Shown in pieces: positions 1 through 64,000 of a stretch of 64,000 nucleotides of DNA (position 1 is the stretch's first letter; the number at the start of each line of letters is the position of its first letter). The stretch comes from a virus. Its lineage: Duplodnaviria > Caudoviricetes. A model generated the notes under the pieces. The model had not been told where the DNA came from. It was given only the letters and a program-made list of their open reading frames with translations, and ran no database searches. The stretch lies in IMG/VR virus record IMGVR_UViG_3300033075_000927, positions 1 through 64,000 of that record; one strand, written 5' to 3'. A program made the translations under genes and the position numbers.

Positions 1-2
1 CC

Positions 3-36
3 GTGACTGGAGTTCAGACGTGTGCTCTTCCGATCT
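3..36 (+). other. Illumina TruSeq adapter sequence (assembly artefact)
   Basis: Exact GTGACTGGAGTTCAGACGTGTGCTCTTCCGATCT at the contig start. Confidence 0.97.
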
Positions 37-45
37 TGACTCGCC

Positions 46-255
46 ATGCCTACGCTGTATGAAGACCTGGTAGCAGCAGACCAAGAGGTCTCCAACTGGC
101 AGTCAGACTTATACGTGCCTGCTACCGAGGAGGCGAAAGCTATCTTCCGCAAACACGGCCAGAAGTTGCTTTACTTCAAGAGCAACATAAACGGAAAGTT
201 TATGTTGGAGGCCTCATTCCAGTTCGACCCATTCTGGGAGAGGAGGGGCATGTGA
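46..255 (+). CDS. hypothetical phage protein (69 aa)
   Basis: ORF track; its stop overlaps the GTG of the next micro-ORF (GTGA). Confidence 0.7.
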   Translation: MPTLYEDLVAADQEVSNWQSDLYVPATEEAKAIFRKHGQKLLYFKSNINGKFMLEASFQFDPFWERRGM

Positions 256-598
256 CACCTTGTGGCTACGATGGGTCCAATTTCCAGTATATTGGCAGTA
301 GGTTCTACGCGCTGGACCTGTGGGGCGACCCCGACGTGGGTTACGATGACCAGAGTGAGATAGATAACGAGATCTACGTCAGCGTACCTCACCGCACCGA
401 CGTGAGACTTACACTATGACACCCTGTAGCTACGATGCCTGCAACTACCAACCAAGCCGGGAACCGTTTGCAGCCCTTGACCTGTGGATTTGCACAAATT
501 TTGCTGACCTGTCACACAGGTCAGCAATAGACAGCCATATCTACTGCCTTGTGGAGCGAGTAAGTCGTTCCATGTCCATACCTACCTGGTAACCAGCT

Positions 599-856
599 AT
601 GCCATACATCTTCCACGAACCAACCGGCGAAATCATTGACGACGACGGCCAAGTCATCGCCACTCTTTCTGACAATGCCCTGCCCGAGCAGGGCGAAGCA
701 CTTGTGAGGGCCTATAACAATGACGGCGAAGCTATGCGAAAAGTGTACTTGTCTGTGTGTCAGCGATATGCAGACGAACTACACAAGCATGAGCACGGCG
801 AGCCTCTTGCCAAAGTGGCTGAAGCTATTGCAAACGCGATAAAGGGCCTGACATGA
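599..856 (+). CDS. hypothetical protein (85 aa)
   Basis: ORF track; stop overlaps ATG 853. Confidence 0.7.
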   Translation: MPYIFHEPTGEIIDDDGQVIATLSDNALPEQGEALVRAYNNDGEAMRKVYLSVCQRYADELHKHEHGEPLAKVAEAIANAIKGLT

Positions 857-1229
857 CCAAACACCGCCTCATAAACCTCGCACTGGCCGCTACCTACGTC
901 GTAGCCAGTGTCGTTTTCCTACTAGACTTGCTCCTGTGGAGGCCGTGACGTGACACCATTTCGATATGACGGCTGCAACAATCAGAGCGGCACGCCAGGA
1001 CTCAATGTCTTCGACTACTCCCCAACGGCTTTCACGCTTGACCGTTATGTGTACGATCCGGTCAGAAACCTAAGAGTAGACGACTTTCTTTGGGACTTAA
1101 AATGAAACCCGCAGGCCTCAAAACAGGCCCAGACAACTGGGAGTCAGCGCCTAGCGCCCTGAAGCTGCTGTACATGAAAATATCGAAGTTCTACCAGTTG
1201 CATTTAGTGACTCAATTTTAGGAAATCAC

Positions 1230-1628
1230 ATGATCGAAAACGTCCAAATCAAGCACAGCATCAGCCGTGGCCGTGACACTTACGGCTACAACATCGTTAC
1301 AGCAGTCTGTAACGGCAAATCGTACCGCACCCTCGGAGGCGGCTACGACATGATCGGCACAGTGCTCGGTGACTGGTTCGAGTCTGAGCATCAAGATGAC
1401 CTGACAGCACTTGCCACGACGCTGACGCTGGAGCATTACGTCGGCACGACCAAGCGCCCTGCTAACGCCTTCTACGGCCTCTTTGTTCGTGCCGACAACT
1501 CCGTCTACATCGACGGCGCATGCGGCCTTAGCTGCGTGCTTGAGATTATCCGAGCCTGCGGCTACAAGACGCAGACCTGCTCCGACAGGAATGGCCGTAT
1601 CGAGTCGTTTTTGGTGTGGAAAGAGTGA
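1230..1628 (+). CDS. hypothetical phage protein (132 aa)
   Basis: Strong RBS (TTTAGGAAATCAC-ATG) and biased codon usage. Confidence 0.8.
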   Translation: MIENVQIKHSISRGRDTYGYNIVTAVCNGKSYRTLGGGYDMIGTVLGDWFESEHQDDLTALATTLTLEHYVGTTKRPANAFYGLFVRADNSVYIDGACGLSCVLEIIRACGYKTQTCSDRNGRIESFLVWKE

Positions 1629-1954
1629 CTCCAATACTCGCCGCACAGGCCACTCGGACGAATTGGCCCTACGACGAGTTCGAGGCGCTGCGCACCTGGC
1701 ACCCGTCAGACGCCTACACTTTGGTGGACCAAGGCGTCTACTACCCGATCTTCGAGGTCTGCGTTAAATTTAGTGGGTCTGTGGTGTGACATCAGTCCCA
1801 GTATCAACCACCACTCGCAGTAACTTCAGTACCCGCGCTTTCCGGGTACTACGCATATGGAAAGCAGATAGACCATATTATCAAGTTCACGACTGCTTCC
1901 ACGAGCTAATCCGTTTATCCTTTTCCATCAACCTGCAATTTTAAGGAAATCACT

Positions 1955-2218
1955 ATGCCTGACACAATTTACCTGCTATTTTACGACACAGACTCCGGCA
2001 GCCGAGAGGAGTGGAACACCTTCTACACCCCGTGTGAAGTTTTTCTATCAAGTGAAGACCGTGAGACTCGGGTCACTTACCTGAGCAATCTCTGTGATGA
2101 GGATGGTGACCCATATAGCTACATCTTTCACAAGATCAACTGTGCGCCAATCAGCGGCTCAGCTCTCACTGAGCCGCCAAGAGACGACTTGGACGAAGAA
2201 GACGAGATCGACTCCTAA
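1955..2218 (+). CDS. acidic hypothetical protein (87 aa)
   Basis: RBS TAAGGAAATCACT-ATG. Confidence 0.75.
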   Translation: MPDTIYLLFYDTDSGSREEWNTFYTPCEVFLSSEDRETRVTYLSNLCDEDGDPYSYIFHKINCAPISGSALTEPPRDDLDEEDEIDS

Positions 2219-2259
2219 CCACATAACGCCTCAACTCTAAATTTTAAGGAACTATTATC

Positions 2260-3279
2260 ATGTCAATGCCATTGAGCCAAGCCCTCAATAACGTTTTCGC
2301 ATGCCCTGCTACTACGTTTTTGCTCCTCGGTGCCCCCGGCGTAGGTAAGACTACTGCCACCATCAATGAAGCCCTGAGGCGTGGCAAGTACGTAATTAGA
2401 ACTGATTGCCAAAATATTCCGTCGGAAGATCTTGCCCGGCTGCCAGTTCTGAACAAGTCCAAAACTGCCATGACCTTTGCTATTCCAGAAATGTGGACAC
2501 CACGGCCTAATACCGTGATTGTCCTGGATGAGCTGCTGAAGGCTCCTGACGATACTGTCAACGCCTTTCTTCCACTGCTGCACGGCAAGCAGCTGTTTGG
2601 CCAGCAGTGGCCAGCTGACACCATCGTGGTCGTAACGTCAAACATTGCCGAATTTCGCGTAGGCGACAAGCTCCAGCCGCACGTCCTGAACCGCATGGTA
2701 AAGCTGGAGATTTCCGATCCGACAGCTTCCGAAGCCGAAGCGCTGATGCTGGACCTGGGCTTCGACAGTCGCATCATCCGCTGGACGCAGCAAGTACCGT
2801 CAGCACTGATCTCCTACAACGCTGATACGGCTTCCAAGCCTGATTCGGAGTTGGATTTTTACTTTGGTTACTCTCCACGTCAGCCTCGTGAGCCGTTCTG
2901 TAGTTTGCGGTCACTTCATACGGCTAGTATGCTGCTGCAAGCTGGCATTACCGACTCCGACACGCTGGCAGGCGCAATCGGCAAGAAGGCAGCGCACTCT
3001 TTGGCCTTGTACTGCAAGGAGATTCGGAGTTTCGTGCAGCCTGCCCATATCCTGGACGGTTCGGCCAAGGTACCGGACAATTTGTTTGATTGCAGAATGG
3101 CCAGCATTACAGCGGTGGCAATTATGACCCCAGATAACTGGGAGATCGTCCTCAATTACATTGAACGTCTGCCTGCCGAGATCCAGTCACTGGCTTGTCG
3201 GGCTGCGGCGAGGAAGTCTACTTTGAAGGGTCTGTGCCTGAATCGTCGCTGGAACAAGTGGGTGACTGCGAATTCTTGA
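2260..3279 (+). CDS. MoxR/dynein-like AAA+ ATPase
   Basis: Walker A GAPGVGKT, Walker B IVLDEL, sensor TSN and arginine-finger NR region; a vWA protein lies downstream. Confidence 0.8.
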   Translation: MSMPLSQALNNVFACPATTFLLLGAPGVGKTTATINEALRRGKYVIRTDCQNIPSEDLARLPVLNKSKTAMTFAIPEMWTPRPNTVIVLDELLKAPDDTVNAFLPLLHGKQLFGQQWPADTIVVVTSNIAEFRVGDKLQPHVLNRMVKLEISDPTASEAEALMLDLGFDSRIIRWTQQVPSALISYNADTASKPDSELDFYFGYSPRQPREPFCSLRSLHTASMLLQAGITDSDTLAGAIGKKAAHSLALYCKEIRSFVQPAHILDGSAKVPDNLFDCRMASITAVAIMTPDNWEIVLNYIERLPAEIQSLACRAAARKSTLKGLCLNRRWNKWVTANS

Positions 3280-3285
3280 GGGCGG

Positions 3286-3332
3286 TGGTATAATGCGAAT
3301 GCCCAGACAGCAGGCGAGCTGTCTGGGCATTC
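3286..3332 (+). promoter_or_regulatory. extended -10 promoter followed by a 14-bp perfect hairpin upstream of the HNH gene
   Basis: TGgTATAAT at 3286-3294; GAATGCCCAGACAG (3297-3310) pairs with CTGTCTGGGCATTC (3319-3332). Confidence 0.7.
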
Positions 3333-3361
3333 TACCCACCCACTGAAAAGGAGCTTCAGCG

Positions 3362-3961
3362 ATGGCTGAACATATTATACGTCAAGTTCCTCGTCCCGTT
3401 TCGAGGGCGCCTACTCAAAAACTTGAAAAGGTTTCTAAGCCTGAAAAGGTTTTTAAGCCCGTTGAGCCCCAAACCTTGACAGCAGAGTATCTGCGCTCGA
3501 TTTTGCATTACGACCAGGAAACTGGGGTCTTCACGAGGGTAGTCCGTACCTCCAACCGAATACAGGTAGGTGATACCGCAGGAAGCGTAAACGGTCAGGG
3601 GTACATTCACATACGGGTACTTGGTGTGCTGTACCCGGCACACCGATTAGTGTGGCTATACCTGCACGGTGAGTGGCCTAAGCATCAGATAGATCACGTA
3701 GACAGAGACAGGTTGAATAACCGGGCTGCGAATCTGAGAGAGGCGACCCAACAGCAAAACCTAAAGAACAAGGTGACCTACAGCAATAGCAAGTCAGGAC
3801 ACCCAGGAGTCCACTGGTATAGCCGCTACTCCAAGTGGCACGCCGAGATATCTAACAACCGGAAGAGAATAGACTTAGGCTACTACGACACTCTAGAAGA
3901 TGCCATCGCAGCCCGAAAAGCCGGCGAGCTGACGTATTGGGGCGCACACCGCTCCGACTGA
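3362..3961 (+). CDS. HNH endonuclease with AP2-like C-terminal DNA-binding domain
   Basis: AHRLVWLYLHGEWP..IDHVDRDRLNNRAANLREAT motif; C-terminal WHAEI..LGYYDTLEDAIAARK. Confidence 0.9.
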   Translation: MAEHIIRQVPRPVSRAPTQKLEKVSKPEKVFKPVEPQTLTAEYLRSILHYDQETGVFTRVVRTSNRIQVGDTAGSVNGQGYIHIRVLGVLYPAHRLVWLYLHGEWPKHQIDHVDRDRLNNRAANLREATQQQNLKNKVTYSNSKSGHPGVHWYSRYSKWHAEISNNRKRIDLGYYDTLEDAIAARKAGELTYWGAHRSD

Positions 3962-3981
3962 TCTAAACCATTTCTCAACCC

Positions 3982-4005
3982 AGCCCGCTAACGCGGGCTT
4001 TCTTT
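3982..4005 (+). terminator. intrinsic terminator
   Basis: AGCCCGC-TAAC-GCGGGCT followed by TTCTTT. Confidence 0.75.
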
Positions 4006-4040
4006 CACAACCTTCCTTTCAACCTTAATAGGAGTTCCAC

Positions 4041-4643
4041 ATGTCCAAAGAGTATGTTTTGAGCGATGAGCAACGTAGTCTCTTTCCTGCCTACGTGCAG
4101 AAATTTACTGCTCTCTGTTTGCACACGGTAGAGCCTGATGACAAATTTGACCATGAGTTTGCGATCAAAGCTACTAAGAATCTTTTTAAAATTGCTGGAA
4201 TTGAGCCTCCGAAGAACTTCTTTGTAGGTACGTGGCCAGAATGTGTGGCTGAAGCTCGTCGCATTAACACGGCTATTGACCGGGTAATTGACCCTAAAGC
4301 CCCAGAGAACAAGGAGGTGTCTAGTAGCCTGGGCTGGGGTCAGTTTAGTGCTGCCGCTGCTGGCTTTGCTGAGTTCTTTGTCAAGGAATTTGGAGCTGAT
4401 GAGCTGGCCGAAAAGTACCGCGTCATCATGGACGTTACTTTAGCTTCTGGCCCCACGCTGCTGTTCAATGAAGCGGCCTTCCTGTCTTACCATCCAACCG
4501 AGATCATCAAGGGTGAGAACGACTCCTTGACTCCAGTCTGGAACCAGCCAGCTGGTATCGGTGGCTGGGTGCAAGGTGATCCGCAAGAGCTGATCGACTT
4601 CTGCGTGGCCAACAAGCGCAAAGCCGCCAAGAAGCGTCGTTGA
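4041..4643 (+). CDS. hypothetical protein, DUF6745-like
   Basis: RBS AGGAG; N-terminus LSDEQRSLFPAYVQKF and a GQF..A..GF..FF segment resemble DUF6745 proteins as I recall them. Confidence 0.55.
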   Translation: MSKEYVLSDEQRSLFPAYVQKFTALCLHTVEPDDKFDHEFAIKATKNLFKIAGIEPPKNFFVGTWPECVAEARRINTAIDRVIDPKAPENKEVSSSLGWGQFSAAAAGFAEFFVKEFGADELAEKYRVIMDVTLASGPTLLFNEAAFLSYHPTEIIKGENDSLTPVWNQPAGIGGWVQGDPQELIDFCVANKRKAAKKRR

Positions 4644-4694
4644 TGATCGGGCCAGGGCACTTGACAGGTGCCCTGTCTCACAGGAGAACCTGTA

Positions 4695-5760
4695 ATGACC
4701 AACACAGCCGTCCACCTAGAAGCAGCTCTTGAGGACAGCCTGCCGTTCATCTACGAGCTTTGGATGTCGCTGGATGTAACGTTCAAGCTGAATCGAGAGG
4801 ACTTGCTATGACACCAGCGTATTTAGCAGTGGAGACTGTGGAGTTTTGCACCGACCTTTGTGACGAGCTGTACTGGACCCTCGACGAGGCCTGGAAGATA
4901 CAAGACCGGAACCTTCTATGACACCGACAAATATCCCGGTAATTGCTTCTCTACCTCACCACGCAGGACTGACGGTCTTCTACTCCCTGCACTACCGCAT
5001 GCTATACACCGTCCAGGAGTCGGTACCACCATGAACCCAACAGATTACGCTGAACTGACCCTGGATGCGATGGAATTTGACCTGGTGAACCACGCCAATG
5101 TAAGCTACGTTACGACCAACGAGACCATAGAGTCGATGCTTGGCATACCAGATCTTCCAGAAGCTGTCGAACTGTCTGTTATGGAGTTCAACTATGGCAC
5201 ATTTTAATCGACCTGTAAACAGCATGGAATTCTACTTCTACGGAAGGGAGACCTACACGAAACTTGGCAATGCGGGCCTGAGAAGGCTTGAAACAACGGG
5301 CTTCCAGCTGGCAAACTACTGGCGCTCAAAGCCTGAAGTGCCAGTATGACACCCTACCAATACATGCCAATAGGCACAGCCTACTACCTGATCTGCGCTA
5401 CCGACTTCAGTGAGTTGTCAGAAGCTGGCATGGCCGATCTCAAAGTCCTTGGCCAAAGACTGATATGGATAACTGCACCATGACCGCCTTCCACTTCTAT
5501 ATACCGCACTCAGCGATGTCAACCATAGCAATAAGCAAAGCAAGCCGCCACGTCTGGGATCAACTCGCAGACAACCTGCACAACCCCATCGTATGGCCGC
5601 TGCTGAATGCCTGCAGAGAATGACCGGCGTAAACCTAATAACTTTTGCTACCCCAAAAGCCGGTAGGCTCCGTGCAGTCGAATGGGAGGTATGGGAACAA
5701 CTACTGTACACAGTACATCACACAGCTTTCGATGTTACATACGGCATACGAACCTTCTAA
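4695..5760 (+). other. micro-ORF cluster B (8 microproteins)
   Basis: 4695-4811 (38 aa), 4808-4921 (37 aa MTPAYL), 4918-5034 (38 aa MTPTNI), 5031-5207 (58 aa), 5224-5349 (41 aa), 5346-5483 (45 aa MTPYQY), 5480-5623 (47 aa), 5620-5760 (46 aa). Six ATGA overlaps. Confidence 0.8.
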
Positions 5761-5882
5761 GCCTGCGCTACCTCATCTGGCCCATCTACACCATGAATAC
5801 CGGGTTCCCAACGTCTAACCTAGTATGGGCTACCCCACCCAGTAAACTCAGCCACCCACCAGGTAAATTTTTGGAGCAACAC

Positions 5883-7082
5883 ATGAAACAACATTTCGAC
5901 GTCCTCATCCGTCACCTGCCGCAAATTGAGCCCCTGCTGTTCGTGCAGCAGTTCACCATTCTCAGCCCAGAGACTTGGGACAAGAAGTTTGCGGGCACGC
6001 CCAACAAGACAGCTTGCTGCACGCCACAAGGATTCTGGTTTCATCAAGAGTTCTGGGGCAGCCTGCCCTTCAACAAGCAGGTAGGCTTGGTCCTGCACGA
6101 GGTGTTTCACGGAGCGCTGGGCCATCTCTCAGACCCATTCAAAGACTTCACCCTGCCACCGCACACCTTTCAGCAACTGGCAAACATCGCCCAAGACATC
6201 GTCATCGAAAACGCCATCTACGAGCTGGCCAACAAAATCCAAACTGGTCGCTCGCTGGAGAAGCGCGACATTGCCCAACAGTACGACCCGCAGATCTTCC
6301 TGCCCTACGCTGGCATGTCTTGGCGGCAGGTGTACGAGGCGCTGCGCAGCCAGATGAAGCAGCAGGGCCAAGGTCAGGGCACTGGGCCAGTCTGCGACCT
6401 CTCTCAAGCCCGTGGCCAAGAGGACAGCACCTCCAGCGAGGTTGCCCAGCGCTGGGAAGCCGCCCGGCAGGAATCGGAGGCCATCAAGGAGCGCGTCCGC
6501 AACCAGGGCAACTCCGGCTCCGGCCAGACCATCGACATTGCTCCAGAGCAGGCTGTGATCCCCTGGCAGACCTACCTGATCAACTACCTCGTGTCGGCCC
6601 CCTGGCCGGTGCGCAAACAGTGGAGCAACATCAAGCGCCGCCCGTTCACTCAGTCTGGCGCCTACGTGCCCAAGCTCGGCGGTCAGTCCAACGTATTACC
6701 CATCGTCAACCTGTTCCTGGACACCTCTGGTTCCATGTCAGGCGACTACGGTGACCTGGCCGCTGAAGTCATGTCCATCTGCTCGATGGCCAAGAAGGTG
6801 ATGCGGGTGGATTACGATGTGGGTGTCGCCTATCAGGAGCTGATCGAAGACCCTGAAGACTACGTCATCACGCAACTGCACGGTGGTGGCGGCACTTGCT
6901 TCCAGACGGCGCTGAACCAGATGCTTGAAGACCGGGACTTCAACCGCGACGCTCCGGTCGTTGTGCTCACGGACGGCGGAGACTCCTACGACGTAGGCCA
7001 CCTTGGTGTACCCTGCGTCTTCGTCAGCTACGGCTGCAACTTCACATCTGATGCTGGCCCAGTGTTCATGGTGAAGAAGTGA
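5883..7082 (+). CDS. HExxH metallopeptidase-like plus vWA domain protein (DUF2201-type)
   Basis: LHEVFHGALGH motif; C-terminal vWA with MIDAS elements DTSGSM, GGGT and TDG. Start set at MKQHF behind GGAG. Confidence 0.8.
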   Translation: MKQHFDVLIRHLPQIEPLLFVQQFTILSPETWDKKFAGTPNKTACCTPQGFWFHQEFWGSLPFNKQVGLVLHEVFHGALGHLSDPFKDFTLPPHTFQQLANIAQDIVIENAIYELANKIQTGRSLEKRDIAQQYDPQIFLPYAGMSWRQVYEALRSQMKQQGQGQGTGPVCDLSQARGQEDSTSSEVAQRWEAARQESEAIKERVRNQGNSGSGQTIDIAPEQAVIPWQTYLINYLVSAPWPVRKQWSNIKRRPFTQSGAYVPKLGGQSNVLPIVNLFLDTSGSMSGDYGDLAAEVMSICSMAKKVMRVDYDVGVAYQELIEDPEDYVITQLHGGGGTCFQTALNQMLEDRDFNRDAPVVVLTDGGDSYDVGHLGVPCVFVSYGCNFTSDAGPVFMVKK

Positions 7083-7993
7083 CACCAGCCGACCACATTG
7101 TTCGCCAATGTCATATGTATATGACATTGGACGTAGGCTTCAACTGCAGGTACCGAGTGGCAGCGCAGTTGAATCTTAAAGTCTATACTGATGCTGTCGA
7201 GCAGATGGTCAGAAAGGTGTTTAAGGTATGACGAACTCTCTAGGCTCAGCTAGATGGCTGTACAGTTACCTAGTGCATTCTGTATGCAGAGACGTGAGGC
7301 GGGACATGCACGACTCGCTGTTCAAGCCAATTCACACACCTGCCATATCTCGCCTAATAGGCTCGCTGTTAAGCGAGGAGTAAGCATGACATTGACTGAA
7401 AAACCAGAATTAATTACTCCGTGGCAATTTGTCATCGGGCAGATGTCAAAAGGGCAAGGGCCGGGCTTCATAAGCCTGTACCTTAAGCTGTGCCCACCTG
7501 CCGGAGCTAGAGTCATCGGAAGCCTTCTTTTAGACCTATGACCAACCTACCCTACCAAGGCCTGCCGTCATGGCCAGCGTACCTGGAACCAGAGATGCTG
7601 CGCTGCCACTTCGTTGTGGCGGAGTTTATTCAGGTCGCCGTAGCTGCAACCAGATTGCACCACTCAACTTATGGAGCGCTGAGGTGACACCATCTAACCT
7701 ACCTCCAAACGGCGGAGTAAAGGAGATATTTACTCTAACTCAAGGGCAGTCCGCACTCACAGCCCGACTCTTCTATGAACTATTCGGCCTGAGCATTAAG
7801 ATTCACAACACCTTACTGAAGGAAATTTATGGAATCAAACATCATTGACGTGCCGGACCTCGGTCTGACGCTACGCACTCTGCTTGCCATTGCAGATACT
7901 AGGCTCAAGTCCACTGGCCACAAGACTTACCGCATCAGGTACAAGCACATGATCATCGGTTCAGTCAAAGTTCGGCACCAAGAGCCGAGGTAA
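7079..7993 (+). other. micro-ORF cluster C (6 microproteins)
   Basis: 7079-7231 (50 aa MTPADH), 7228-7383 (51 aa), 7386-7541 (51 aa), 7538-7687 (49 aa), 7684-7848 (54 aa MTPSNL), 7829-7993 (54 aa). Confidence 0.8.
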
Positions 7994-7998
7994 GTCAC

Positions 7999-8667
7999 AT
8001 GCGCTACTTCTTCACCCTCACTTCCAGTAACGCCAAAACTGGCAACATCCCGCAGGTCTACGCTCAGCGCAGCACCTGCCCGCCAAGTTGTATCCACTAC
8101 GGCACCACCTGCTATGCGGAGGGCTTCTACACCGCCCTTAATTGGCGCAAGGCGGACACCGGCATCACGTTGGCTGAGCTGTGCGACAAAATCTCCAGCC
8201 TGCCTCGCTACCAGCTCTGGCGCTACGCAGTGGCTGGAGACCTGCCGGGGCAGGGTGAGGCTGTCGATTCAGAGGCGCTGATGCACATCGCGGCGGCCAA
8301 TTACAGTAAGCTGGGCTTCGGCTTCACACACAAGCGGTCTGATGAGGCCCTGGCCGCAGCCCGTAAAGCAACGGCTGCCGGGTTCACAATCAACGTGTCC
8401 GCAGACGGGCTGGCCGACCTTGACCAGCTGCATGCTCGCGGGGCCTGGCCACTGGTCGTCACGCTGCCATCCGATTCGCCGCGCCGCCTGACCTCGCCAG
8501 CTGGCCTGCCGGTGGCCATTTGCCCGGCCCAGGTCATGGACACGAACTGCGACCGCTGCCGCCTCTGCGCCCGGCCCGAGCGCAAGGTGGTGGTCGGCTT
8601 CTTGGCCCACGGCAACCGCAAGGTTCGACTTGATGGGCGACTTCGGGCGATGGTGGAGGGCATATGA
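7999..8667 (+). CDS. Cys-rich phage protein, GP88-like (possible Fe-S/radical-SAM-like fold)
   Basis: NAKTG..TCPPSC....TCYA, WRYAVAGD and C-terminal CPAQ....CDRCRLC motifs. Confidence 0.5.
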   Translation: MRYFFTLTSSNAKTGNIPQVYAQRSTCPPSCIHYGTTCYAEGFYTALNWRKADTGITLAELCDKISSLPRYQLWRYAVAGDLPGQGEAVDSEALMHIAAANYSKLGFGFTHKRSDEALAAARKATAAGFTINVSADGLADLDQLHARGAWPLVVTLPSDSPRRLTSPAGLPVAICPAQVMDTNCDRCRLCARPERKVVVGFLAHGNRKVRLDGRLRAMVEGI

Positions 8668-10675
8668 ACACCTATGAAACCTGGGAGCTAGGAAATCCGG
8701 CTTGGCTTCTGGATTTCAGCCAGTGCAGAAAGCTTGATGCTGCTCTCTTGGCGGTGCCGGGCACGAGGCTTCTACGGGCAGTACGTGAGGGCCTGAAAAC
8801 ATGACACCTCGATGCTACGAGATCGGTGAGTTCATGCTGTGCCAGCTCTACGGAGCGTGGCCTATTGCAGACCCTCACGGCGTAAAGCTGCGGGAACTAT
8901 CTGAGTATCTCTTGCTGAATGTAAGAGATCCAGCAAGGTTCGGTGTCGATGTTTTTGGGTGGGTAGAGCAATGAACGCAGCTTCACTACCATTTGAAGAC
9001 GCGCGTAGCGATGACACATTCTGGCACGGGCACGAATGCTGCCAACTTCAGGAGGCTATAGTGGCTGGTGTTCCGCATATGTTTTACCAAGTCTTAGACC
9101 CGCTGTGGGATTATGAGGAGGCTATGTGAATCCTGTTAGTTTAGTTAGATGGCATTACTTAGATTGGTATTCAGGCTGGCAGACCTATAACGAAGCGTCT
9201 GTAGTCTTCTCTCTTCGAGAAGGCATACCTAACCTAAACGGCCTACGTCATCCTAGGCAATGGTTAGCATGGGGCTCACAATGACACCAAGAGACGTAGC
9301 ATTAGCGTACATGCAGATACTGTTTAAATACGGAGGGTGGCAGGAGCTCAACGTAGAGCCCCTAACGGAGGCTCTGATTGAACTACCAGATCCGTCTAGA
9401 GGCTGGAGCATGGAAGAGTGGGCCGAACCATGACACCTGCCTACATAAAATTTCGCACATACACCGAGTGCTTCCCCGGTGGCGGGGATGCCTACAGGCG
9501 CGTAAGATACGAGATGTTTGTGGTTTTTGGACTATCGGCGGATTGCCGGAGGAATCTATGACACCCTACAAGACACTCGACCCGTCAGACTTGGCTCTGA
9601 GACTGGGCAATGGCCATGCACACAGGGATGTGGACCTGGAGTTCTGGGCCCTATACTCACTGGCTTTTGGACTGAGAGACCAGCTATGACACCACTGCCA
9701 AGACTAATCCACTACATGCACCTGTATTACTTCCCACGCGGAAGCCAACATCATGTGTTCGTAGCCATGTCAAACGTACCTCACTACCTGCGCAACACGC
9801 TAAAAGCAGACAGGTTGGTGAACCTATGACTGACGTAGACAGCAAAGTCTTCCACTTTACAGGCATGCCATTCACATCGGAAGGCCTGTGGCCAATGCGA
9901 TTAGCCATCCGCGACGGTGTCCCGTCCTACAAAATCCGCGAGTACATTTACACGGAGCTGGAAGCATGACACAAGCAGCGAAACTGTATCGGCTGCAAGT
10001 TCTTGGGCACCTCGGTGACCGGCCCCACGAGCTATTCTCAACCCTGCTGGACTTACCGGGACCCGAACTACAGCACACATTGCAGAAAGGGCTTCGAGCA
10101 TGACACCTCAACTACAGTTGATCCGACTTCAGCAGGTAGGCTCCATTGGAGGGACTTGCGAGTGGGCACTGCTCAGGCAATTCTGCATGATACCGGAACA
10201 TCTAATCCTCCTTGAAGTCAGAAGGATTTGTCACACATGACACCCGCATACACCGCCACAAGCTTCAGCTACTCTGCCAGGATCACCGTGCATAAGTTGC
10301 TTCAGCCATTCCGGCTGGCCCTGGTAGAAGGCACAGGGCAGTACCAATGCCGCGCCCATCTTCGCGGAGGACTTGACGAATGACACCTAGATCAGCAGCC
10401 ATCAGCAACTTCTGCTACCTGCCCTTCCACCAGGGCCTGTACGACCTTGACAGTCCTGAACTGCGCTTGGCCCTGTACCGCATCATCTACAATCCGCGCA
10501 CAACCGTAAAGATCCTGCTATGACCAGCACCCCGCACCTTATCGACCACTGGTTCTGGCTGCCCAGGGTGCTGCCTTGGCAAGGCTTCTACCTGAGAGAG
10601 TTGCAGAAGAAGCTTAGCCTGGTCCACAGGCCACGGTCAGGCAAAATAAATTTCACGCTGTACCAATACCTGTGA
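8664..10675 (+). other. micro-ORF array D (14 consecutive translationally coupled microproteins, 43-57 aa)
   Basis: Starts at 8664, 8801, 8971, 9126, 9281, 9430, 9558, 9686, 9826, 9966, 10100, 10237, 10380, 10520. Every start overlaps the previous stop by exactly 4 nt; eight begin MTP. Confidence 0.88.
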
Positions 10676-10681
10676 TACAAT
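10652..10681 (+). promoter_or_regulatory. sigma70-like promoter
   Basis: TTCACG-18 nt-TACAAT with an extended TG at 10673-10674. Confidence 0.55.
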
Positions 10682-10725
10682 AGCTCCGCTACCGCAGCAA
10701 ATCAACCCACCACCAAGGAATCACC

Positions 10726-11058
10726 ATGACCATCCGCTCCATCCCCAAACCAACCATCGTCCGTACCACCGTCGGTGCCCTGGACTCCACCTTCGCAGCT
10801 CTGCGCCCCGCTACTGACGACTGCCACTTCGAGACCGTTGCTGCCGACAGCACTGTCGAAAAAGTGCGCAACAAGTTGTCGAGCGCCATCAACTCCTACC
10901 GCGTTCGCACTGGTGACAAGTCAGCCTTCTCGATCCGCGTGATCGAGGGCGGCGTGGACGGTATGGAAGCCGTTGGCGTCTGGAAAGAAGACAAGGAATT
11001 CACGCCACGCCCCAAGAAGGTTGTGGCTGAAGTTGCGGCTGAAGTTACCGAAGCCTGA
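10726..11058 (+). CDS. hypothetical protein (110 aa)
   Basis: RBS AAGGAATCACC-ATG and highly biased codons. Confidence 0.8.
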   Translation: MTIRSIPKPTIVRTTVGALDSTFAALRPATDDCHFETVAADSTVEKVRNKLSSAINSYRVRTGDKSAFSIRVIEGGVDGMEAVGVWKEDKEFTPRPKKVVAEVAAEVTEA

Positions 11059-11127
11059 TCAGCAACACCTCACAGCCAACCGACTGCGTAAAACCAGTCG
11101 GTTTTTTATCGCCTACAATTTACCAAA

Positions 11128-11325
11128 ATGTTCAAAATCTTCAGAACTCCGAACTTCACTGATGTTGTCGAAAAGCAACTCGAAACAGCCAAACTGAACT
11201 TGCTCGATGCTGAGAGCGCCTTCGAGATGGCCGCTGCCCGCCTGCAGATGGCACGCACCACTGTGACACGCCTATCCAACCACCCAGCCATTGCAAAAGC
11301 CGTCGCACGAAAGGAAGAGGGATGA
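11128..11325 (+). CDS. small coiled-coil hypothetical protein (65 aa)
   Basis: ORF track; stop overlaps ATG 11322. Confidence 0.7.
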   Translation: MFKIFRTPNFTDVVEKQLETAKLNLLDAESAFEMAAARLQMARTTVTRLSNHPAIAKAVARKEEG

Positions 11326-11420
11326 CTCCTGAGCTTGTTCAGGCCGTCGGCCAGTACATCGTGATCCCTATTTGCGCTGCGGCAGGTGTCGTGGCTTTCT
11401 TTTGGTTTATCAAAGGTTGA
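11322..11420 (+). CDS. MTP-start membrane micropeptide (32 aa)
   Basis: MTPELVQAVGQYIVIPICAAAGVVAFFWFIKG; ATGA overlap; one hydrophobic helix. Confidence 0.65.
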   Translation: MTPELVQAVGQYIVIPICAAAGVVAFFWFIKG

Positions 11421-11427
11421 TTCAACA

Positions 11428-11919
11428 ATGAGCCGTTACGCAGACATCAAACCCGGAAGCTTGAAACACAAGATCCTCAAGACCTTGGCATCGCCAGACT
11501 ACCTGACCGCCGAGCAAGTCGTGGAGGCCGTCAAGTCCGATGGAACCAGAATCAAAGCCGACGCTGTGCATCACATGCACCTGCGCCCCATGATGACAGC
11601 CGGGCTCGTCTCTGGTGTGCAAACTACTTGGGGCGACTCGGTCGAGATGTACGAGTGGACCTACACTCTCACACTCGACGGCAGGCTCGAACTGCGGGAG
11701 CTTGACGACGAGCTGGCAGGCAAGCCGAAGGAAGGCTTGGTGCCACCCCGTAAAACGCCCATCTCGAAGGAGAACTACGCTGGCGACGAGCTGAAACGCC
11801 TGCCAGGCCTGCCCGCTGACCGCTACGCCGCCTTCGATCTGCCCAGCGTTGCACTTGGATGGCGCGAGTGGCCAAAACACTTGCGAGGCGAGAAGCCGCG
11901 TGAGAAGGTGGAGCTGTGA
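11428..11919 (+). CDS. hypothetical protein, possible winged-helix DNA-binding protein
   Basis: KILKTLASPDYLTAEQVVEAV..HHMHLRPMMTAGLV resembles a wHTH; start moved to MSRYAD. Confidence 0.55.
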   Translation: MSRYADIKPGSLKHKILKTLASPDYLTAEQVVEAVKSDGTRIKADAVHHMHLRPMMTAGLVSGVQTTWGDSVEMYEWTYTLTLDGRLELRELDDELAGKPKEGLVPPRKTPISKENYAGDELKRLPGLPADRYAAFDLPSVALGWREWPKHLRGEKPREKVEL

Positions 11920-13462
11920 CAGAGGTAGGGTTCCTTCTCAGGGGCGGCAGCTCAGTGCCTGCAATTTACGGCATACATGGCGTGATGTCGATCAGCCAGC
12001 GGCTCAAGACCTGGGCCATTCTTTCGGCAGACGGGAGGTTCAGGTGAACGCCGTTGGATTCCGAATCCGGGTTATTCGGATGTATGACGATGTCAGTGGT
12101 ATCACCAGGCATGACGTAAGCACAGGACTTGCTAGGGTCTACGACTGTAACCAGCCGCTGGCAATCTACATATTCCACTACACCAGAAACCTATGACACC
12201 AGTACGCATAGACGAACAGAGGCTAGTGAACTACTGGGCGCACGACGTGTCAAGTTATCTTAGCAGTGCGGCCTACACTGCTGGAATGGTTGGCTTGGCT
12301 ATAAGGGGCTACCTATGACACCTGTCTGGATAGCTGAAAGGCCCTTAGTCGGCTTCTGGCACCACCGGGTAAGCCAGCACCTGGTGGATGTGGTCAATGT
12401 GACCTATAGGATCGCTTCAGCAGTAAGGAACGTATGACACCAGTACAAATCATGGAAAGAGAACTTGTAGGGGTCTACAAGCACACTGCAAGACTGGGGC
12501 TCGGCCCTCTGTCCGACATGGAGGTCAAGTGCTGCGAATCCGTTGCGACGGGCTGTGACACATGACCGCAGTAGACATTAACGAGCATGAGATGGTTGGA
12601 GCTGGACGCTGCCGGGTGAGAGCCGGGCTGGAGCAACTGTTCGAGGTCGGGTTCCAGGCTGCCATCTCTTTAGCGGAGTACCTATGACACCAGTATACCT
12701 ATGACACCAGTGTACCTATGACACCAGTATACATAAATGATCGAGGACTTATCCCAGTGTACGACGGTGACGAGGAAGTGTACGATTCCCTGCACGACCT
12801 CGCACTCGTTGAAGGTAAGGTAGCTGAAGGTGCAACTACATGGCTGGAATCAACATGACACCAACCAAAATAAGCACCCCGAGGCACCTCGTAAGGTGGT
12901 ACAACTACGAGGCTTTGCAGATAAGTAAAAGCTTAGGAAGGTTGGCAAGGCTAGAACTTCATTTAAGGCTATCACAACACCAATCTGTAAGATGACTTCT
13001 GTAGACCAAAGACGAATCCAGCTGCACCATTGGATGACACCTCTACCGATGTGCTCGTGGATAGTGATGAGCTGCTTGAGCATAGCAGAGACTTTCACCC
13101 TGCAAAAGTGGGCATTAAGGAGTTCAGATGACTGAGGCAGAGCTACCCAGAGAAGGCGTAATAACCACGCTGCGGTCTCACATACACCCTAACTTTGAGG
13201 TGCGTAGAGCTGTATACTCTAAAATACCTCAATCGTGGCGGTTGGCTCACTGGTGCCACGTCCAATACGAGCAGCTGACATGACACCAGCAACCTTACTA
13301 AACCCTCAAGGCAAGGTCGCAGAGCCTTGGAATAGGGTAGGCGTACACGCCTTCGACGTTGACCCGTACTCAGATGCGGCGATCATGTTTTACAACCTGC
13401 GGGCCGAGATCGAGCAAGTCCTGGGTGGCAGCTTACGCTACGTGTTGAGGAGGTTTATGTAA
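11916..13462 (+). other. micro-ORF array E (11 microproteins plus 2 hexapeptide units)
   Basis: Starts at 11916, 12044, 12193, 12315, 12434, 12562, 12684 (6 aa), 12701 (6 aa), 12718, 12855, 12992, 13128, 13280. All are 4-nt RTGA overlaps except 13128 (8 nt). Confidence 0.87.
12680..12730 (+). repeat. 17-bp tandem repeat x3 (ACCTATGACACCAGTRT)
   Basis: Direct reading: ACCTATGACACCAGTAT / ACCTATGACACCAGTGT / ACCTATGACACCAGTAT. Confidence 0.95.
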
Positions 13463-13500
13463 CTTCAGGCAAGAATCGACCCACTACCACACCTACCAAC

Positions 13501-13917
13501 ATGAAAAGAAAAAACCTCAACCTCACCCCAGTCGAACGCGCCGTGGCCTACGCCAAGTTCAGCAAGATGCTGACTTCGGCTCACCTACAAGCCCTGATCG
13601 GTGGCGACATGAACAAGGTGCTGGACAGCGTCTGCACCTTGCTCTTCATCGCAGCCGCCGCCGCGCACCATGCTGACATCCTGGACGCTGATGTCAAGAT
13701 CATTCACGGCGCGTGCCGGGCCTCCGTGCAGGCATGCTCCGAAGAGCGTCTGACGGACTTGCACCGTGGAGCCCTCGAATCCGGCCTGCTGGCCATTGAG
13801 CGGCTGCGGCCAAGACTGCCGGTGCCAGCCCTGGTGCTGGCCTCGACAGAAGTGTCCCTCCTGATCCGCCAAGGTGGCGTATACTGGAAGGACTTTCAAA
13901 AATATGTGCCGGAGTAA
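13501..13917 (+). CDS. hypothetical protein (138 aa)
   Basis: ORF track; GC-rich coding bias. Confidence 0.75.
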   Translation: MKRKNLNLTPVERAVAYAKFSKMLTSAHLQALIGGDMNKVLDSVCTLLFIAAAAAHHADILDADVKIIHGACRASVQACSEERLTDLHRGALESGLLAIERLRPRLPVPALVLASTEVSLLIRQGGVYWKDFQKYVPE

Positions 13918-13920
13918 TTT

Positions 13921-14216
13921 ATGACACCAGCCGCGAACGCAACTGAATTAGTGCAAGACTTTGTAGATCAAAACAATTACACTAAGCTAGAAGTTGCCTG
14001 GAGCCTGCGGCCTGCATGCACCAGCCAGATGATTGGCTTCACCAGAGGCTCAGTGTCTGTGGGTGAATGGCCATGACAGAAGCTGGAATCCATGTACGTG
14101 ACCTAAATGTAGGTGAGCTAAACTGCCAGAACACCTACTACATCATAGAAAGTTTAATAACCCAGCCAGCAGCACCTCTGCTGTGGTTGTTTCACTCAGT
14201 GACACCACAACCATGA
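13921..14216 (+). other. micro-ORF pair F
   Basis: 13921-14076 (51 aa MTPAAN) and 14073-14216 (47 aa MTEAGI), ATGA overlap. Confidence 0.7.
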
Positions 14217-14222
14217 AAGACT

Positions 14223-14603
14223 ATGAACTCAAAAGACTTCCTCAACTCGCTACCTCCAATCTATTGGAGTGCCAAGCACCCCAGCACTTACGTCTTTCTC
14301 AACAACATGCGACCGGCTGGCATCGGGCTGCTCGCCCCGGCTGAGCCCGGAGCCTGGAACCTGATTCACGACAAGTTCGACTGGGGTACACTCGCCGGCC
14401 ACCAGCAAGCCGTGACGTGGTGGTCGTTCCTCAAGTCGGCGCTCAAGGTGCAGGTGCAGGGCTACCCGCTCGACGAGACTGTCGTCTTCCTAGGGCCGCA
14501 CAAGTGGCCAGAGTGGTGGGCCGCCAACCGAAACGCAGCTCCGCTCACCGCCCGGCTGCATATCGACAACGTGATGGCACTTGGTGCCGTGAAGGAGGGG
14601 TGA
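14223..14603 (+). CDS. hypothetical protein (126 aa)
   Basis: ORF track; coding bias. Confidence 0.7.
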   Translation: MNSKDFLNSLPPIYWSAKHPSTYVFLNNMRPAGIGLLAPAEPGAWNLIHDKFDWGTLAGHQQAVTWWSFLKSALKVQVQGYPLDETVVFLGPHKWPEWWAANRNAAPLTARLHIDNVMALGAVKEG

Positions 14604-14604
14604 G

Positions 14605-14859
14605 ATGCTTGGAGCCAATCTGGCGATTGTGGCCGCCACACTGTGGTATATTTTGGTAAGCGTTGACGGCAGGTTGCTAGCATGGCTAGCAACCTGCCTG
14701 CTCCTGCCGCTGCTGTTTGCCGTAGGGTGCCTGCTCTTGTTCTCGGTTCCTGTGTGTTGGCTAGCTAGAATGCTGGCCAAAGCTAGCCAGGCTTCTGTGG
14801 AAGGTGTCTACACCCTGTTTGACTGGTTCATGGACACTGAAGACCGCCTCTACAAATGA
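14605..14859 (+). CDS. small membrane protein (84 aa)
   Basis: Two hydrophobic stretches; stop overlaps the helicase ATG. Confidence 0.6.
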   Translation: MLGANLAIVAATLWYILVSVDGRLLAWLATCLLLPLLFAVGCLLLFSVPVCWLARMLAKASQASVEGVYTLFDWFMDTEDRLYK

Positions 14860-16247
14860 AGTACGAAGCCATCAAGCCTCAATTTGAGCAGGCAGCTGGC
14901 TTCGCTCCGACCGCCCTGCAGGTGTCGGATGCGGAGCTGCTGAGCCAGCTACCGGCCTCTGCCAACTTCTCTGACGTGGGCACTGGAAAGACGGTCATCA
15001 GCACCCTGACCAGCCTGCTGCGCGAGGTCGATGTGACCTTGGTGGTCGTCCCACCAATCCTGATTCCGCAGTGGACTTCTTGGCTACAGCAGGTGGGCCG
15101 GGGCCCCGTCTGCCGCTTTGATGGCCCACCAGCCAAGAGGGCCAAGCTCAGGCCTCAAGAGGCGCGGTGGGTGGTGATGAGCCATGCCATCTACCGGGAC
15201 AACCCAAGCAACTGGCTAAAACTTGGAATGGAGAGAGAACTTGAGCTGATAGTCGATGAAGCGCATGCACTTAAATCGACTAGAAGCGTGCTATTTAAGT
15301 CTGTGCTGCGGCAGCCAAAAGCGGCCTTGCAGCTTCTGACTGCTACGCCAACTTCCGGCCCAATCGACGCCTACTCTTACATCAGGCTGAAGACACCGAA
15401 CGTCTACAAGTCCTTGGGAGAGTTTGAGCTTAGGCACATTGAGACGAGAGACATTTTCCAGAAACCTACAGCATGGCGAGGCCTAGATGTTGTGGCCAAG
15501 CACCTAGCCGTCCACACCGTGAAACGTACCAAGGAGGAGGTGTTCGGTTACGATCTGACACCAATCTTCCAGACGATGAATTACGACTTGGATACCGCCC
15601 ACCAGAAGCTGTACAGGAAGCTGGTTGACGAGCAGTTTCTACTCCTGCCCGACGGCGAGAAGATTGATGCGACGACTGCTACACGGCTTTACCACGCTGT
15701 GCAGCAGATAGTCTGTAACTGGCACGAGTTCTCTGGGTCTCCGGGTGACCGATCAACCATCTACGACTTGGTGGACAATGTGGTGGAAGACAGCCGCTGC
15801 CTTGAGCACGACCGTAGCAAGCTGATCATATTCACTTACTACAAGCGCACCAGCCGCAACATGCTTGAGTACCTGAATACCAAGCACGGTGATGTAGCTG
15901 TAGGTGCCTACTCTGAAGTCGATAGTGCAAAGTCAGTTGCCAGATTCCTGAACGATCCGTCGTGCAGAATCCTAGTCGGACAACCTTCGTCATGCGGGGC
16001 TGGCTTAAACCCAGCCCACCTCTGCTCGGAAGTGTTGTTCGTTGAGGCTTCAACAATACCGATTCAGATGACACAGGCGATAGGGCGCGTTGATCGTATG
16101 GGGCAGAAGGTACGTCCAACTGTTAGGTTTGCACTAGCAAACGGAACTGTGCAGCGCAAGTTGTTCGGGCAGTTGGCAACCAACTCAGACCTCGTCGCAA
16201 CCGTGGAAAACAAAAAATCGCTCCGAGATGTTTTGCTCGGCCTTTGA
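14856..16247 (+). CDS. SNF2-family (SF2) helicase
   Basis: Motif I VGTGKT, II LIVDEAH, III TATP, V GAGLN, VI QAIGRVDRMGQ. Confidence 0.9.
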   Translation: MKYEAIKPQFEQAAGFAPTALQVSDAELLSQLPASANFSDVGTGKTVISTLTSLLREVDVTLVVVPPILIPQWTSWLQQVGRGPVCRFDGPPAKRAKLRPQEARWVVMSHAIYRDNPSNWLKLGMERELELIVDEAHALKSTRSVLFKSVLRQPKAALQLLTATPTSGPIDAYSYIRLKTPNVYKSLGEFELRHIETRDIFQKPTAWRGLDVVAKHLAVHTVKRTKEEVFGYDLTPIFQTMNYDLDTAHQKLYRKLVDEQFLLLPDGEKIDATTATRLYHAVQQIVCNWHEFSGSPGDRSTIYDLVDNVVEDSRCLEHDRSKLIIFTYYKRTSRNMLEYLNTKHGDVAVGAYSEVDSAKSVARFLNDPSCRILVGQPSSCGAGLNPAHLCSEVLFVEASTIPIQMTQAIGRVDRMGQKVRPTVRFALANGTVQRKLFGQLATNSDLVATVENKKSLRDVLLGL

Positions 16248-16295
16248 CCATTTACAATCCGCCCGCCACCCCGGCGAGCCAACTCACTCAACCTC

Positions 16296-16820
16296 ATGCA
16301 CCATCAATTCCAGACCCCGTCACGGGGCGCGACCCAGACAGACCACCTTGCCCTTGAACGCCAGTTCAGCAACACGGCAGCAGAACACCTCCCAGACGAC
16401 CACCTCCGCGAATTCCACAGCGGCCACTACACGGTCAAGGTGAGCCTCTGCCCCAAGAAGAAGCTGTACCTGTTCCAGGCGTCTGCCGGGCGGCCCACCA
16501 ATTTGCAGGTCATCCAGCTGCTGGACACCGACTTCACGTTGGACGAGGGCTTCAGCCTTGAAGTCGGCGGCTTCCCTGCCCCAGAAACCACTCGCCTGTT
16601 CGACCACTCGCCGCGCCGTCTGGCTCCAGGTGTCTTCATGTGGCTGCCGCGCTTCACGATGGTAGAGCGGTACATCTACCAGGGCATGCCGAAGTCGCGC
16701 GTCGGTGTTGTGATCCGTTCCACGCACAGTCCAGAACGGCAGCTGGTGGACGGTAAGTGGTACCTAGTTGACGCGCGAAGACTTGACCTTATTGATCCGA
16801 CTCTGACACAACGCTACTGA
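16296..16820 (+). CDS. hypothetical protein (174 aa)
   Basis: ORF track; fills the helicase-primase gap on the sense strand. Confidence 0.65.
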   Translation: MHHQFQTPSRGATQTDHLALERQFSNTAAEHLPDDHLREFHSGHYTVKVSLCPKKKLYLFQASAGRPTNLQVIQLLDTDFTLDEGFSLEVGGFPAPETTRLFDHSPRRLAPGVFMWLPRFTMVERYIYQGMPKSRVGVVIRSTHSPERQLVDGKWYLVDARRLDLIDPTLTQRY

Positions 16821-16830
16821 GGCTCTGCAC

Positions 16831-19749
16831 ATGAAAGTCCCACTCTTCAGGTATTACCAAAAAACCGGCGGCCAAGAGCCTTGGACTCCTGTTCGGTACA
16901 CAGAAGACCTTTCAGCTATCAAGCCCACTTTCGTGACGATCCTCGGACTTGACACCCTCATGGACTCTGACCCAACACAGGAGCAGAAGGATCGCATCAG
17001 GTACTATGGCCCGCTGTACTTCGACATTGACGCGAAGTCTCTGACAGATTCAATCGAGTCTGCTAACGAGCTGTACAGCAAACTAATAGCTGCTGGGCTT
17101 ACCGAGCACGACATTGAAATCTACTGCTCCGGCAAGAAGGGTTTCCATCTGCTGGTACCGCCAGAGTGCTTCATGGAGAAGCCGGACGAGCCAGTGGCCC
17201 GCCTGCCCGCGATCTACAAGGAGCTGGCCTTCAAGTTCGCCGTGCGAGACCTGGACTTCCGGGTCTACACCGCCCAGCGCGGTCGCATGCTGCGCACCGT
17301 CTACAACCAGCGAGAGAATGGCCTCTACAAGGTGGCCATCTCTGCTGACCAGCTGAGAGGGATGACCGAGGAGTCCTACGTCGAGTTGGCTGCCGTGCCC
17401 ACAGGCCCGGCCACCATTCGACCAGGGTTCAGCGGTAAATTCTCGCTGGCTTACACCGCTGCCGTGCAGAAGGTCACCAACTGGAAGCCGCGCAAGGCCA
17501 AGCCTCCGTCTGCCGAGGTGCTCAAGCGTGACCTTGGGGTCGTCAACCGCATCCTGCGCAACGAGTGCAAGGGCGGATTCAATCGGATCGCCATTCAGTT
17601 GGCTGTCTATGCCAGAGAGGTCGGCTGGACGGAAGATCAACTCGTCAACTCGGCCAAGGAGCTGATCCAGAAGCACGAGAGCGACAGCAGCCGCTATGCC
17701 TCTCCGTCCAAACGGGCAGCCGAGTTGCGGCGCATGTGCCAGTACGTGGAGGACAACCAGGGCTATTCCTACAGCAGCGCCCACCTGTCGAAGCTGCTCA
17801 CGAGCAGGGAGCAGCTTGTGGCCGCCCCGGCTGACGCCGCCAGTGAGGAGCCTGGCGAGGAGGTCGAAGGAGAGGCCGCCGAGGCCGCTCCAGACCTCAA
17901 GGTGCCTGACAACCGCACCACCTCACAGCACCAAGGTATCCAGGTCTCGCTGGAGGGCATCTTCTCCGACAACGGCAGCGACCTGCGCCAGCTAAGCAAT
18001 GCGTCCTTGGGGAACCTGTCCGTCTCGCATGTGATCAACGGCGAGGTGTCAGCCATCCGGGCCGACGTTTACGTGGACAGCGAGCTGACTGCCTCCGGTG
18101 TCAGCTTCCCTACCGACAGTTTCACCAGCAGCGCTGGGCTGCACCGGGAGCTGGTTCGCTTCGGGTCCGGCTTCTGGGGCACCGACATGGATGCCCGTGG
18201 CGTGCTCGCCGCGCTGCAGAATGCTGGAGCCCCGGTCAAGACAGAGCTGCTGCACTGCGGCTTGGACTTGGTCAAGCTGCCCAACAGCCAGCACGCACCC
18301 TTGCAAGAAGGTGTGCTGGTCTGGGCCGGCAAGGGTGGGTGCGTGGCCCAGGCCTGGGCAGCCAAGCTGGCCGACTTCTCATTCAGCGAGGACGCATCCC
18401 ACCAGGGTGTGCCCGACTTGCTGGATGCCCCCCACCCTCGCGAGCTTCTGACCACTTCAGACCAGAAACGTCGGCTGGTGGAGACCTGGCGTGCGCTGTG
18501 GGAGTCGAACGACAAGCAGACCATCGGGCAGGTCTATGGTTGGATGGCTGCATGCTTCTGGCGCTCGCTGATCCATGCAGCCACCGACCAGTACCCGCTG
18601 CTGCACGTCGCCGGGGCCGCAGGTTACGGCAAGACGCAGAACATCCGGCTGGCTGCCAGCATGCACACCTACCGAGTGCGCCTGCCAGAGGCCACGCCGA
18701 ACTCCACCCCGTTCGCACTTGGACAACTGCTGTCGTGCTACACCTCGGCCCCGGTACTGCTTGACGAGTACAAGCCTCACCGCATGTCGGAGACACGGCT
18801 GGAGGGGTTCCGCAGCTTGCTGCGGGATGCCTACAACGGCAAGGCTTCTCTGCGCGGCGGTGGCGCGGGGGCAGGTGCTGGCCAGCGCAACCAGGGCTGG
18901 CGCAACCTGTCGGCCACCTACATCAAGGCCCCAGTGATCTTCATCGCAGAGGCGTTGGAGACTGAGACCGCAATCTTGGAGCGCTCGGTGCCTGTCACGT
19001 TCACTCGCCGCCGTGGGCGCGGAGACACGTTCTCCAAGTTCACCAAGGTGCAAGAGAACAAGGACATTCTGGCTTCCTTGGGTCGGGCGCTGGTTGAGGA
19101 CATCTTGGCCACCGCCTCCGTCTCGGAGGTGTCAGCTGAGATGGCCAAGATCACCGCCGAGATGTCTGCCGAGCTGCGCCAGCCCCAGGATAGTGACAGC
19201 GCGGAGCTGGCGCGGGCCAGGCGCAACATCACCGAGCGCCCGTTGCACAACACCGCAGTCACAATCTTCGGCCTCGGCAAGTTGCATGCCAAGGTCTTGG
19301 AGATCCTGGCCGAGGCCGGTAGCGAGTTTGCAGCCGAGGCAGCCGAATTCCAGGAGCTGCACGATCAGGCGGTGGAGGCGATGAAGGCAGCCCTGCTGGA
19401 AGCGTCGGCCACGGCCATGCCAGAGATGATCAAGTTCCTGATCGACGTGGCGGAAATTGCCAAGGGTGGCGAGCTGCTGCGGGCAGAGAGCGCATGCCTG
19501 GTGGAGCACAGGGGCGAGCTGTTCCTGCAGGTCGTCCCCCGGCAGGTGTTCAACGGTTACAGGCGCTGGGTTAAGAGTTGCGGGGCTCAGGCGTATTACG
19601 CAACCCCGGAATCAGTGATCCACGCCCTGAGAAACTTTGATGGCTACCGTGCGGCGCTATCAGACTCAGAGCGTACCCTGCTTGAGTGGTCTACGCTGCA
19701 GGACTACGGAATGACCTCTTGGCACACAAGAGCTGTGCCTTATAGATAA
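16831..19749 (+). CDS. AEP-type primase fused to a P-loop helicase
   Basis: YFDIDA and SGKKGFHL primase motifs; C-terminal GAAGYGKT (Walker A) and VLLDEYK (Walker B). Confidence 0.85.
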   Translation: MKVPLFRYYQKTGGQEPWTPVRYTEDLSAIKPTFVTILGLDTLMDSDPTQEQKDRIRYYGPLYFDIDAKSLTDSIESANELYSKLIAAGLTEHDIEIYCSGKKGFHLLVPPECFMEKPDEPVARLPAIYKELAFKFAVRDLDFRVYTAQRGRMLRTVYNQRENGLYKVAISADQLRGMTEESYVELAAVPTGPATIRPGFSGKFSLAYTAAVQKVTNWKPRKAKPPSAEVLKRDLGVVNRILRNECKGGFNRIAIQLAVYAREVGWTEDQLVNSAKELIQKHESDSSRYASPSKRAAELRRMCQYVEDNQGYSYSSAHLSKLLTSREQLVAAPADAASEEPGEEVEGEAAEAAPDLKVPDNRTTSQHQGIQVSLEGIFSDNGSDLRQLSNASLGNLSVSHVINGEVSAIRADVYVDSELTASGVSFPTDSFTSSAGLHRELVRFGSGFWGTDMDARGVLAALQNAGAPVKTELLHCGLDLVKLPNSQHAPLQEGVLVWAGKGGCVAQAWAAKLADFSFSEDASHQGVPDLLDAPHPRELLTTSDQKRRLVETWRALWESNDKQTIGQVYGWMAACFWRSLIHAATDQYPLLHVAGAAGYGKTQNIRLAASMHTYRVRLPEATPNSTPFALGQLLSCYTSAPVLLDEYKPHRMSETRLEGFRSLLRDAYNGKASLRGGGAGAGAGQRNQGWRNLSATYIKAPVIFIAEALETETAILERSVPVTFTRRRGRGDTFSKFTKVQENKDILASLGRALVEDILATASVSEVSAEMAKITAEMSAELRQPQDSDSAELARARRNITERPLHNTAVTIFGLGKLHAKVLEILAEAGSEFAAEAAEFQELHDQAVEAMKAALLEASATAMPEMIKFLIDVAEIAKGGELLRAESACLVEHRGELFLQVVPRQVFNGYRRWVKSCGAQAYYATPESVIHALRNFDGYRAALSDSERTLLEWSTLQDYGMTSWHTRAVPYR

Positions 19750-19756
19750 AGTCTGC

Positions 19757-19782
19757 TGTACCACCTAAAACGGTGGTACAAT
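19757..19782 (+). promoter_or_regulatory. extended -10 promoter overlapped by a 9-bp inverted repeat (possible operator)
   Basis: TGTACCACC-TAAAAC-GGTGGTACA; TGgTACAAT at 19774-19782. Confidence 0.55.
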
Positions 19783-19850
19783 ACCAAAACCCCGCAAGTG
19801 GTTACTTGCTGACAAGTCGGAAAGAACGGCTAACACTGAAAGCTAAAATC

Positions 19851-20552
19851 ATGCTGAAACCCGCAAATACTGCTACCGCAAATACTGCTACCACATCCGC
19901 AACTTTTGAAGACCAGGACGACGTTGCCGTTGCCGCACCTGCTGCCACCACAGCTGTCGCAGTGGCCAAGCCCCTGGCCCCCTCCGCTGCTGCTCAGTTC
20001 AGCTCGGCAACTGACGTGATCAGCTCGCTGAAGAACGCAATGCCTGTCACATTCGACATGTTGATTCCTCTGATCGCAACCAACGGCAACGTCTGCAAAC
20101 GCTCTGACAAGAAGCCTGTCGGTGATCAAGTTACCTTTGAGCTGATGTCTTGGCAGGATAGCTACACCCTCACACCTGGGGATGATCGCGCTCCAAAAGA
20201 CCTCATACGCTACAGCGATGACGGCGTTGTATGCAGCGACGGCACCTTGGTGTCAGATCACCTGGCCTACCTGCGCAGCCTCGGTTTCGCCAAGGCTGCG
20301 CTCAAGCAGCGTGCAGTGGTTGTTGGCTCCATCATCTCCTGCTCACGCACCTCGGAACTGGACGACGAACTGGTTCAATTTGACTTGTCCCCCCAGAGCC
20401 GAGCCTCATTCCTGAACTACGCCCTGGGCTGCGTCAACAAGATCCGTCTGGGCAAGTTGACCTCCGAGCAGGTGACCAAGATCAAGGCTACGGCTGAAGT
20501 GGTAAGCATGGGCGGTAACCCATTCACCAAACTCATGTTCAGCGCCGCCTAA
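19851..20552 (+). CDS. replication-module protein, possibly ssDNA-binding
   Basis: Position after the primase, highly expressed-type codons; function is inferred from context only. Confidence 0.45.
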   Translation: MLKPANTATANTATTSATFEDQDDVAVAAPAATTAVAVAKPLAPSAAAQFSSATDVISSLKNAMPVTFDMLIPLIATNGNVCKRSDKKPVGDQVTFELMSWQDSYTLTPGDDRAPKDLIRYSDDGVVCSDGTLVSDHLAYLRSLGFAKAALKQRAVVVGSIISCSRTSELDDELVQFDLSPQSRASFLNYALGCVNKIRLGKLTSEQVTKIKATAEVVSMGGNPFTKLMFSAA

Positions 20553-20572
20553 CCTAGGCGCATGACGCAACC

Positions 20573-20607
20573 AAGCCCACAGCGCAGCAATGCCCTGTGG
20601 GCTTTTT
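20573..20607 (+). terminator. intrinsic terminator
   Basis: AAGCCCACAG...CTGTGGGCTT followed by TTT. Confidence 0.75.
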
Positions 20608-20616
20608 AAGGTCTAT

Positions 20617-21252
20617 ATGTACACAATCCTGGACACTGAAACAGCGTCACTGCAATCTGGCGTAGTAGAGCTTGCTCTGCTCCACATCGACCACGAACTC
20701 AACGTGCTCGGTGAATTCCACACCAAGGTCAATCCTGAGCGTCCCATTGAGCCCGGTGCATTCGCAGTACACGGCATCTCAGATGCAGACGTAGCAGATG
20801 CCCCTACGCTGGCCCAAATCGCTGAACTGGGGGCGGTGACTCACGCCATTGCCCACAACTTGCCATTCGACAGCCGCATGCTGAAGGGCCACCTAAATGC
20901 GGAAGCTGGCCTTTGCACCTTGGCGCTGTCGCGCCAGTACCTGAAAGGCACTGCCAACCACAAGCTGGAAAACCTGAAACGCGAACTTGGGCTGCCTGAC
21001 CAGAAATCTCACAGCGCCCTGGGCGACGTGTACACGACCCTGGACTTGCTGCGGCACCTGCTGCCGCTAGCAGGTGTGCCCCTTGATACCCTGTTCAAGA
21101 GGGCGGCTCAGCCGAAGCTGATACATCGAATGACATTCGGCAAGCACAAGGGCTTGCTGATCTCGCAGGTTCCCGCAGATTACCGATCCTGGCTTCTGGG
21201 CCAAGAAAACCTCGACAAAGATCTAAGATACACATTGGAGAGATTGAAATGA
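20617..21252 (+). CDS. DEDDh 3'-5' exonuclease, exonuclease X-like
   Basis: ILDTET, AHNLPFD and HSALGD motifs; C-terminal MTFGKHKG. Confidence 0.88.
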   Translation: MYTILDTETASLQSGVVELALLHIDHELNVLGEFHTKVNPERPIEPGAFAVHGISDADVADAPTLAQIAELGAVTHAIAHNLPFDSRMLKGHLNAEAGLCTLALSRQYLKGTANHKLENLKRELGLPDQKSHSALGDVYTTLDLLRHLLPLAGVPLDTLFKRAAQPKLIHRMTFGKHKGLLISQVPADYRSWLLGQENLDKDLRYTLERLK

Positions 21253-21575
21253 GCAACTTCGTGCTAATCACGTTGAGCGATAGCGATTACGCCAGACCTC
21301 TACGAGAGGCGGCGCAGTACATGGCTCGCATTCTTCCTAGTGCTAGGGTGAGTAAAGACTCTATCGTTGTCGCCACTATCTCACAGTACCTCAAACACAG
21401 GCTGGTAGACGAGCGATATATAGACGCCAGTTACGTGCCAAAGGACGTAGCTAAGTTGTCCCGGCATCTGCTGGATTGCGTTACAGTTACAGAGCACAAG
21501 GCTATGACTTGGCTCACAAACCACGACGTACAGGTTGTAATTGACCTGCACACCAAACACGTTCACTACCAGTAA
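21249..21575 (+). CDS. hypothetical protein (108 aa)
   Basis: ATGA-coupled to the exonuclease. Confidence 0.65.
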   Translation: MSNFVLITLSDSDYARPLREAAQYMARILPSARVSKDSIVVATISQYLKHRLVDERYIDASYVPKDVAKLSRHLLDCVTVTEHKAMTWLTNHDVQVVIDLHTKHVHYQ

Positions 21576-21584
21576 GGAGCTGAA

Positions 21585-22019
21585 ATGAGCAACGTATTTG
21601 AAACAATCAAAGACTTCAACAAGTTCTACGGGCTGCCCTGTCCTGACGTACCAACACTCAGCGCAGTGCGCGACCCTGATGGGCGCATTCACGGCTTCAT
21701 CAAGACGGTGGAGAAGGAGCTGTCCGAGGGCTTCGACATTCTGGAAAAGTACGAGGCAGGCTGCTCAGCCCTTGAGATGCTGACTGATTTGGCCGACTGG
21801 TACGGGGATTTGGTCGTGTATGCACTCAGCGAAGCTGCTAAGTGGGGTATCCCTAGCGAGAGGGTGCTTCAGGCTATCATGGAGTCCAACTTCAGCAAAA
21901 AGCAGGCTGACGGCTCCACACTGAAGGATACCAACGGCAAGGTAGTCAAGGGTCCGAACTTTCAGCCGCCAGAGCCTGCTATTTGCCGGGCAATTATTGA
22001 TGCGGGGTACAAGCCATGA
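21585..22019 (+). CDS. MazG/HisE-like NTP pyrophosphohydrolase
   Basis: EKELSE..DLADWYGDLVVY..MESNFSK..NGKVVKGPNF. Confidence 0.8.
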   Translation: MSNVFETIKDFNKFYGLPCPDVPTLSAVRDPDGRIHGFIKTVEKELSEGFDILEKYEAGCSALEMLTDLADWYGDLVVYALSEAAKWGIPSERVLQAIMESNFSKKQADGSTLKDTNGKVVKGPNFQPPEPAICRAIIDAGYKP

Positions 22020-22726
22020 GCAGGCTTGATAGACCTACTAAGCCTGCCAAGGGTTCACCAATCTGCGACGTTGACGGCACGCCAAGGTCATACGGCCCTA
22101 TCTCGTCGAGCGTCGTTGACCCCGACCTCGGAAAATGGTCTGAGTGGTTTTGCCTACCTGAAACAGGTGCCCTCTTCTGCACCGACATGTACGAAGTTGA
22201 AATCTGCGGCAACGACCGCGTTCTGCGCCCACTGACCAAGGACGGTGGCTGGTGGAAGCCACACCCTGACGCAACTCTCTGGAGGTGCCGCTTCCGGTGG
22301 CCCCGTGTCAAAGCCCCTCCCGTCCCGCCAGAAGATCGCGGATGGTCGAATTGGTACAGAGTCGTGTCATCTGGCACGCAGTTCGACCTTGAAAAGTTTG
22401 AGGTGCAGTTCTGTGACCCGGCAGGCAACTTCCAGCCGACAGCCGAAACCTCTACCGCTTGGCGGTGCCGGCCTCGCTCCAACTATGCTGGCAAACCAGA
22501 ATTCAAGACCAAGCAGCACGGCTCGGTGGCAGTGACCACCTCCAGCGGCCAGCAGTGGCAGAGGCTTGACACCTGCCCACGAGGCAGCAAGGTGCAGCTG
22601 ATGTTCCGCTTCGGCTTGCCTCGCTACGAGGTCTACACAGGCCAGCCAGATGCACTGGCCTGGGCACCGATGCCCGACAGCCCGGAGTGGCTGAAAGACG
22701 AATTGTCAAACCAGAACAGGAGCTGA
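22016..22726 (+). CDS. hypothetical protein with an internally duplicated Trp/Cys domain
   Basis: WSEW..F..YEVEIC..WRCR and WSNW..F..FEVQFC..WRCR; C-terminal WQ..TCP..AWAPMPDSP. Confidence 0.65.
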   Translation: MSRLDRPTKPAKGSPICDVDGTPRSYGPISSSVVDPDLGKWSEWFCLPETGALFCTDMYEVEICGNDRVLRPLTKDGGWWKPHPDATLWRCRFRWPRVKAPPVPPEDRGWSNWYRVVSSGTQFDLEKFEVQFCDPAGNFQPTAETSTAWRCRPRSNYAGKPEFKTKQHGSVAVTTSSGQQWQRLDTCPRGSKVQLMFRFGLPRYEVYTGQPDALAWAPMPDSPEWLKDELSNQNRS

Positions 22727-23106
22727 AGATGCCAAGAAGTGATTCGCCCGTTCCACCCAGACCGGGCCGCCCAAAGCCTCCAAGGTATCCAGATGGTCAG
22801 AGGCTGCAGTCAGAAGGCAAAAAGTTTGACTCTGGCAAGCCTCGCTGGAGCTTGCTGCCTCGTGGCACGCTGCTCAAGGTCATCCAAGTGTTGGAGGCCG
22901 GGGCCGTCAAATACGACGTGGATAACTGGAAGAGCGTACCGGACGCTCGCACCAGGTACTACGACGCCATGAACCGTCACATCGAGGCTTGGTGGGGCGG
23001 CGAGAAGCAGGACCCTGAGACGGGCATCCACCACCTGGCGCACGCAACCTGCTGCGCTTTGTTTCTGATCTGGCTTGATGAGCCGGTTGACGGGCCTGCA
23101 CAGTGA
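22687..23106 (+). CDS. dATP/dGTP diphosphohydrolase-like protein (DUF5664)
   Basis: GKKFDSGKPRWSLLP, GAVKY..DNW, RH..AWWGGE..DPETG.HHLAHA. The true start may be slightly downstream. Confidence 0.85.
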   Translation: MAERRIVKPEQELKMPRSDSPVPPRPGRPKPPRYPDGQRLQSEGKKFDSGKPRWSLLPRGTLLKVIQVLEAGAVKYDVDNWKSVPDARTRYYDAMNRHIEAWWGGEKQDPETGIHHLAHATCCALFLIWLDEPVDGPAQ

Positions 23107-23345
23107 CCCGCCGCCCTGTCTTCAGCCGGTCGGCTCTGCCGACCAGGCCTATGGGGCTGCGCGACATGCTGCTTTGGTGGCTGGTCGCTGAAAAGACGGG
23201 CATCGGCTTGTGGCTCACGGCTGCAATCGGTGCTCTGATGTTTCTCAGGTTCGTTGGTGAACTGGCCTCACTAGGTCAAGAAGACCAATGCCTGACACTT
23301 GTAGCAAGGAGTAAAGATGAAGCCAATAGCCAGAATAGTAACTAG
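23103..23345 (+). CDS. small membrane protein (80 aa)
   Basis: GTGA overlap; hydrophobic segments. Confidence 0.5.
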   Translation: MTRRPVFSRSALPTRPMGLRDMLLWWLVAEKTGIGLWLTAAIGALMFLRFVGELASLGQEDQCLTLVARSKDEANSQNSN

Positions 23346-23640
23346 GATGCAAGGGGCAGGTGACGGGCTTATGCTCGGCAGTACGTTTCCTGGTCAGGAC
23401 TTCTTCAAACCGAACACCGTCTACGAAGTGGAGAGATTCTGCGGCGTAGTGACTATCCGAGAAGTCGGCAAGGCCTGCGGATTCGAGAAAGGTGACGACC
23501 CTGACGACAGGCACAGCTTCCTGAAGAGGCTCTTCAACTGGGCCGAGGAGATACAGGTGCTGCTCGTTGCCCGTGGCTCGAAGTTGTTTATGACGCGGGA
23601 AGAATTTGATAGAGTACATGAAACTGTGAGGTACGATTGA
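23317..23640 (+). CDS. hypothetical protein (107 aa)
   Basis: RBS AAGGAG; stop abuts the polymerase ATG. Confidence 0.65.
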   Translation: MKPIARIVTRMQGAGDGLMLGSTFPGQDFFKPNTVYEVERFCGVVTIREVGKACGFEKGDDPDDRHSFLKRLFNWAEEIQVLLVARGSKLFMTREEFDRVHETVRYD

Positions 23641-26600
23641 TGAAAGTTCTAGTTGATGTAAGCAGTCTAATCAAGACCTGCCTGTACGCCGGAAAAGACC
23701 CAGAAGCGATTCTGGCGTCTGACGGCTCTCAAGTAAGCTCTGCGCGATGGGGTTACGACAACACGGTCAACTCCCTGGTGGCCACCTTGGACTACCTCAA
23801 ATGTGTGCCATCCGACATCGTGTTTGCTGTGGAGGGGTTTCACAGCAAGTCCCGTCGCCAGCACATCGACAAGGGGTACAAGCAGGACGCGAAGCCGAAG
23901 GCTCCTGAGATGTTCGAGCAGTTCAATGAGGCCAAGGTCCTGGTGCTTGGGGCTTTCCGCAGGTTGGGCTCCATTCAGGTGACCCAGGACGGCGTGGAGG
24001 CTGACGACATTATCGCCTGGTTCTGCACCCACACCAAAGAGGACACCGTCATCGTCTCGAATGACGGCGACCTGTGCCAGCTGCTGGGGCCCAATGCTCA
24101 CGGCGCGAACATCGCCGTCTACCGGACGCACGGCGTGCAGCGCGAAAACCCTTACGGCGAGTTCTCGCCCAAGAACATCCTGGTCTACAAAGCCACGGTC
24201 GGGGATTCGTCCGACAAGATCAAGGGTGTGCCCGGCTTTGGCCCAGCCAAGTTCCAAGCCCTGCTGGAGCGCTTCGGTGACGACGGCCTGACTGAGCTGC
24301 GCCGCCTGGGCGACGAGGGCTCGCTGAGGGAGCTGTACGAGCAGGCCAGCACCGAGCCGCTGGTCCAACGCCTGGTGGACGGTGAGGAAAACTACCTGAC
24401 CAGCTTCCGACTGGCCAAACTCTACCCGGAGTGGTGCAACACGCTGCACCAGCCGCTCGTGTGGACACCAGGCATGGTGGCGGGGTCTACTGAGGACCTG
24501 CGGCTGAAGAAGTGGGAATCCGCCCGCCGACTGGTCACAGCCGACAAGTGGGAGGCCTTCAAGCCTTGGGCTACTCGCAACATCGGTGGCTGGATGGCCC
24601 TGGACATTGAAACCTCCACACCGGACGAGTCGGACGATTGGCTGGCCGCCCAAGATGACAGCAAGGGTGTGGACGTGATCGGCTCGAAGCTGTCTGGCAT
24701 GTCGCTGACCTTCGGCCCCAACAAGCAGTACACCGTCTACATCCCGGTTGACCACGTTGACACAGACTGCGTGAAGTCGGAAGACCTGCGCGACTTCATC
24801 GCGTCGCTGCACGGCGTGACGAAGGTGATCCACAACACCCAGTTCGAGGGCACCGTCCTGTTCAACGAGTGGGGTGCCGAGTGGGCCGACAACGGGTTCC
24901 ACGGCTACCTGCCCAATTGGCTGGACACCAAGTTCGAGGCCTCATATGTGGACGAGAACTTCTCACTGGGCCTGAAGAAACTGTCGAAGAGGTGGCTGGA
25001 CTACAACCAGGTGGACTACGACACGGTCACCACCCTCGAAGGTGAGCCAGGCTCTCTGAAGGGTGGGCGGCTGCTGGGCGAGTTCAAGAAGTGTGTCAAG
25101 GAGGCGGTGACGCGGGTGGCGACGCAGGAGGATGTGATCTGCGCCGACGAGTTTGGCCTCGACGAAGTACACCTTGGCGACACCATCGAAGTCAGCCCCG
25201 CCGAATTCGTGATGGTCGAACGCCGCCAGTACAAGATGCGCGAACTCAGCGCCCAGCACGTCTTCGACTACGCCTGCGACGACACGGTCACCACTGCAGC
25301 CCTGCACAATTTCTTCAAGCTGATCATGCAGCTTGAGGGAACTTGGCAGACCTATCTGGACGTGGAAATTTCCGCCTCCTACCTGCACACCCAGTCGTTT
25401 GTTCAAGGCGTTCCAATTGATTTGGCCAAGTTGCAAGAGTTGCGTGAGATTGACGACAAGACCTATGACGAGGCCTGGGCCAAGCTCTCCGCCTACCTGA
25501 TGACCAAGGGCTGGGATGGCTGCCTGCCGCCAGTCTACGACGGCGAGCCCACGCCGAAGCAGATCAAAGAGGCCTTCACCATCGTGACCGGCGAGGAGCT
25601 GGAGACGGCGGTACGCAAGCTCGACCGGCTGGCCGACGCCGTGGAAGCAGGCGGAAGCCTGGCGATGGCGGAGCTGATCCGCAACCGCGACTGGGAGTCG
25701 TTCAAGACCTTGGTGCTGCAGCACTTCGACGGCCAGCCGAAGTTCAATCCAGGCTCTCCGAAGCAGATGCAGCGCCTCTTCTACGAGGTCATGGGCCTGC
25801 CGGTGCGGGTGTTCAACGCCCCCACCGCCACCATGCGTGCTAAGGGCATCAAGCAGGGCACACCACAGACGAACGAGCTGGCCGTCAAGTATGCGATGCT
25901 TGAGGCTGGGCCGGAGGAAGCCGCTGCGCTGGAGGCAATCCGCCTGATGAAAATGGTGAGCACTAGGCGAGGCCTGTACTACGACACCTACCCGTACTTC
26001 GTACACTGGAAGACTGGGCTGGTACACAGCTCACATAACCAATGTGCCACGAACACTAGACGAGCATCCTCCGCAAAGCCTAACGTACAGCAACTCGCTA
26101 AGCACGAGAAGGTGAAAGGATTTGCGGCCAGGTTCCGCGAAGTAATCTCCCCGCACAAGAAGGGCGCTGTGGTGGTATCTATGGACTTCTCGTCCCAGGA
26201 GATCCTGCTGCTGGCCGAATGGTCTCACGACCCTGTGCTGGAGCTTGCCTTCACTGGCGACCCACCGCTTGATATGCACAGCAAGACTGGGGTCGGTATC
26301 TGGAACCGCACCAATGAGCCGCTAACTTATGAGGAGTTTAAGACTATAGTTGATAACCAGTCGCACCCACTACACAAGAATATCAAGAAAGCGAGAGCTC
26401 TAGGTAAGACTGTGAACTTCGGAGCACTCTACCGTATGGCTGCTAAGAAGGCTGCCTCTGTGATGCTAGTTACTGAAGAAGAGGCGCAGGCGAGTTTGGA
26501 CGCAAAAGCGGAGGCCTTCCCTGTGTCCGAGGCTTGGGCGCTGAGAGAGATGGAGATCGTCAAGGAGGCCGGGATCAGCAAGACCCTGCTCGGGGCGGTA

Positions 26601-26987
26601 CGCCACCTCGGGCCAGCACTCCTGTCGGAAGACAAATACGAGGCTGTAAAGGCGGAGCGACAAACCTTGAGCTTCAGAATTCAGGGTTCTGCCGCTGAAA
26701 TGACCAAGCAGGCTGAGGGTGCCATGTGGGACATGGGTCTAGTTCAGAAGTATGATTGCAGAGTGTACTTTCCCGTGCATGATGAAGTGGTAGCTTCTGT
26801 TGTTGTTTCAGACTTAGAGCCGTTCCTACTAGATATGCACAAGGCGATGGTCAGGCCCTACGCTAACATGCGGTTGCCGATCCGGTCTTCTGTATCGTTC
26901 GGCCCGTCGTTTGGGGAGCAAATCGAAGTGGGCAACGTGGGCACACCAACCCTTGAGGAGATTCGCGCAGCCGTGGCGAAGTTGTGA
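23640..26987 (+). CDS. polA: family A DNA polymerase with 5'-3' and 3'-5' exonuclease domains (Pol I-like)
   Basis: VDVSS, EADD, SNDGD and GDSSDKIKGVPGFG (5' nuclease); LDIET, HNTQFE and YACDD (3' exonuclease); MDFSSQE, KTVNFGALY and VHDE (polymerase motifs A, B, C). Confidence 0.93.
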   Translation: MKVLVDVSSLIKTCLYAGKDPEAILASDGSQVSSARWGYDNTVNSLVATLDYLKCVPSDIVFAVEGFHSKSRRQHIDKGYKQDAKPKAPEMFEQFNEAKVLVLGAFRRLGSIQVTQDGVEADDIIAWFCTHTKEDTVIVSNDGDLCQLLGPNAHGANIAVYRTHGVQRENPYGEFSPKNILVYKATVGDSSDKIKGVPGFGPAKFQALLERFGDDGLTELRRLGDEGSLRELYEQASTEPLVQRLVDGEENYLTSFRLAKLYPEWCNTLHQPLVWTPGMVAGSTEDLRLKKWESARRLVTADKWEAFKPWATRNIGGWMALDIETSTPDESDDWLAAQDDSKGVDVIGSKLSGMSLTFGPNKQYTVYIPVDHVDTDCVKSEDLRDFIASLHGVTKVIHNTQFEGTVLFNEWGAEWADNGFHGYLPNWLDTKFEASYVDENFSLGLKKLSKRWLDYNQVDYDTVTTLEGEPGSLKGGRLLGEFKKCVKEAVTRVATQEDVICADEFGLDEVHLGDTIEVSPAEFVMVERRQYKMRELSAQHVFDYACDDTVTTAALHNFFKLIMQLEGTWQTYLDVEISASYLHTQSFVQGVPIDLAKLQELREIDDKTYDEAWAKLSAYLMTKGWDGCLPPVYDGEPTPKQIKEAFTIVTGEELETAVRKLDRLADAVEAGGSLAMAELIRNRDWESFKTLVLQHFDGQPKFNPGSPKQMQRLFYEVMGLPVRVFNAPTATMRAKGIKQGTPQTNELAVKYAMLEAGPEEAAALEAIRLMKMVSTRRGLYYDTYPYFVHWKTGLVHSSHNQCATNTRRASSAKPNVQQLAKHEKVKGFAARFREVISPHKKGAVVVSMDFSSQEILLLAEWSHDPVLELAFTGDPPLDMHSKTGVGIWNRTNEPLTYEEFKTIVDNQSHPLHKNIKKARALGKTVNFGALYRMAAKKAASVMLVTEEEAQASLDAKAEAFPVSEAWALREMEIVKEAGISKTLLGAVRHLGPALLSEDKYEAVKAERQTLSFRIQGSAAEMTKQAEGAMWDMGLVQKYDCRVYFPVHDEVVASVVVSDLEPFLLDMHKAMVRPYANMRLPIRSSVSFGPSFGEQIEVGNVGTPTLEEIRAAVAKL

Positions 26988-27114
26988 TAAGATGGCAGCT
27001 TGAATCTTGAACTCAGGCTGCTGCAACAGTATTAGTTCAGGGTTTACTCCCTGCGGGTTCGATTGGAGGTGTTGCAGCACCGACTTTCGAGCCCGTTTTC
27101 TTTTGGAGATCGAA

Positions 27115-27717
27115 ATGCCAGATACAGCTGACACAGACGGAGCTAAACCAAAAACTGCCGGTGAAGCTGACACCTCAGAAGCAGGCATGCAGGCGTACAT
27201 GCTCAAGCACTTCTACTTTTGCGAGGCTATTAAGGGGCTTCGTGTCAAGGAGAAAAGGCACTTCAACGGCAAGGAGGTCGGAGAGCCAGCCGGAAGTCCT
27301 ACACACTACGGATACCGACAGATAAATGTGTTCGGTAGACCGCACCTAGAGCACAGACTTGTATGGCTGATGTGTAAAGGGCACATGCCAACCCTAGAGC
27401 TGGATCACGCTGATCAGGATAAGTTGAATAACCACATCTCCAACCTTAGAGAAGTGACACGGTCACAGAATAGCCAGAACAAGGGTAAGCAGAGTAACAA
27501 TAAATCCGGCAGAGTAGGGGTTCACAGGTCCGTAGACAGGTGCGGTAACGCATCCTGGATAGCCCAGATATGGGTAGACAATAAATATCGGAGCAAGACT
27601 TTCAGCTGTAATAAGTATGGCGAGGACAGTGCCAGGGATCAGGCCCTCTCTTGGAGAAGCCTGGCAGAACTCAACTTACACACTCACAGACCGACACAAC
27701 CCACGGAGCAGATATGA
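27115..27717 (+). CDS. HNH endonuclease
   Basis: EHRLVWLM..LDHADQDKLNNHISNLREVTRSQN; start behind TTTTGGAG. Confidence 0.88.
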   Translation: MPDTADTDGAKPKTAGEADTSEAGMQAYMLKHFYFCEAIKGLRVKEKRHFNGKEVGEPAGSPTHYGYRQINVFGRPHLEHRLVWLMCKGHMPTLELDHADQDKLNNHISNLREVTRSQNSQNKGKQSNNKSGRVGVHRSVDRCGNASWIAQIWVDNKYRSKTFSCNKYGEDSARDQALSWRSLAELNLHTHRPTQPTEQI

Positions 27718-28619
27718 GCATCAAACCCCAGCTGGCAAGTAATTACGAAGAAGGTAACATCCAACTACCTACCTTCGCCCAGCCCAAGATCGACGGAGTG
27801 CGAGGCCTCAACCTAGACGGTAGGCTCGTCGGACGCAGCCTCAAGGCCTTTAAAAACAAGGCTCTGACGGCCAAGTTCAGCCAACCAAAGTACCAAGGTC
27901 TGGACGGTGAGCTGGCCCTTGGTGATGAGACTTCAAGCTCTCTGTGCCGAGACACCACCTCCGCCGTCAACACGATCACAGGCCCCTCCGAAGGTGTCGT
28001 GTGGCACGTATTCGACCTTGTGACCGAGGAGACGATTAAGTTGCCGTACTACGAGCGGTACAAGCTTCTGTGTCAGCGAGTGGAAGAGCTGGACGAGAAT
28101 TGCATCAAGCTTGTGCCCTACTTCAGGCTCAATTCCTCATCTGAGGTCGAGGAATACGACGAGGAGAACTTGGCTGATGGCTACGAGGGCACGATCCTGC
28201 GCAACCCTAACTCCCTGTACAAGGAAGGTCGGCCAGGCAAGAAAGAGCAACAGCTGATGCGAATTAAACGGTTCTCAGACTCTGAAGCCCTGGTGTTGGC
28301 AGTTGTCGAAGGTCGGACAAACCTGAACGAAGCTGTGGTCAACGAGATTGGCCGCTCAGAAAGAAGCTCTCACGCCGAGAACCAAGTTCCGAACGGCATG
28401 GTCGGATCGCTGACATGCAGAGACTTGGAGTCTGGCATGACGATCACAGTCTCCCCAGGGGAGATGGATCACATTGAACGCAAGTTCTACTTCGACAACC
28501 AGCAGGAAATTGTCGGCAAGACGATCACCTACAAGAGCTTCAAGAAGGGTGTGAAGACCTTGCCTCGGTTCCCGACATTCAAGAACATCCGCAGTGCGGA
28601 AGATATGGAGCAGAAATGA
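27714..28619 (+). CDS. ATP-dependent DNA ligase
   Basis: QPKIDGVRG (motif I), LDGE, VFDL, EGTILR, KRFSDSE, RFPTF. Confidence 0.92.
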   Translation: MSIKPQLASNYEEGNIQLPTFAQPKIDGVRGLNLDGRLVGRSLKAFKNKALTAKFSQPKYQGLDGELALGDETSSSLCRDTTSAVNTITGPSEGVVWHVFDLVTEETIKLPYYERYKLLCQRVEELDENCIKLVPYFRLNSSSEVEEYDEENLADGYEGTILRNPNSLYKEGRPGKKEQQLMRIKRFSDSEALVLAVVEGRTNLNEAVVNEIGRSERSSHAENQVPNGMVGSLTCRDLESGMTITVSPGEMDHIERKFYFDNQQEIVGKTITYKSFKKGVKTLPRFPTFKNIRSAEDMEQK

Positions 28620-28650
28620 CCGGTATCCCACCGCCAGAAACGGACTGACC

Positions 28651-28783
28651 GTGGTAAACTTTGCGACAGGGCGTTCCCGCACCGGCTGTCGCAAAGCCTT
28701 GCAGTGCGGGAGGGTCTTGACCTTCTGGGCTGAATCGGCGTGTTGCGACCACACCGTTTCGGCCCTTTCTTTTGGAGAATCGA
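28651..28783 (+). promoter_or_regulatory. structured 5' leader of thyX (promoter, hairpin/pseudoknot, terminator-like stem)
   Basis: GTGGTAAACT extended -10; 11-bp stem 28659-69/28686-96; loop 28675-82 complementary to 28704-11; stem 28727-65 followed by TTTCTTTT. Confidence 0.55.
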
Positions 28784-29419
28784 ATGCAATCAGTAAAGTT
28801 AGTATGGGCTACACCTGAAATTGACAGGCACCTGGCGTACATCGCCCGTGTGAGCAACCCTGAGAACCAGGAAAACGAAAACATCGTGGGACTTCTGCGC
28901 TACATGCTGCGCAACGGCCATGTCAGCCCGTTCGAGATGAGCCACATGTGCGTGGAGATCAACACCACACGAGACATTGGCCGACAAATTCTGCGCCACA
29001 GATCGTTCTCGTTCCAGGAATTTAGTGGCCGCTACCAGTCCTATGACAAACTTCCGGCAGCCGAGTTTCGCGAGTGCCGACTGCAGGATGCCAAGAATCG
29101 GCAGAACAGTCTGCACACAGACGACGCTGAGCTTGCTGAGCAGTGGCACTGCCGCCAAGGTGTGCTGCTGGCAAAGGCTCAGCAGACCTACCAGTGGGCA
29201 CTTGATCACGGCATCGCCAAGGAGCAGGCCCGCGCGGTGCTGCCGGAAGGCTTGACACCATCCCGCCTGTACATGGTGGGCAGCCTGCGCAGCTGGATTC
29301 ACTACCTGAAGTCCAGGCTCGACCCGTCCACGCAAAAAGAGCATCGCCTGATCGCCGCCGAGGTTCAGGCGATTCTCCGCGAGCTGGCTCCAGTGGCTGC
29401 GGAGGCTGCCGGTTTATGA
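28784..29419 (+). CDS. thyX: FAD-dependent thymidylate synthase ThyX
   Basis: RHRSFSFQEFSGRY signature; GHVSPFE. Confidence 0.95.
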   Translation: MQSVKLVWATPEIDRHLAYIARVSNPENQENENIVGLLRYMLRNGHVSPFEMSHMCVEINTTRDIGRQILRHRSFSFQEFSGRYQSYDKLPAAEFRECRLQDAKNRQNSLHTDDAELAEQWHCRQGVLLAKAQQTYQWALDHGIAKEQARAVLPEGLTPSRLYMVGSLRSWIHYLKSRLDPSTQKEHRLIAAEVQAILRELAPVAAEAAGL

Positions 29420-29826
29420 GCACTTCAGCAAACCGTGGCAAGGAAGCGGAGACCCTTGTCAAAAAGCGGCTGGAGGTGTTGGCCAAGTCCTCCAACGTGG
29501 CCTGGCACCGCCCACCGGACATGCGCTCCGGCAGCTTCCAGCCAGCCCTCTGTGACTTCATCCTCTTGCAGGAAGGGCAGCTCACCTTGATCGAGGTGAA
29601 GCAGACTCAGCACGATTACCGCTTGCCGCACGGCAACCTCAGCACCGAACAAGTTGGTCGTATGCGGGTCTGGGAGATGGCAGGAGCTAGGTGCTATATC
29701 CTGGTTTACCACTCAGGTATTAAGCAGTGGCGCATGGAGGATGTGGGCTACTTCTCTGAACGTACAGGCGGCTCATGGGACTTGAGGCCACTGTCAACAC
29801 GAAGACTTGAGGAGATATTGCTATGA
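29416..29826 (+). CDS. PD-(D/E)xK nuclease, RecU/Holliday junction resolvase-like
   Basis: GKEAE..CDFILL..LIEVKQT. Confidence 0.75.
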   Translation: MSTSANRGKEAETLVKKRLEVLAKSSNVAWHRPPDMRSGSFQPALCDFILLQEGQLTLIEVKQTQHDYRLPHGNLSTEQVGRMRVWEMAGARCYILVYHSGIKQWRMEDVGYFSERTGGSWDLRPLSTRRLEEILL

Positions 29827-29877
29827 GTGAAGCGAGTAAAAAGGTCCCAGAGCTGCCGGTAAAATTGGGGAGGTACT

Positions 29878-30558
29878 ATGGGCAGTAAAATTTTAAGCGA
29901 AGCTGACGGAATTGGCCGGGTATTCCACAGGCTGACTGTACTAGGCTGGGCAGGTAAGACCAAACGAAACCACAGGCTCTGGAGGTGTGCTTGCTCCTGC
30001 GGACGTGAGCACATAACCGAAATGTACCCACTCACAGCCGGACTTGTTAAGTCCTGCGGTTGCTATAAGGTTGACATGGCTGGTTCGCATTCTATAACCC
30101 ACGGCGCTGCCTCAATCAAAAGTGACCCTGAAGCCCGCAGAGTTTACCGAGTGTGGACTGGTATACGAAAACGCTGCCTGAGTCCTAAATCCAAAGCATA
30201 CGCAGACTATGGTGGTAGAGGGGTAACGCTATGCGACGAGTGGCTTGATTTCAGCAATTTTATCCGTGATATGGGCCCCAACTCTGAAGGTATGACAGTA
30301 GAGCGTATTGATGTGAATAAGGGCTATGAACCTGGAAACTGCAAGTGGTTGCCGCTCAGTAGACAGAATGAGAACAAGCGCAACACCTTACGAGTAACTT
30401 ACAGCGGTAAAGAGTGGTGCTTGAAGCGTCTGTGCGAACATCTTGAGGTGCCATACGGCAGAACATTCAAAAGGTTACGCAGAATGTCCTTAGCGGAAGC
30501 CCTTGACCTGCCCGACACCTGTGAGATAAGCCTAGTTAACAGGGGTACACAATGCTAA
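29878..30558 (+). CDS. HNH-like endonuclease (CxCxCG type)
   Basis: WRCACSCG, KSCGC, W.GIRKRC, YGGRGVTLCDEW, TVERID..KGYEPGNCKW. Confidence 0.85.
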   Translation: MGSKILSEADGIGRVFHRLTVLGWAGKTKRNHRLWRCACSCGREHITEMYPLTAGLVKSCGCYKVDMAGSHSITHGAASIKSDPEARRVYRVWTGIRKRCLSPKSKAYADYGGRGVTLCDEWLDFSNFIRDMGPNSEGMTVERIDVNKGYEPGNCKWLPLSRQNENKRNTLRVTYSGKEWCLKRLCEHLEVPYGRTFKRLRRMSLAEALDLPDTCEISLVNRGTQC

Positions 30559-31550
30559 CTGTCCTAAACGACTGCCACCTTGGAACTGTACGTTCCGCTG
30601 GAACGACACCAGTCACCCGACAAGCTCTAAGAGAGAGACTTCTAAGCAAGTTCAAGAACTTGCTCCCTGAGCAGGGAGACCTACTGATAGGGGGAGACCT
30701 TTTCGATGCCACCCACATTGCAGCCTCTGACCTGTTCGCGGTGTACGGAATCCTGACTCGTTGGCTGACTGCCAACCCTGACAGCTTCCTGTACAACAGC
30801 CGAGGAAACCACGACTGTGCGAGCTCAAGCAACGTGATGTCAAGCTTTGACCTGCTTGGTAAGCTGTTGACAATGCACTTTCCTAATCGGTACGTGCATA
30901 TAGATAAGCCGACAGCAACACCTCACGGCTATGTCATCCCGCATATGCCAAATCAGGTGCTGTTCGATGACGCGATTGCAGCTGTACCTGAATGTGATTT
31001 CCTGTTTGTGCATTGCAACATCAGCAACTGCTTCGCCGCACAGTCTGATCACAGCCTAAACCTCAGCTTAGAGCAGATCGCTGCGTGCAAGGCCAAGCAG
31101 ATTGTCTGCGCTCACGAGCACCACGGAAGAACACTTGGTAAGGTTACCGTCACAGGCTTGCAGACACCTTCCAGTGTGTCAGACCTACTCAGCCCAGGAG
31201 ACAAGCAGTATGCTGTGATCCGAGACGGCAAGCTCACCTTGCACACCTGCGCCCGCCGCGCCGACGAGTTTGCCGAGATGCCCTGGAACGACCTGAAGCC
31301 CAGCGCCGCGCCGTTCATCCGCATCAGCGGCGAGGCCACGGCAGCTCAGGCCTCTGAAGCCCTGGCCGCAGTCGCCGCCTACCGGCGCACGTCGGAAGCC
31401 CTGGTGGTGGCCAATGCCGTCAAGGTTCAGGCAGCTGAAGGTGCCGACTTCGAGGATGCAGTGGCAGACATGAAGGGGTATGATGTCATGTCCATGCTCC
31501 GGGAAGTCCTGGAGCCGAATGAAGTGAAAATTTTGGAGGGGTTGAAGTGA
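30552..31550 (+). CDS. metallophosphoesterase, SbcD/Mre11-like nuclease
   Basis: DCHLG, GGDLFD, GNHD and AHEH motifs; upstream of the SMC-like ATPase. Confidence 0.85.
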   Translation: MLTVLNDCHLGTVRSAGTTPVTRQALRERLLSKFKNLLPEQGDLLIGGDLFDATHIAASDLFAVYGILTRWLTANPDSFLYNSRGNHDCASSSNVMSSFDLLGKLLTMHFPNRYVHIDKPTATPHGYVIPHMPNQVLFDDAIAAVPECDFLFVHCNISNCFAAQSDHSLNLSLEQIAACKAKQIVCAHEHHGRTLGKVTVTGLQTPSSVSDLLSPGDKQYAVIRDGKLTLHTCARRADEFAEMPWNDLKPSAAPFIRISGEATAAQASEALAAVAAYRRTSEALVVANAVKVQAAEGADFEDAVADMKGYDVMSMLREVLEPNEVKILEGLK

Positions 31551-31771
31551 AATTTTGCAAAGACTGTAAGCACCTGCGACTTTTGTATTGGTGCCAGCAC
31601 CCAAAACTAGGCATCAACACCGTGACAGGTGGGCCACAGTCGGCGCGTGCCGACGAGATTCGCGGAACGCAAGGTCGCTGCGGAAGCGACTGGACTAGGT
31701 GCGGCCCAGAGGCTATCTGGTTCGAGCCCAATATGCGCAGTAGGTTTGTCACATGGCTCACTCAAAAGTGA
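31547..31771 (+). CDS. small Cys-rich protein (74 aa)
   Basis: CKDCKH..C..C..C motif; GTGA overlap. Confidence 0.65.
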   Translation: MKFCKDCKHLRLLYWCQHPKLGINTVTGGPQSARADEIRGTQGRCGSDWTRCGPEAIWFEPNMRSRFVTWLTQK

Positions 31772-31974
31772 TAGCCTACTGCACCAACTGCCGGCACTAC
31801 CAGCCTCCGGCAAAGTCACACGGGGCTGGCCAGTGTCTGGCAGTATCCTTGCCCGCCATCACCGCCAGGGCTCAGGCCTGCGGCACCTTCGGCCACCTGT
31901 TTGAGGCAGCTCCTTTGCACGCTGCGCACCCAAGGATGGTAAAAGGGCCAACAAAGAAGAGGAAATCACCGTGA
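31753..31974 (+). CDS. small Cys-rich protein (73 aa)
   Basis: CTNCRHY..C..C. Confidence 0.55.
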   Translation: MAHSKVIAYCTNCRHYQPPAKSHGAGQCLAVSLPAITARAQACGTFGHLFEAAPLHAAHPRMVKGPTKKRKSP

Positions 31975-32546
31975 ACAGCGTATCGCCACACAGTTACTTC
32001 GCCTACCCGGAAGCCTTCGTACCTGGAGCTGCCATGCTCGTCAATGCAGCATTTGCCACTGTGGGCTGGGGCATCAGTGACCAGACGCTTGGCTTATGAC
32101 ACCGGCTACTGAGCCTGTTGAGCAGTGCAACTGCGCATCCTACTATCTGTCGTACCACCCAGACACGATTACGCTTGTGTTCAGAATCATCCGACCGGTT
32201 ACCCGCATCAGACCCGCCAGAGAGCGACTACTACCATGACACCTTCATTCGATACCTCCACACTTTACTGCCAAACAATAAAAACTACTGTGCATGGGTG
32301 GGTGTACGTTTCGCGTGAGTTCAGAGACGTAGGCCGTAACATCGTGCCGCTGATCGGACTTGTGCTGTGACACCAGCCTACTCCGTAACTAGCCAGAGCT
32401 ACAGCTCACACTACATACAGTATCCGCTAGATGGCTGCGACGCGCAGGCGCTGGTGTATGCAGGCATACGAGAAGTGTTCTTGAAATCACCATTAAGATG
32501 GACTTTACTACAATGGCACCAGCCCACTTCAGCCTCGGCTGTTTAA
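31971..32546 (+). other. micro-ORF cluster G (4 microproteins)
   Basis: 31971-32099 (42 aa), 32096-32239 (47 aa MTPATE), 32236-32370 (44 aa MTPSFD), 32367-32546 (59 aa MTPAYS); all RTGA overlaps. Confidence 0.8.
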
Positions 32547-32652
32547 CTAATCCGCACTGCTTCCCTTACTTCATAGTCAAGGCTAAGAGGGTAGTCTGGG
32601 CCGCGCTAGACAGCATCCGACACAACACACCAACCAAAAGCCGCCTACTCTG

Positions 32653-34656
32653 ATGATCAAAACCTTAACACTCACCAACTTCCGCAAGCACCGAGACCTG
32701 CATATCGACTTTGCCCAGGGTCTTACGGTTCTGGCCGGGGACAACGAGGCAGGCAAGTCCTCCGTGCTGGAGGCCCTGCTCTACGCTTGGGGCGGCAGCC
32801 GAGCGCTGCCGCGCTCGCTGGATGCCACAGTCACCTATGGCCAGCCCGTCAGCAGCCTGAAGGTGCAGCTGACCTTCGAGGTTGGCGGCGTGCTGTACAC
32901 CCTCACCCGCTCCAAGGCCGGCGCTGAGATGATGGGCGGCGGGGCACTATCGGTCGGCCAGACGGAGGTGACAGCGGCTGTCGAGCGGCTGCTGGGTGCC
33001 CCGGTGGCCACGCTGAGCCGGCTGCTGGTGGCCAGGCAAACTGACCTGAAGGGTGTGGCCGCCGAGGGCGCTGCAGCCGTCAAGCTGATCGAAGAGCTTG
33101 CCGAACTCGGCGCCATCGAAGACTTGGTCGAAAAGGTGCAGGCCCAGTTGCCATACGGCTCTACGAAGGCGGCGCTCGAAAAGCTCGAAGCTCTGCGCCA
33201 AGAACGCGCCCCGGAGCTGCCCGACTTCTCGCCTGAGCTGAAGCAGGCCGAGCTGGAAGCTGCGCTGGCGGCAGCCGAGGCCAGCGAGGGGGCGGAACTT
33301 GAGCGCGAGGCGCTGGCCGAGTTGCTGGATGCCCAGGCGGCTGACATGGCACACCAGGCAGCCAAGTCTGAGCAGGCGCGGCTGCAAGCCATTCTGGCCC
33401 TGCCGCAGACCAAGCCCCTGGATCACTCTGCCACTCCTGTCGAGCAGATCATCGCTGCGCGGACGGAGCAGGCTCGGCAGGTAGAGCTGCGCAACGCTTG
33501 GGCGGCGTGGACCAACTTGGCCGTGGTCCCTGACCCAGGCCCGATGCCAGTAGTTGACCACGGCGCACCGGAAAAGCTGCAGGCGCAGCTGCGAAACCTT
33601 GGGTACTCACGCCCACAGATAGAGAGCCATTGCGAACATTGCGGCAGCCCGTTGGAACCGCCTACAGCTGAAATACTGGCCAGAGTGGCCGGAATTGACG
33701 CTGAGATGGCTAAGCTGCGAGCAGAGCACCAAGCAGCAGTGGCCGCAAGAGCTGAAGCCGTGGCTGCCCAGACTGCCTGGTGCTCTGCACAGGAGAACTG
33801 GAAAACCTACCTGCACAAGCTTTCGCTGCTCAGTCGCTACGTGCAGGACGGAGCCTGGGTCGGCGGCCCAGTCTCGTCAGAAGTGGACACCACCAACTAC
33901 GACGTGATGCTGAACAACGAGCTGCGCAAGCAGCGCGAGGCTGCTCAGATCGAAGAGCGCATCAAGCTGGAGTCGGTGCAGCGGGCCCAGGCCGAGAAAG
34001 ATTTGGCACGGCTGGTTGTGCCCCCAGCCGTCACCGACCTGGACAACCTGTCGAAGCACGCGGCGCTGCGCAGCAGCCAGGCGCGAACCTTGGCCAAGGT
34101 CGCGCAGTCGGCTGCGGACGGGCTGCGAGCCAAGCAGGCGGCAGCCAGAGACCTGGAGACCCAGTACAAAGTACAGATGGCCACCTACCAAGCCGGGCAG
34201 GCGCAGTTGGCCGAACTGACGCGCACCGTCAGCGAGATGGACACGAACAATGCCCTGATCAAGAAGTTGCGCCAGGCCCGCCCCGTGCTGGCGGCGAAGT
34301 TGTGGGCCGGCCTGCTGGCGGCCATCAGCCGCACGTTCAGCGAGCTGCGCGGTGTGCCTTCGGTGGTGGGCCGGTCTGCCGATGGGTTCGAGGTGGACGG
34401 CAAGCCTGCCTCCGACCTGAGCGGATCGACACTTGACATCTTGGGACTTGCCGTTCGCATCAGCCTGATGCGAGCATTTCTGCCTGGTGTCGGCCTGCTG
34501 ATTCTGGATGAGCCGGCTGCGGCTATGGATGCAGCCCGCGAGGAGCGGCTGCTGGCAGCACTTGCCACACTCGACTTCGGCCAGGTCTTGATGGTTTCAC
34601 ACGGCGACACTGCGAAAGCTGTTGCCGGTAGCGTAATTTTGTTACAAGGAGTCTGA
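32653..34656 (+). CDS. SMC/SbcC/Rad50-like ATPase
   Basis: GDNEAGKSS Walker A, long coiled coil with CEHC hook, LSGS signature, ILDEP. Confidence 0.9.
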   Translation: MIKTLTLTNFRKHRDLHIDFAQGLTVLAGDNEAGKSSVLEALLYAWGGSRALPRSLDATVTYGQPVSSLKVQLTFEVGGVLYTLTRSKAGAEMMGGGALSVGQTEVTAAVERLLGAPVATLSRLLVARQTDLKGVAAEGAAAVKLIEELAELGAIEDLVEKVQAQLPYGSTKAALEKLEALRQERAPELPDFSPELKQAELEAALAAAEASEGAELEREALAELLDAQAADMAHQAAKSEQARLQAILALPQTKPLDHSATPVEQIIAARTEQARQVELRNAWAAWTNLAVVPDPGPMPVVDHGAPEKLQAQLRNLGYSRPQIESHCEHCGSPLEPPTAEILARVAGIDAEMAKLRAEHQAAVAARAEAVAAQTAWCSAQENWKTYLHKLSLLSRYVQDGAWVGGPVSSEVDTTNYDVMLNNELRKQREAAQIEERIKLESVQRAQAEKDLARLVVPPAVTDLDNLSKHAALRSSQARTLAKVAQSAADGLRAKQAAARDLETQYKVQMATYQAGQAQLAELTRTVSEMDTNNALIKKLRQARPVLAAKLWAGLLAAISRTFSELRGVPSVVGRSADGFEVDGKPASDLSGSTLDILGLAVRISLMRAFLPGVGLLILDEPAAAMDAAREERLLAALATLDFGQVLMVSHGDTAKAVAGSVILLQGV

Positions 34657-34657
34657 G

Positions 34658-34825
34658 ATGTCGTGCGAAAACTGCAACTACGACTGTGACCAAGGTCGCA
34701 GGTGTTCTGGCCGTGTGCTGGGCGGCCCCTGGTACGGGTTGGTCGCAGCTGTGGCCATCACCTTCTTCATTGGCTGGGTTCTGGCTCCGCTGGTGGCGCG
34801 GGCGCTGACTGGGTGGCGGGTGTAG
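34658..34825 (+). CDS. small Cys-rich membrane protein (55 aa)
   Basis: Hand translation MSCENCNYDCDQGRRCS followed by a TM helix; RBS AAGGAG. Confidence 0.55.
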   Translation: MSCENCNYDCDQGRRCSGRVLGGPWYGLVAAVAITFFIGWVLAPLVARALTGWRV

Positions 34826-35270
34826 GCCAGGCCTCTTTCAAGGTTTGGACGTCGTTCGCGTGGCCCTGAGCAAGGCTCTCCATTCGGACAACTTCAGTTG
34901 CACAGTCTCCGAATACGGTTTCGAGGGCAGAGGTGTAGTCAGCTCCGGGGCTGACGGGATCACCGGGCAAGGACTCCCGTTCGGCTCGATAACGGGCAAG
35001 GTCGCTCCGCAGCCCGTCAACATCACGCTCAAGAGCAGAATTTTGGCTCTGCCAAAATCGCTGGCGCTGGGCTGCGGTACGCGAAGCTGCATCTTTTTGA
35101 CTTTGGAGACGGGTGGTTTCGGCATTTGCATTCTCCAGGGCGCGAAAATCGCGCTTCAGGTGATCGGTTGACAGGCTGGCCAAGGCCAACTCATATTTTT
35201 GGGCTTGGTACTTCCACACCCCGCCGCCAGCCAGCAAGGCCGAGATCAGACACAGAATCAGGTAGGGCAT
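34767..35270 (-). CDS. rz: inner-membrane spanin
   Basis: N-terminal TM anchor plus coiled coil, downstream of the endolysin, with a nested lipoprotein gene. Confidence 0.8.
   Translation of the reverse strand: MPYLILCLISALLAGGGVWKYQAQKYELALASLSTDHLKRDFRALENANAETTRLQSQKDAASRTAAQRQRFWQSQNSALERDVDGLRSDLARYRAERESLPGDPVSPGADYTSALETVFGDCATEVVRMESLAQGHANDVQTLKEAWPTPATQSAPAPPAEPEPSQ
34838..35092 (-). CDS. rz1: outer-membrane spanin lipoprotein (embedded)
   Basis: Lipobox LTGC after a hydrophobic stretch, Pro-rich body, nested in a different frame of Rz. Confidence 0.75.
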   Translation of the reverse strand: MQLRVPQPSASDFGRAKILLLSVMLTGCGATLPVIEPNGSPCPVIPSAPELTTPLPSKPYSETVQLKLSEWRALLRATRTTSKP

Positions 35271-35467
35271 GCTGCTCTCCTGGCCGACGAATCGTCGGCA
35301 TCCTCCACCTCATCGGGTGCCGGCTTCGGGGCTGGCGGCACGAATACCGACTTCTCACGCGCCCGGCGCGAGCGGGCTCTGGACTCAGCCGGGTCGAGGA
35401 GGGCCACCAGCTCTCCAGTGTCAGTTTGTCTCAGTCCAAGTTGTTGCGCCCAGTGCGATGTGTTCAT
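35258..35467 (-). CDS. hypothetical protein (69 aa)
   Basis: GGAGG RBS; lies between the endolysin and Rz. Confidence 0.55.
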   Translation of the reverse strand: MNTSHWAQQLGLRQTDTGELVALLDPAESRARSRRAREKSVFVPPAPKPAPDEVEDADDSSARRAACPT

Positions 35468-35469
35468 GC

Positions 35470-35967
35470 TCAGGCCTCCGACTTGCTGAACTCGCCTGGC
35501 TCTGCCACGGCAACCTGGGCCAACCCTTCGCCGGCAGGTGCTCGCCAAAACTTGACGCGCTGGGTCGGGAACCAGCTCTCGCGCACAGCGTCACCCTGGT
35601 TGCCTCCCAGCAGCCTGACGGACTTGCCGTCGCGGCTGATGCCGGTCACGATGGCAACGTGGCCACCGCCTTCACGGGTCAGCACGGCCACACAGCCCTG
35701 AGCCGGGTAATTCAGCGGCTCGCCCCAAGTGGCCCAGGCCAGCGCTGAGCTGTATTTGGCGGGGAACGGCAGGCCGGCCTCCTTGCAGACTCTGGCCGCG
35801 AACGCCCCACACCAAGGAAGCTTGGAATCGTCTTGCCCGTACTCGCCCCAGAACCACTTGCCACCGGGCAGCGAGAGCCAAGTGTCCTTGATCCAGGCAT
35901 TCACGCCTGGGCCGGGCACCTCGCGCTGGCCAATGTAAAGCATGGCGACTTTGATGAGTTTACTCAT
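35470..35967 (-). CDS. endolysin, NlpC/P60/CHAP-type (TIGR02594-like)
   Basis: PWCGAF, GGHVAIV and LLGGNQ motifs in the lysis cassette. Confidence 0.85.
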   Translation of the reverse strand: MSKLIKVAMLYIGQREVPGPGVNAWIKDTWLSLPGGKWFWGEYGQDDSKLPWCGAFAARVCKEAGLPFPAKYSSALAWATWGEPLNYPAQGCVAVLTREGGGHVAIVTGISRDGKSVRLLGGNQGDAVRESWFPTQRVKFWRAPAGEGLAQVAVAEPGEFSKSEA

Positions 35968-36220
35968 GGCGCAGTACCCTTCTGTGATGGCGGAATTTGA
36001 TGGCGTTCTTGGCAGTGCCAACCGCGTACACAGCGACACCCACGGCAAGGATGGTGACCGGCCTCTCCGGGCACGGGCTGTCGCTGAGCAGTGACAATGT
36101 GCTGCCCATGCAGGCGGCTGACAGCCCAACCCGCTGAAGCAGGTTGTCGGAGAATTCTGGATGCAGCACGCCGACCAGGGCCAGCACCGCTGTAGTGGCT
36201 AAGGCAAAGTCGAACATCAT
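35960..36220 (-). CDS. holin/antiholin-like membrane protein
   Basis: About 3 hydrophobic segments and a basic C-terminus; directly upstream of the endolysin. Confidence 0.6.
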   Translation of the reverse strand: MMFDFALATTAVLALVGVLHPEFSDNLLQRVGLSAACMGSTLSLLSDSPCPERPVTILAVGVAVYAVGTAKNAIKFRHHRRVLRHE

Positions 36221-36519
36221 GCACCCCACTTCCGCTTAATAGCCTCTACAATGTCACCGGCCTGTGTGGCCTGTATCACCTCATAGCACTTGGCCATGAT
36301 AGCCATTCCGAATAGACCGACAAGAAAGCCGATTAGGCCTTCGGCGTCGGGCTTGCCTACCCACAGCGCGGTCGGAGTGGAGCCGTAGTAGCTTAAAGCA
36401 GCACCACCCACGCACATGCTGGCCCGTTCAAACAGTGAGCCCTTGACGAAGCGCAGGCTCACGACAGAGCCAAGCACCCCGGCAAGTATTTTGGCGGTCG
36501 GCAAATCAGGCTCAGCCAT
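36217..36519 (-). CDS. holin-like membrane protein
   Basis: 3 TM segments and a KRK C-terminus. Confidence 0.65.
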   Translation of the reverse strand: MAEPDLPTAKILAGVLGSVVSLRFVKGSLFERASMCVGGAALSYYGSTPTALWVGKPDAEGLIGFLVGLFGMAIMAKCYEVIQATQAGDIVEAIKRKWGA

Positions 36520-37012
36520 TCTCAGCGCTCCAAGGAATACCGAACTCGTCGGCAGCCAGTACCCGAAATCCAGGCTGCTGCTCGGCCCACTTGTACAGGT
36601 CACCAGGAGACGTGTGCCAGGCGTCAGCAAGCTTGAACGCCTTGGCTATCACCTCGCTACAGAAATCCCAAGGTGTACTGACACGAAACGGCAACAAGAA
36701 GCTCAGCAAGTCTGGCCACCCGTATGGGGTGCCTATCCGGCTTCTGATGTAGGCGACGGCCTCAGACGAGTCGCCGTCGAACTCCACAATCACCCAGCGC
36801 TCAGGGGCAAGTGCCCGCCACGCAGCCCGCACACCCTTGTCGCGTAGCGAGGACGACAACACCTCAGACCAGGCAGGCCACATGCTGGCCACCAGTTCGA
36901 CGTGCGAGAACTGACTGCCGGTGACCCAGCAGATCAGCCAGTCCCCGATCAAGGACTTGCGGTTCTCGGACTTGCGGCCCTTGTAGAAAGCCAGTCTGGT
37001 CTTCTTAGTCAT
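36512..37012 (-). CDS. permuted papain-like (NlpC/P60) tail-associated protein
   Basis: FSHVELV..GTPYGW..DFCSEVIA (His before Cys). Confidence 0.7.
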   Translation of the reverse strand: MTKKTRLAFYKGRKSENRKSLIGDWLICWVTGSQFSHVELVASMWPAWSEVLSSSLRDKGVRAAWRALAPERWVIVEFDGDSSEAVAYIRSRIGTPYGWPDLLSFLLPFRVSTPWDFCSEVIAKAFKLADAWHTSPGDLYKWAEQQPGFRVLAADEFGIPWSAENG

Positions 37013-37530
37013 AGCTTGCTCGCAGTGATAAAGAGTTGATCAAGTTGAGCAGAGGTCATGCCCAGTGCGGTGGCCAAGCCTATTAGGGCTGGGCGGTAGC
37101 GGTCAAACTCGTTGCTGTCGTCCCACTCGATTTGAACCATAGCCCGCATGGCGGCGTTGGGTATCGCATCAATCGCTGGCTGAACCTGGCTCAGCAGCCC
37201 AGCCAGCAGCAACGCCTGTCGAGCTTGGCGACGGGTCACGCTGGCTGGAGCAGGTGGGGGCGGGCTCAGGTCAGCGGTCTCCAGTGCGAGCAGGAAGTCT
37301 GCCTCCGCGCCGAACGTGTAGAACACGGTTTCCTGCCCACCGAAGACGCGCCGGGGCGTAGCCGGGGTGACTTTGTACGCATCCCAGCCCGCGATGGGCC
37401 AGGGCGCATTGACATGCCAGCCTGGCAGCTCGGCTGCTGGTGTGGTCTCGGTTGGCTGAGCGAACAGCTTGCCGATCACGTCCAGCGGGCCGAGGTCTCG
37501 GGGCGGTTGTGTGATGATTTCGTCGCTCAT
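37009..37530 (-). CDS. tail fibre assembly-like protein
   Basis: Start at MSDEII (ATGA overlap); C-terminal VTRRQARQALL..EW..LATALG..LDQLF motif follows the fibre gene. Confidence 0.65.
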   Translation of the reverse strand: MSDEIITQPPRDLGPLDVIGKLFAQPTETTPAAELPGWHVNAPWPIAGWDAYKVTPATPRRVFGGQETVFYTFGAEADFLLALETADLSPPPPAPASVTRRQARQALLLAGLLSQVQPAIDAIPNAAMRAMVQIEWDDSNEFDRYRPALIGLATALGMTSAQLDQLFITASKL

Positions 37531-39788
37531 TGCAGCACTCCTGGAGTTGTGATCGCGGACAGTTCGGCACTGGTCATGGCGCGTGGGTATAGCTCGGTGC
37601 GCTGGATAAGGCCTGCCCAGGTTGATGACCCGAGGCGGTTGACGGGTGGCATCGTGCCCACGGTGTCCAGCGTGCTCAGCGTGCCGTTTGTGGCGAGCTG
37701 CATGCTGTTGGTGGTGTATGCGTAAGCGGTTGTAGCTGGGGTGACCGAGAACGCACTGGCCACGGCTGATGCTTGGGTAGTGCCCGCATTGACCGTGGAG
37801 CCGGTGGCAGCGCCGGTTGACGCTGCGCTGCTGATGGCGTGGCGGAAATTCGATGACCCGGAAAAGTCCAGCGCGGCAGCTACTCTGGCCGCTGACCACA
37901 CCGCATCCTCAACACTGGCTCGCACCAGCAGCGTGCCCTCGGCTGGGCTGATGATTGCGGTGGTTGAGTAAGTCCAGGTCTGTGCGCCGCGAGTCACGGC
38001 GGCGGTGGTGGTTGGGATGTAGGGCAGCAGAATATCGCCAGCAGCTACATGCACGCGGGTGGCGAGGATGGCTGCGCCTGAAGGGCCAATCCCGAAGCTG
38101 GAGGGGTAAATATAAAGCCCGATTGAGGTCGTGCCGACTGGAACCTGCGCTGTAATGCGAATCAGCGTGGGCACCGTGGTTGACAGCCCGGCTATGTCGA
38201 TATTACCTTGGGCAGTCGCCGAAACACTACCCGGCCCAGATATGACGACAGCCGACTGTGTAGGCCACGTGCCACCAGTCACATTCCTGATACCTACCAT
38301 CCCAGTTGTACATCCTGACCACTGGTCGCCCATTAGCGCGATAGTCGCTGTATACGCTGTTATTGCTGTCAGCGCCGCAAATGAGACTGCTTGCAGTGCC
38401 GCTGCGTAGCTTGTAGAGTCTGTACGAGCAATTCTCCAAAACGGAGCACTGGCTGCCCAGAGACGCTTGGTAACTGCAACACTAACCATAGATTTCGACC
38501 AGCTTGCATGCCCCAAGTTCTGCGACTGCAAAATCAAGTTGGTGTCAGCAGGGTACTGCAACAGACCAACGCACTCACCACGGCTGTTGTGCTGGTACGC
38601 CAACTCGTTCGCAGCAGCCGTCAGCAGCGGGTTGGCGTACTGCGTGATCGGCACGTCAGTAGTCGGCACGTAGTCGCCATCAAAATTGTGTTGCAACTGA
38701 GCTGCGTAGACCTCGATGCCGGAGGTGCCGTCTCCGGTGTAGCTGGCCCCGGTCGCGCTGAGCGTGGCACCGCTATCTGGGTAACCAATAATCGTCGGCT
38801 CCCAGTCTGTGCCCGCTGCTGCACTGGTCATCACGAGATTGCACCAGTACAGCCCGCCGCCCAGCGTGTGAGCCTCGACAGAGTGACTGGTGTAGCCAGC
38901 ACCAAACGTGCTGGCAATTGTGGTGCCCGCAGTCAAATCAAACGCGGCGGCTGCACGGCCAGTTGTGCGATCCGCAATGATAGCTTTGGTGTACGTCGCC
39001 GCTTTGCACAGAAACCGCACGCGGTATGTCTGGCTGCCGAGGTTTGTACTGGTAGTCAGCTCCCCCAGGGCGTGCTGCCCAGCTCCGGCAGCTGCGATGA
39101 CCGTTGAGCCTACAAGCCCGCTCTCGTCAGTCACCGCCGCAGGTGCAACCAGGCCGGTCTTTACCCAGCTTGCATGGCCGAAATCGGCGCTCCGCACAAA
39201 CAAGTTCTCAGCCACTTTCACCGGCACCGGCCCAAAGTATGTCATCTCTCCGGCCCGCGAAACCGTCCAACCAGCAGCCGTCAGCGCGGCGGCAGTGGGT
39301 TTTTTCGTCCAGTCAACCGACAGTGATGGCGTAATTGCTGGGCGCTGGGTCACTGCACTGATCAAGGTGGTGGCAGCTGCGGTTGCGGCAGTGCCTGCTG
39401 ACGTTGCCGAGGTGGCAGCGGAGGTGGCGGATGCAGCGGCTGCGCTGGCGGATGTGGCAGCAGCACCTGCTGAAGTCGCGGATGCTGTGGCCTGCGAAGA
39501 TGCAGTCGCCACATGGGCAGCCGCCAGCGCAACTTGGGCCGCGCCTGCGGCTGTGGTCAAACCAACCTGGTCAGCGGCTGACGACGCACTGCTGGCAGCC
39601 GCACCCGCCGAGGCCGATGCCTCTCCAGCCTTGGTCACCGTGTTCGCTGCCACGGCTACCACCTGCGCAAGTGCTGGGACAAACCTCGTTCGGTGGCCGC
39701 CACCGTCAAGTCCGGTGGTCGCGTTGGAGTCGTCGGTGACGGTCGAGCCGTCACCACCCACTGAAGGGGAGAATGTTACGCTGCTCAC
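37527..39788 (-). CDS. tail fibre / receptor-binding protein
   Basis: N-terminal anchor, Ala/Ser-rich linker, two NL..S..F/L.HASW beta-rich repeats. Confidence 0.75.
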   Translation of the reverse strand: MSSVTFSPSVGGDGSTVTDDSNATTGLDGGGHRTRFVPALAQVVAVAANTVTKAGEASASAGAAASSASSAADQVGLTTAAGAAQVALAAAHVATASSQATASATSAGAAATSASAAAASATSAATSATSAGTAATAAATTLISAVTQRPAITPSLSVDWTKKPTAAALTAAGWTVSRAGEMTYFGPVPVKVAENLFVRSADFGHASWVKTGLVAPAAVTDESGLVGSTVIAAAGAGQHALGELTTSTNLGSQTYRVRFLCKAATYTKAIIADRTTGRAAAAFDLTAGTTIASTFGAGYTSHSVEAHTLGGGLYWCNLVMTSAAAGTDWEPTIIGYPDSGATLSATGASYTGDGTSGIEVYAAQLQHNFDGDYVPTTDVPITQYANPLLTAAANELAYQHNSRGECVGLLQYPADTNLILQSQNLGHASWSKSMVSVAVTKRLWAASAPFWRIARTDSTSYAAALQAVSFAALTAITAYTATIALMGDQWSGCTTGMVGIRNVTGGTWPTQSAVVISGPGSVSATAQGNIDIAGLSTTVPTLIRITAQVPVGTTSIGLYIYPSSFGIGPSGAAILATRVHVAAGDILLPYIPTTTAAVTRGAQTWTYSTTAIISPAEGTLLVRASVEDAVWSAARVAAALDFSGSSNFRHAISSAASTGAATGSTVNAGTTQASAVASAFSVTPATTAYAYTTNSMQLATNGTLSTLDTVGTMPPVNRLGSSTWAGLIQRTELYPRAMTSAELSAITTPGVLQ

Positions 39789-40639
39789 AGCAATTCCTTT
39801 ACGGTGAATGAGGTCTGGTGGGCCTCAAAATATGGTTGGTCGAGTGGGCTCAGCTCCTGCAGACGACCGAGAAATGAGCGCCTAATCAGATGCTGCACAT
39901 CCGCCTGATCCCAGACGAACAGCACCTCCTTGTCGATACCGGCAACGCGTTGCATATCGAATGCACGCATCATGGCCTCGTAAGTGCTCATGTTCTCAAG
40001 TCTGAAATTAGCGACGCGAAACGGTGCCTTATAGTCGAAATACTCTGTCCCGTCCCAGGCTTCTTCCACCTCAGTGCGGCTGTTGTAGCCTAACCCAGCA
40101 CCGTAGCTCATATTCAGGGTCGGTACCCAGGCCTCTGACAGAAACATGCGACCTATCTCCACGTACCCTGCCGGGTTGGTGGAGTCGAAAACCTCTACCT
40201 TCCAGTAGCGGGCATAGGTAGTCGAAGTAAGGATGTGAATGGCGTTCCAGTAGAAGCCGGCCAAGTCCTCTGCGTCAGGCTTCCCGTTCCAGAAGTTGTC
40301 GTCTTGCCACTCAAGCTGGAGTGAGTCAAGCGGTGGCCAGACTTCCAGTGTCCCGCTGTCGTAGGCCAGGTTCGTGAGCCCGGCATCGAGGTATCCGCGC
40401 AGGCGCCAGGTTGCGTTGGCGGAGAAGTTGTGGCGGCAAAGGGACACCACGCTGATCGAGTAGCCCTTGTCCAAGGCTGCCACAAACTGAGTGGCAGATG
40501 TGCTGGCTGAGGACGACCGACCCACCTTGCTCAGGCGACGGTCTTTCAGGTTGTTGAGCGGCAACGTGCTTGCCCAGGTGCCGCCTGCCAAGGTGGCACC
40601 GTCTACCCGGTTACGGTAAGCAAGCAGCGCATTTGCCAA
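39785..40639 (-). CDS. distal tail / hub protein
   Basis: Position in the tail-tip module; YVEIGRMF motif typical of such proteins. Confidence 0.6.
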   Translation of the reverse strand: MANALLAYRNRVDGATLAGGTWASTLPLNNLKDRRLSKVGRSSSASTSATQFVAALDKGYSISVVSLCRHNFSANATWRLRGYLDAGLTNLAYDSGTLEVWPPLDSLQLEWQDDNFWNGKPDAEDLAGFYWNAIHILTSTTYARYWKVEVFDSTNPAGYVEIGRMFLSEAWVPTLNMSYGAGLGYNSRTEVEEAWDGTEYFDYKAPFRVANFRLENMSTYEAMMRAFDMQRVAGIDKEVLFVWDQADVQHLIRRSFLGRLQELSPLDQPYFEAHQTSFTVKELL

Positions 40640-40641
40640 GT

Positions 40642-42177
40642 TCAGCCCCAGAGTGAGAGTTCGGCTCGCTTTGACCGGAGGTCTAAAGTCAAGCCCGTGA
40701 TGAGCAGCAGTTTACCTGCCTGCAACCCGAAGCGAGGGAAGGTAACGCGGACGACCTGTCCAATATCGAGGGTTGTGGCAAGTTCCGACTCCCAGCGGAC
40801 GGTGGCGGTGTACGTGCGGCGCTGGATTTTGAATAGGCTCAGCAGGCGGCTGGCTTCTGCCTGCGCATCCGACTCGGAGGTCAGTGCGGTCGTCCTTTGA
40901 AGCTCTCTGGCATTGGGGTATATGCTCTGGGTGTCTGAGTCGGTGGCCACCGCTGTCCGATACTCCTGCGCCAACTCACCGCGCCGAGCGATGGTCACGC
41001 TGCCAGCGATGTCACCGTCAGTTTGCACCGTGTAGAGCTTCTTCCACAGCACGCTCACCTTCCAGGTTGGTAAGCCGTTCAGCTCGTCGCTGGCTGTGAC
41101 CTGCTCCAGCGTCACGATATTGGACGGGCCAAATTCAATGACAGCTGAACCTGTCGGTGCCGCCACGCGAGCGCAGCGCAGCACCCCTGCCTGATCGAAC
41201 CCGTACCACGCACCAAGTGACTGGGCCACCTCGTCCAGCAGTTGCAGCGCAGTGGTGCCAGACCCAGCCTCAGTGCTCGAATCCTGAAAGTAGAGGCCGC
41301 CCAAGGCTGGGTTGGCAGCCTTCAGGGCTGCGATGTCTGAGCTGCTCATCGTCACACCTGCGTCGGTGGCGATAGCGCCCAGTATTTCAGCCAGATATTC
41401 GCTGCCGGCTGTCGCATCGCAGGTTACCGTGCCGACGTGATTTGACCCAAGTCTGAACAGGCCTATCGCCGCGCAGGTGCTATAGGAGCCGCTGGGGACT
41501 GTAGCAGCTTCAAGCGCAGCCAAGTTTGCGTAGTCGTCGTGAAACGTCAGAGCAACCGCCTTGTCGTATACGGCCTGAATAGAGGCTGAACCTGAGTTCA
41601 TCTGGAACATTAGCAGACTAGAGTTGACCACAGGAGGGCTTACATTAAACACCTTCCCATACATCCTAGGCTTACGCTGCCCCTTTAGGTCGTCTGCGGT
41701 GCCCTCTGCCCCGTTTGGCAGTGCGTTGCTGCCTGCGAATACTGGCAGCGGCAGTGGGTTGCTAAGTTTTTCTTGGTTGTCCTTCACTCTCAGTGTCACA
41801 GATCTAAGCGTGACCTCGGCCTGTTCAACAGTGGCCCGCAGCACCAGTGCAAACGTAGAGTACGCAGCCGACTGCTCGCCTACCAGGATTCGGATCGACC
41901 GGCCAAAAGACTTGTCCATCAGGAAGTCTAGGCCCCCGTCAGGATTGGCAAGCACCACCTCTCCGTAGCCCACCTGGGTGCTGCCGAACGCTGCCCCGCC
42001 AGAGAACAGGTCTCTGCGGACCAGCCCAGGCTGCTGCACACGGGGTTCGTAGTAGGTGTTGGCCGGAGAGTCCGCTGGTGTCGTTGTGTAGCCGGCTGTG
42101 GCGTAGCGGTAAACCTCCTCCGCAGCGCCCACGGCTTGATCGGTCACTGTGACTTCGATCAGGTAGATTGTGCTCAT
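40642..42177 (-). CDS. tail tip / baseplate hub protein
   Basis: Immediately after the tape measure; KPRMYG.V.NV.P motif. Confidence 0.65.
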   Translation of the reverse strand: MSTIYLIEVTVTDQAVGAAEEVYRYATAGYTTTPADSPANTYYEPRVQQPGLVRRDLFSGGAAFGSTQVGYGEVVLANPDGGLDFLMDKSFGRSIRILVGEQSAAYSTFALVLRATVEQAEVTLRSVTLRVKDNQEKLSNPLPLPVFAGSNALPNGAEGTADDLKGQRKPRMYGKVFNVSPPVVNSSLLMFQMNSGSASIQAVYDKAVALTFHDDYANLAALEAATVPSGSYSTCAAIGLFRLGSNHVGTVTCDATAGSEYLAEILGAIATDAGVTMSSSDIAALKAANPALGGLYFQDSSTEAGSGTTALQLLDEVAQSLGAWYGFDQAGVLRCARVAAPTGSAVIEFGPSNIVTLEQVTASDELNGLPTWKVSVLWKKLYTVQTDGDIAGSVTIARRGELAQEYRTAVATDSDTQSIYPNARELQRTTALTSESDAQAEASRLLSLFKIQRRTYTATVRWESELATTLDIGQVVRVTFPRFGLQAGKLLLITGLTLDLRSKRAELSLWG

Positions 42178-45100
42178 CGTGCAAGTTCCATTAGTCGTTG
42201 AGATTTTGCGGAGTCTGCTGAGGCATCAGCAATGACCTCCAGGGTCTCGATCTGGGCCTTCCCTACGGCTTGGGCAACGCGGACGTTGGCTGCGGCGTGC
42301 TGCTTCAGTTCGGCCACCTCGGCTCGCAGGGCACGCAACTCAGCCACCAGCTCTGAGTTGTCGCCCTGCCCAGAGTAGCCAGCCAGCAGGTCGCGAGTCT
42401 GCTGGGCAGAATAGATACGTGCAGCCCCCGTCACCTCAAGTTCTGGGCCGTTCTCGCCTACTAGGCGCATGCCTCCTGCGTGGAAGCCGCCACGGGCGAA
42501 GGCCAGCCCTTCCTTACGCCACTGCGCGGCTATTTCAGGGTACGTCAAGGCCAGCGAGGCCATGTCTGATGCGGAGTTGGTGGACAGTGGCACCTTGGTT
42601 CCATCGGCCTTTGTCCATACAGCACCGGAGCCTGTATTGCGGACGGTCCCACCAGCCCAGTCTACGGTAGTGCCGGCAGCTGTACCGAGGAAGTCCTTAG
42701 TGGCCTTCAACGCAGCTTCTGCTGGTTGTGCTAGATACTGATTAGCCCAAGCACTGTTCAGGTCTGGGTTAGTCTTTGCCAGGTCCACTACCGACGCTCC
42801 ACTGGAGATTGTCGATGTACCGCTCGGTCCAGTTACCGTAGATTGCCCGTTCCCGGTATTTGTAACAGTGACGTTGCTGCCAGGTATTTTCGCACTCTGA
42901 CCAACAGACGAGGTTCTGAACCAGCTGTCGTAGTCAGCTTGCATCCGAGACAGTAAACTAGCGTTTGTGGCCAGAATCGACACCAACCCTGACGTGTTGC
43001 CTTTAATCGCTTCGAGTAGAGTTATTTGGCCGTTGCCGTCAGCGTCAATAGCAGTGAACACCTTGTTCAGGGTTGACTCGCTAGCCATGCTGGAAAATTT
43101 AGCCAACATCTCCTTAAGTGACACAGTTGAGTCGCCGTTTGTATCTATATACCGCAGGTGACTTACCAGGTCAACAGAGATGGCTGATGACACGGAGCTG
43201 GTGTATAGCTGCATGGATTCACTGAGTGACTTGACACTGCTGCCTATTTCCTTAAGTGCTTCCAGCTGCCTCTCAGCGTCGGTAAGCTCAGCTACTGCCG
43301 ACTCCTTAGCCACCTTGGCTGCCGCCTCAGTCGCTGTCAACATAGTATTCACGCCAGCTAGGTCTGTGAAGTATCCCTGGCTAGATGCGTAATAGGAGGA
43401 AGAGGCGTCCAGGAACTTGCCTGCTACGTCTGAGAACTCAGCCATAGCAGACTTGTCACCTGACCGCACCAGAGCCTGATTCTTGTCTAACTCAACTTTC
43501 GCTGCCCTGTAGGCCTCCTGCGGGCTGAGTTGTGACTTATTAAGACTTATATCTGTCCTGAACTTCGCCAAAGACTCCAGCACAGTAGTGAAGTCGTTTA
43601 CAGCACTCTGCAATGAGCTGATCAGCTCACCAAGAGCTGACACCATAGCGTCCTTAGCCTCGGACACCGCCTCCATAGCGTTGACGTGATCAAATAAGGC
43701 TCTGTTGCCTGGCAAAATCTGAGCACGCTCCAGGGCCAGAAGCTCTGTACGAGTCATTGTCGCTTCATTCAACCGCTGCTGCAGCCCCTTCTGCTCTTTT
43801 GCCAGCTGAACAGAGTCAAACAGCGCCTGATTGCCTGGCAAAATCTGAGCACGCTCCAGAGCCAGAAGCTCTGTGCGAGACATAGTTGCCTCATTCAACT
43901 GCTGCTGCAGCCCTTTCTGCTCTTCTGCCAGCTGAACAGAGTCAAACAGTGCCTGATTGCCTGGCAAAATCTGAGCACGCTCCAGAGCCAGCAGCTCTGT
44001 GCGAGACATAGTTGCTTCGTTAAGACGCTGTTCCAGACTTTTACGCTCTTCTGCCAGCTGAACAGAGTCAAACAAAGCCTGATTGCCTGGCAGAATCTGA
44101 GCACGCTCCAGAGCCAGAAGCTCTGTACGAGTCATTGTAGCTTCATTAAGTCTCTGATCTAAGCTCTTACGCTCTTCTGCCAACTGTACAGAGTCAAACA
44201 GCGCCTGATTGCCTGGCAAAATCTGAGCACGCTCCAGAGCCAGAAGCTCTGTACGAGTCATTGTAGCTTCATTAAGACGTTGTTGCAGGTCTTTAGCCTC
44301 TTCCAGCGTAGCGACGGCAAACAACAGACCTACATTTGATATGTCGTACTGCTTGGCCTCCTGCTCCAGCAGCTGGGTCTTTGTCATGCTTGCGGCATTC
44401 CAACGGTCTGTCAGACCTGCCAGCTGAGTTTCGCGGGTGACCTGATCCTCCAGGGCGAAGATACGGCGGCGGCTGACTTTCTCGTCTTCGCTCAGCAGCG
44501 CGATGTCGAGTTCTCTCTGACGGTTCAGAGCCTCCTGCGATTTGCCCTGGGCGTTCAGGATGGCGATCTGGGCCTGCTGCTCGGCGTTCCACCAGCCATA
44601 GGCGCGGGACAGGGCCTCCTGAGCGGTCTCGCCAACCTTCTGGATGGACTGAATCCCGCCGACCTGGCCTGCTACGCCCTCGGCATACGTAGCAACCTGG
44701 TCAGACAGAATCTGGGCAAACTTGGCCTGCACCTGCTCAGCAGTCATGCCATCCTGCTTGAACTCGGTGGCAGCCTCGTCGATTTTCAGTGTGTAGCCTG
44801 CGATGCGCGAGGCATCCATGCCCAGCGCGTCCGCCATAGCCTTGGTGCTGCCGATGATCTGGCCGGTGGCCTGGTTCATCACGTTGGTCAGCTCTGCCGA
44901 GTCGGTGCGATCCTTCCAGTATTTTGGGCCACTGAACAAGGTTCCAGACTTGCGCATATTGGCGTAAGTCTCAATGTCCGAAGACGCGCCAATGGTGCCG
45001 CTCAGGCCAGTGCCAACCTGCTTCGTCTTACGGAACACGCCAAGTGCGTTGAGGGCTACAAGGGCGGCAGCTGCAGGCCCTGCAACTGAGGCCAAGGCCG

Positions 45101-48100
45101 AGCCAGCGGATGCGCCAGCCGCCGCTCCAGGGGCTGCGATGTGGCCGGCACTGGTCAGTGATGTGACCATCTGAGCGGTAGTGCCCTTCAGGCCCACCAG
45201 GCTCTGCGCCCCGGCTGCCAGGGCGCTGGTGAATCCACTGACAGCCCCACTGGCTGTTGCAAGCACACCAGAGCCGCCAAACAGGGTTGACAGACTGGAG
45301 GCCCCGCTCAGCGCTGACAGTGCGGTAGAGCCGGATGCGGCTCCAAAGAGATTCGAGCCGACCAAACTCTGCACCCCGCCTGCGACCGCTGTCGTGAACG
45401 GTTGGATCAGAGCCTTCACGACCAGAGTGAAGGGCTCAGACACCAGCTGCTTCTCCAGAATGGCCCGCAGGCGGTCGCCACCCTCACGCCCGCCAGTCAG
45501 CAGCGCATCAACGATGCCGTCTGACAGGGCATTGGACATGGTCTCGACACGTTGACGGAACTCCTTCCGGTACACAGCAGACACCGTGGCAGCTGCCTCA
45601 GTCTGGAGCTGGACTTCGAGGTCGGTGCGGCCCGCCACCAGCTCGCGTACCTGAGCGTCTAAATTATCAGCCAAGCGGTGCTTGGCTTCCCAGACTTTGT
45701 CGTCAGCAGCCAGCTCAGCGTCTGCACGCAGGCGGTCACGGGCCTGAATCTTGTCGAGTGACTCAAGGTCGAACTTGCGCAGCTCTTTCTTGGCCTCCAG
45801 CTCGATCTTCAGGCGAGCCTGAGTGGCCTCAAGGTCTACACCTCCAAGTCCCAGCGTCTTGTCGGCCATTGCCTGCTCATCACGGATGGCCTGCACGCGA
45901 TCCTTAGAGTTTGCGATGGCCGTCTCGTTAGCCTTGCGCAGCTTGTCCAGCTCCTTGTACTGGTCGGTGGCCAAGCGGCGCTCGCGCTTGTTGGCTTCCT
46001 CGTCAATGCTTGCCATGCGGTTGTTGAATTCCTCAGCCGCATTGAGCAGCTTGGCATTCAGCTCCTGCACCCGGTTCGCCTTGTCGTTGTCGCTGATCTG
46101 CGACTTGGGCATGGCAGACAGCCCGGTCAGCAGGTGGTCGATCTCGGCAGCATAGCTCAGCCAGCCGGATATGGCAGCCGCTTTCTGAGCCTTCTCGCCC
46201 TCGATGGTGATCGAGGTGATGCGTGACTGGTACTCGCCTTCCTGCACCATGTTGGCATCACGGAAGTCCTTCAGCGCCTCAGCCTCACTGCTCAGTCGGC
46301 TGCGCAGCCCGTCAAGTTCTGTCTTGTTGGCTTTGGCGATCTCATCCAGACGGTTGTAGCGCAGCTCGTTGTCGAGCTTGTTTTGAGCGGCGGTTCCGGC
46401 AAGTTGGCGCTGCTGCTCAGCCAAAAACTTGTCAGTGCCGGTCTTTGCTGCAGCTTGGCGAGCTGCCTGCAGAGCTTTAGTCACTTCAGCGTTCTTCTTT
46501 GCCGCTGCGATGTTGGCATCAAGTGCGACCTGCTCCTTGGATGAGGCCTTATCTTTGGCTGCCAAGGCTGTGGTCAGCGCCGACTCTGCTTTGGCTGTAT
46601 CGTTTACGGCCTTAGTTATCTGAGCCTGCAGAACTACTGCAGCTTGCTGCGACCCGCCACCGTTGGTCTTCTCGAAGATGTCCAACAGCTCATTGGCTTG
46701 CTTGGCGTAGCGGTCACGTTCAGCACGCAGAAGGCTGGTGTCCGAGTTGTCAGCCTTGATGGCCCTGCTCGCCCGCAACTGCTCAACTGTCATGTTGGCC
46801 AGCATTGCGTCGGTATTTTCGTTGAGGCGGGCAGTCTCGGCCTCCAGCTCCTTGATGCGTCGCTCCGAAGCCGTGGAGTTCGCCGCGTCCTCCATTGCCT
46901 GTGTCGAAGACCCGACCACCGACTCGTACAGCATCCAGGCCCCTGTCGCCACTGCAAGCACAACCCCGACGTAGGGCAGAGCGGCTGCAAACAGCTTGGA
47001 GGCTGTGATGGCTGCGTATTTTGCCCCGGTGTTCGCCCAGGTGGCCAGCGTGTCTGCCTGGGTGGCAGAAGTGGCGATGGCCTTCTGGACAGCCAGGGGG
47101 CCCTGCGCCACGCGCTCAGCCGTCACGGCAGCCGTTGCAGCCCAAGAGCCGGTGGTGGCCAGCGTCTGCGCCTTCGTGTAGAAGGTCATCAGCTCCAGCG
47201 AGTGGCCGACAGCCAGTCGCAGTCCGATATAAGCAGCGGTCAGGGTGGCCAGAACCCCAGCATTCTCGTTGGCAAACCTGGCCAGAGAGACCAGACCGCC
47301 TGCTAAGTTGAGTGTGAGCTGAAGCAGAGATTCGAGGTTCGACCGGAAGCTGTCGGAGCGGAACAAGTCCTGCAGAGCCAACGCCACCCCGCTGGCCTCA
47401 GACTTGACACTGCTGAAGGCGCTGACCAGAGACGACTGCAGGGCAGATACTGCGGTCTCCATCTGCTTGAGAGGGGTTTCCGACAGCTCAATCCTGGCCA
47501 TGATCTGGAACCCAGCGCTATCACCGATGGAGTCGCGCATGCGCTGAAGACGGTTCTTTACGCCCTCCTCGAAGCCTTCTACCACAGCCTGGCCTGAGCG
47601 CTTGGCGAACTCACGGGCTACCTTCTCCTCCTCGATCACCAGCTCGCGCAGCTCGACCATAGGCTTGCCGCCGCGCTCGCTCAGAATCGTGAGCAGAGCG
47701 TTCTTCTGCGCAGTGCCATCCAGACGAGACAGTCCCTTGTCGAACTCCATCGTCAGGGTCACCAAGTCTTTGAACTTGCCGCTCTGGTCGCGCAGCTCAA
47801 GTCCCAGCTCCTTCATGGCCTTGGTCACCTTCGGGGTGCGGCCAGACAGGTCGGTGTACATATTGCGCAGTGCAGTACCTGCAGCCGTACCTTGGATACC
47901 CAGGTTTGCCAAGGCTGCGATGCCGACACCCGCGTCTTCCAGCGACACACCGAACTGCTTGTGGATCACCGATGCGGTTTTGAAAGCCTCGCCTACCGAC
48001 TCGACCGAAGCCTTGGACACGGCTGCCGTCTTGGCAATCACATCACCGACATAGTTGAAGCCGGTGGCCGTCACGTTGAAGGCGGTGGCCACCGAGGTCA

Positions 48101-49685
48101 TTACGTCAGCTGCCTGCTTCAGGTCTGTCGTACCGGCCACAGCGAAGTTCATCACGTCGCGGATTGCCACGCTGACATCGCCAGCGCTCATGCCGGCCAG
48201 CGACAGGGTCTTCATGGCCTCAGCCACTTCCAGCGGCCCGACCGGGCCAGTGCTGGCGAGCTGAAGCAGCTGGTCGTTCAGGCCAGAAATGGCTTCTTGG
48301 GTCTCGCCAGACAGCACGCGGATGGTCTGCAAGGTGTGGTCAACCTGAGTGCCCATCTTGACACTGAACGCAGTGCCGAAACTGATGGCTGCGCCGGCCA
48401 GCAGAGGCAGCATCTCGCCCCAGGTCAGCCAAAGCATGTTGAAGCCGGAGGCGAGGCCTCGGCTGGCCGAGTGCAAGGTGTTGGCCTCGAACGTAACACC
48501 GCGCAGCGAGCGAGCCAGCTCGTCGGCCCGGTCGCGGGCTTGGCGCGTGCTGGTGGCGGCGGCCACCATTTTGCGATTGAATTCCTCTTTGCTTCGTAGC
48601 TGCTCCTTCTGGAACCTCTGCTCCTCCCTTAACACGTCGCTTTGCCAGCCAGATAGGCTAGTCTGCATACCCTTTATCCATGAGTTGTGCGATGCAAGTT
48701 TTTCCGCCTCAGCCGCTCTCTGCTTACTGGCTGACTCCTTCTGGAACCTCTGTTCCTCTCTTAACACGTCGCTTTGCCAGCCAGATAGGCTAGTCTGCAT
48801 ACCCTTTATCCAGGAGTTGTGCGATGCAAGTTTTTCTGCCTCGGCAGCCCTCTGCTTGGCTACCTCAGACCTAGTCACCTCAGTATTCAGCTTAACGGCG
48901 CTCTGTCGCTCGGCCCACAACTCCTTGTCTATAGCCCCGAGCCGCACACCGCGTGCCTTATACTCTGCAAGTGTGTCTATTGGCAGCAGATCATCCGCCT
49001 TAATGGATTTATAGCTTACGCCCTCACCAAGTTTTTCATATGTTTTGCGATACAGCGCGTCGTACTCAGCCTGCCACTTGGCAAGTTGGCTGATGCGGAA
49101 GTTAAGCTGGTCGGCATTTTTGTCAACCTCCTTTAATGCCTCCTTCATGCCGTCTTGTCCGAGGTCTACCTTTGGTTTTTTCTTCTTCAACCTGTTCTCG
49201 AAGTCCTGATCCACCTTTATATAGGCGGCTGTGGCCATGCCAACCCTGTCTACAGCGTCCTCGAACTGCTTGGCAGCAGATGTGAACTGGCTTGTAAAGG
49301 CTTTGACAGATGCTGCTGAGGCTCCTTTCCTGGGCAGGTCTACAGACCCGAGCTTCTCAGAAGCTTCCTGCAGCTGTTTGGCAGCGTCCCGCAGAAGCTT
49401 GGCGTGGTCCTGAGCGGCTCTACGCAGGTTTGTGGCATCCTTCCTGAACGAGTTGGCTCGCTGTTCCATGCGACTTGCCATACTGGACAAGGCCTCAACC
49501 GACCCGCCTGCAGCCCCCTCCATCTCCGCAACCATCTTCCTCAAGTCCTTGGCTGAGGACTTACCGGCACCGTCAAGCACAGCTACCGTCTTCAGGGCTG
49601 ATGCCTGTAGCCGCTTCAAGGCCGCAGACGCAGCCTTCTCCATCTCCGGGGCTGTGGATGTGAACTCAAAGACAAGGTCGGTCAT
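42174..49685 (-). CDS. tape measure protein (about 2503 aa)
   Basis: TP901-like core (LSLAG..A..V..FA.AG), Ala/Gly-rich helices, internal repeats; follows the chaperone pair. Confidence 0.93.
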   Translation of the reverse strand: MTDLVFEFTSTAPEMEKAASAALKRLQASALKTVAVLDGAGKSSAKDLRKMVAEMEGAAGGSVEALSSMASRMEQRANSFRKDATNLRRAAQDHAKLLRDAAKQLQEASEKLGSVDLPRKGASAASVKAFTSQFTSAAKQFEDAVDRVGMATAAYIKVDQDFENRLKKKKPKVDLGQDGMKEALKEVDKNADQLNFRISQLAKWQAEYDALYRKTYEKLGEGVSYKSIKADDLLPIDTLAEYKARGVRLGAIDKELWAERQSAVKLNTEVTRSEVAKQRAAEAEKLASHNSWIKGMQTSLSGWQSDVLREEQRFQKESASKQRAAEAEKLASHNSWIKGMQTSLSGWQSDVLREEQRFQKEQLRSKEEFNRKMVAAATSTRQARDRADELARSLRGVTFEANTLHSASRGLASGFNMLWLTWGEMLPLLAGAAISFGTAFSVKMGTQVDHTLQTIRVLSGETQEAISGLNDQLLQLASTGPVGPLEVAEAMKTLSLAGMSAGDVSVAIRDVMNFAVAGTTDLKQAADVMTSVATAFNVTATGFNYVGDVIAKTAAVSKASVESVGEAFKTASVIHKQFGVSLEDAGVGIAALANLGIQGTAAGTALRNMYTDLSGRTPKVTKAMKELGLELRDQSGKFKDLVTLTMEFDKGLSRLDGTAQKNALLTILSERGGKPMVELRELVIEEEKVAREFAKRSGQAVVEGFEEGVKNRLQRMRDSIGDSAGFQIMARIELSETPLKQMETAVSALQSSLVSAFSSVKSEASGVALALQDLFRSDSFRSNLESLLQLTLNLAGGLVSLARFANENAGVLATLTAAYIGLRLAVGHSLELMTFYTKAQTLATTGSWAATAAVTAERVAQGPLAVQKAIATSATQADTLATWANTGAKYAAITASKLFAAALPYVGVVLAVATGAWMLYESVVGSSTQAMEDAANSTASERRIKELEAETARLNENTDAMLANMTVEQLRASRAIKADNSDTSLLRAERDRYAKQANELLDIFEKTNGGGSQQAAVVLQAQITKAVNDTAKAESALTTALAAKDKASSKEQVALDANIAAAKKNAEVTKALQAARQAAAKTGTDKFLAEQQRQLAGTAAQNKLDNELRYNRLDEIAKANKTELDGLRSRLSSEAEALKDFRDANMVQEGEYQSRITSITIEGEKAQKAAAISGWLSYAAEIDHLLTGLSAMPKSQISDNDKANRVQELNAKLLNAAEEFNNRMASIDEEANKRERRLATDQYKELDKLRKANETAIANSKDRVQAIRDEQAMADKTLGLGGVDLEATQARLKIELEAKKELRKFDLESLDKIQARDRLRADAELAADDKVWEAKHRLADNLDAQVRELVAGRTDLEVQLQTEAAATVSAVYRKEFRQRVETMSNALSDGIVDALLTGGREGGDRLRAILEKQLVSEPFTLVVKALIQPFTTAVAGGVQSLVGSNLFGAASGSTALSALSGASSLSTLFGGSGVLATASGAVSGFTSALAAGAQSLVGLKGTTAQMVTSLTSAGHIAAPGAAAGASAGSALASVAGPAAAALVALNALGVFRKTKQVGTGLSGTIGASSDIETYANMRKSGTLFSGPKYWKDRTDSAELTNVMNQATGQIIGSTKAMADALGMDASRIAGYTLKIDEAATEFKQDGMTAEQVQAKFAQILSDQVATYAEGVAGQVGGIQSIQKVGETAQEALSRAYGWWNAEQQAQIAILNAQGKSQEALNRQRELDIALLSEDEKVSRRRIFALEDQVTRETQLAGLTDRWNAASMTKTQLLEQEAKQYDISNVGLLFAVATLEEAKDLQQRLNEATMTRTELLALERAQILPGNQALFDSVQLAEERKSLDQRLNEATMTRTELLALERAQILPGNQALFDSVQLAEERKSLEQRLNEATMSRTELLALERAQILPGNQALFDSVQLAEEQKGLQQQLNEATMSRTELLALERAQILPGNQALFDSVQLAKEQKGLQQRLNEATMTRTELLALERAQILPGNRALFDHVNAMEAVSEAKDAMVSALGELISSLQSAVNDFTTVLESLAKFRTDISLNKSQLSPQEAYRAAKVELDKNQALVRSGDKSAMAEFSDVAGKFLDASSSYYASSQGYFTDLAGVNTMLTATEAAAKVAKESAVAELTDAERQLEALKEIGSSVKSLSESMQLYTSSVSSAISVDLVSHLRYIDTNGDSTVSLKEMLAKFSSMASESTLNKVFTAIDADGNGQITLLEAIKGNTSGLVSILATNASLLSRMQADYDSWFRTSSVGQSAKIPGSNVTVTNTGNGQSTVTGPSGTSTISSGASVVDLAKTNPDLNSAWANQYLAQPAEAALKATKDFLGTAAGTTVDWAGGTVRNTGSGAVWTKADGTKVPLSTNSASDMASLALTYPEIAAQWRKEGLAFARGGFHAGGMRLVGENGPELEVTGAARIYSAQQTRDLLAGYSGQGDNSELVAELRALRAEVAELKQHAAANVRVAQAVGKAQIETLEVIADASADSAKSQRLMELAR
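43690..44290 (-). repeat. 126-bp (42-aa) tandem repeat x5 in the tape measure gene
   Basis: QRLNEATMTRTELLALERAQILPGNQALFDSVQLAEE unit; anchor TCTGAGC at 43718, 43844, 43970, 44096, 44222. Confidence 0.95.
48603..48858 (-). repeat. 132-bp (44-aa) tandem duplication in the tape measure gene
   Basis: KQRAAEAEKLASHNSWIKGMQTSLSGWQSDVLREEQRFQKE occurs twice. Confidence 0.93.
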
Positions 49686-49731
49686 GCTGGTTTCCTGTTC
49701 GCTGCTATGCAGCGATGGTACCCGGAACCGG

Positions 49732-49765
49732 AAAAAATGAAGCCCCGGCAGGCGGGGCTTTTCAC
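49732..49765 (-). terminator. intrinsic terminator
   Basis: Minus strand AAGCCCCG-CCTGC-CGGGGCTT followed by CATTTTTT. Confidence 0.65.
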
Positions 49766-50106
49766 TTATTGGACGACTTCGCTGGCTTTTTCGCCTCAAT
49801 CCGATCTCGCCAGTGCGCGTCCAGGCGACGCATCAGGCCCCAAAGCTCCTCGGCTTCGTCAATCTCCACCGAGTGCAACCAGCAGTAGGCCTGGAAAACC
49901 GGAAGGCTGATCGGCAGCAGCCCGGACATGCTGTAGGGCCTACTGCCGGAAAGCTCTAGGAATGCGTCATACAGATTCTGCTGGTAGACGCTCAGCTTGG
50001 GCTGGGAGCTGATGGCCTTGGGTACGATGCCAGTCTGCTCCATCATCTCGTAGAGGGCTGGCAGCTCCTGGCCCCACTCTACACTCCACGAGATGTAGTC
50101 CGTCAG
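49762..50106 (-). CDS. tail assembly chaperone, -1 frameshift extension (gpT-like)
   Basis: The -1 frame after the slippery site reads LTDYISWSVEW..MMEQTGIVP to the stop at 49762. Confidence 0.8.
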   Translation of the reverse strand: MTDYISWSVEWGQELPALYEMMEQTGIVPKAISSQPKLSVYQQNLYDAFLELSGSRPYSMSGLLPISLPVFQAYCWLHSVEIDEAEELWGLMRRLDAHWRDRIEAKKPAKSSNK

Positions 50107-50498
50107 TTTTTTTCGTCTTCCTCGTCCTGGTGAACCTTGAATCGCTCAAGTTCGGCAGACGCGGTGTCGATGACCTCGCGGAAGTCCTTCATCTCCAGCA
50201 GCAGCTCGTAGGCAGTTTGCTGGCTGTACGGCAGATCCTTGCCGTCAACCTGCACGTTCTTCCAGCCCAGCAGGATGGTCTTCGACATCACTTCACACAT
50301 GATCTCGTCAGCCTTCTTCTCGGCTGCGTCGCCCTTGCCTTCAACGACCAGGCGATTGGCCTTCCACAACTTGCTGAACAGCTTGCGGTGGGTGGGGTTG
50401 AACTTGCGGGCGATGATGAAGGTGGAGTCGCCGTACTCGAAGGGCACGCCCTTGATTTCGGCTTCGGTGTCGGTTGCAAAGGCTTTGCGCAGATCCAT
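50103..50498 (-). CDS. tail assembly chaperone (gpG-like)
   Basis: Between the tail tube and tape measure genes; ends GAA AAA AAC TGA. Confidence 0.85.
   Translation of the reverse strand: MDLRKAFATDTEAEIKGVPFEYGDSTFIIARKFNPTHRKLFSKLWKANRLVVEGKGDAAEKKADEIMCEVMSKTILLGWKNVQVDGKDLPYSQQTAYELLLEMKDFREVIDTASAELERFKVHQDEEDEKN
50106..50112 (-). promoter_or_regulatory. programmed -1 frameshift slippery heptamer A AAA AAC
   Basis: X XXY YYZ just before the gpG stop; the -1 frame stays open into the downstream ORF. Confidence 0.82.
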
Positions 50499-50560
50499 GT
50501 CAGTCTTTCAGTTGGTTGGTGACGTGGGGATTGTACCCGGCTTCGAGCCCAGTGCAAACG

Positions 50561-50593
50561 AAAAAGCCGCCCAGGGCTTGCACCGAGGGCGGC
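50561..50593 (-). terminator. intrinsic terminator after the tail tube gene
   Basis: GCCGCCC..GGGCGGC followed by TTTTT on the minus strand. Confidence 0.7.
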
Positions 50594-50632
50594 AAAGGAA
50601 GTTGCAGCGAGCAACCCACCAACCAACAGGTA

Positions 50633-51853
50633 TCAGACCACTGCAGACCCAATTCTGTCCACAAACAGAGTCTTGCGCAGGGCGGAGACAGCGTTGCTGT
50701 CATCGTTCAGGCCCATGAACGAGATGGAGGCCATCACGTCAGTGTCCTTGCTGCCAGCATTGATCTTGTGGGTGGAGATGTTGGCGGCAGGCAAGGTGAA
50801 GACGTAGCCGTTGCCAGCGCCGTCCACCGAGCTGAAGATGATCTGCGAATTGGCATTGCTGATGAAGCGGTCGAACAGCACACCGTCGCTGAAGTAGACC
50901 TCAACGTCCACCGTGCAGTTGATCGTGCCGCTGCCGATGCCCACCGCACCCAGGGTGCAGATGCCGTCCTGGGTGCGCAGGGCGTTGTCGAACGACAGGG
51001 ACACCGACTTGGCGAATGTGCCGGTCAGGGGTGTGGTGCCAAGCCAAATCTGGCAGGCTGCCGTGTTGCTCACACCAGACTGGGTGCCGTAGGCGTAGGA
51101 GTCAACAGGCGTGCCGGGCAAGTTGGTGACCGTGTTGCGCACCGCATCCTTGCCCATGAAGTCGAAGTTGATCGTGGACAGGCTGCCAGAAGAGATGCCG
51201 ATGTCCATCTTGGACGGTGTCATGCCACGGTGGTTGAAGAACTGGCCGACGTCGGTCAGCTGGCGCTCCAGTGAGAACGAGGTCTGGGTGCTGCCGTGTG
51301 TCAGGCGGCTGGTCTGCAGCGCCACGTTGGCCACAGCGGAGCCGACAGCCGCAGGCGTGTTGGCATCCAGGGTGATGACTGTGGCCGTGGGAGCTGTCAC
51401 AGTGGATACGCGCAGCAGTCGCCCGTTGTTGGCGTTCGCGCCAGCACTGACTCGGAACCACTGGCCACGCTGCAGGGTGGTGAAGGCCGAGCCGCCGGTG
51501 GGTGCCACGGTGGCTGTGATCGTGGTGGCGGTGAAGTCTGCCGTGAAGGTGGCGCCGACCCCGTTGGTACCGTAGGCGGCCCAGGTGCTTTGCAGGGTGC
51601 CAGCCATCAGCAAGTCGTATTCAGCGTACTGCAGCTCGCCCTGGATGCCGCCAGTCGCGGAGGCGCTGACAGGGCTCATGGACGAGGTGGTGCGAGTCGA
51701 GTTGATCTCAGCCGAGGCGGTCTTCTCAATGGAGAAGTCCAGGCTCTCGCCTGTCATGCGCAGGCGGCGGTAGTTGCCTGTGGTGGGTGTGACGCCAAAG
51801 GTGGCTTCAGGGATGTAGCCGAGTGCGGCTGCGGAAGTTGATGCAAGAGGCAT
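50633..51853 (-). CDS. major tail tube protein
   Basis: LGYIPE.TFGVTP N-terminus, SFSLERQ and V.Y.F motifs, with a central Ig/beta insertion. Confidence 0.85.
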   Translation of the reverse strand: MPLASTSAAALGYIPEATFGVTPTTGNYRRLRMTGESLDFSIEKTASAEINSTRTTSSMSPVSASATGGIQGELQYAEYDLLMAGTLQSTWAAYGTNGVGATFTADFTATTITATVAPTGGSAFTTLQRGQWFRVSAGANANNGRLLRVSTVTAPTATVITLDANTPAAVGSAVANVALQTSRLTHGSTQTSFSLERQLTDVGQFFNHRGMTPSKMDIGISSGSLSTINFDFMGKDAVRNTVTNLPGTPVDSYAYGTQSGVSNTAACQIWLGTTPLTGTFAKSVSLSFDNALRTQDGICTLGAVGIGSGTINCTVDVEVYFSDGVLFDRFISNANSQIIFSSVDGAGNGYVFTLPAANISTHKINAGSKDTDVMASISFMGLNDDSNAVSALRKTLFVDRIGSAVV

Positions 51854-51957
51854 TGTTTGGCTCCGTGGTGGGATGTGCCAGCATCATGCCCCGTGCAGGC
51901 GAGGAAGTGAACCCAGCAAGTTCCGGTTACAGGCTTGCTGAACGCCAAAGTTCCGAC

Positions 51958-52389
51958 TTACGGGATATTGACCACCACATCGAACCAAAACGGCACACCG
52001 ACGTTGCTTTTGTACCAGCCGTCAGCCTTTCGGTCTGGGCGCATGTCCGTCAGCAGGGTGCGAACAATGCCGTGCGTGCGCCCGTGCAGGCGCGTGTAGA
52101 AGAAGTCCAGTAGGGCCAGGTTCTTGGTCGAGCCCAGGCCTTCCTTGGTGTTCGCCTCCAGCACCAGCACACCGATGTGACGGTGGAATGGCTTTCTGTT
52201 CAGGTCGCCCTGATAGGCATCCACAAACTTGACGTTCACGTCCAACCAGGTCTCATGCTGCTCGTGCTGGCTGACGGAGTCCCGGTTGTCGTAGTCCACC
52301 AGCAGCGGTTGGCCTGTGGCCGTCACGTAGGCGGCCCGCACCGCTTCTACAGCGGTGACGAGGTCTGCGCGGGCTTGGACAAGGCTCAT
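51958..52389 (-). CDS. tail terminator / completion protein
   Basis: Position and size; start at MSLVQAR (ATGA overlap). Confidence 0.65.
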   Translation of the reverse strand: MSLVQARADLVTAVEAVRAAYVTATGQPLLVDYDNRDSVSQHEQHETWLDVNVKFVDAYQGDLNRKPFHRHIGVLVLEANTKEGLGSTKNLALLDFFYTRLHGRTHGIVRTLLTDMRPDRKADGWYKSNVGVPFWFDVVVNIP

Positions 52390-52922
52390 GGTGACTCTCC
52401 GTAGAACTTCAGGTACTGGAACTTGGCAAGTGTAACCGACCTGATGTTCCAGGAGGCTGTCAGGATTTCGTCTGCCTGCCGCACCTGGGCGTGGTTGATG
52501 TCGCGCCACGACAAGGGGTCGAGGTCTCCCTCTGGCCGCGCCCCGAGGCTCAGCGCCATCGCCGCGTAATGGGTGTTGACCAGCTGGATCTTGGAGTTGT
52601 ACTTCAGGGTGGCCACCTGCGCTCGCGCTTTGGCGACGGCCTGCTTCTTGTTGGCCTCGAACTCACCTGGTGTGTCCACCGGGTCGATGTCCGTCCAGTC
52701 CCCAGGCACCTTGGCGCTGGTGCCGGGCGAAATCAGGTTCGTGCGCAGGCTCCAGCTGTCCACCAGGGCACCGGAATACTGGGGTGTCGCGTCGATGACG
52801 AATTTGTAGACGGCAAAGACGCGCTTGCGCACGTACTCCTGCGGTGCCGTCTTCAGCATCTGCTGTGCCCGCTTGGTCTTGGCCATGAACGGGTTGACGT
52901 TGACGCGAGCGCCGATCTGCAT
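52386..52922 (-). CDS. neck / tail completion protein (HK97 gp10-like)
   Basis: TPQYSGALVDSW motif. Confidence 0.65.
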   Translation of the reverse strand: MQIGARVNVNPFMAKTKRAQQMLKTAPQEYVRKRVFAVYKFVIDATPQYSGALVDSWSLRTNLISPGTSAKVPGDWTDIDPVDTPGEFEANKKQAVAKARAQVATLKYNSKIQLVNTHYAAMALSLGARPEGDLDPLSWRDINHAQVRQADEILTASWNIRSVTLAKFQYLKFYGESP

Positions 52923-52923
52923 G

Positions 52924-53877
52924 TCAGGCCCTGCGAACGTGGAGGTTCCAGCAGTCGGCTTCCAGCGTGATGCCGACGATCTGCACGGGTGAGAACTGGG
53001 CGTTTGGCGCTGGCGCGGCGGAGTTGAACTCTGGAATGCGGATCAGCAGCGGCGTGCCAACCTTGGGAGCCGGGTAGTCAGCAAAGCGAACCAGCACCGT
53101 CAAGTCTTCGGGCTTGAACTTCTCAGCTTCGGCCTTGCGCCGGTAGAGCTGATGTGTGGGCATGACCAAGGTCTGGAACGCGCTGGTAGTGCCTGCAAAC
53201 GTGTCTGTGACAGGATCGTAGGCCCCTGTCGTCACCTGGGCCTGTGTCAGGCCGTAGCGGTCGATCAGGTCGGCCTCCACCACCGTCATGCCGTCTTCTG
53301 CCGGGTAGCTGGTGCGGCAGCGAAATAGTGTGCCGTCCTCGATGCGGAAGAAGCCCAAGCCCCTGGTATTGGTCTGCTGGCCAGACCAGAAGTTCTGGCC
53401 CCAGAAGCTGTCCTGGGCCCAGTCGGAATTCAGGTTCTTGAAGTCCGCGCCGGCCAGCGTCAAGGTGAAGAACGGGAAGTAGTCTGAGCTGGTGGCCGTG
53501 TCCACGGTGTTCTTCATCTGCTCCAACCGACCGTAAATGGCCAGGCCGGTGGAAGCCGTCACCACCTGGCCTGGGGTCAAGGCCTGGGCCAAGTTCGTGA
53601 CCCTGCGCATGGGCACCGTCTGGCGGATCACCTTGTCGAAAACGGCGTCTGCCGAGGGCTCTCCCAACAGCCAGATTTCGCCAAGCAGGCTGGCCACTCT
53701 GCGGGCCGGCAGGGTGAGGCCTGGGGCCATGCTCATGGTGCGGCGGCGGGCGACGGAGCCGTCAGGGTCGGTCTCTTCGAACGTGCTGAACTGAACCTTG
53801 TAGGGCATTGCGGTGCCGGTGTAGGCATCGGCCATGCTGACACGGTCGAAATACTTGGCGGCGTTTGCGAGCTTCAA
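52924..53877 (-). CDS. head closure / head-tail joining protein
   Basis: Position in the neck module. Confidence 0.5.
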   Translation of the reverse strand: MKLANAAKYFDRVSMADAYTGTAMPYKVQFSTFEETDPDGSVARRRTMSMAPGLTLPARRVASLLGEIWLLGEPSADAVFDKVIRQTVPMRRVTNLAQALTPGQVVTASTGLAIYGRLEQMKNTVDTATSSDYFPFFTLTLAGADFKNLNSDWAQDSFWGQNFWSGQQTNTRGLGFFRIEDGTLFRCRTSYPAEDGMTVVEADLIDRYGLTQAQVTTGAYDPVTDTFAGTTSAFQTLVMPTHQLYRRKAEAEKFKPEDLTVLVRFADYPAPKVGTPLLIRIPEFNSAAPAPNAQFSPVQIVGITLEADCWNLHVRRA

Positions 53878-53879
53878 GA

Positions 53880-54377
53880 TCAGGCTCCGGTCACTGGGTC
53901 GGTGGCGATGCCGGTCGAGCGCACGAAGATGGGCGCTACGATGCTGTTGGTCAGCGTGGTGCTGTTCAGGGTGCCGTAGGCGGCTGCAACGCGGCTGCGG
54001 GCCAGTGACAGTCCGGCCAGCACGCCGTCTCTCACGTCTTGGAATGGGTCGGCCTGCCGGTCGAAGTCTGCCCGGCCATCCCCGATGCTTTTCGGTGCGA
54101 ACAAGGGAAGCGAGGTCAGGAGCTGTTTGGCGACGTTGAATGTTGAGAACAGCTGCACCGCGTCGTAAAACCGTTGCTGCACCGTGGTCAGGGGGCCGGG
54201 CAAGGCCGCAACTGTAGCATAAGTCGATTCGACATCCGAAGCGATGTCCGCCAGCTCGAAGCCCAGGTCTCGCATGTACATGGGCAGCGCCAGGGTCGCG
54301 TCTTCAAGCTCCTCGTCGCTCACGCCAAGGGTTGCTCGAATTTCGTCGTAGGATGTGAATTGGGTAATGGTGGCCAT
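53880..54377 (-). CDS. head-tail adaptor
   Basis: TSYDEIRATLGV N-terminus; position after the capsid gene. Confidence 0.6.
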   Translation of the reverse strand: MATITQFTSYDEIRATLGVSDEELEDATLALPMYMRDLGFELADIASDVESTYATVAALPGPLTTVQQRFYDAVQLFSTFNVAKQLLTSLPLFAPKSIGDGRADFDRQADPFQDVRDGVLAGLSLARSRVAAAYGTLNSTTLTNSIVAPIFVRSTGIATDPVTGA

Positions 54378-54501
54378 GCCCGGATTATGTGCTTGGGGCC
54401 TTGTGGCGGCGGTGCAGAAGGTGGGAAGTGGGAAGTAGTTCAGCAGCACCTTGAGCTGTTCTGTGCTACAATGCAATCTTCATCAACTCAAGGTATTGAA
54501 A

Positions 54502-54636
54502 ATGGGCCCCACGATCCAAGTCCGGCTGCCGGACGAACTGAAAGCAGCACTTCAAGCCCGCGCCGACGCGGAAGGTCGCACGCTGTCTAACCTGATACGC
54601 AGGATTCTGGAGCAGGCGATGAAGGAGCAGGCATGA
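54502..54636 (+). CDS. ribbon-helix-helix (Arc/CopG-like) regulator
   Basis: TIQVRLPDELKAALQARADAEGRTLSNLIRRIL; TGcTACAAT extended -10 at 54464-54472. Confidence 0.8.
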   Translation: MGPTIQVRLPDELKAALQARADAEGRTLSNLIRRILEQAMKEQA

Positions 54637-54687
54637 GCTACACCGACATCAATGCTGGCAAGCGCCGGGTGGGCCAGAACCGCTAAG

Positions 54688-54715
54688 AATAAGGCCCGCA
54701 TTAGCGGGCCTTATT
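54688..54715. terminator. bidirectional terminator
   Basis: AATAAGGCCCGC-ATTA-GCGGGCCTTATT between convergent genes. Confidence 0.8.
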
Positions 54716-54911
54716 ATTTCTGCTTCGGTTGTTCCGGCTCATACGGAACCAACCACCCAGCCTGCTCTCTTGTCCAAGCTGACGGAGTGACCCGCTGCGG
54801 TACACCGGGCTCAAAGACAAGTCCCGTATTTGGGTCTTGCATAGCGAAGACAGCCTTACTGACTAGCAAGGCTGTCTCTGTCTGCACCTGTTTCGCTGCC
54901 TGTGTAGCCAT
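54714..54911 (-). CDS. small hypothetical protein after the capsid gene (65 aa)
   Basis: ORF track. Confidence 0.65.
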   Translation of the reverse strand: MATQAAKQVQTETALLVSKAVFAMQDPNTGLVFEPGVPQRVTPSAWTREQAGWLVPYEPEQPKQK

Positions 54912-54945
54912 GTCAGAAGCCCAGACTAGCTGGACACTTTAGCTA

Positions 54946-56142
54946 TTAGGCAGTGATGACCAGGCGGTCAAACGGTTTCAGGTCAACGTCACCGTAAGTG
55001 CGGAAGATACCTTCGCTCCAATCGAAGCGCATCATAGAGCTGCGCTTCATAGCGTACTCTTCCATTGCAGAGTAAGAGGCACCTGTGTTGGTGACTCGGG
55101 TCAGGGCGCTGCGAGCATCCAGGGCCCAGACTTGGCCTTCTGGGATTGGGCCGCCATCAGCAGCGTCATCGACCAGGAAAACCTTGACATCTTCGCCAAA
55201 AGAGACGTTGATGGGCATGGCGTTTTGGCCGCCAGCAATGGCACCAGCCATGCGAGGGTCATAGTTCACAGTGCCGGGGCGACCTGTGCGGCCTTCGATC
55301 TGCAGGTAAGTGCCGACCGTACAAGCAACGTGCGTGATCTTGCGATACTTGCGGTTACGGGCCAGGAACTTCACCCAAGCTTTGTGCGTCAGCACGCCGC
55401 CAGTAGAGGTGGAATCCAAGGCGCTGGATGCGACGGTTGCCACGGTGGTTTTGTTCAGGTCGCCGCCGCCAAGGAAGACCTCGGACAGGTAGGTGTTGAC
55501 GCGCTCGTCGCGCTCGATCATCAGGTAGCGGGCCACCGACATCGTCACGAAGTCCAGGGTCGTTGCACGCAGGGCCTGGTCAGACCACTGCATACCCATG
55601 TTCCACACAGGAAGCTTGCGCACCACGTCAGAGGTGGAGAAGCTGATCAACAGGGGAGGCGGGGCGTTCTGGGCCATGCGCTGAGACTTGCCAGCCTCAG
55701 TCTTGGTGTAGTCGATGACAGGCTGCTCGAATACCTCAGTGGCGATGCTCATGTTCATGCCGACCATGCTATCGAACGCTGTGGTGTCGGAAGTCATGTC
55801 CTTGAGCATCTTGCTTTCAGTTGCATCAAGAATGGTCTGCACCACGAAGGCGCGGGACTCGGTGCCCATCGTGCCAGTGCCCTTGGACACGTTCAAGTTT
55901 GCCTCGATCTGGCCCAGGGTCAGGTCGGTGAAGCCGAAGTCCTTGTTGCCTTGGGCATAGATGCCCAGTGAGCTGCGGAACTGCTCCATCGCAGTGCCGA
56001 CTTTCAGATTGGCATCAGCAAATGTGCGGTTGATGTAGGCTGTAGGACTGAGGCCGGCTTCGCGGGGCTTGTCAAGCAGCATGTCAGCGGTGATTTCCAC
56101 CTGCTGAACACCGCCAGTTGAGTCGATATAAGATGCTTTCAT
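54946..56142 (-). CDS. major capsid protein
   Basis: 398 aa, strong RBS GGAG, follows protease and decoration genes, highly expressed codon bias. Confidence 0.85.
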   Translation of the reverse strand: MKASYIDSTGGVQQVEITADMLLDKPREAGLSPTAYINRTFADANLKVGTAMEQFRSSLGIYAQGNKDFGFTDLTLGQIEANLNVSKGTGTMGTESRAFVVQTILDATESKMLKDMTSDTTAFDSMVGMNMSIATEVFEQPVIDYTKTEAGKSQRMAQNAPPPLLISFSTSDVVRKLPVWNMGMQWSDQALRATTLDFVTMSVARYLMIERDERVNTYLSEVFLGGGDLNKTTVATVASSALDSTSTGGVLTHKAWVKFLARNRKYRKITHVACTVGTYLQIEGRTGRPGTVNYDPRMAGAIAGGQNAMPINVSFGEDVKVFLVDDAADGGPIPEGQVWALDARSALTRVTNTGASYSAMEEYAMKRSSMMRFDWSEGIFRTYGDVDLKPFDRLVITA

Positions 56143-56167
56143 GGGGTTCTCCTGTGCGGTTCTGGGG

Positions 56168-56644
56168 TTAGACTCGTTCGATCACGATGGTAGTACCCAC
56201 CGCGCCAGTGCCGGCGGTCCACAAAGAGACGACGCGCCACTTGAAGTTCAAAGTGTTGCCAGCAGCCGTGGCCTTGCATACCTTGGGGTAACCGGTCAGC
56301 GCGGTGCCTTTGGCGGTGATGGTGCCAGCGACGACGTAGTCACCGATGGCAATGGCACCAGTGCCGGGTGTGGCCTGCAGGCCATCAGCCATTGCAAAGT
56401 AGCGGCCAAATTCGTGGACACCGCCAATTGAGAAATCGTTCTGGGTGGAGGACTCCACCGAGGTGATGAAACCTTCGATCTCGTTGCCAGCGGCACAAAG
56501 GTCAAAGCGGGAGTCGCCGGCCAATCTGACAGGCTTGCCGACTTCACGGTAGTCGTAGTTGTTGGCGGCACCGGCTGCGGCAAGGCGGACAACCTTGGAG
56601 CCTTCAGGTGTGGCAGAGGGGGCGAGGTAGTGGTCACGGGCCAT
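56168..56644 (-). CDS. head decoration / cement protein
   Basis: Gly/Ala-rich beta protein between the protease and capsid genes. Confidence 0.65.
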   Translation of the reverse strand: MARDHYLAPSATPEGSKVVRLAAAGAANNYDYREVGKPVRLAGDSRFDLCAAGNEIEGFITSVESSTQNDFSIGGVHEFGRYFAMADGLQATPGTGAIAIGDYVVAGTITAKGTALTGYPKVCKATAAGNTLNFKWRVVSLWTAGTGAVGTTIVIERV

Positions 56645-56659
56645 TTTTGGGCTCCTAGG

Positions 56660-58057
56660 TTAACGGTTTTGGGCTTGCAGCAGGACTGCGAATAGTGGTG
56701 ACTGCTGCTTGGTAGCTACTGGCTGTGTAACTGGCACAGTAGCCGCAGGCGTTGAAGCAGTCTTGAACTTGGACTTGAACTTGGCGCTCAGGTCTGCGTG
56801 GGCTTCCAGAACCTGCGCGATGGTCATGGCCTGCACGGCTTCAGCTGTCACGCCGAAGTGCAAGCCCATCGTGCGGACGGAGGCGCGGGCAATGTCAATG
56901 GAGCCGGCTGCCTGGGCCTCGGCGGTGGCCTGGGCTTCTTTGGCGGTGGCCAGCTCAGCTTGAGCGGCAGTCATGGCCTGGGCGGATGCAGCGGCTGCCG
57001 TCTCCGCATCTGCTTTCGCAGTGGCGAGGTCGGCTTTCAGCTGTTCAACCTCAGCCTGCAGCACAGAGACTTGGGGGTCAACCTGGGCCGTGGGCGGCGC
57101 AAGGTCTACCCCAGCTTCTGCAGCTGCCAGAGCTTCTGGGGAGAGTTCTGTAGGCATTTGGGATGTGGATGTGGTTTCGATAGCTGCATTATGGCCAGCC
57201 ATCGTGCTTTGTCGAGTGCCGGGCGCAGCTTGACTTCGCAGATTCCGCTTATTGGATGCCTCACCCAACTTCACAGCTTCAGCCAAGGCTTCCTCGAATG
57301 TGCCAAGCTTGTCAACCAGTCCTGCGTCCACAGCCTGCTGGCCAATGAACACCCGGCCTTGGCCAAATTTCTCGTCAGCAACTTCAGCATTCAGGCCCCG
57401 CTGCTCGGCCACATGACCGAGGAACAAGCTGTAGAAGGCCTGAGCTTGATCTTCCATCTCGGCTTTGGCCTCGTCGGAGAGCTTCTCGTAGGGGTTGGAC
57501 AAGGCCTTCTTGTCTCCGGCCCGAACGACCGTAACTTTCAGGCCTTCTTTTGCCAGCTGCTCTGTGCGGTCTACGTGCATCACCAGGATGCCAAGGCTGC
57601 CGACCGTTGCTGACTCGGACGCGAAGACCTTCTTGCCAGAAGAGCCGGACCACAGGGCGGCGGAGGCCATCGTGCCGCCCGTGTAGGTGATCATGGGCTT
57701 CATCTTGCCGGCCTTGGCCAGGAACTTGGACAGGTCATGCACGCCTGCCACCTGCCCGCCGCCTGAATCCACGTCCAGCAGAATGCTGGAAATGCTCTCA
57801 TCGGCCAAGGCCTGGCTCACCGCAGCTTTCACGTCGCCGTAGCCGGTGTACCCGAAGTAGCCCATGAAGCCAGCGTAGCCGTTGATCAAAGAGCCCTTGA
57901 TACCCACCACAGCGACGTTGCCGTACTTGGCAAAGCGCAAAGGCTCTGGCGGCCTTGCATCCGGTGTCATGGACAAAGCTCTGGCAGCGCTGATGTCTGC
58001 CATCAGGCGCTGGCCAGAGCCTTCGTCGCCGCAGTAAAGTGTGAGTTCGTGATTCAT
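56660..58057 (-). CDS. S49-family prohead protease with C-terminal scaffold
   Basis: LDVDSGGG, MASAALW and VGSLGI motifs; Ala-rich coiled C-terminus. Confidence 0.88.
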   Translation of the reverse strand: MNHELTLYCGDEGSGQRLMADISAARALSMTPDARPPEPLRFAKYGNVAVVGIKGSLINGYAGFMGYFGYTGYGDVKAAVSQALADESISSILLDVDSGGGQVAGVHDLSKFLAKAGKMKPMITYTGGTMASAALWSGSSGKKVFASESATVGSLGILVMHVDRTEQLAKEGLKVTVVRAGDKKALSNPYEKLSDEAKAEMEDQAQAFYSLFLGHVAEQRGLNAEVADEKFGQGRVFIGQQAVDAGLVDKLGTFEEALAEAVKLGEASNKRNLRSQAAPGTRQSTMAGHNAAIETTSTSQMPTELSPEALAAAEAGVDLAPPTAQVDPQVSVLQAEVEQLKADLATAKADAETAAAASAQAMTAAQAELATAKEAQATAEAQAAGSIDIARASVRTMGLHFGVTAEAVQAMTIAQVLEAHADLSAKFKSKFKTASTPAATVPVTQPVATKQQSPLFAVLLQAQNR

Positions 58058-58094
58058 GCGCAGATTATGTCTTTGGCGCATGAACCAGCCGTGT

Positions 58095-58292
58095 TCAATC
58101 TTGCGAAAGTGCCTCTTCTGGCTTGTCGGGCCAGGCTCCGATTGGGCATTTCGTGGCAGCCATCGAGATCTTGGAAGCCAGGATGCAGGAGCAGGCCCGG
58201 CAGATCACGAACCCAAGGTCTGCCTTGTTCGGGCACTTGTCGCAGGCCGCCCACCGGGCCTGCTGGATTGGGGCTGAGGCGAAGAGGCTCAA
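58095..58292 (-). CDS. small Cys-rich protein (DUF6171-like)
   Basis: R..ACDKC..CRACSC..K..CP..W; TTG start overlapping the upstream stop. Confidence 0.6.
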   Translation of the reverse strand: MSLFASAPIQQARWAACDKCPNKADLGFVICRACSCILASKISMAATKCPIGAWPDKPEEALSQD

Positions 58293-59557
58293 ATCACTTC
58301 GCCCCACTCGATCACCGCGCTGACCACAGCCGACGTGGCCGTGCAGGTCACGACGATGTACTCGCCGCGCACAACTGGGAAGGTGATCAGGCCTGGGGCC
58401 GGATTCTCGAAGCTGCGGGGGTTCAGGGCCTGCACCGGCACGGCCACCACGTTCTTCATCAGGGCCACGTTCACGGAGGTGGAGCGTACCGCCCCGGCCA
58501 CTGTGTCAGGTGAGTTCGTCTCGATATAGCTGCCATTGCCGATCCCGACAAACGTGCCACCAGTGATGGCGGCTGGGTTGTTTCCTGTCCAGACCTTGAA
58601 TGTGGCTGCCGTAGTGCTGGAGAAGTAGAGCCGAGCAAGTTGTACCGCCCTCGTGTTCGTCTTGCCATTGATCAGCAGCGGGCTGCGCACGACAATGACG
58701 TGCAGGTTGGTGCCGTTGATCGACACGGCCTCCGCGTAGGCTGAGTCATACTGGTAGACCACCTTGGTTCCATTCTCGCTGGTCACATCGGCGCAGGCGA
58801 CGTTCATCACCACGTCCTGGGTCGTGCGAGTCGCCTTGAACGCGACAGGCAGAGCCGGATCTTCAAGGCTTGCAGACGTGAGCTTGCCCAGGTTGTCGAA
58901 GGTGTGGACGCGCTTTTGCACCCCGGTAGACGGGTCACCGATGAAGAAGTGGTAATTGCCAGCTGAGCGCCACTGAAACTGGATGTCGTAGATGTTGTTT
59001 TTCTCGACATCGAAGCCTGTCAGCACAGATGTGTCGATCAGCCCCTCGCGCACCTCTACCCCAGCGCGGCGCAGCACAGCATAAAGCTTTCCGTCCGACT
59101 TCAGGCGGAAGAACACGCCATTCTCGTTGGTGAACAAGCCGAAGTCGCGCACGCCTGCATTGGTCTTCGCCGGCAGCCACATGGCCGTGCTGAACAGGTG
59201 GCCACGGTTGGGCTGGTAGCGCGGACACTCGCGGGATTCAAGCCTGACGACCGGCTGCGCCGCATTGGCCGTGATCTGAGCCACACCTCCGACAGAGGCG
59301 ATGTTGGTTGAGGTGGCCACGTTCGTGGTGTTGTGCCACATCATCCAGACGGTGGGCGGGATGTCGAAGGTGAACAATCCGTGCAGCAAGCTGTGAGGCA
59401 GGCTGACCTTCTGGGCGCCCCAAGCGTCGATGGTCAGGTCGCCCTTGCCGGTGGCTCCGCCGCCTCCGATGGCCACGCGCTTGGCATGCGTGCCGTCTCC
59501 CATGTCAACGAAGGTTTCTTTGGTGCCGTAGCCCGAGGGCCTGATGATGTCTGACAT
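58289..59557 (-). CDS. beta-rich putative virion protein (422 aa)
   Basis: ORF between the portal and protease genes; lectin-like composition. Confidence 0.55.
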   Translation of the reverse strand: MSDIIRPSGYGTKETFVDMGDGTHAKRVAIGGGGATGKGDLTIDAWGAQKVSLPHSLLHGLFTFDIPPTVWMMWHNTTNVATSTNIASVGGVAQITANAAQPVVRLESRECPRYQPNRGHLFSTAMWLPAKTNAGVRDFGLFTNENGVFFRLKSDGKLYAVLRRAGVEVREGLIDTSVLTGFDVEKNNIYDIQFQWRSAGNYHFFIGDPSTGVQKRVHTFDNLGKLTSASLEDPALPVAFKATRTTQDVVMNVACADVTSENGTKVVYQYDSAYAEAVSINGTNLHVIVVRSPLLINGKTNTRAVQLARLYFSSTTAATFKVWTGNNPAAITGGTFVGIGNGSYIETNSPDTVAGAVRSTSVNVALMKNVVAVPVQALNPRSFENPAPGLITFPVVRGEYIVVTCTATSAVVSAVIEWGEVI

Positions 59558-59613
59558 GTGCGTCTTTCAGAAATGTTTCTGGGATTTTGCTGTTGGCTGG
59601 CGGGCTGTCAAGT

Positions 59614-61116
59614 TCATTTTTGCGTTTTGGGCTGCGCTGGCGTGCCAGGTTTCAGGTTCTTGTCCGGTGCGCCCATGCCCGATGTCTGCGATGCAGCGGT
59701 TCCTGGTTGTTCTTGGGTGGTCGCGCTGGCGCTGGCGCTGTAGAAGCCGGTTCCGCTCAGGGGCTTGAAGCCTGCTGGGGTCAGGTGGCCGGTGAGGGCC
59801 AGGGCAGCTTCGTCGTCGGTGACAAATCCGAGGCTCAGCAGTTGCAAGGTGTTGGAGGTCTCCATGCTCCTGTAAGCGGCCAGCTCGGAGCTGGGGCGCA
59901 AGTCGATGTCTGCGTATCGGAATTCGACATAACCATCGACCCCCATCACGCGGATAGCCACGGTCAGCGCCCGACTGTACAGCTCGTTGAGTTTGCGCCT
60001 CAGCACGTCTGCCGTCTTTATGTAGAGCAAGGATTCGGTGGATGAGGTGTTGGAAGTGCCACCGTGACCAAGCACTACTGGCAAGGTCTTCGCGCCTGCG
60101 GCCAGTTTGCCATTCAGCACCTTCTGGATGCGCTCGATGATTGTAGAGGGGTCATGTCCTCCTTGGACGTAGCTCCACTCAACACTATCAAATGCTACGA
60201 GCGCGTCTTCTGGATTCAGTCCGTTCACCACCCCCTCAATAGCTTGTAGGACTGAGGACAGGTACTCGGAGAACTTGGTGGGGTCGTTCGCAATTTCTGG
60301 TGGGCAGTTCTTTCTGACCATTTCAGTATCGACTGTGCCTGTGAAGCGCGGATGAACAGCGCGTTTTAGCACTCGTCTTACATCATCGGTGAATTCTGTG
60401 TCAGCCAGGGCTGGTTGAGATGCCGCTTGGATAATGCCTGAGCTGTATGGTTCGGTTAAGAGCTGATCGACGGAAACGTAGATGAACGTCGGGATGTCCA
60501 AGTCGATTTCTTCTGAGCCGAGCTTCTGCTTCCACTTAATGGCATTGTCCTCGTCATAAGCTTCCAGCTTCGTGACTGAGATTGGGTTCATGGAGGCAGG
60601 GATTCGGGCCTTGTCAAGGGCTACTTCTACTGCCGCAGCGCCATAGTAAATCAGCTCTTTTCCAAGTTGCTCTGACAGGCTCTGGATAGTTTGCTGCGCA
60701 CCGTATGAGCCATCCACGTTGCCTAAGAATGTCAAGCGCCGCAGCAGCTCCTGTGCCAGCTCGGTAGCCTTCCTGTCAACCGCCCCATCTAGGTTGTAGC
60801 CTATAGTAGTGAATTTTTCTGGAATGCCTGTGCGCAGGAGCATTGATACCGCAGCTGCGAGGTCTGGACTCGTCTCTGCCAGTTCTCTAGTTACGGCATA
60901 TTGGTTGGCGCCAGTTCTTGCATTGAGCCTTGACGTGTTGGCAAGGTCTCGGGTGGGGCGGCGGATAGCCGACGCCTGTGGTTCGGCCTGTGTCCTGTGA
61001 CTTGGCACCGCCTGAGGTGCGTTTGGTGCCTTGGGGAGGGGCGGCGCGGGGAGGGTCGCAGCCTGCGGCCCGGTGTCTGGCTTTTCGCCACGGTGGAAGA
61101 AGTCGAAGAATTTCAT
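59614..61116 (-). CDS. portal protein
   Basis: About 500 aa following the terminase; ELIYYGAAAVE segment; low-complexity C-terminal tail. Confidence 0.8.
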   Translation of the reverse strand: MKFFDFFHRGEKPDTGPQAATLPAPPLPKAPNAPQAVPSHRTQAEPQASAIRRPTRDLANTSRLNARTGANQYAVTRELAETSPDLAAAVSMLLRTGIPEKFTTIGYNLDGAVDRKATELAQELLRRLTFLGNVDGSYGAQQTIQSLSEQLGKELIYYGAAAVEVALDKARIPASMNPISVTKLEAYDEDNAIKWKQKLGSEEIDLDIPTFIYVSVDQLLTEPYSSGIIQAASQPALADTEFTDDVRRVLKRAVHPRFTGTVDTEMVRKNCPPEIANDPTKFSEYLSSVLQAIEGVVNGLNPEDALVAFDSVEWSYVQGGHDPSTIIERIQKVLNGKLAAGAKTLPVVLGHGGTSNTSSTESLLYIKTADVLRRKLNELYSRALTVAIRVMGVDGYVEFRYADIDLRPSSELAAYRSMETSNTLQLLSLGFVTDDEAALALTGHLTPAGFKPLSGTGFYSASASATTQEQPGTAASQTSGMGAPDKNLKPGTPAQPKTQK

Positions 61117-61144
61117 GGGTAGGCCTTTAGGTGGGCGGGCCATG

Positions 61145-61167
61145 AAAAATGCCCGCATCGCGGGCAT
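61145..61167 (-). terminator. hairpin plus U-tract between the HNH and portal genes
   Basis: ATGCCCGC-GAT-GCGGGCAT followed by TTTT on the minus strand. Confidence 0.55.
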
Positions 61168-61171
61168 GGTA

Positions 61172-61906
61172 TCACAGGTCTCTGGGTGCGTGGGAGTAGG
61201 TAGCTCTCACTTTCTCGTCCCTCCAAGCTTTCGCCAGCCTCTCAGCTTCCTCCGGGCCATACACGTCTTCTTTATAGGTTGGTGACGTACACTTTACCCC
61301 GTCAAAGGATACGTAGCCTTCCCAGTACCAAGCGCCTCTTCGGCAGTACCTGCCCACACCACGAGTACCTGAACTGTTGTCAACCCTCAATCCGCTGTTC
61401 TGGTTGTTCTGTGACCTTGTGGCGATCCTCAGATTCTCAGGCCTGTTGTCAGCCTTGTCCTGGTTTATATGATCTAAGTCAAACCCTTTAGGGGCAGGCT
61501 CACCATAGAACATAGCCCAAACTATCTGGTGCTCTTTGTAAGTCCTGCGCTTTATCTGCAAATACCTGTAACCGTAGTTGTCCAGGTATGTCGCTTGCTC
61601 TCCCACTTTCTTGGCGTTGAAGTGCCTCTGCGTAGCTACACGAAGGCCTTTAAGTTCACGGCAAAAGTAAAAATGAGACCATAGATACTCAAAAAGTTCA
61701 ACAAACTCAGGGTCGGTGGACTTACAGGACGGCTTCAGGAAGTTTACGAAGGAGTCTGTAGACACAGGTGCAACTTCCTCCTGCAGGTACTCTGAAGCTG
61801 CGACTTCTGCACTAACTAGCGCATTGCTAATCTTGGCCGTGGTTTGACGGGCAGGTGTAGGGGCCTTGCTTTTACGCTTAGGCATAGGTAAACTGATACA
61901 TGGCAT
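61172..61906 (-). CDS. HNH endonuclease
   Basis: EHQIVWAM..LDHINQDKADNRPENLRIATRSQN; start behind GGAG. Confidence 0.88.
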   Translation of the reverse strand: MPCISLPMPKRKSKAPTPARQTTAKISNALVSAEVAASEYLQEEVAPVSTDSFVNFLKPSCKSTDPEFVELFEYLWSHFYFCRELKGLRVATQRHFNAKKVGEQATYLDNYGYRYLQIKRRTYKEHQIVWAMFYGEPAPKGFDLDHINQDKADNRPENLRIATRSQNNQNSGLRVDNSSGTRGVGRYCRRGAWYWEGYVSFDGVKCTSPTYKEDVYGPEEAERLAKAWRDEKVRATYSHAPRDL

Positions 61907-61967
61907 GGTAATCTCCGTAGCGGTCGTGGAGGTGGGGGTAAGAAATGCCATTATACAGTTACACCTG

Positions 61968-62005
61968 AAGCGTAGCTGTAATGAACTCTAATTACAGCTA
62001 CGCTT
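61968..62005. repeat. 15-bp perfect inverted repeat
   Basis: AAGCGTAGCTGTAAT-8 nt-ATTACAGCTACGCTT. Confidence 0.9.
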
Positions 62006-62030
62006 TTGATAGAAATTCCCTATCCCGTGC

Positions 62031-63698
62031 TCACGTTTTCAACCGGAAGCTCGAAACCAATGCCACGCCCGCCCCTGCCGTCCACGAACCAGCAGTCCCT
62101 CTTAGCAGGCATGCAGTCAGCAAATACATAGTACCGAAATGGTAGTGGTCCGAGCCGTCAGTCTTTTGCCAGTTCCAGACTAAGTCATCCTTAACAAAAG
62201 ACTGCACGCGCTTCAGTGACAGCAGCTGGCTGATGTACTTCCCTGATTCTGGGCTGCGTGCTATGACTGCTTTTCCGTTCTTAAACAGCTCAAGGAGCTT
62301 ATCGAGCATTGCAGTCCGGTTAATCTTCACCATCCGAAGGTTAAGTTTGCCCTCCTCGCTATCTTCAGCCTTTAGTTGCGTTGTAAATAGCTCTGTCGTC
62401 TTGCTGGTAGTAAATATCCCTGCCCAAGCGTTCGGGTCACGGTCTGTAATCTTTGATACTAGGAAGGTCTCTGGCATGATGTCAAGCACCGTGACTACCA
62501 CTCGGTACTCTCTACTCAGCTCAGACTTTCTAACCTCAAGGTTTCCAAGTGGGACCATCTCCTTGTGTACAACCAGCAGGGTTCCGTCCTGTGTCAGTCT
62601 ACCGATAGTCACTGCACAAAGCTGACCGATGTCAACTCCCATGCAATGCAGCTCGGAACTATCAAGAGGGGAAGTGGTGAACGCTCGCTCAAGGTCTGAT
62701 AGCGTCATCTGCTGAGACTCTTCCTCAGAAACCTCTCCCAGAACTTGGTTTACGAACTCAGACCGCGTGTTAAACTCTACCGATGAACTTACCAGGTACG
62801 ACGGCTTCAGCACTGTGTGCGCAGTTACAGGCCCTACATAGTAAGTAGCAGCCTCGTAGTTGTCGTTAGGGTTCTCAGCCACCCACTGCAGCCTGTCGTT
62901 TGATAGCACAGGATCTCTGTGGCACTCTGGACAATTCCAGCGTGCCTCTTTCCAGCGGACATCCTTAAGGTTCAGCCTGTCAAGTTCTTGCAGCGGTCTA
63001 TCGTATTCCGGTACTACGATGTCGTTCCAGTAATTTGGTAGGTAGGTGTGCCCGCAATGCACACAGGTGCAGAAATGCTTGTAGCGCACACTTGCCTCTG
63101 CCTCCTTTGCGATACCGTAGCCTGCTATAGTGGGCGTCGAAAATTGACGAATTAGCCTGTGAGGTGAGGCCTGAAGACGTGATCGAAATTGTTTGAGGGT
63201 ATCTGGGTCTGATCTGTCAATCTCATCTGCCACTAACAGATCGGCGGAAACAGAAAGCGCCGCTGTTTCTGACCTAGTTCCGCGAGTAAATAGAAAATTA
63301 CCATTAATTTCCTTCAATTCCGTAGAGTCCACGTTCACATTTAGCAGACGCTTCAGTTCTGGAGTGTTGTAAATAATGGGGTTTAGTTTAGTGGTAACTA
63401 ATTTTGCAGCGTCGTTTGCTGATGGCAGGGCGTAGATAACATTCATTCGCTGCGTAGCCATCACAGATAGCAGGTAGGCCATAGTGGTCGTTGTTAAACC
63501 GATTTGGGCGCACTTTACAGTGTTGACTACTCTCGACTCATTGTCCATGATAGCTCTTTGGAACTCATAACCCTTAAAACTAAACCGTTTACCCTCCAAA
63601 TAAGCGTACTTCTCCACCCAGTTACTTAAAGATGTGAGAGAATACGTGTCAGCAACGCCTTCCTGAAGCCTCTCAAGGTGGTCAAGGTAGTAGCTCAT
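62031..63698 (-). CDS. terL: terminase large subunit (lambda gpA-like ATPase plus nuclease)
   Basis: VKCAQIGLTT, LLVADEIDR, FSTPT, Zn-finger CxxC pairs, MGVDIG, and DH..F. Confidence 0.9.
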   Translation of the reverse strand: MSYYLDHLERLQEGVADTYSLTSLSNWVEKYAYLEGKRFSFKGYEFQRAIMDNESRVVNTVKCAQIGLTTTTMAYLLSVMATQRMNVIYALPSANDAAKLVTTKLNPIIYNTPELKRLLNVNVDSTELKEINGNFLFTRGTRSETAALSVSADLLVADEIDRSDPDTLKQFRSRLQASPHRLIRQFSTPTIAGYGIAKEAEASVRYKHFCTCVHCGHTYLPNYWNDIVVPEYDRPLQELDRLNLKDVRWKEARWNCPECHRDPVLSNDRLQWVAENPNDNYEAATYYVGPVTAHTVLKPSYLVSSSVEFNTRSEFVNQVLGEVSEEESQQMTLSDLERAFTTSPLDSSELHCMGVDIGQLCAVTIGRLTQDGTLLVVHKEMVPLGNLEVRKSELSREYRVVVTVLDIMPETFLVSKITDRDPNAWAGIFTTSKTTELFTTQLKAEDSEEGKLNLRMVKINRTAMLDKLLELFKNGKAVIARSPESGKYISQLLSLKRVQSFVKDDLVWNWQKTDGSDHYHFGTMYLLTACLLRGTAGSWTAGAGVALVSSFRLKT

Positions 63699-63991
63699 TC
63701 TCCGCCTCCAAGTTTCTCAAGTTCGACCTTGTAGTCTTCCAAAAACGCCGTAGAAAGCTCAGGATGCCGTTTAAGAACCTTCAACAACACACTTTCAAGT
63801 GTTCGGACCCGCTCTGCTGAGTAGATGTCTGTGCGCTGCTTAACCATAGCAGTCAGCACTGTATTAAGGGCCCCAATAATCTGCGCCTTTTGATTCAGCG
63901 GTGTTTCCGAGTCATTAACGCATGAATCAAGCAAGGTTTTGGCGATCCTGAAGGCGTGTTCAAGTTCCACCCCTATGTCAATATCCTTCAA
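63695..63991 (-). CDS. probable terminase small subunit or upstream hypothetical protein
   Basis: Helical 98-aa ORF, ATGA-coupled to TerL. Confidence 0.5.
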   Translation of the reverse strand: MKDIDIGVELEHAFRIAKTLLDSCVNDSETPLNQKAQIIGALNTVLTAMVKQRTDIYSAERVRTLESVLLKVLKRHPELSTAFLEDYKVELEKLGGGE

Positions 63992-64000
63992 CTCTACAGG

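Follow-up and report, generated by a model that had tools for sequence, protein, structure and literature searches.

The early region of an uncultured tailed phage, a siphovirus of about 78 kb (record length 78.4 kb), raises the question of why so many minute reading frames begin in the same way. In the window analysed here, which comprises the first 64,000 nucleotides of the record, the gaps between early genes are filled by 53 back-to-back micro-ORFs, most of which share one 8-base stop/start joint. A preliminary description reported 53 ORFs of 31-60 aa covering about 7.7 kb, and a scripted count (1-14.3 kb plus the region at 32 kb) returns the same number with a total of 7,710 bp. It also placed 46 starts in an RTGA overlap, 44 with Met-Thr and 28 with Met-Thr-Pro (MTP). 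The script comes close to these figures: RTGA is present at 50 of the 53 starts, 45 of those 50 share bases with the stop codon of the ORF before them in the chain, and 42/53 and 27/53 micro-ORFs begin with Met-Thr and MTP, respectively.

The layout of the joint is simple. TGA closes one cassette, the overlapping RTG opens the following one, and ACA-CCN encodes Thr-Pro. The resulting 8-mer, RTGACACC, occurs 30 times on the + strand of the window and twice on the - strand (31 and 2 in the whole 78.4-kb record), whereas order-1 and order-2 Markov simulations predict 2.7-2.8 ± 1.6 copies with a maximum of 9. TGACACC away from start codons stays at background level, with seven copies on each strand. 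Joints follow each other at a density of roughly one per 140 bp, and conservation ends sharply beyond the eight nucleotides. Few copies depart from ordinary starts: those at 12684, 12701 and 14199 (5 codons), and one at 13034 within the ORF that begins at 12992. Threonine is encoded by ACA in 25/27 MTP starts, against 19% genome-wide (p = 2e-16), which bears out the suspected preference for ACA CCN over other Thr codons; all four Pro codons occur at the adjacent position. None of the 50 genes of at least 63 aa carries ACACC or Pro at residue 3, and large genes starting in RTGA favour ATGAGC (Ser). As the preliminary description had proposed, large core genes lack the motif, and these counts identify RTGACACC as an exact 8-mer joint limited to micro-ORF starts.

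Coding signals and arrangement of the micro-ORFs

By several sequence criteria the 53 micro-ORFs behave as genes. With stops ignored, the claimed frame is the best of six in 29 of 49 micro-ORFs (about 8 expected by chance), while shadow ORFs within long genes, used as a control, score 0/109; the remaining 20 of the 49 are not best-scoring in their own frame. Codon-position GC follows the pattern of long genes (GC1>GC2<GC3), with weak codon adaptation (GC3 of 0.59 against 0.71). Upstream SD-like pairing averages -4.7 kcal/mol compared with -2.75 kcal/mol at random positions (p = 5e-4). SD strength does not differ between MTP joints and other starts, so the motif shows no visible compensation for weak SDs. 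Relative to L041, one of the related contigs found with the DUF2201 gene described below as marker, dN/dS of micro-ORFs is 0.40 (95% CI 0.28-0.55), a value biased downward by the omission of orthologs below 45% identity; large genes show 0.07, and some micro-ORF orthologs (4918, 5480) are near 1. Micro-ORFs are also called independently as genes in many metagenomes, where the family of ORF 5031 comprises 31 homologous clusters with 19 invariant columns. Over 15 kb, sigma-70-like promoters occur at chance frequency and only two good terminators are found.

All arrays and their joints lie on the + strand. Array A (252..1221) is a chain of micro-ORFs at 252-419, 416-592, 853-948, 950-1105 and 1102-1221, accompanied by an 85-aa ORF at 599-856. 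RTGACACC joints open the ORFs at 252, 416 and 950, which are paralogs (BLASTP E = 2e-8 and 4e-3); the relative L053 has no counterpart to the DNA bearing cassettes 252 and 416. Two coupled micro-ORFs follow at 1625..1944, one at 1625-1789 starting with GTGACTCC, read as MTP, and one at 1786-1944. This block and an 87-aa ORF at 1955-2218 are missing from both L053 and L055. Array B (4640..5760) holds micro-ORFs at 4808-4921, 4918-5034, 5031-5207, 5224-5349, 5346-5483, 5480-5623 and 5620-5760, with the joint ATGACACC at 4808, 4918 and 5346 and ATGAACCC at 5031; its orthologs in L041 and L043-L045 have dN/dS values of 0.06-1.2. Between arrays B and C lies a gene for an HExxH / VWA (DUF2201) protein (5883..7082, + strand; Pfam DUF2201_N and DUF2201). 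Homologs of 394-419 aa place its start near 5883, and residues H72, E73 and H76 as well as D280, S282 and S284 are invariant.

Array C (7079..7993) contains six micro-ORFs with GTGACACC joints at 7079 and 7684, and in relatives one to four cassettes are inserted or deleted exactly at 7079, 7386 and 7684. The longest chain, Array D (8664..10675), links 14 micro-ORFs of 43-57 aa, with ATGACACC at 8801, 9281, 9430, 9558, 9686, 10100, 10237 and 10380. Array E (11916..13462) comprises about 11 micro-ORFs, including a paralog family (12193, 12315, 12434, 12562, 12718), and carries ATGACACC at 12193, 12315, 12434, 12718, 12855 and 13280. Within it, three tandem 17-bp joint units occupy 12684..12734; two of them (12684 and 12701) are 6-codon 'empty cassettes' reading MTPVYL-stop, an arrangement that may have arisen through slippage or unequal exchange at the joint. 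Array F (13921..14344) consists of ORFs 13921-14076 (opened by ATGACACC), 14073-14216 and 14213-14344, the last with a weak coding score. Far from the others, Array G (31971..32546) has four micro-ORFs with joints at 32096, 32236 and 32367 and is flanked by a 332-aa gene (30552-31550) and an SMC/SbcC-like ATPase gene (32653-34656). Its ORF 32367 has a paralog in Array D, ORF 10237 (E = 3e-4).

Constraint on the joint and cassette turnover among relatives

Of 13 MTP joints compared between orthologs, none shows a change in the Thr wobble (A) and eight show one in the Pro wobble; these comparisons represent 8 distinct joints, and several of the relatives share ancestry. At Met-Thr starts lacking Pro, the Thr wobble changed in 3/5. 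The frozen Thr wobble next to a free Pro wobble shows nucleotide-level purifying selection on the joint. The predicted unpaired probability at +3..+7 is 0.63 versus 0.40 in ORF interiors, and the initiation region is predicted to be more open at MTP joints (p = 0.0015).

A further signature concerns the third codon. Pro occupies residue 3 in 31/53 micro-ORFs and in none of the 50 larger genes (p = 2.5e-12). It is invariant in alignment A2, an ortholog family of 32 members whose residue 2 is N, T, I or S. Across the clade residue 2 drifts (T/N/K/I/S) and Pro3 stays, which marks the micro-ORFs as a class: eight related contigs have Pro3 in 22-75% of their micro-ORFs, including starts that overlap no stop (MQP, MYP, MNP), as in L050 and L051. 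In L046, CC is preceded by the Thr codons ACA, ACG and ACC alike, and paralogs there keep Pro3 with T, K or R at residue 2. From sequence, CC at +7/+8 and Pro3 are inseparable. Both the Pro3 signature and the frozen wobble are specific to this clade. In more distant relatives the joint is replaced by others (AACCC, AAACT), and in the controls (phage JWF, 27 unrelated IMG/VR loci and four distant loci) M-x-P reaches 0-7% with no dominant 5-mer. The motif behind the 'genome-scale programme' of the preliminary description is lineage-specific, not universal.

Close relatives differ mainly through whole-cassette indels. In comparison with five related contigs, 17 of 32 unique breakpoints fall no more than 13 nt from the start of a gene, where chance predicts 16.7% (p = 2.6e-6), so that gains and losses are seen to break at joints, sometimes inside the 8-mer itself. 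Three block indels cross over within it (8801/9558 in L041, 9430/9686 in L053 and 9281/9558 in L055), and a two-cassette indel relative to L041 (12047/12316) is joint-exact. L041 carries extra single cassettes with RTGAC[AG]CC on either side, and in L055 a half-cassette is duplicated at another joint. However, joints free of ACACC account for 6/17 gene-start breakpoints, about their share, and imprecise indels occur as well (5303/5451, 9621/10468, 5177/5837), which leaves the 8-mer itself unproven as a promoter of recombination. Selection for intact coupling could yield the same breakpoint pattern.

Competing readings of the joint

We favour, with a probability of roughly 0.6, a reading in which the micro-ORFs are real accessory genes of an early + strand operon, arranged as cassettes in hyper-variable arrays whose joint serves both translational restart and cassette gain or loss. 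A ribosome ending one cassette would restart on the next by termination-reinitiation at the -4 overlap, and this restart would sustain translation along an early polycistronic mRNA that is poor in promoters. Restart may be improved by the unpaired stretch past the start, which is free of G and rich in ACA/CA. Of the rearrangements that survive, cassette-exact recombination would be the most frequent, given short joints of identical sequence and selection that keeps coupling intact. The micro-proteins are probably dispensable accessories of host takeover or anti-defence, as the early ORFan regions of other phages suggest by analogy. The Pro3 signature would stand beside the joint, outside this account. 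The three options of the preliminary description each find partial support, none being proven: the reinitiation signal agrees with the 4-nt overlaps, the upstream SD-like sequences, the unpaired CA-rich start and the frozen wobble, while the anchor and the tag are weighed below.

MetAP is not known to cleave where Pro lies directly after residue 2, and bonds of the X-Pro type withstand general aminopeptidases. An N-terminal peptide tag could be the main driver, with Met-x-Pro selected in the protein and ACACC being the lineage's favoured encoding. It might act as a 'proline shield' that protects short proteins of poor fold from aminopeptidase trimming and loss of Met, or mark them for a dedicated partner. 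The behaviour of Pro3 fits well, namely its restriction to micro-ORFs, its constancy beside a varying residue 2, its persistence at non-overlapping starts and the use of all four Pro codons. The tag does not, however, explain the frozen Thr wobble (0/13), 22/53 micro-ORFs lack Pro3, and more distant relatives with the same genome layout start M-K-L or M-R-L; an AlphaFold model of one family is of low confidence (pLDDT 58) and uninformative on exposure of the N-terminus. We regard this tag as an unlikely principal cause, and give the same low standing to a recombination anchor, in which the 8-mer would be kept as substrate for short-homology or enzyme-guided cassette exchange, which would reduce the 'short conserved boundary sequence' model to its minimum. 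The crossovers of three independent block indels inside RTGACACC, the direct motif copies flanking extra cassettes, the tandem of empty joints at 12684-12734 and the breakpoint enrichment all argue for it, as do HNH endonuclease genes in and beside the arrays (L053 has one directly after the joint at 10237). Against it, homologous recombination usually requires lengths far above 8 nt, motif-free joints break in proportion, and selection for coupling predicts the same pattern; moreover, crossover inside the motif would not homogenise it, and second-order selection for evolvability would have to be invoked for the frozen wobble.

Rather less probable is a relic of descent from one founder by tandem duplication, with MTP/ACACC as the slowest-diverging remnant and no function of its own. 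Local paralog families are indeed most similar at the N-terminus (252/416/950, 12193-12718, 10237/32367), young tandem families exist in relatives, such as four 40-aa copies in L046, and the other joints of distant relatives are tied to one repeat-protein family. Yet once the first three residues are taken away, most micro-proteins of the nine loci compared (152 of 227) remain singletons at E < 1e-3; the Thr wobble is fixed in orthologs with dS of about 0.46 elsewhere while the adjacent Pro wobble changes, and conservation ends abruptly past 8 nt. Quite improbable, in our estimation, is an operator through which a translational repressor, a small RNA or a sequence-specific RNase of the phage would shut off all micro-genes together, as RegA/RegB do on T4 early mRNAs. 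The pattern alone speaks for it, an exact strand-specific 8-mer under nucleotide-level constraint at about half of the early micro-gene starts; but the motif is missing from the other half, related lineages use different joints and no candidate factor is identified. Background codon bias at ATGA overlaps has practically nothing left to explain. The -4 overlap does limit the second codon to ANN, of which Thr makes up 4/16 (PMC12548453), but 31 copies stand against about 2.7 expected, ACA is a minor Thr codon, overlapped large genes favour AGC, and unrelated control phages show no comparable enrichment and no dominant context.

Comparison with known systems

A close parallel is offered by T4-type phages, whose hyperplastic regions hold PeSL (promoter-early stem-loop) cassettes (Arbiol et al. 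2010, PMC2839356; Comeau et al. 2014, PMC4122927). There, too, small early ORFans cluster between core genes, and a repeated short motif flanks genes and bounds insertions, deletions and replacements between close relatives. However, a PeSL is non-coding, with a sigma-70 promoter and a terminator stem-loop, and its genes are transcribed individually; the present joint is a coding stop/start overlap of 8 nt that includes neither promoter nor hairpin, and its genes would be chained translationally. Mini-circles belong to the PeSL side of the comparison, none being known here. Boundary (linker) sequences proposed for mosaic phage modules resemble the joint as short conserved gene boundaries with crossovers inside and unrelated genes on each side, although they cannot be found at most mosaic boundaries (reviewed in PMC3029335). 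Unlike such linkers, the joints are dense, extend over no more than 8 nt and also provide the start context and the N-terminal codons. The tandem arrays of many small genes in the jumbo phages G and 121Q (Hua et al. 2017, PMC5646251) are likewise head-to-tail series of tiny orphan genes that relatives gain and lose, often with a conserved joint from stop to start. Their members are described as closely alike, whereas here most cassettes show no recognisable similarity to one another.

The joint also shares the same-strand 4-nt overlap, the SD in the upstream ORF and the A-initial second codon, which the overlap forces, with known -4 (ATGA) termination-reinitiation coupling (reviewed in PMC12548453). 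That coupling typically joins two genes or a short series, in many cases for subunits of one complex, in contrast to the chains of up to 14 unrelated genes of 40-60 codons described here. The five nucleotides ACACC that follow the start codon, of which four lie past the overlap, are fixed without being required by it. Related phages that gain and lose whole tiny genes at such joints offer a clean natural example of modular gene shuffling.

ACA motifs are described as translation enhancers, and CA repeats are cited as acting even 3′ of the start codon (Yang, Figueroa-Bossi and Bossi 2014, PMC3879156); the joint shares their ACA triplet and unstructured, G-poor initiation region. In the Salmonella mRNAs studied, most of these motifs are located 5′ of the SD, and AUG-ACA-CC and post-termination restart fall outside the cases covered. 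Applied to this phage, a literature on enterobacterial mRNAs and positions mostly upstream of the start is an extension.

The joint and the micro-genes

The early plus-strand region contains 53 ORFs of 31–60 aa which occupy 7,710 bp, in line with the 53 ORFs and about 7.7 kb of the preliminary description. Each of these micro-ORFs is treated as one cassette and named by its start position. Our tallies, obtained by greedy chaining of plus-strand ORFs followed by explicit counting, come close to the 46 RTGA-overlap starts, 44 Met-Thr starts and 28 Met-Thr-Pro (MTP) starts given there: 50 micro-ORFs start with RTGA, and in 45 of these the start overlaps the previous ORF's stop; 42 start with Met-Thr and 27 with MTP.

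The joint between cassettes is the 8-mer RTGACACC, in which TGA ends one cassette, the overlapping RTG starts the next and ACA-CCN encodes Thr-Pro. Counted on both strands, it occurs 30 times on the plus and twice on the minus strand of the window (31 and 2 in the whole record) against about 2.7 expected under Markov backgrounds of order 1 and 2; orders above 2 absorb the motif itself into the background. The information profile shows that conservation ends at 8 nt, with only a weak Shine–Dalgarno (SD)-like G run near −10 outside. TGACACC stays at background level when it is not at a start codon. A Chi-like oriented site was ruled out, as the enrichment is confined to start codons. Among 50 genes of at least 63 aa, none carries the motif and none has a proline at residue 3 (Pro3); overlapped large genes favour ATGAGC.

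Trained on 28 long genes, a codon model recovered the true frame in 99% of their 50-codon windows. With stop codons ignored, it gave the claimed frame the top score among all six in 29 of 49 micro-ORFs (chance about 8) and in none of 109 shadow ORFs within long genes. Position-specific GC of the micro-ORFs follows the coding pattern more weakly (GC3 0.59 vs 0.71 in long genes). For 15 micro-ORFs with orthologues in contig L041 (~86% identical), the pooled dN/dS is 0.40 (bootstrap 95% CI 0.28–0.55; individual values from 0.02 to ~1.2); for four large genes it is 0.07. Assemblies from ENA, NCBI, JGI and Logan contain 31 clusters homologous to micro-ORF 5031–5207, and 19 columns of the family alignment are invariant. 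The gene calls stored with related contigs also include these micro-ORFs. Judged from sequence, the micro-ORFs appear to be real, fast-evolving orphan genes and not artefacts. Pfam and PHROG profiles gave no convincing match to the 53 micro-proteins; two marginal single-profile matches, phrog_2625 (E = 0.004) and HTH_27 (E = 0.002), miss the 0.001 default. The AlphaFold2 model of the 5031 family is all-helical with a pLDDT of 58, too poor for a structure search. Compared with large genes, the micro-proteins (252–14344) contain more Tyr (5.1 vs 2.9%), Trp (2.5 vs 1.6%) and His (3.6 vs 2.3%) and less Lys (2.6 vs 5.5%).

Conservation and turnover in relatives

Relatives at graded distance were reached via homologues of the HExxH/VWA (DUF2201) gene located between arrays B and C, and two of them, L053 and L055, via the ORF 5031 family. 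The contigs occur in samples ERZ15185815, ERZ15186016, SRR27827406 and JGI Ga0208916. The preliminary description had favoured DNA-level conservation, given the preference for ACA-CCN. This stands for the threonine codon, whose wobble position is frozen; Pro3, kept while residue 2 varies, points to the protein or CC level instead. Of the 27 MTP starts, 25 encode Thr by ACA, which makes up 19% of Thr codons genome-wide (p = 2e-16). All four Pro codons occur in these starts, and ACA is associated with Pro as the next codon (Fisher p = 1e-4). Between the window and L041, L043, L044 and L045, 13 orthologous MTP joints (8 distinct) were compared: Thr wobble never changed, Pro wobble changed eight times and the start codon switched A/G four times. 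In contrast, Thr wobble had changed in three of five Met-Thr starts without a following Pro. The A at +6 is thus under nucleotide-level purifying selection in this lineage. Across the clade, Pro3 behaves like a residue under protein-level (or CC-level) constraint. All members of the 5031 family have it, with N, T, I or S as the preceding residue; the L046 paralogs keep it after T, K or R, with Thr encoded by ACA, ACG or ACC. In L050 and L051, Pro3 is retained even at starts without stop overlap.

The joint itself changes with distance. The same MTP/ACACC joint is found in L041 and L043–L045 (VWA-protein identity 84–95%; 7 copies in 6.5 kb of L041) and in L053 and L055 (~80–88% nucleotide identity to the window; 12 copies on the plus strand and none on the minus strand in 12 kb of L055). 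In L046 (50% VWA-protein identity), 17–20 of 27–32 micro-ORFs start with MTP. L050 (56%) has MTP, MNP, MKP, MQP and MYP starts, and L051 and L040 (58–59%) mostly MNP (ATGAACCC). In L042 and L052 (36–40%), the joint is RTGA[AG]ACT (M-K/R-L) and heads a W-D-x-V repeat micro-protein family. Since these graded relatives have arrays with differing joints, micro-gene arrays characterise the group as a whole; which joint ‘dialect’ is used is lineage-specific. Controls comprising phage JWF, 27 unrelated IMG/VR loci and four distant DUF7227 loci had no dominant context, with Met-x-Pro (M-x-P) in 0–7% of RTGA-coupled candidates. A scan of IMG/VR for three ATGACACC copies 119–149 nt apart returned 27 matches and no micro-ORF array; all 27 are in-frame or non-coding tandem repeats.

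Some local features of the relatives are worth recording. L042:1300–3800 and L052:9000–11900 carry arrays of micro-proteins with M-K-L or M-R-L starts, composed of repeated W-D-x-V / D-Q-V-W units; they are a different micro-gene family with its own joint. The 74.8-kb L052 harbors IS605 OrfB/TnpB (Cas12f-like) genes and a resolvase in its early region (1–445, 16704–17402, 18247–20058). In L045:1–1351, the 200-aa gene of the window (4041–4643) is present twice (85% and 72% nucleotide identity) with two micro-ORFs between the copies, after which the cassettes are unrelated to those of the window.

Turnover was followed by aligning L041, L053, L055, L043/L044 and L045, which are not all independent, with the window; breakpoints were approximated by HSP ends except where sequences were read directly. 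Where the array regions differ in structure, it is mainly by cassettes gained, lost or replaced, one to five at a time. Of 32 unique breakpoints, 17 fall no more than 13 nt from a gene start (16.7% expected, p = 2.6e-6). In array D (8664–10675), three relatives show three different block indels, 8801/9558 in L041, 9430/9686 in L053 and 9281/9558 in L055, and at the nucleotide level the flanks of each meet inside RTGACACC. L041 has two additional single cassettes, each bounded by RTGAC[AG]CC. In L055, the N-terminal half of cassette 9686 is duplicated at the 8971 joint. The window also contains a 17-bp unit with the whole joint in three tandem copies (12684–12734), which creates two 6-codon ORFs (MTPVYL-stop) ahead of the full cassette 12718 and looks like slippage at a joint.

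An HNH gene lies inside array D of L053 (15915–16597), directly after the joint equivalent to window 10237. HNH endonuclease paralogs (phrog_99) are found at window 3362–3961, at 74.4–75.1 kb of the record and at this L053 position; the L053 copy is closest to the 74.4–75.1-kb gene (~78% nucleotide identity). This placement suggests HNH homing into the arrays.

The three block indels and the two single-cassette indels all map within or between motif copies, a pattern expected equally from an exchange mechanism or from selection. Of the 17 breakpoints that coincide with a joint, six fall where the joint lacks the M-x-P motif, approximately the share of such joints overall, and imprecise indels with other microhomologies occur as well (5303/5451, 9621/10468, 5177/5837). 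The joints are therefore boundaries of surviving rearrangements, whether or not ACACC itself promotes exchange. Deletion 9621/10468 in L041, with TGGCC as microhomology, left one 56-aa fusion ORF (L041:4588–4758) composed of the N-terminal part of 9558, an out-of-frame piece of 10380 and the entire cassette 10520, which indicates that individual cassettes are dispensable.

Proposed restart at the joint and its alternatives

The −4 overlap, present where 45 of the 53 micro-ORFs meet the stop of the preceding chained ORF, is the classical architecture of termination–reinitiation, in which the second codon must begin with A (PMC12548453). In 30 of the 50 RTGA starts, codon 2 is ACA. Predicted pairing with the anti-SD upstream of micro-ORFs averages −4.7 kcal/mol vs −2.75 at random positions (p = 5e-4) and reaches −6 kcal/mol or lower in just 29%. 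Promoter-like sites occur at chance level (9 vs 8.4 expected, none at joints), and the first 15 kb contain only two convincing terminators (3982–3999 and 11078–11103), which places the arrays within long polycistronic units. The predicted unpaired probability at +3 to +7 is 0.63 vs 0.40 in ORF interiors, ACACC being the least paired stretch of the start region, and MTP start regions are predicted to be more open overall (p = 0.0015). ACA motifs are described as translation-enhancing modules, and CA repeats as active even 3′ of the start codon (PMC3879156); here too, ACA lies in a predicted-unstructured initiation region.

We favour, with a probability of about 0.6, a cassette joint optimised for ribosome restart at the next cassette which would also mark where cassettes come and go. 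Joint-exact gains and losses would leave the translational relay intact, and the joint could act as a marker of this traffic because it is identical at many boundaries and only joint-exact events would preserve the relay. Other translational explanations were considered and rejected. Stop-codon recoding or read-through would give no extended frame, since the upstream frame stops again a median of 10 codons past the TGA. Frameshift fusion into polyproteins lacks a preceding slippery sequence at the joints (by inspection), a phage tRNA for ACA finds no tRNA gene in the window, and compensation of weak SDs is at odds with equal SD strength at MTP joints and other starts. An SD/CACC hairpin would need an upstream GGTG, seen by inspection at two joints only.

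The restart-optimised joint leaves Pro3 unaccounted for. Pro3 may protect or mark the micro-proteins. An N-terminal tag as the main driver agrees with the retention of Pro3 with varying residue 2 and leaves the frozen Thr wobble unexplained; we regard this reading as unlikely. Less likely still is a true M-x-P address label for dedicated handling, which would make the joint a restart signal, a label and an exchange point at once. One candidate route would be recognition or processing by the MoxR-type ATPase and the HExxH/VWA (DUF2201) protein of the phage, whose genes lie among the arrays. Pure descent from a common cassette is less likely than restart: 27 joints have the motif in common, and most cassette bodies are without detectable mutual similarity (152 singletons among 227 in nine loci). 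Mean column identity over all 53 is 10%, homology is limited to small local families, and neither a single superfamily nor a tandem paralogous family is supported. An operator for a trans-acting factor would fit the nucleotide-level conservation and is also less likely: about half of the micro-ORFs lack the motif, and related lineages have other joints. The same holds for background bias, to which the strand-specific excess and the control loci give no support.

The PeSL cassettes of T4-type phages (PMC2839356, PMC4122927) are the nearest described system, the same biology with a different joint. As in PeSL, a repeated motif flanks small ORFan genes in variable regions and bounds indels between close relatives. 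Unlike PeSL, a non-coding promoter plus terminator stem-loop, the joint here is 8 nt long and coding, without flanking conservation or promoters. The idea that short conserved sequences at module boundaries serve as exchange points is an old one, but such sequences are rarely seen at mosaic joints (PMC3029335); the present joint, a short sequence between unrelated modules, is a concrete instance of the idea. In contrast to tandem paralogous multigene families, the micro-proteins mostly lack detectable homology to one another. What seems particular here is a minimal, fully coding 8-nt joint with one wobble frozen at the nucleotide level and Pro3 limited to micro-proteins.

Tiny orphan early genes abound in phage genomes, and their gain, loss and continued expression form an old question. 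In this case, a single 8-base joint which ends and starts genes, is kept at the nucleotide level and coincides with cassette-exact turnover can be traced through graded relatives. A small DNA piece suffices to test relay translation (chains of up to 14 micro-genes), restart effects of codons 2–3 and short-homology cassette exchange. Pro3, found in micro-proteins only, could reflect a rule by which microproteins are stabilised or recognised. Annotation with ORF filters of at least 60 aa misses ~10% of this genome.

Genomic setting

The IMG/VR record comprises 78,403 bp, is rated complete and has the window as its first 64 kb. Its last 73 nt (78331–78403) repeat window 40–112, and window 1–35 is an Illumina TruSeq adapter remnant with a 100% match to 15 unrelated phage records. 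Both features suggest a circularly overlapping assembly from which the adapter was not trimmed, and the 69-aa ORF 46–255 is probably the continuation from the record's end. In megablast against phage records, this remnant was the sole match.

Its large genes mark the phage as a siphovirus. The minus strand (34.7–64 kb) carries the structural genes, among them those for a 2,541-aa tape-measure protein and a GpA-type large terminase. The long plus-strand early/replication operon encodes an AAA (MoxR-like) ATPase, an HNH endonuclease, the DUF2201 HExxH/VWA protein, DUF7227, an SNF2 helicase, a primase, a family-A DNA polymerase and an SMC/SbcC-like ATPase. No close cultured phage was found: the terminase has at most 26% identity to Vibrio SHOU24-like phages and Achromobacter phage JWF, and the nearest cultured phages reach just 21–27%. 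IMG/VR queries with the AAA ATPase, the SNF2 helicase and the 5031 family gave no close relatives.

The HExxH/VWA gene (5682–7082) has room for one further micro-ORF upstream of its start, which is probably near 5883, since homologues are 394–419 aa long. Residues H72, E73, H76, D280, S282 and S284 are invariant across 20 homologues, which suggests that the metallopeptidase motif and the MIDAS-like motif are both intact. An additional small MTP-start array lies beyond the window on the plus strand, upstream of the record end (record 72497–73302), with ATGACTCC at 72497 and ATGACACC at 73144.

Follow-up and report, generated by a model that had tools for sequence, protein, structure and literature searches.

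A chain of 14 coupled microprotein genes that differs unit by unit among sister phages

Runs of tiny orphan genes, presumed to be directed at the host, are familiar from the hyperplastic regions of T4-like phages, the host-takeover module of SPO1 and the small-gene runs of actinobacteriophages; anti-CRISPR (Acr) operons usually hold one to five unrelated genes. The array described here, at 8664–10675 of the stretch of phage DNA that was analysed (64,000 nucleotides in all; the window), resembles the hyperplastic or accessory regions in that orphan genes are packed between early-strand anchors and differ between near-identical phages. It is unlike them in appearing to comprise a single paralogous family of uniform length (43–57 aa), in its conserved 8-nt junction, ATGACACC, in the 4-nt overlap kept throughout, in a unit-wise turnover with junction breakpoints and paralog chimeras, and in a family without detectable relatives beyond one phage clade. 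With anti-defence operons, such as those for anti-CRISPRs, it shares small proteins, a fixed site, conserved flanks and a content that varies between relatives. However, it holds 14 apparent paralogs rather than a few unrelated genes, no aca-like helix–turn–helix regulator gene was recognised beside it and its products displayed no detectable homology to known anti-defence proteins in a comparison made without an anti-defence library.

Experiments in bacteria and archaea have established the coupling of same-strand ATGA gene pairs (PMC6728339; PMC10666635), and surveys indicate that overlapping coupled pairs frequently encode subunits of heteromeric complexes (PMC10666635). The array shows the same anatomy, a 4-nt overlap of stop and start that is frequently accompanied by an SD-like motif within the preceding gene. 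The published cases are pairs, whereas the present one, known here from its sequence, is a relay of 15 genes (DUF7227 and 14 units) in which the sequence just past the start (ACACC, with the Thr codon ACA) is conserved too. TPR and HEAT α-solenoid proteins also consist of helix–turn–helix units of ∼34–47 residues (predicted in our case) arranged head to tail, with a copy number altered by recombination between repeats. In contrast to these, the units of the array are distinct ORFs, each with a start and a stop codon of its own and with the frame rotating from one to the next, and no Pfam repeat family was matched, even by natural two-unit fusions. A literature search gave nothing specific on a described equivalent array or on DUF7227.

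The genome of this uncultured phage is complete (78 kb) and siphovirus-like and was found in metagenomes of at least 11 studies, the habitats being rivers, lakes and wastewater. The array is located in the early/middle, replication-side gene block, and roughly 40% of the early-strand genes are microgenes. An earlier note on this DNA had described an exact head-to-tail chain of 14 small ORFs with MTP starts, SD-like tails and rarer codons, and each of these observations was reproduced. The 14 ORFs form an unbroken run on the + strand (43–57 aa, mean 48.1, s.d. 3.7; Table 1); the start codon is ATG in 13 and GTG in one (u4), the stop codon is TGA in 14/14 and the stop/start overlap is 4 nt ([AG]TGA) at all 14 junctions, including that linking u1 to the upstream DUF7227 gene. 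When the region was simulated 2000 times with a first-order Markov model, the longest comparable chain had four members. Eight of the 14 units begin with ATGACACC (MTP), and about half of the junctions carry a GGAG/GAGG/AAGGA-like stretch 5–15 nt upstream. The codons CTA, ATA, AGA, AGG and TTA are 2.4–4.5 times commoner in the units than in long genes, with a GC3 of 0.60 versus 0.69. The pI of the units spans 4.1 to 10.3, and no DNA tandem repeat was found within the 14-unit array. In the whole window ATGACACC occurs 26 times against 1.9 expected, 24 of these lying at 0.4–32.3 kb on the + strand. Since a 4-nt overlap with a TGA stop is the general + strand junction style of this phage, the overlap is not peculiar to the array.

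Table 1. Coordinates of the array, its anchors and the other microgene runs
Feature	Position	Strand	Evidence or remark
DUF7227 gene, 222 aa, upstream anchor	7999..8667	+	Pfam PF23872, E=2e-59; PHROG 2554 (unknown function)
u1, 46 aa, MNT...	8664..8804	+	ORF
u2, 57 aa, MTP...	8801..8974	+	ORF; dN/dS 0.05
u3, 52 aa, MNA...	8971..9129	+	ORF; dN/dS 0.18
u4, 52 aa, GTG start, Trp-rich	9126..9284	+	ORF; dN/dS 0.10
u5, 50 aa, MTP...	9281..9433	+	ORF
u6, 43 aa, MTP...	9430..9561	+	ORF; dN/dS 0.45 vs L031
u7, 43 aa, MTP...	9558..9689	+	ORF; dN/dS 0.15
u8, 47 aa, MTP...	9686..9829	+	ORF, ortholog comparison
u9, 47 aa, MTD...	9826..9969	+	ORF, ortholog comparison
u10, 45 aa, MTQ...	9966..10103	+	ORF; dN/dS 0.18
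u11, 46 aa, MTP...	10100..10240	+	ORF, ortholog comparison
u12, 48 aa, MTP...	10237..10383	+	ORF; two deep alleles, dS 2.2
u13, 47 aa, MTP...	10380..10523	+	ORF; dN/dS 1.07 vs L028
u14, 51 aa, MTS..., final unit	10520..10675	+	ORF; ∼20 metagenome orthologs
Sigma-70-like promoter match, end of u14, before downstream anchor	10652..10681	+	Predicted, consensus scan only
g110, 110-aa gene of unknown function, downstream anchor	10726..11058	+	dN/dS 0.08
Terminator-like hairpin 3' of g110	11078-11103		Predicted
Second coupled-microgene run	11916..14216	+	ORFs
More coupled microgenes in like style (MTPAY..., MTPTN..., MTPYQ..., MTAFH...)	4695..5623	+	ORFs
Another coupled micro-ORF chain (74, 68, 42, 47, 44, 59 aa)	31547..32546	+	ORFs

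The 14 ORFs are genuine protein-coding genes, as the earlier note had supposed, with chain length, frame-specific codon signal, dN/dS and a codon-position test in agreement. Their own frame scores best under a codon model of the phage in 11/14 units and in 46/54 micro-ORFs genome-wide, compared with 23% of spurious open frames and 98% of chunks of true genes. Substitutions at codon positions 1, 2 and 3 number 68, 61 and 125 (p=5e-7). The dN/dS analysis of orthologous units that the note had recommended revealed purifying selection (0.05–0.50 in 17 of 18 comparisons); most units lie at 0.05–0.3 across a synonymous divergence of 0.3–2, and u13 against L028 is the sole unit near 1. ORF length is retained in alleles with merely 41–48% identity, and the same genes in relatives were called by independent pipelines. 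Contigs of an RNA library cover the array, but they may stem from carried-over DNA and do not prove expression. It is scarcely credible that the ORFs are spurious and the region non-coding or read in another code or frame. Their tiny size, odd codon usage and lack of a database family might be taken that way, and TGA at every stop could hint at recoding, but a chain of this length is statistically impossible by chance, the codon signal, the position-3 excess and dN/dS below 1 all follow the called frames, indels between orthologs stay in frame (for example 6 nt in u14), and the array has neither an Rfam match nor a DNA tandem repeat. Reading TGA as tryptophan gave no single frame spanning the array.

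The selection is purifying but relaxed: dN/dS of the units is 2–10 times that of the flanking genes. The rare codons, the lower GC3, the value for u13, a broken u3 in L050 (split into 29+22 aa) and the existence of arrays of only 3–5 units together imply that many of the units can be dispensed with and are under weak constraint.

The bodies of the units, which the earlier note had judged to be mutually unrelated, instead look like those of distant paralogs belonging to one clade-restricted orphan family. With the first three residues omitted, 8/91 unit pairs displayed a similarity z-score above 3 (6.5 for u9/u12). BLASTP linked u10 to u11 (E of 2e-5), u12 to u9 (1e-4), u1 to 'u1L', a paralog-like form of u1 in L034, L048 and L050, and u5 to 'u5L' of L034; another paralog of u5 lies at 5480–5623 of the window. 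A compact alignment of 62 columns gave the consensus P..LAL..GVP, and the family signature consists of the MTP start (present in 28/54 microgenes and 0/55 larger genes), an aromatic/hydrophobic N-terminal segment and the core L..AL..G-[VI]-P. In a leave-one-group-out HMM test 9/14 units reached p<0.05; the other five did not rise above shuffles, so that common descent need not extend to all 14. Descent of the units as diverged paralogs of one family would account for their uniform length. The core is modelled as a helix–turn–helix: AlphaFold2 predicted helices at 22–31 and 35–46 of u9 with the turn at G-V-P (pLDDT 67 overall, 77–80 in the C-terminal half) and two helices for u5 (pLDDT 64), confidences so low that the fold statement holds at the level of secondary structure only. 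The C-terminal half of u9 (WPMRLAIRDGVPSYKIRE...) is conserved and its N-terminal half exists in two allelic forms, which recombine as modules. Two chimeras join paralogs at homologous positions, namely P0010 (u5 N-terminal part and u10 C-terminal part) and L028 8987–9115 (the N-terminal 19 codons of u8 joined to a unit X).

Comparison with 12 metagenomic relatives, in which DUF7227 is 90–98% and g110 93–99% identical in amino-acid sequence, revealed a fixed slot between these conserved anchors with a different unit content in 12/12, ranging from three to about 17 units. The single units u5, u6 and u7 have been lost singly and in nearly all combinations, u5 being absent from L028, L031, L034, L048 and L051 and u7 from L047, L049, L050 and L051; u2 is found in L028, L047 and L051 and is missing from L029–L031 and L034, and u8, u9 and u10 are kept in every relative that covers their place. 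Most of the inspected breakpoints coincide with a ATGACACC junction or fall no more than about 10 nt from one. A DUF7227/u7 joint was seen in two wastewater runs and a u2/u8 joint in one river run, and L050 has two additional units after u11 flanked by a repeated ∼20-nt junction. Identical collinear arrays, a finding that the earlier note had thought adverse, were not encountered among these relatives, and junction-bounded indels were, one of them (u5+u6) delimited exactly by ATGACACC. Its proposal that units are gained and lost at a short junction stands in part: whole-unit differences with junction breakpoints are frequent, but in L029 an out-of-frame deletion running from mid-u4 to mid-u13, not bounded by junctions, has left u4 truncated.

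Another event off the junctions is found in L031, which has u4 joined in frame to u6. P0004 has u13 joined in frame to u14; P0001 and P0024 are further natural in-frame fusions. Truncated or out-of-frame remnants occur in L029, L047 and L051, HNH endonuclease insertions are present in arrays of relatives, and in L032 a 176-aa gene sits between DUF7227 and the units. Deep allelic dimorphism, in frame and at constant length, affects u1 (41% amino-acid identity and dS of 1.6 in L028), u12 and the N-terminal half of u9, and dS leaps between neighbouring units from 0.14 to 2.2, compared with 0.3–0.5 in the flanks. In the mapping of runs, 8649–9504 was without cover in X7 and X12, and 100-nt skips with short sides (23–30 letters) appeared inside u10 and u14; neither feature is counted as evidence here.

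Against this variation the junctions are nearly constant. Mismatches run at 4% in the ATGACACC 8-mer, 8.5% in the preceding 10 nt and 18–26% in unit interiors, making the junction 4–5 times better conserved than the interiors, or 2–5 times if the 20 nt before it are included, a pattern that favours coupled translation only indirectly. The threonine at codon 2 is encoded by ACA in 27/40 cases versus 19–24% elsewhere. The 4-nt overlap is kept in the relatives with one exception, a 1-nt TAG/GTG overlap in L047, and each unit retains its own start codon at every junction in all of them. A start-sequestering hairpin with ACACC paired to the upstream SD region was considered and rejected, as no recurring complementary GGUGU-like motif was found upstream. 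Junction-bound events may be in excess because selection favours intact relays, and not because recombination prefers these sites.

Homologs appear to be confined to one phage clade. The units matched nothing in PHROGs (u1–u10 searched), in Pfam at E<0.1 (fusions included), among PDB sequences or with Foldseek, and the ESM Atlas matches were all to unnamed clusters, with scores within the reach of shuffled sequences. A family search gave 43 matches in a 5.8-billion set and, among 1.84 billion representatives, just 11. Two of these 11 are long, repetitive proteins aligned over short stretches only, which we take to be spurious; the remainder are unit orthologs or fusions. None of 50,697 phage records matched the array by blastn. 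Scanning IMG/VR for three ATGACACC motifs at 115–145 nt spacing gave 21 loci, which proved to be unrelated in-frame or DNA tandem repeats with an accidental 8-mer. Among 25 loci tested for ATGA chains (20 of these 21, without L027, and L001–L005), a single four-gene chain was found outside the window's own DNA. The SNF2 helicase of the phage has no close relative in IMG/VR. A search of 185,579 prokaryote genomes with DUF7227 found no relative, close or distant, and so gave no hint of a prophage or a host. Among cultured phages the nearest, with 26–35% amino-acid identity, are Vibrio phage SHOU24-like, and an 18-kb stretch around the helicase and primase genes of SHOU24 holds no comparable array.

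Coupled microgenes recur elsewhere on the + strand. The second run includes clear paralogs at 12193–12858 (MTPVxIxExxLV) with 13 conserved N-terminal residues and varying C-termini, together with two 6-codon stubs, the products of a tandem 17-bp repeat of the junction at 12684–12734. The segment 11916–12855 is missing from L047, and in L029 two larger genes replace about 11932–12316. The chain at 31547–32546 lies between a gene for a 332-aa protein (30552–31550) and one for an SbcC-like ATPase (32653–34656).

Taken together, we consider it likely that the locus comprises 14 real, paralogous, clade-restricted accessory genes in tandem for soluble microproteins of about 47 residues, translated as a relay and turned over unit by unit through a conserved junction. 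The units would probably be produced from one long transcript, each being translated by termination–reinitiation at the [AG]TGA overlap, as its anatomy and work on ATGA pairs suggest (PMC6728339), and reinitiation may often be aided by the SD-like stretch in the tail of the preceding unit. About 28 nt per junction (SD region, stop/start and ACACC) are held near-constant while interiors diverge 4–5 times faster, and unequal and illegitimate recombination could act on the conserved junction and on homologous positions in paralogous units. Such recombination would allow units to be duplicated, deleted, replaced or fused with the relay unbroken, and may thereby have given each sister phage its own number of units. 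The units look like fast-evolving accessory genes, and we infer an early host-acting role; their products may be accessory factors that the phage can do without and that target variable components of the host in takeover or counter-defence, with a partner of its own for each paralog or allele.

The same facts could be read differently. The expansion may be largely a neutral by-product of a recombination-prone junction, its units being born, drifting and dying as froth rather than forming a toolkit. The spread in unit number among near-identical phages, the broken u3 and the remnants, the enriched rare codons and lower GC3, the raised dN/dS and the absence of homologs beyond the clade are all compatible with this, but we regard it as unlikely given the low dN/dS of most units over a long synonymous divergence, the retention of u8, u9 and u10 wherever their place is covered, the same-length in-frame deep alleles and the cost to a packaged genome of spending so many early-strand genes on microproteins. 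Another possibility, and a distinctly unlikely one, is that recombination makes the array a system for generating diversity, yielding a combinatorial library of small binders that keeps pace with defence proteins and other variable targets in the host. The junction and the shared, predicted helix–turn–helix core would then permit continual reshuffling, duplication, fusion and swapping of modules, perhaps assisted by HNH homing endonucleases inserting into the arrays, with a logic akin to that of integrons or antigenic-variation loci, here built from translationally relayed microgenes.

Two further proposals treat the units as parts of something larger. The units could belong to one machine, a split solenoid-like repeat protein of fixed stoichiometry held together non-covalently or by an occasional frameshift or fusion; uniform paralogs of helix–turn–helix size, strict head-to-tail order, coupled translation, the heteromer subunits often encoded by coupled overlapping pairs (PMC10666635), the four natural in-frame fusions and a copy number that varies as in repeat proteins would suit such an arrangement. 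A programmed −1 frameshift polyprotein is, however, contradicted by the pre-junction sequences, which all differ and of which none is a slippery heptamer, and by the start codons conserved in all relatives, even at the TAG/GTG junction of L047. Independent modules also fit the single losses of u5, u6 and u7 and the wide range of pI better than a fixed complex does, making a split repeat protein very unlikely. That the units are RiPP-like precursors, each a leader with a variable core, processed by DUF7227 or by the MoxR/vWA-peptidase genes nearby, is highly improbable. The ORFs are precursor-sized and coupled to an enzyme-like gene whose Cys-rich product has conserved cysteines, and the 12193–12858 paralogs do have a constant N-terminus and variable C-termini; but the 14 units share merely three N-terminal residues, u9 is conserved in its C-terminal half, and the family signature is an internal, predicted amphipathic helix–turn–helix core without a Cys/Ser/Thr-rich core peptide. 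Moreover, distant phages with DUF7227 (∼40% identity; L003 and L039) have ordinary genes downstream of it and no array, DUF7227 is parted from the units by another gene in L032, and a scan of the neighbours against Pfam and PHROGs gave no recognised RiPP enzyme domain.

Proteins of fewer than 60 residues are routinely overlooked in phage annotation, and here they account for a large share of the early-strand genes. The array that we favour as a relay of accessory genes constitutes an unusually clean natural experiment, with one apparent orphan family in a fixed slot and a dozen sister phages carrying differing sets, and it also offers deep allelic dimorphisms, chimeras, fusions and a junction more conserved than the genes that it joins. 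Its ∼20 peptide types are of synthesisable length and available for screening for host targets or counter-defence activity. The locus provides a testable model for the evolution of long translational relays and of microhomology-bounded cassettes and, should the units prove to be specific inhibitors, it would supply new small molecules that modulate bacterial proteins.

The array consists of exactly 14 consecutive ORFs (u1-u14, numbered in order) of 43-57 residues (mean 48, s.d. 3.7), all ending in TGA and beginning with ATG in 13 cases and GTG in one, with each start codon overlapping the preceding stop by 4 nt. The same overlap couples u1 to an upstream DUF7227 gene, and ATGACACC, encoding Met-Thr-Pro, opens eight of the 14 units. 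In 2000 simulated sequences of matched dinucleotide make-up the longest comparable chain had four members, and the window holds 26 copies of ATGACACC compared with 1.9 expected, confirming the head-to-tail chain described in the earlier note. A 4 nt overlap with a TGA stop is the usual plus-strand junction style of this phage, large genes included, and this chain is the longest of several in the genome. The DUF7227 protein carries a Cys-rich N-terminal motif (C-P-P-S-C-x6-C), with more conserved cysteines towards the C-terminus, and aligns to the C-terminal 210 positions of the far longer PHROG 2554 profile; a literature search found no paper mentioning the family name.

Coordinates of the array and associated features (window numbering unless a contig or the genome is named)
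Feature	Position	Strand	Remarks
14-unit array	8664-10675	+	u1-u14
DUF7227 gene	7999-8667		222 aa
110-aa gene	10726-11058		With promoter-like site and hairpin, 10652-11103
HNH endonuclease genes (Pfam HNH_3)	3362-3961; L049 5351-5866; L032 1152-1682		Window copy, PHROG 99
Further microgene chains	252-592, 853-1221, 4695-5623, 11916-14216, 31547-32546, also past window end	early	From ORF tiling
Triple 17-bp repeat	12684-12734		ATGACACCAGT[AG]TACCT
[MV]TPCxYD[AG]CN... sub-family	252-592, 950-1105; genome 73144-73302		Four copies
332-aa gene	30552-31550
SbcC-like ATPase gene	32653-34656	+	AAA_23/SMC_N
Tape-measure protein	42174-49799	-	2541 aa
GpA-type terminase		-
PolA, primase-like protein, SNF2 helicase		+
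u8/X chimera	L028 8987-9115
Broken u3	L050 4275-4432		29-aa and 22-aa pieces

The earlier note took the bodies of the units to be mutually unrelated, a view that does not hold. With the first three residues removed, eight of 91 unit pairs gave z > 3 against shuffled sequences (led by u9-u12 at 6.5, u6-u7 at 5.3 and u1-u10 at 5.0), a profile made without a given unit's ortholog group still recognized that unit at p < 0.05 in nine of 14 cases (0.7 expected by chance), and BLASTP connects u10 with u11, u12 with u9, and u1 and u5 with their paralog-like forms u1L and u5L. An alignment of 43 sequences spans only 62 columns; it opens with M-T-x, continues with an N-terminal segment of hydrophobic and aromatic residues and has P..LAL..G-[VI]-P as its core. 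M-T-P opens 28 of the 54 microgenes but not one of the 55 larger genes, so it characterizes the family; as the earlier note had rightly argued, the overlap does not account for it. These comparisons show that the units are paralogs of one family, and their uniform length follows from common descent. In two natural chimeras, parts of different units are joined at homologous points: the N-terminus of u8 meets the C-terminus of X, a unit found in relatives, at Arg-Gly (contig L028), and that of u5 meets the C-terminus of u10 at a Pro-rich turn (metagenomic protein P0010). AlphaFold2 predicts two helices for u5 (pLDDT 64) and, for u9, helices 22-31 and 35-46 about a Gly-Val-Pro turn (pLDDT 77-80 in that half), models that support secondary structure alone. 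The unit proteins are soluble, rich in Trp, Tyr, His, Leu and Pro and poor in Ala, Lys and Ser, with pI values from 4.1 to 10.3.

A metagenome scan with DUF7227 and look-ups of microprotein hits yielded twelve related contigs whose DUF7227 is 90-98% identical; units were assigned by best BLASTP hit between DUF7227 and the 110-aa gene (itself 93-99% identical) as flanks.

Order of units in the window and in related contigs
Source	Units
Window	1-2-3-4-5-6-7-8-9-10-11-12-13-14
L047	1-2-3-4-5-(remnant of 6)-8-...-14
L028	1'-2-(8/X chimera)-3-4-7-8-...-14
L050	5L-1L-X-(broken 3)-4-5-6-8-9-10-11-new-new-12'-13-14
L049	1'-4'-5-8-9-10-11-HNH-14
L051	5L-2-8-9-10-stub
L029	X-3-(truncated 4)-14

Further combinations occur in L048 and four partial contigs (L030, L031, L032 and L034). 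Nearly all combinations of presence and absence are seen for u5, u6 and u7; u8-u10 are never missing where a contig covers them. The split u3 is a pseudogenized unit within the otherwise intact 17-unit chain of L050. Synonymous divergence jumps from 0.14 to 2.2 between adjacent units (0.3-0.5 in the flanks) and identity to L047 varies between 58% and 92% from unit to unit, which indicates that old alleles have been exchanged and that fast evolution alone is not the cause.

Unit-wise indels bounded by the junction, as the earlier note expected, were found in part. The u5+u6 indel has ATGACACC exactly at both edges, and a junction of ~20 nt recurs on either side of the two additional units in L050; the L029 deletion, in contrast, begins in mid-u4, ends in mid-u13 and is out of frame, and L031 has u4 reading in frame into u6. 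Elsewhere DUF7227 is joined straight to u7 through five shared letters (contigs from two wastewater runs) or to u3 in frame ~8 nt upstream of the junction (L030, L031), u2 is joined to u8 (a river run), and other samples carry pairs of units fused in frame (P0001, P0004, P0024). The window has an HNH endonuclease gene near an array; relatives' copies lie within the array (L049) or directly ahead of it (L032). Homing-type breaks from such endonucleases could drive unit exchange.

Across alignments to L047 and L028, mismatches amount to 4% in the 8 nt of ATGACACC, 8.5% in the preceding 10 nt, 13% at -20 to -11 from the junction and 18-26% in unit interiors. ACA encodes the codon-2 Thr in 27 of 40 cases, yet makes up only 19-24% of Thr codons elsewhere; this preference, with the junction conservation, is constraint at the nucleotide level, or homogenization. 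About half of the junctions have an SD-like stretch within 15 nt upstream. No plus-strand promoter-like or terminator-like match lies within the array; a promoter-like site (TG-extended -10) is present at its extreme end and a strong terminator-like hairpin (9-bp stem) follows the next gene, the 110-aa gene, which may therefore be a separate small transcription unit. The anatomy of the array matches that of ATGA pairs, in which coupling of translation by termination-reinitiation has been shown experimentally (PMC6728339; PMC10666635). By analogy, DUF7227 and the 14 units would form a single translational relay, for which the junction would be maintained while also supplying microhomology for unit gain and loss, as a side effect or a benefit.

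The window makes up the initial 64 kb of a complete IMG/VR record of 78,403 bp with siphovirus-like gene content; among cultured phages, Vibrio phage SHOU24-like viruses come closest, with no more than 26-35% protein identity. At least 11 studies of rivers, lakes, sediment and wastewater contain the phage, and wastewater RNA library contigs cover the array, which is not proof of transcription. Its tape-measure protein gives sub-threshold EF-hand matches near residue 2244. In all, 54 ORFs of 30-62 residues are tiled on the early strand. The second array also turns over: 11916-12855 is absent from L047, and two larger genes replace ~11932-12316 in L029. The triple repeat there generates two six-codon stubs (MTPVYL-stop), each with an ATGA overlap, ahead of a full 46-aa unit, and looks like slippage or recombination at a junction caught in progress. 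A second microprotein sub-family, [MV]TPCxYD[AG]CN..., shows clear paralogy by phmmer for three of its four copies. SbcD and SbcC genes are usually neighbours; here six coupled micro-ORFs separate the SbcC-like gene from the 332-aa gene, which has been called SbcD-like.

Under a codon model derived from the long genes of the phage, 11 of 14 units and 46 of 54 micro-ORFs genome-wide score best in their own frame, compared with 23% of accidental open frames (43 codons or more, within long genes) and 98% of 47-codon pieces of true genes. The purifying selection on which the earlier note made its reading depend is present: dN/dS is 0.05-0.50 in 17 of 18 ortholog comparisons with related contigs, the sole exception being u13 (1.07), and 0.03-0.09 in the flanking genes. 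Ortholog differences at codon positions 1/2/3 number 68/61/125 (p = 5e-7), and length and frame are kept in alleles only 41-48% identical (u1, u12). The units are genes, under constraint below that of their neighbours yet clearly there; spurious ORFs are the least credible explanation. The unusual codon usage reported earlier is real (CTA, ATA, AGA, AGG and TTA are 2.4-4.5 times commoner in units; GC3 0.60 versus 0.69). Rfam gave no match and no DNA tandem repeat was found in the array; TGA read as Trp was rejected, as no single frame spans the region.

Searches of Pfam, PHROGs, PDB sequences and Foldseek gave the units no match. When 1.84 billion representatives were searched exhaustively with a profile, there were 11 hits, nine of them orthologs of array units and two, long repetitive proteins matching over short stretches only, taken to be spurious; a 5.8-billion set gave 43, each an unnamed metagenomic ortholog, variant or fusion. 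A mostly neutral, junction-driven birth and death of units is unlikely, a split repeat protein or hetero-oligomer rather more so, and RiPP-like precursors are highly improbable. Sister phages are known to differ in runs of tiny orphan genes, a poorly described feature; the present array stands out by its single uniform paralog family, its proposed 15-gene relay with an overlap at every junction, a junction motif much more conserved than the genes, and documented unit-level recombination, chimeras and fusions included. Overall, the units are probably dispensable early/middle accessory proteins, small and helical, each of which would bind a variable host component; the functional part of this reading is given somewhat less than even weight. 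The reading as a whole draws on the position of the units, their dispensability and paralog expansion, deep allelic dimorphism and the analogy to other phage accessory regions.
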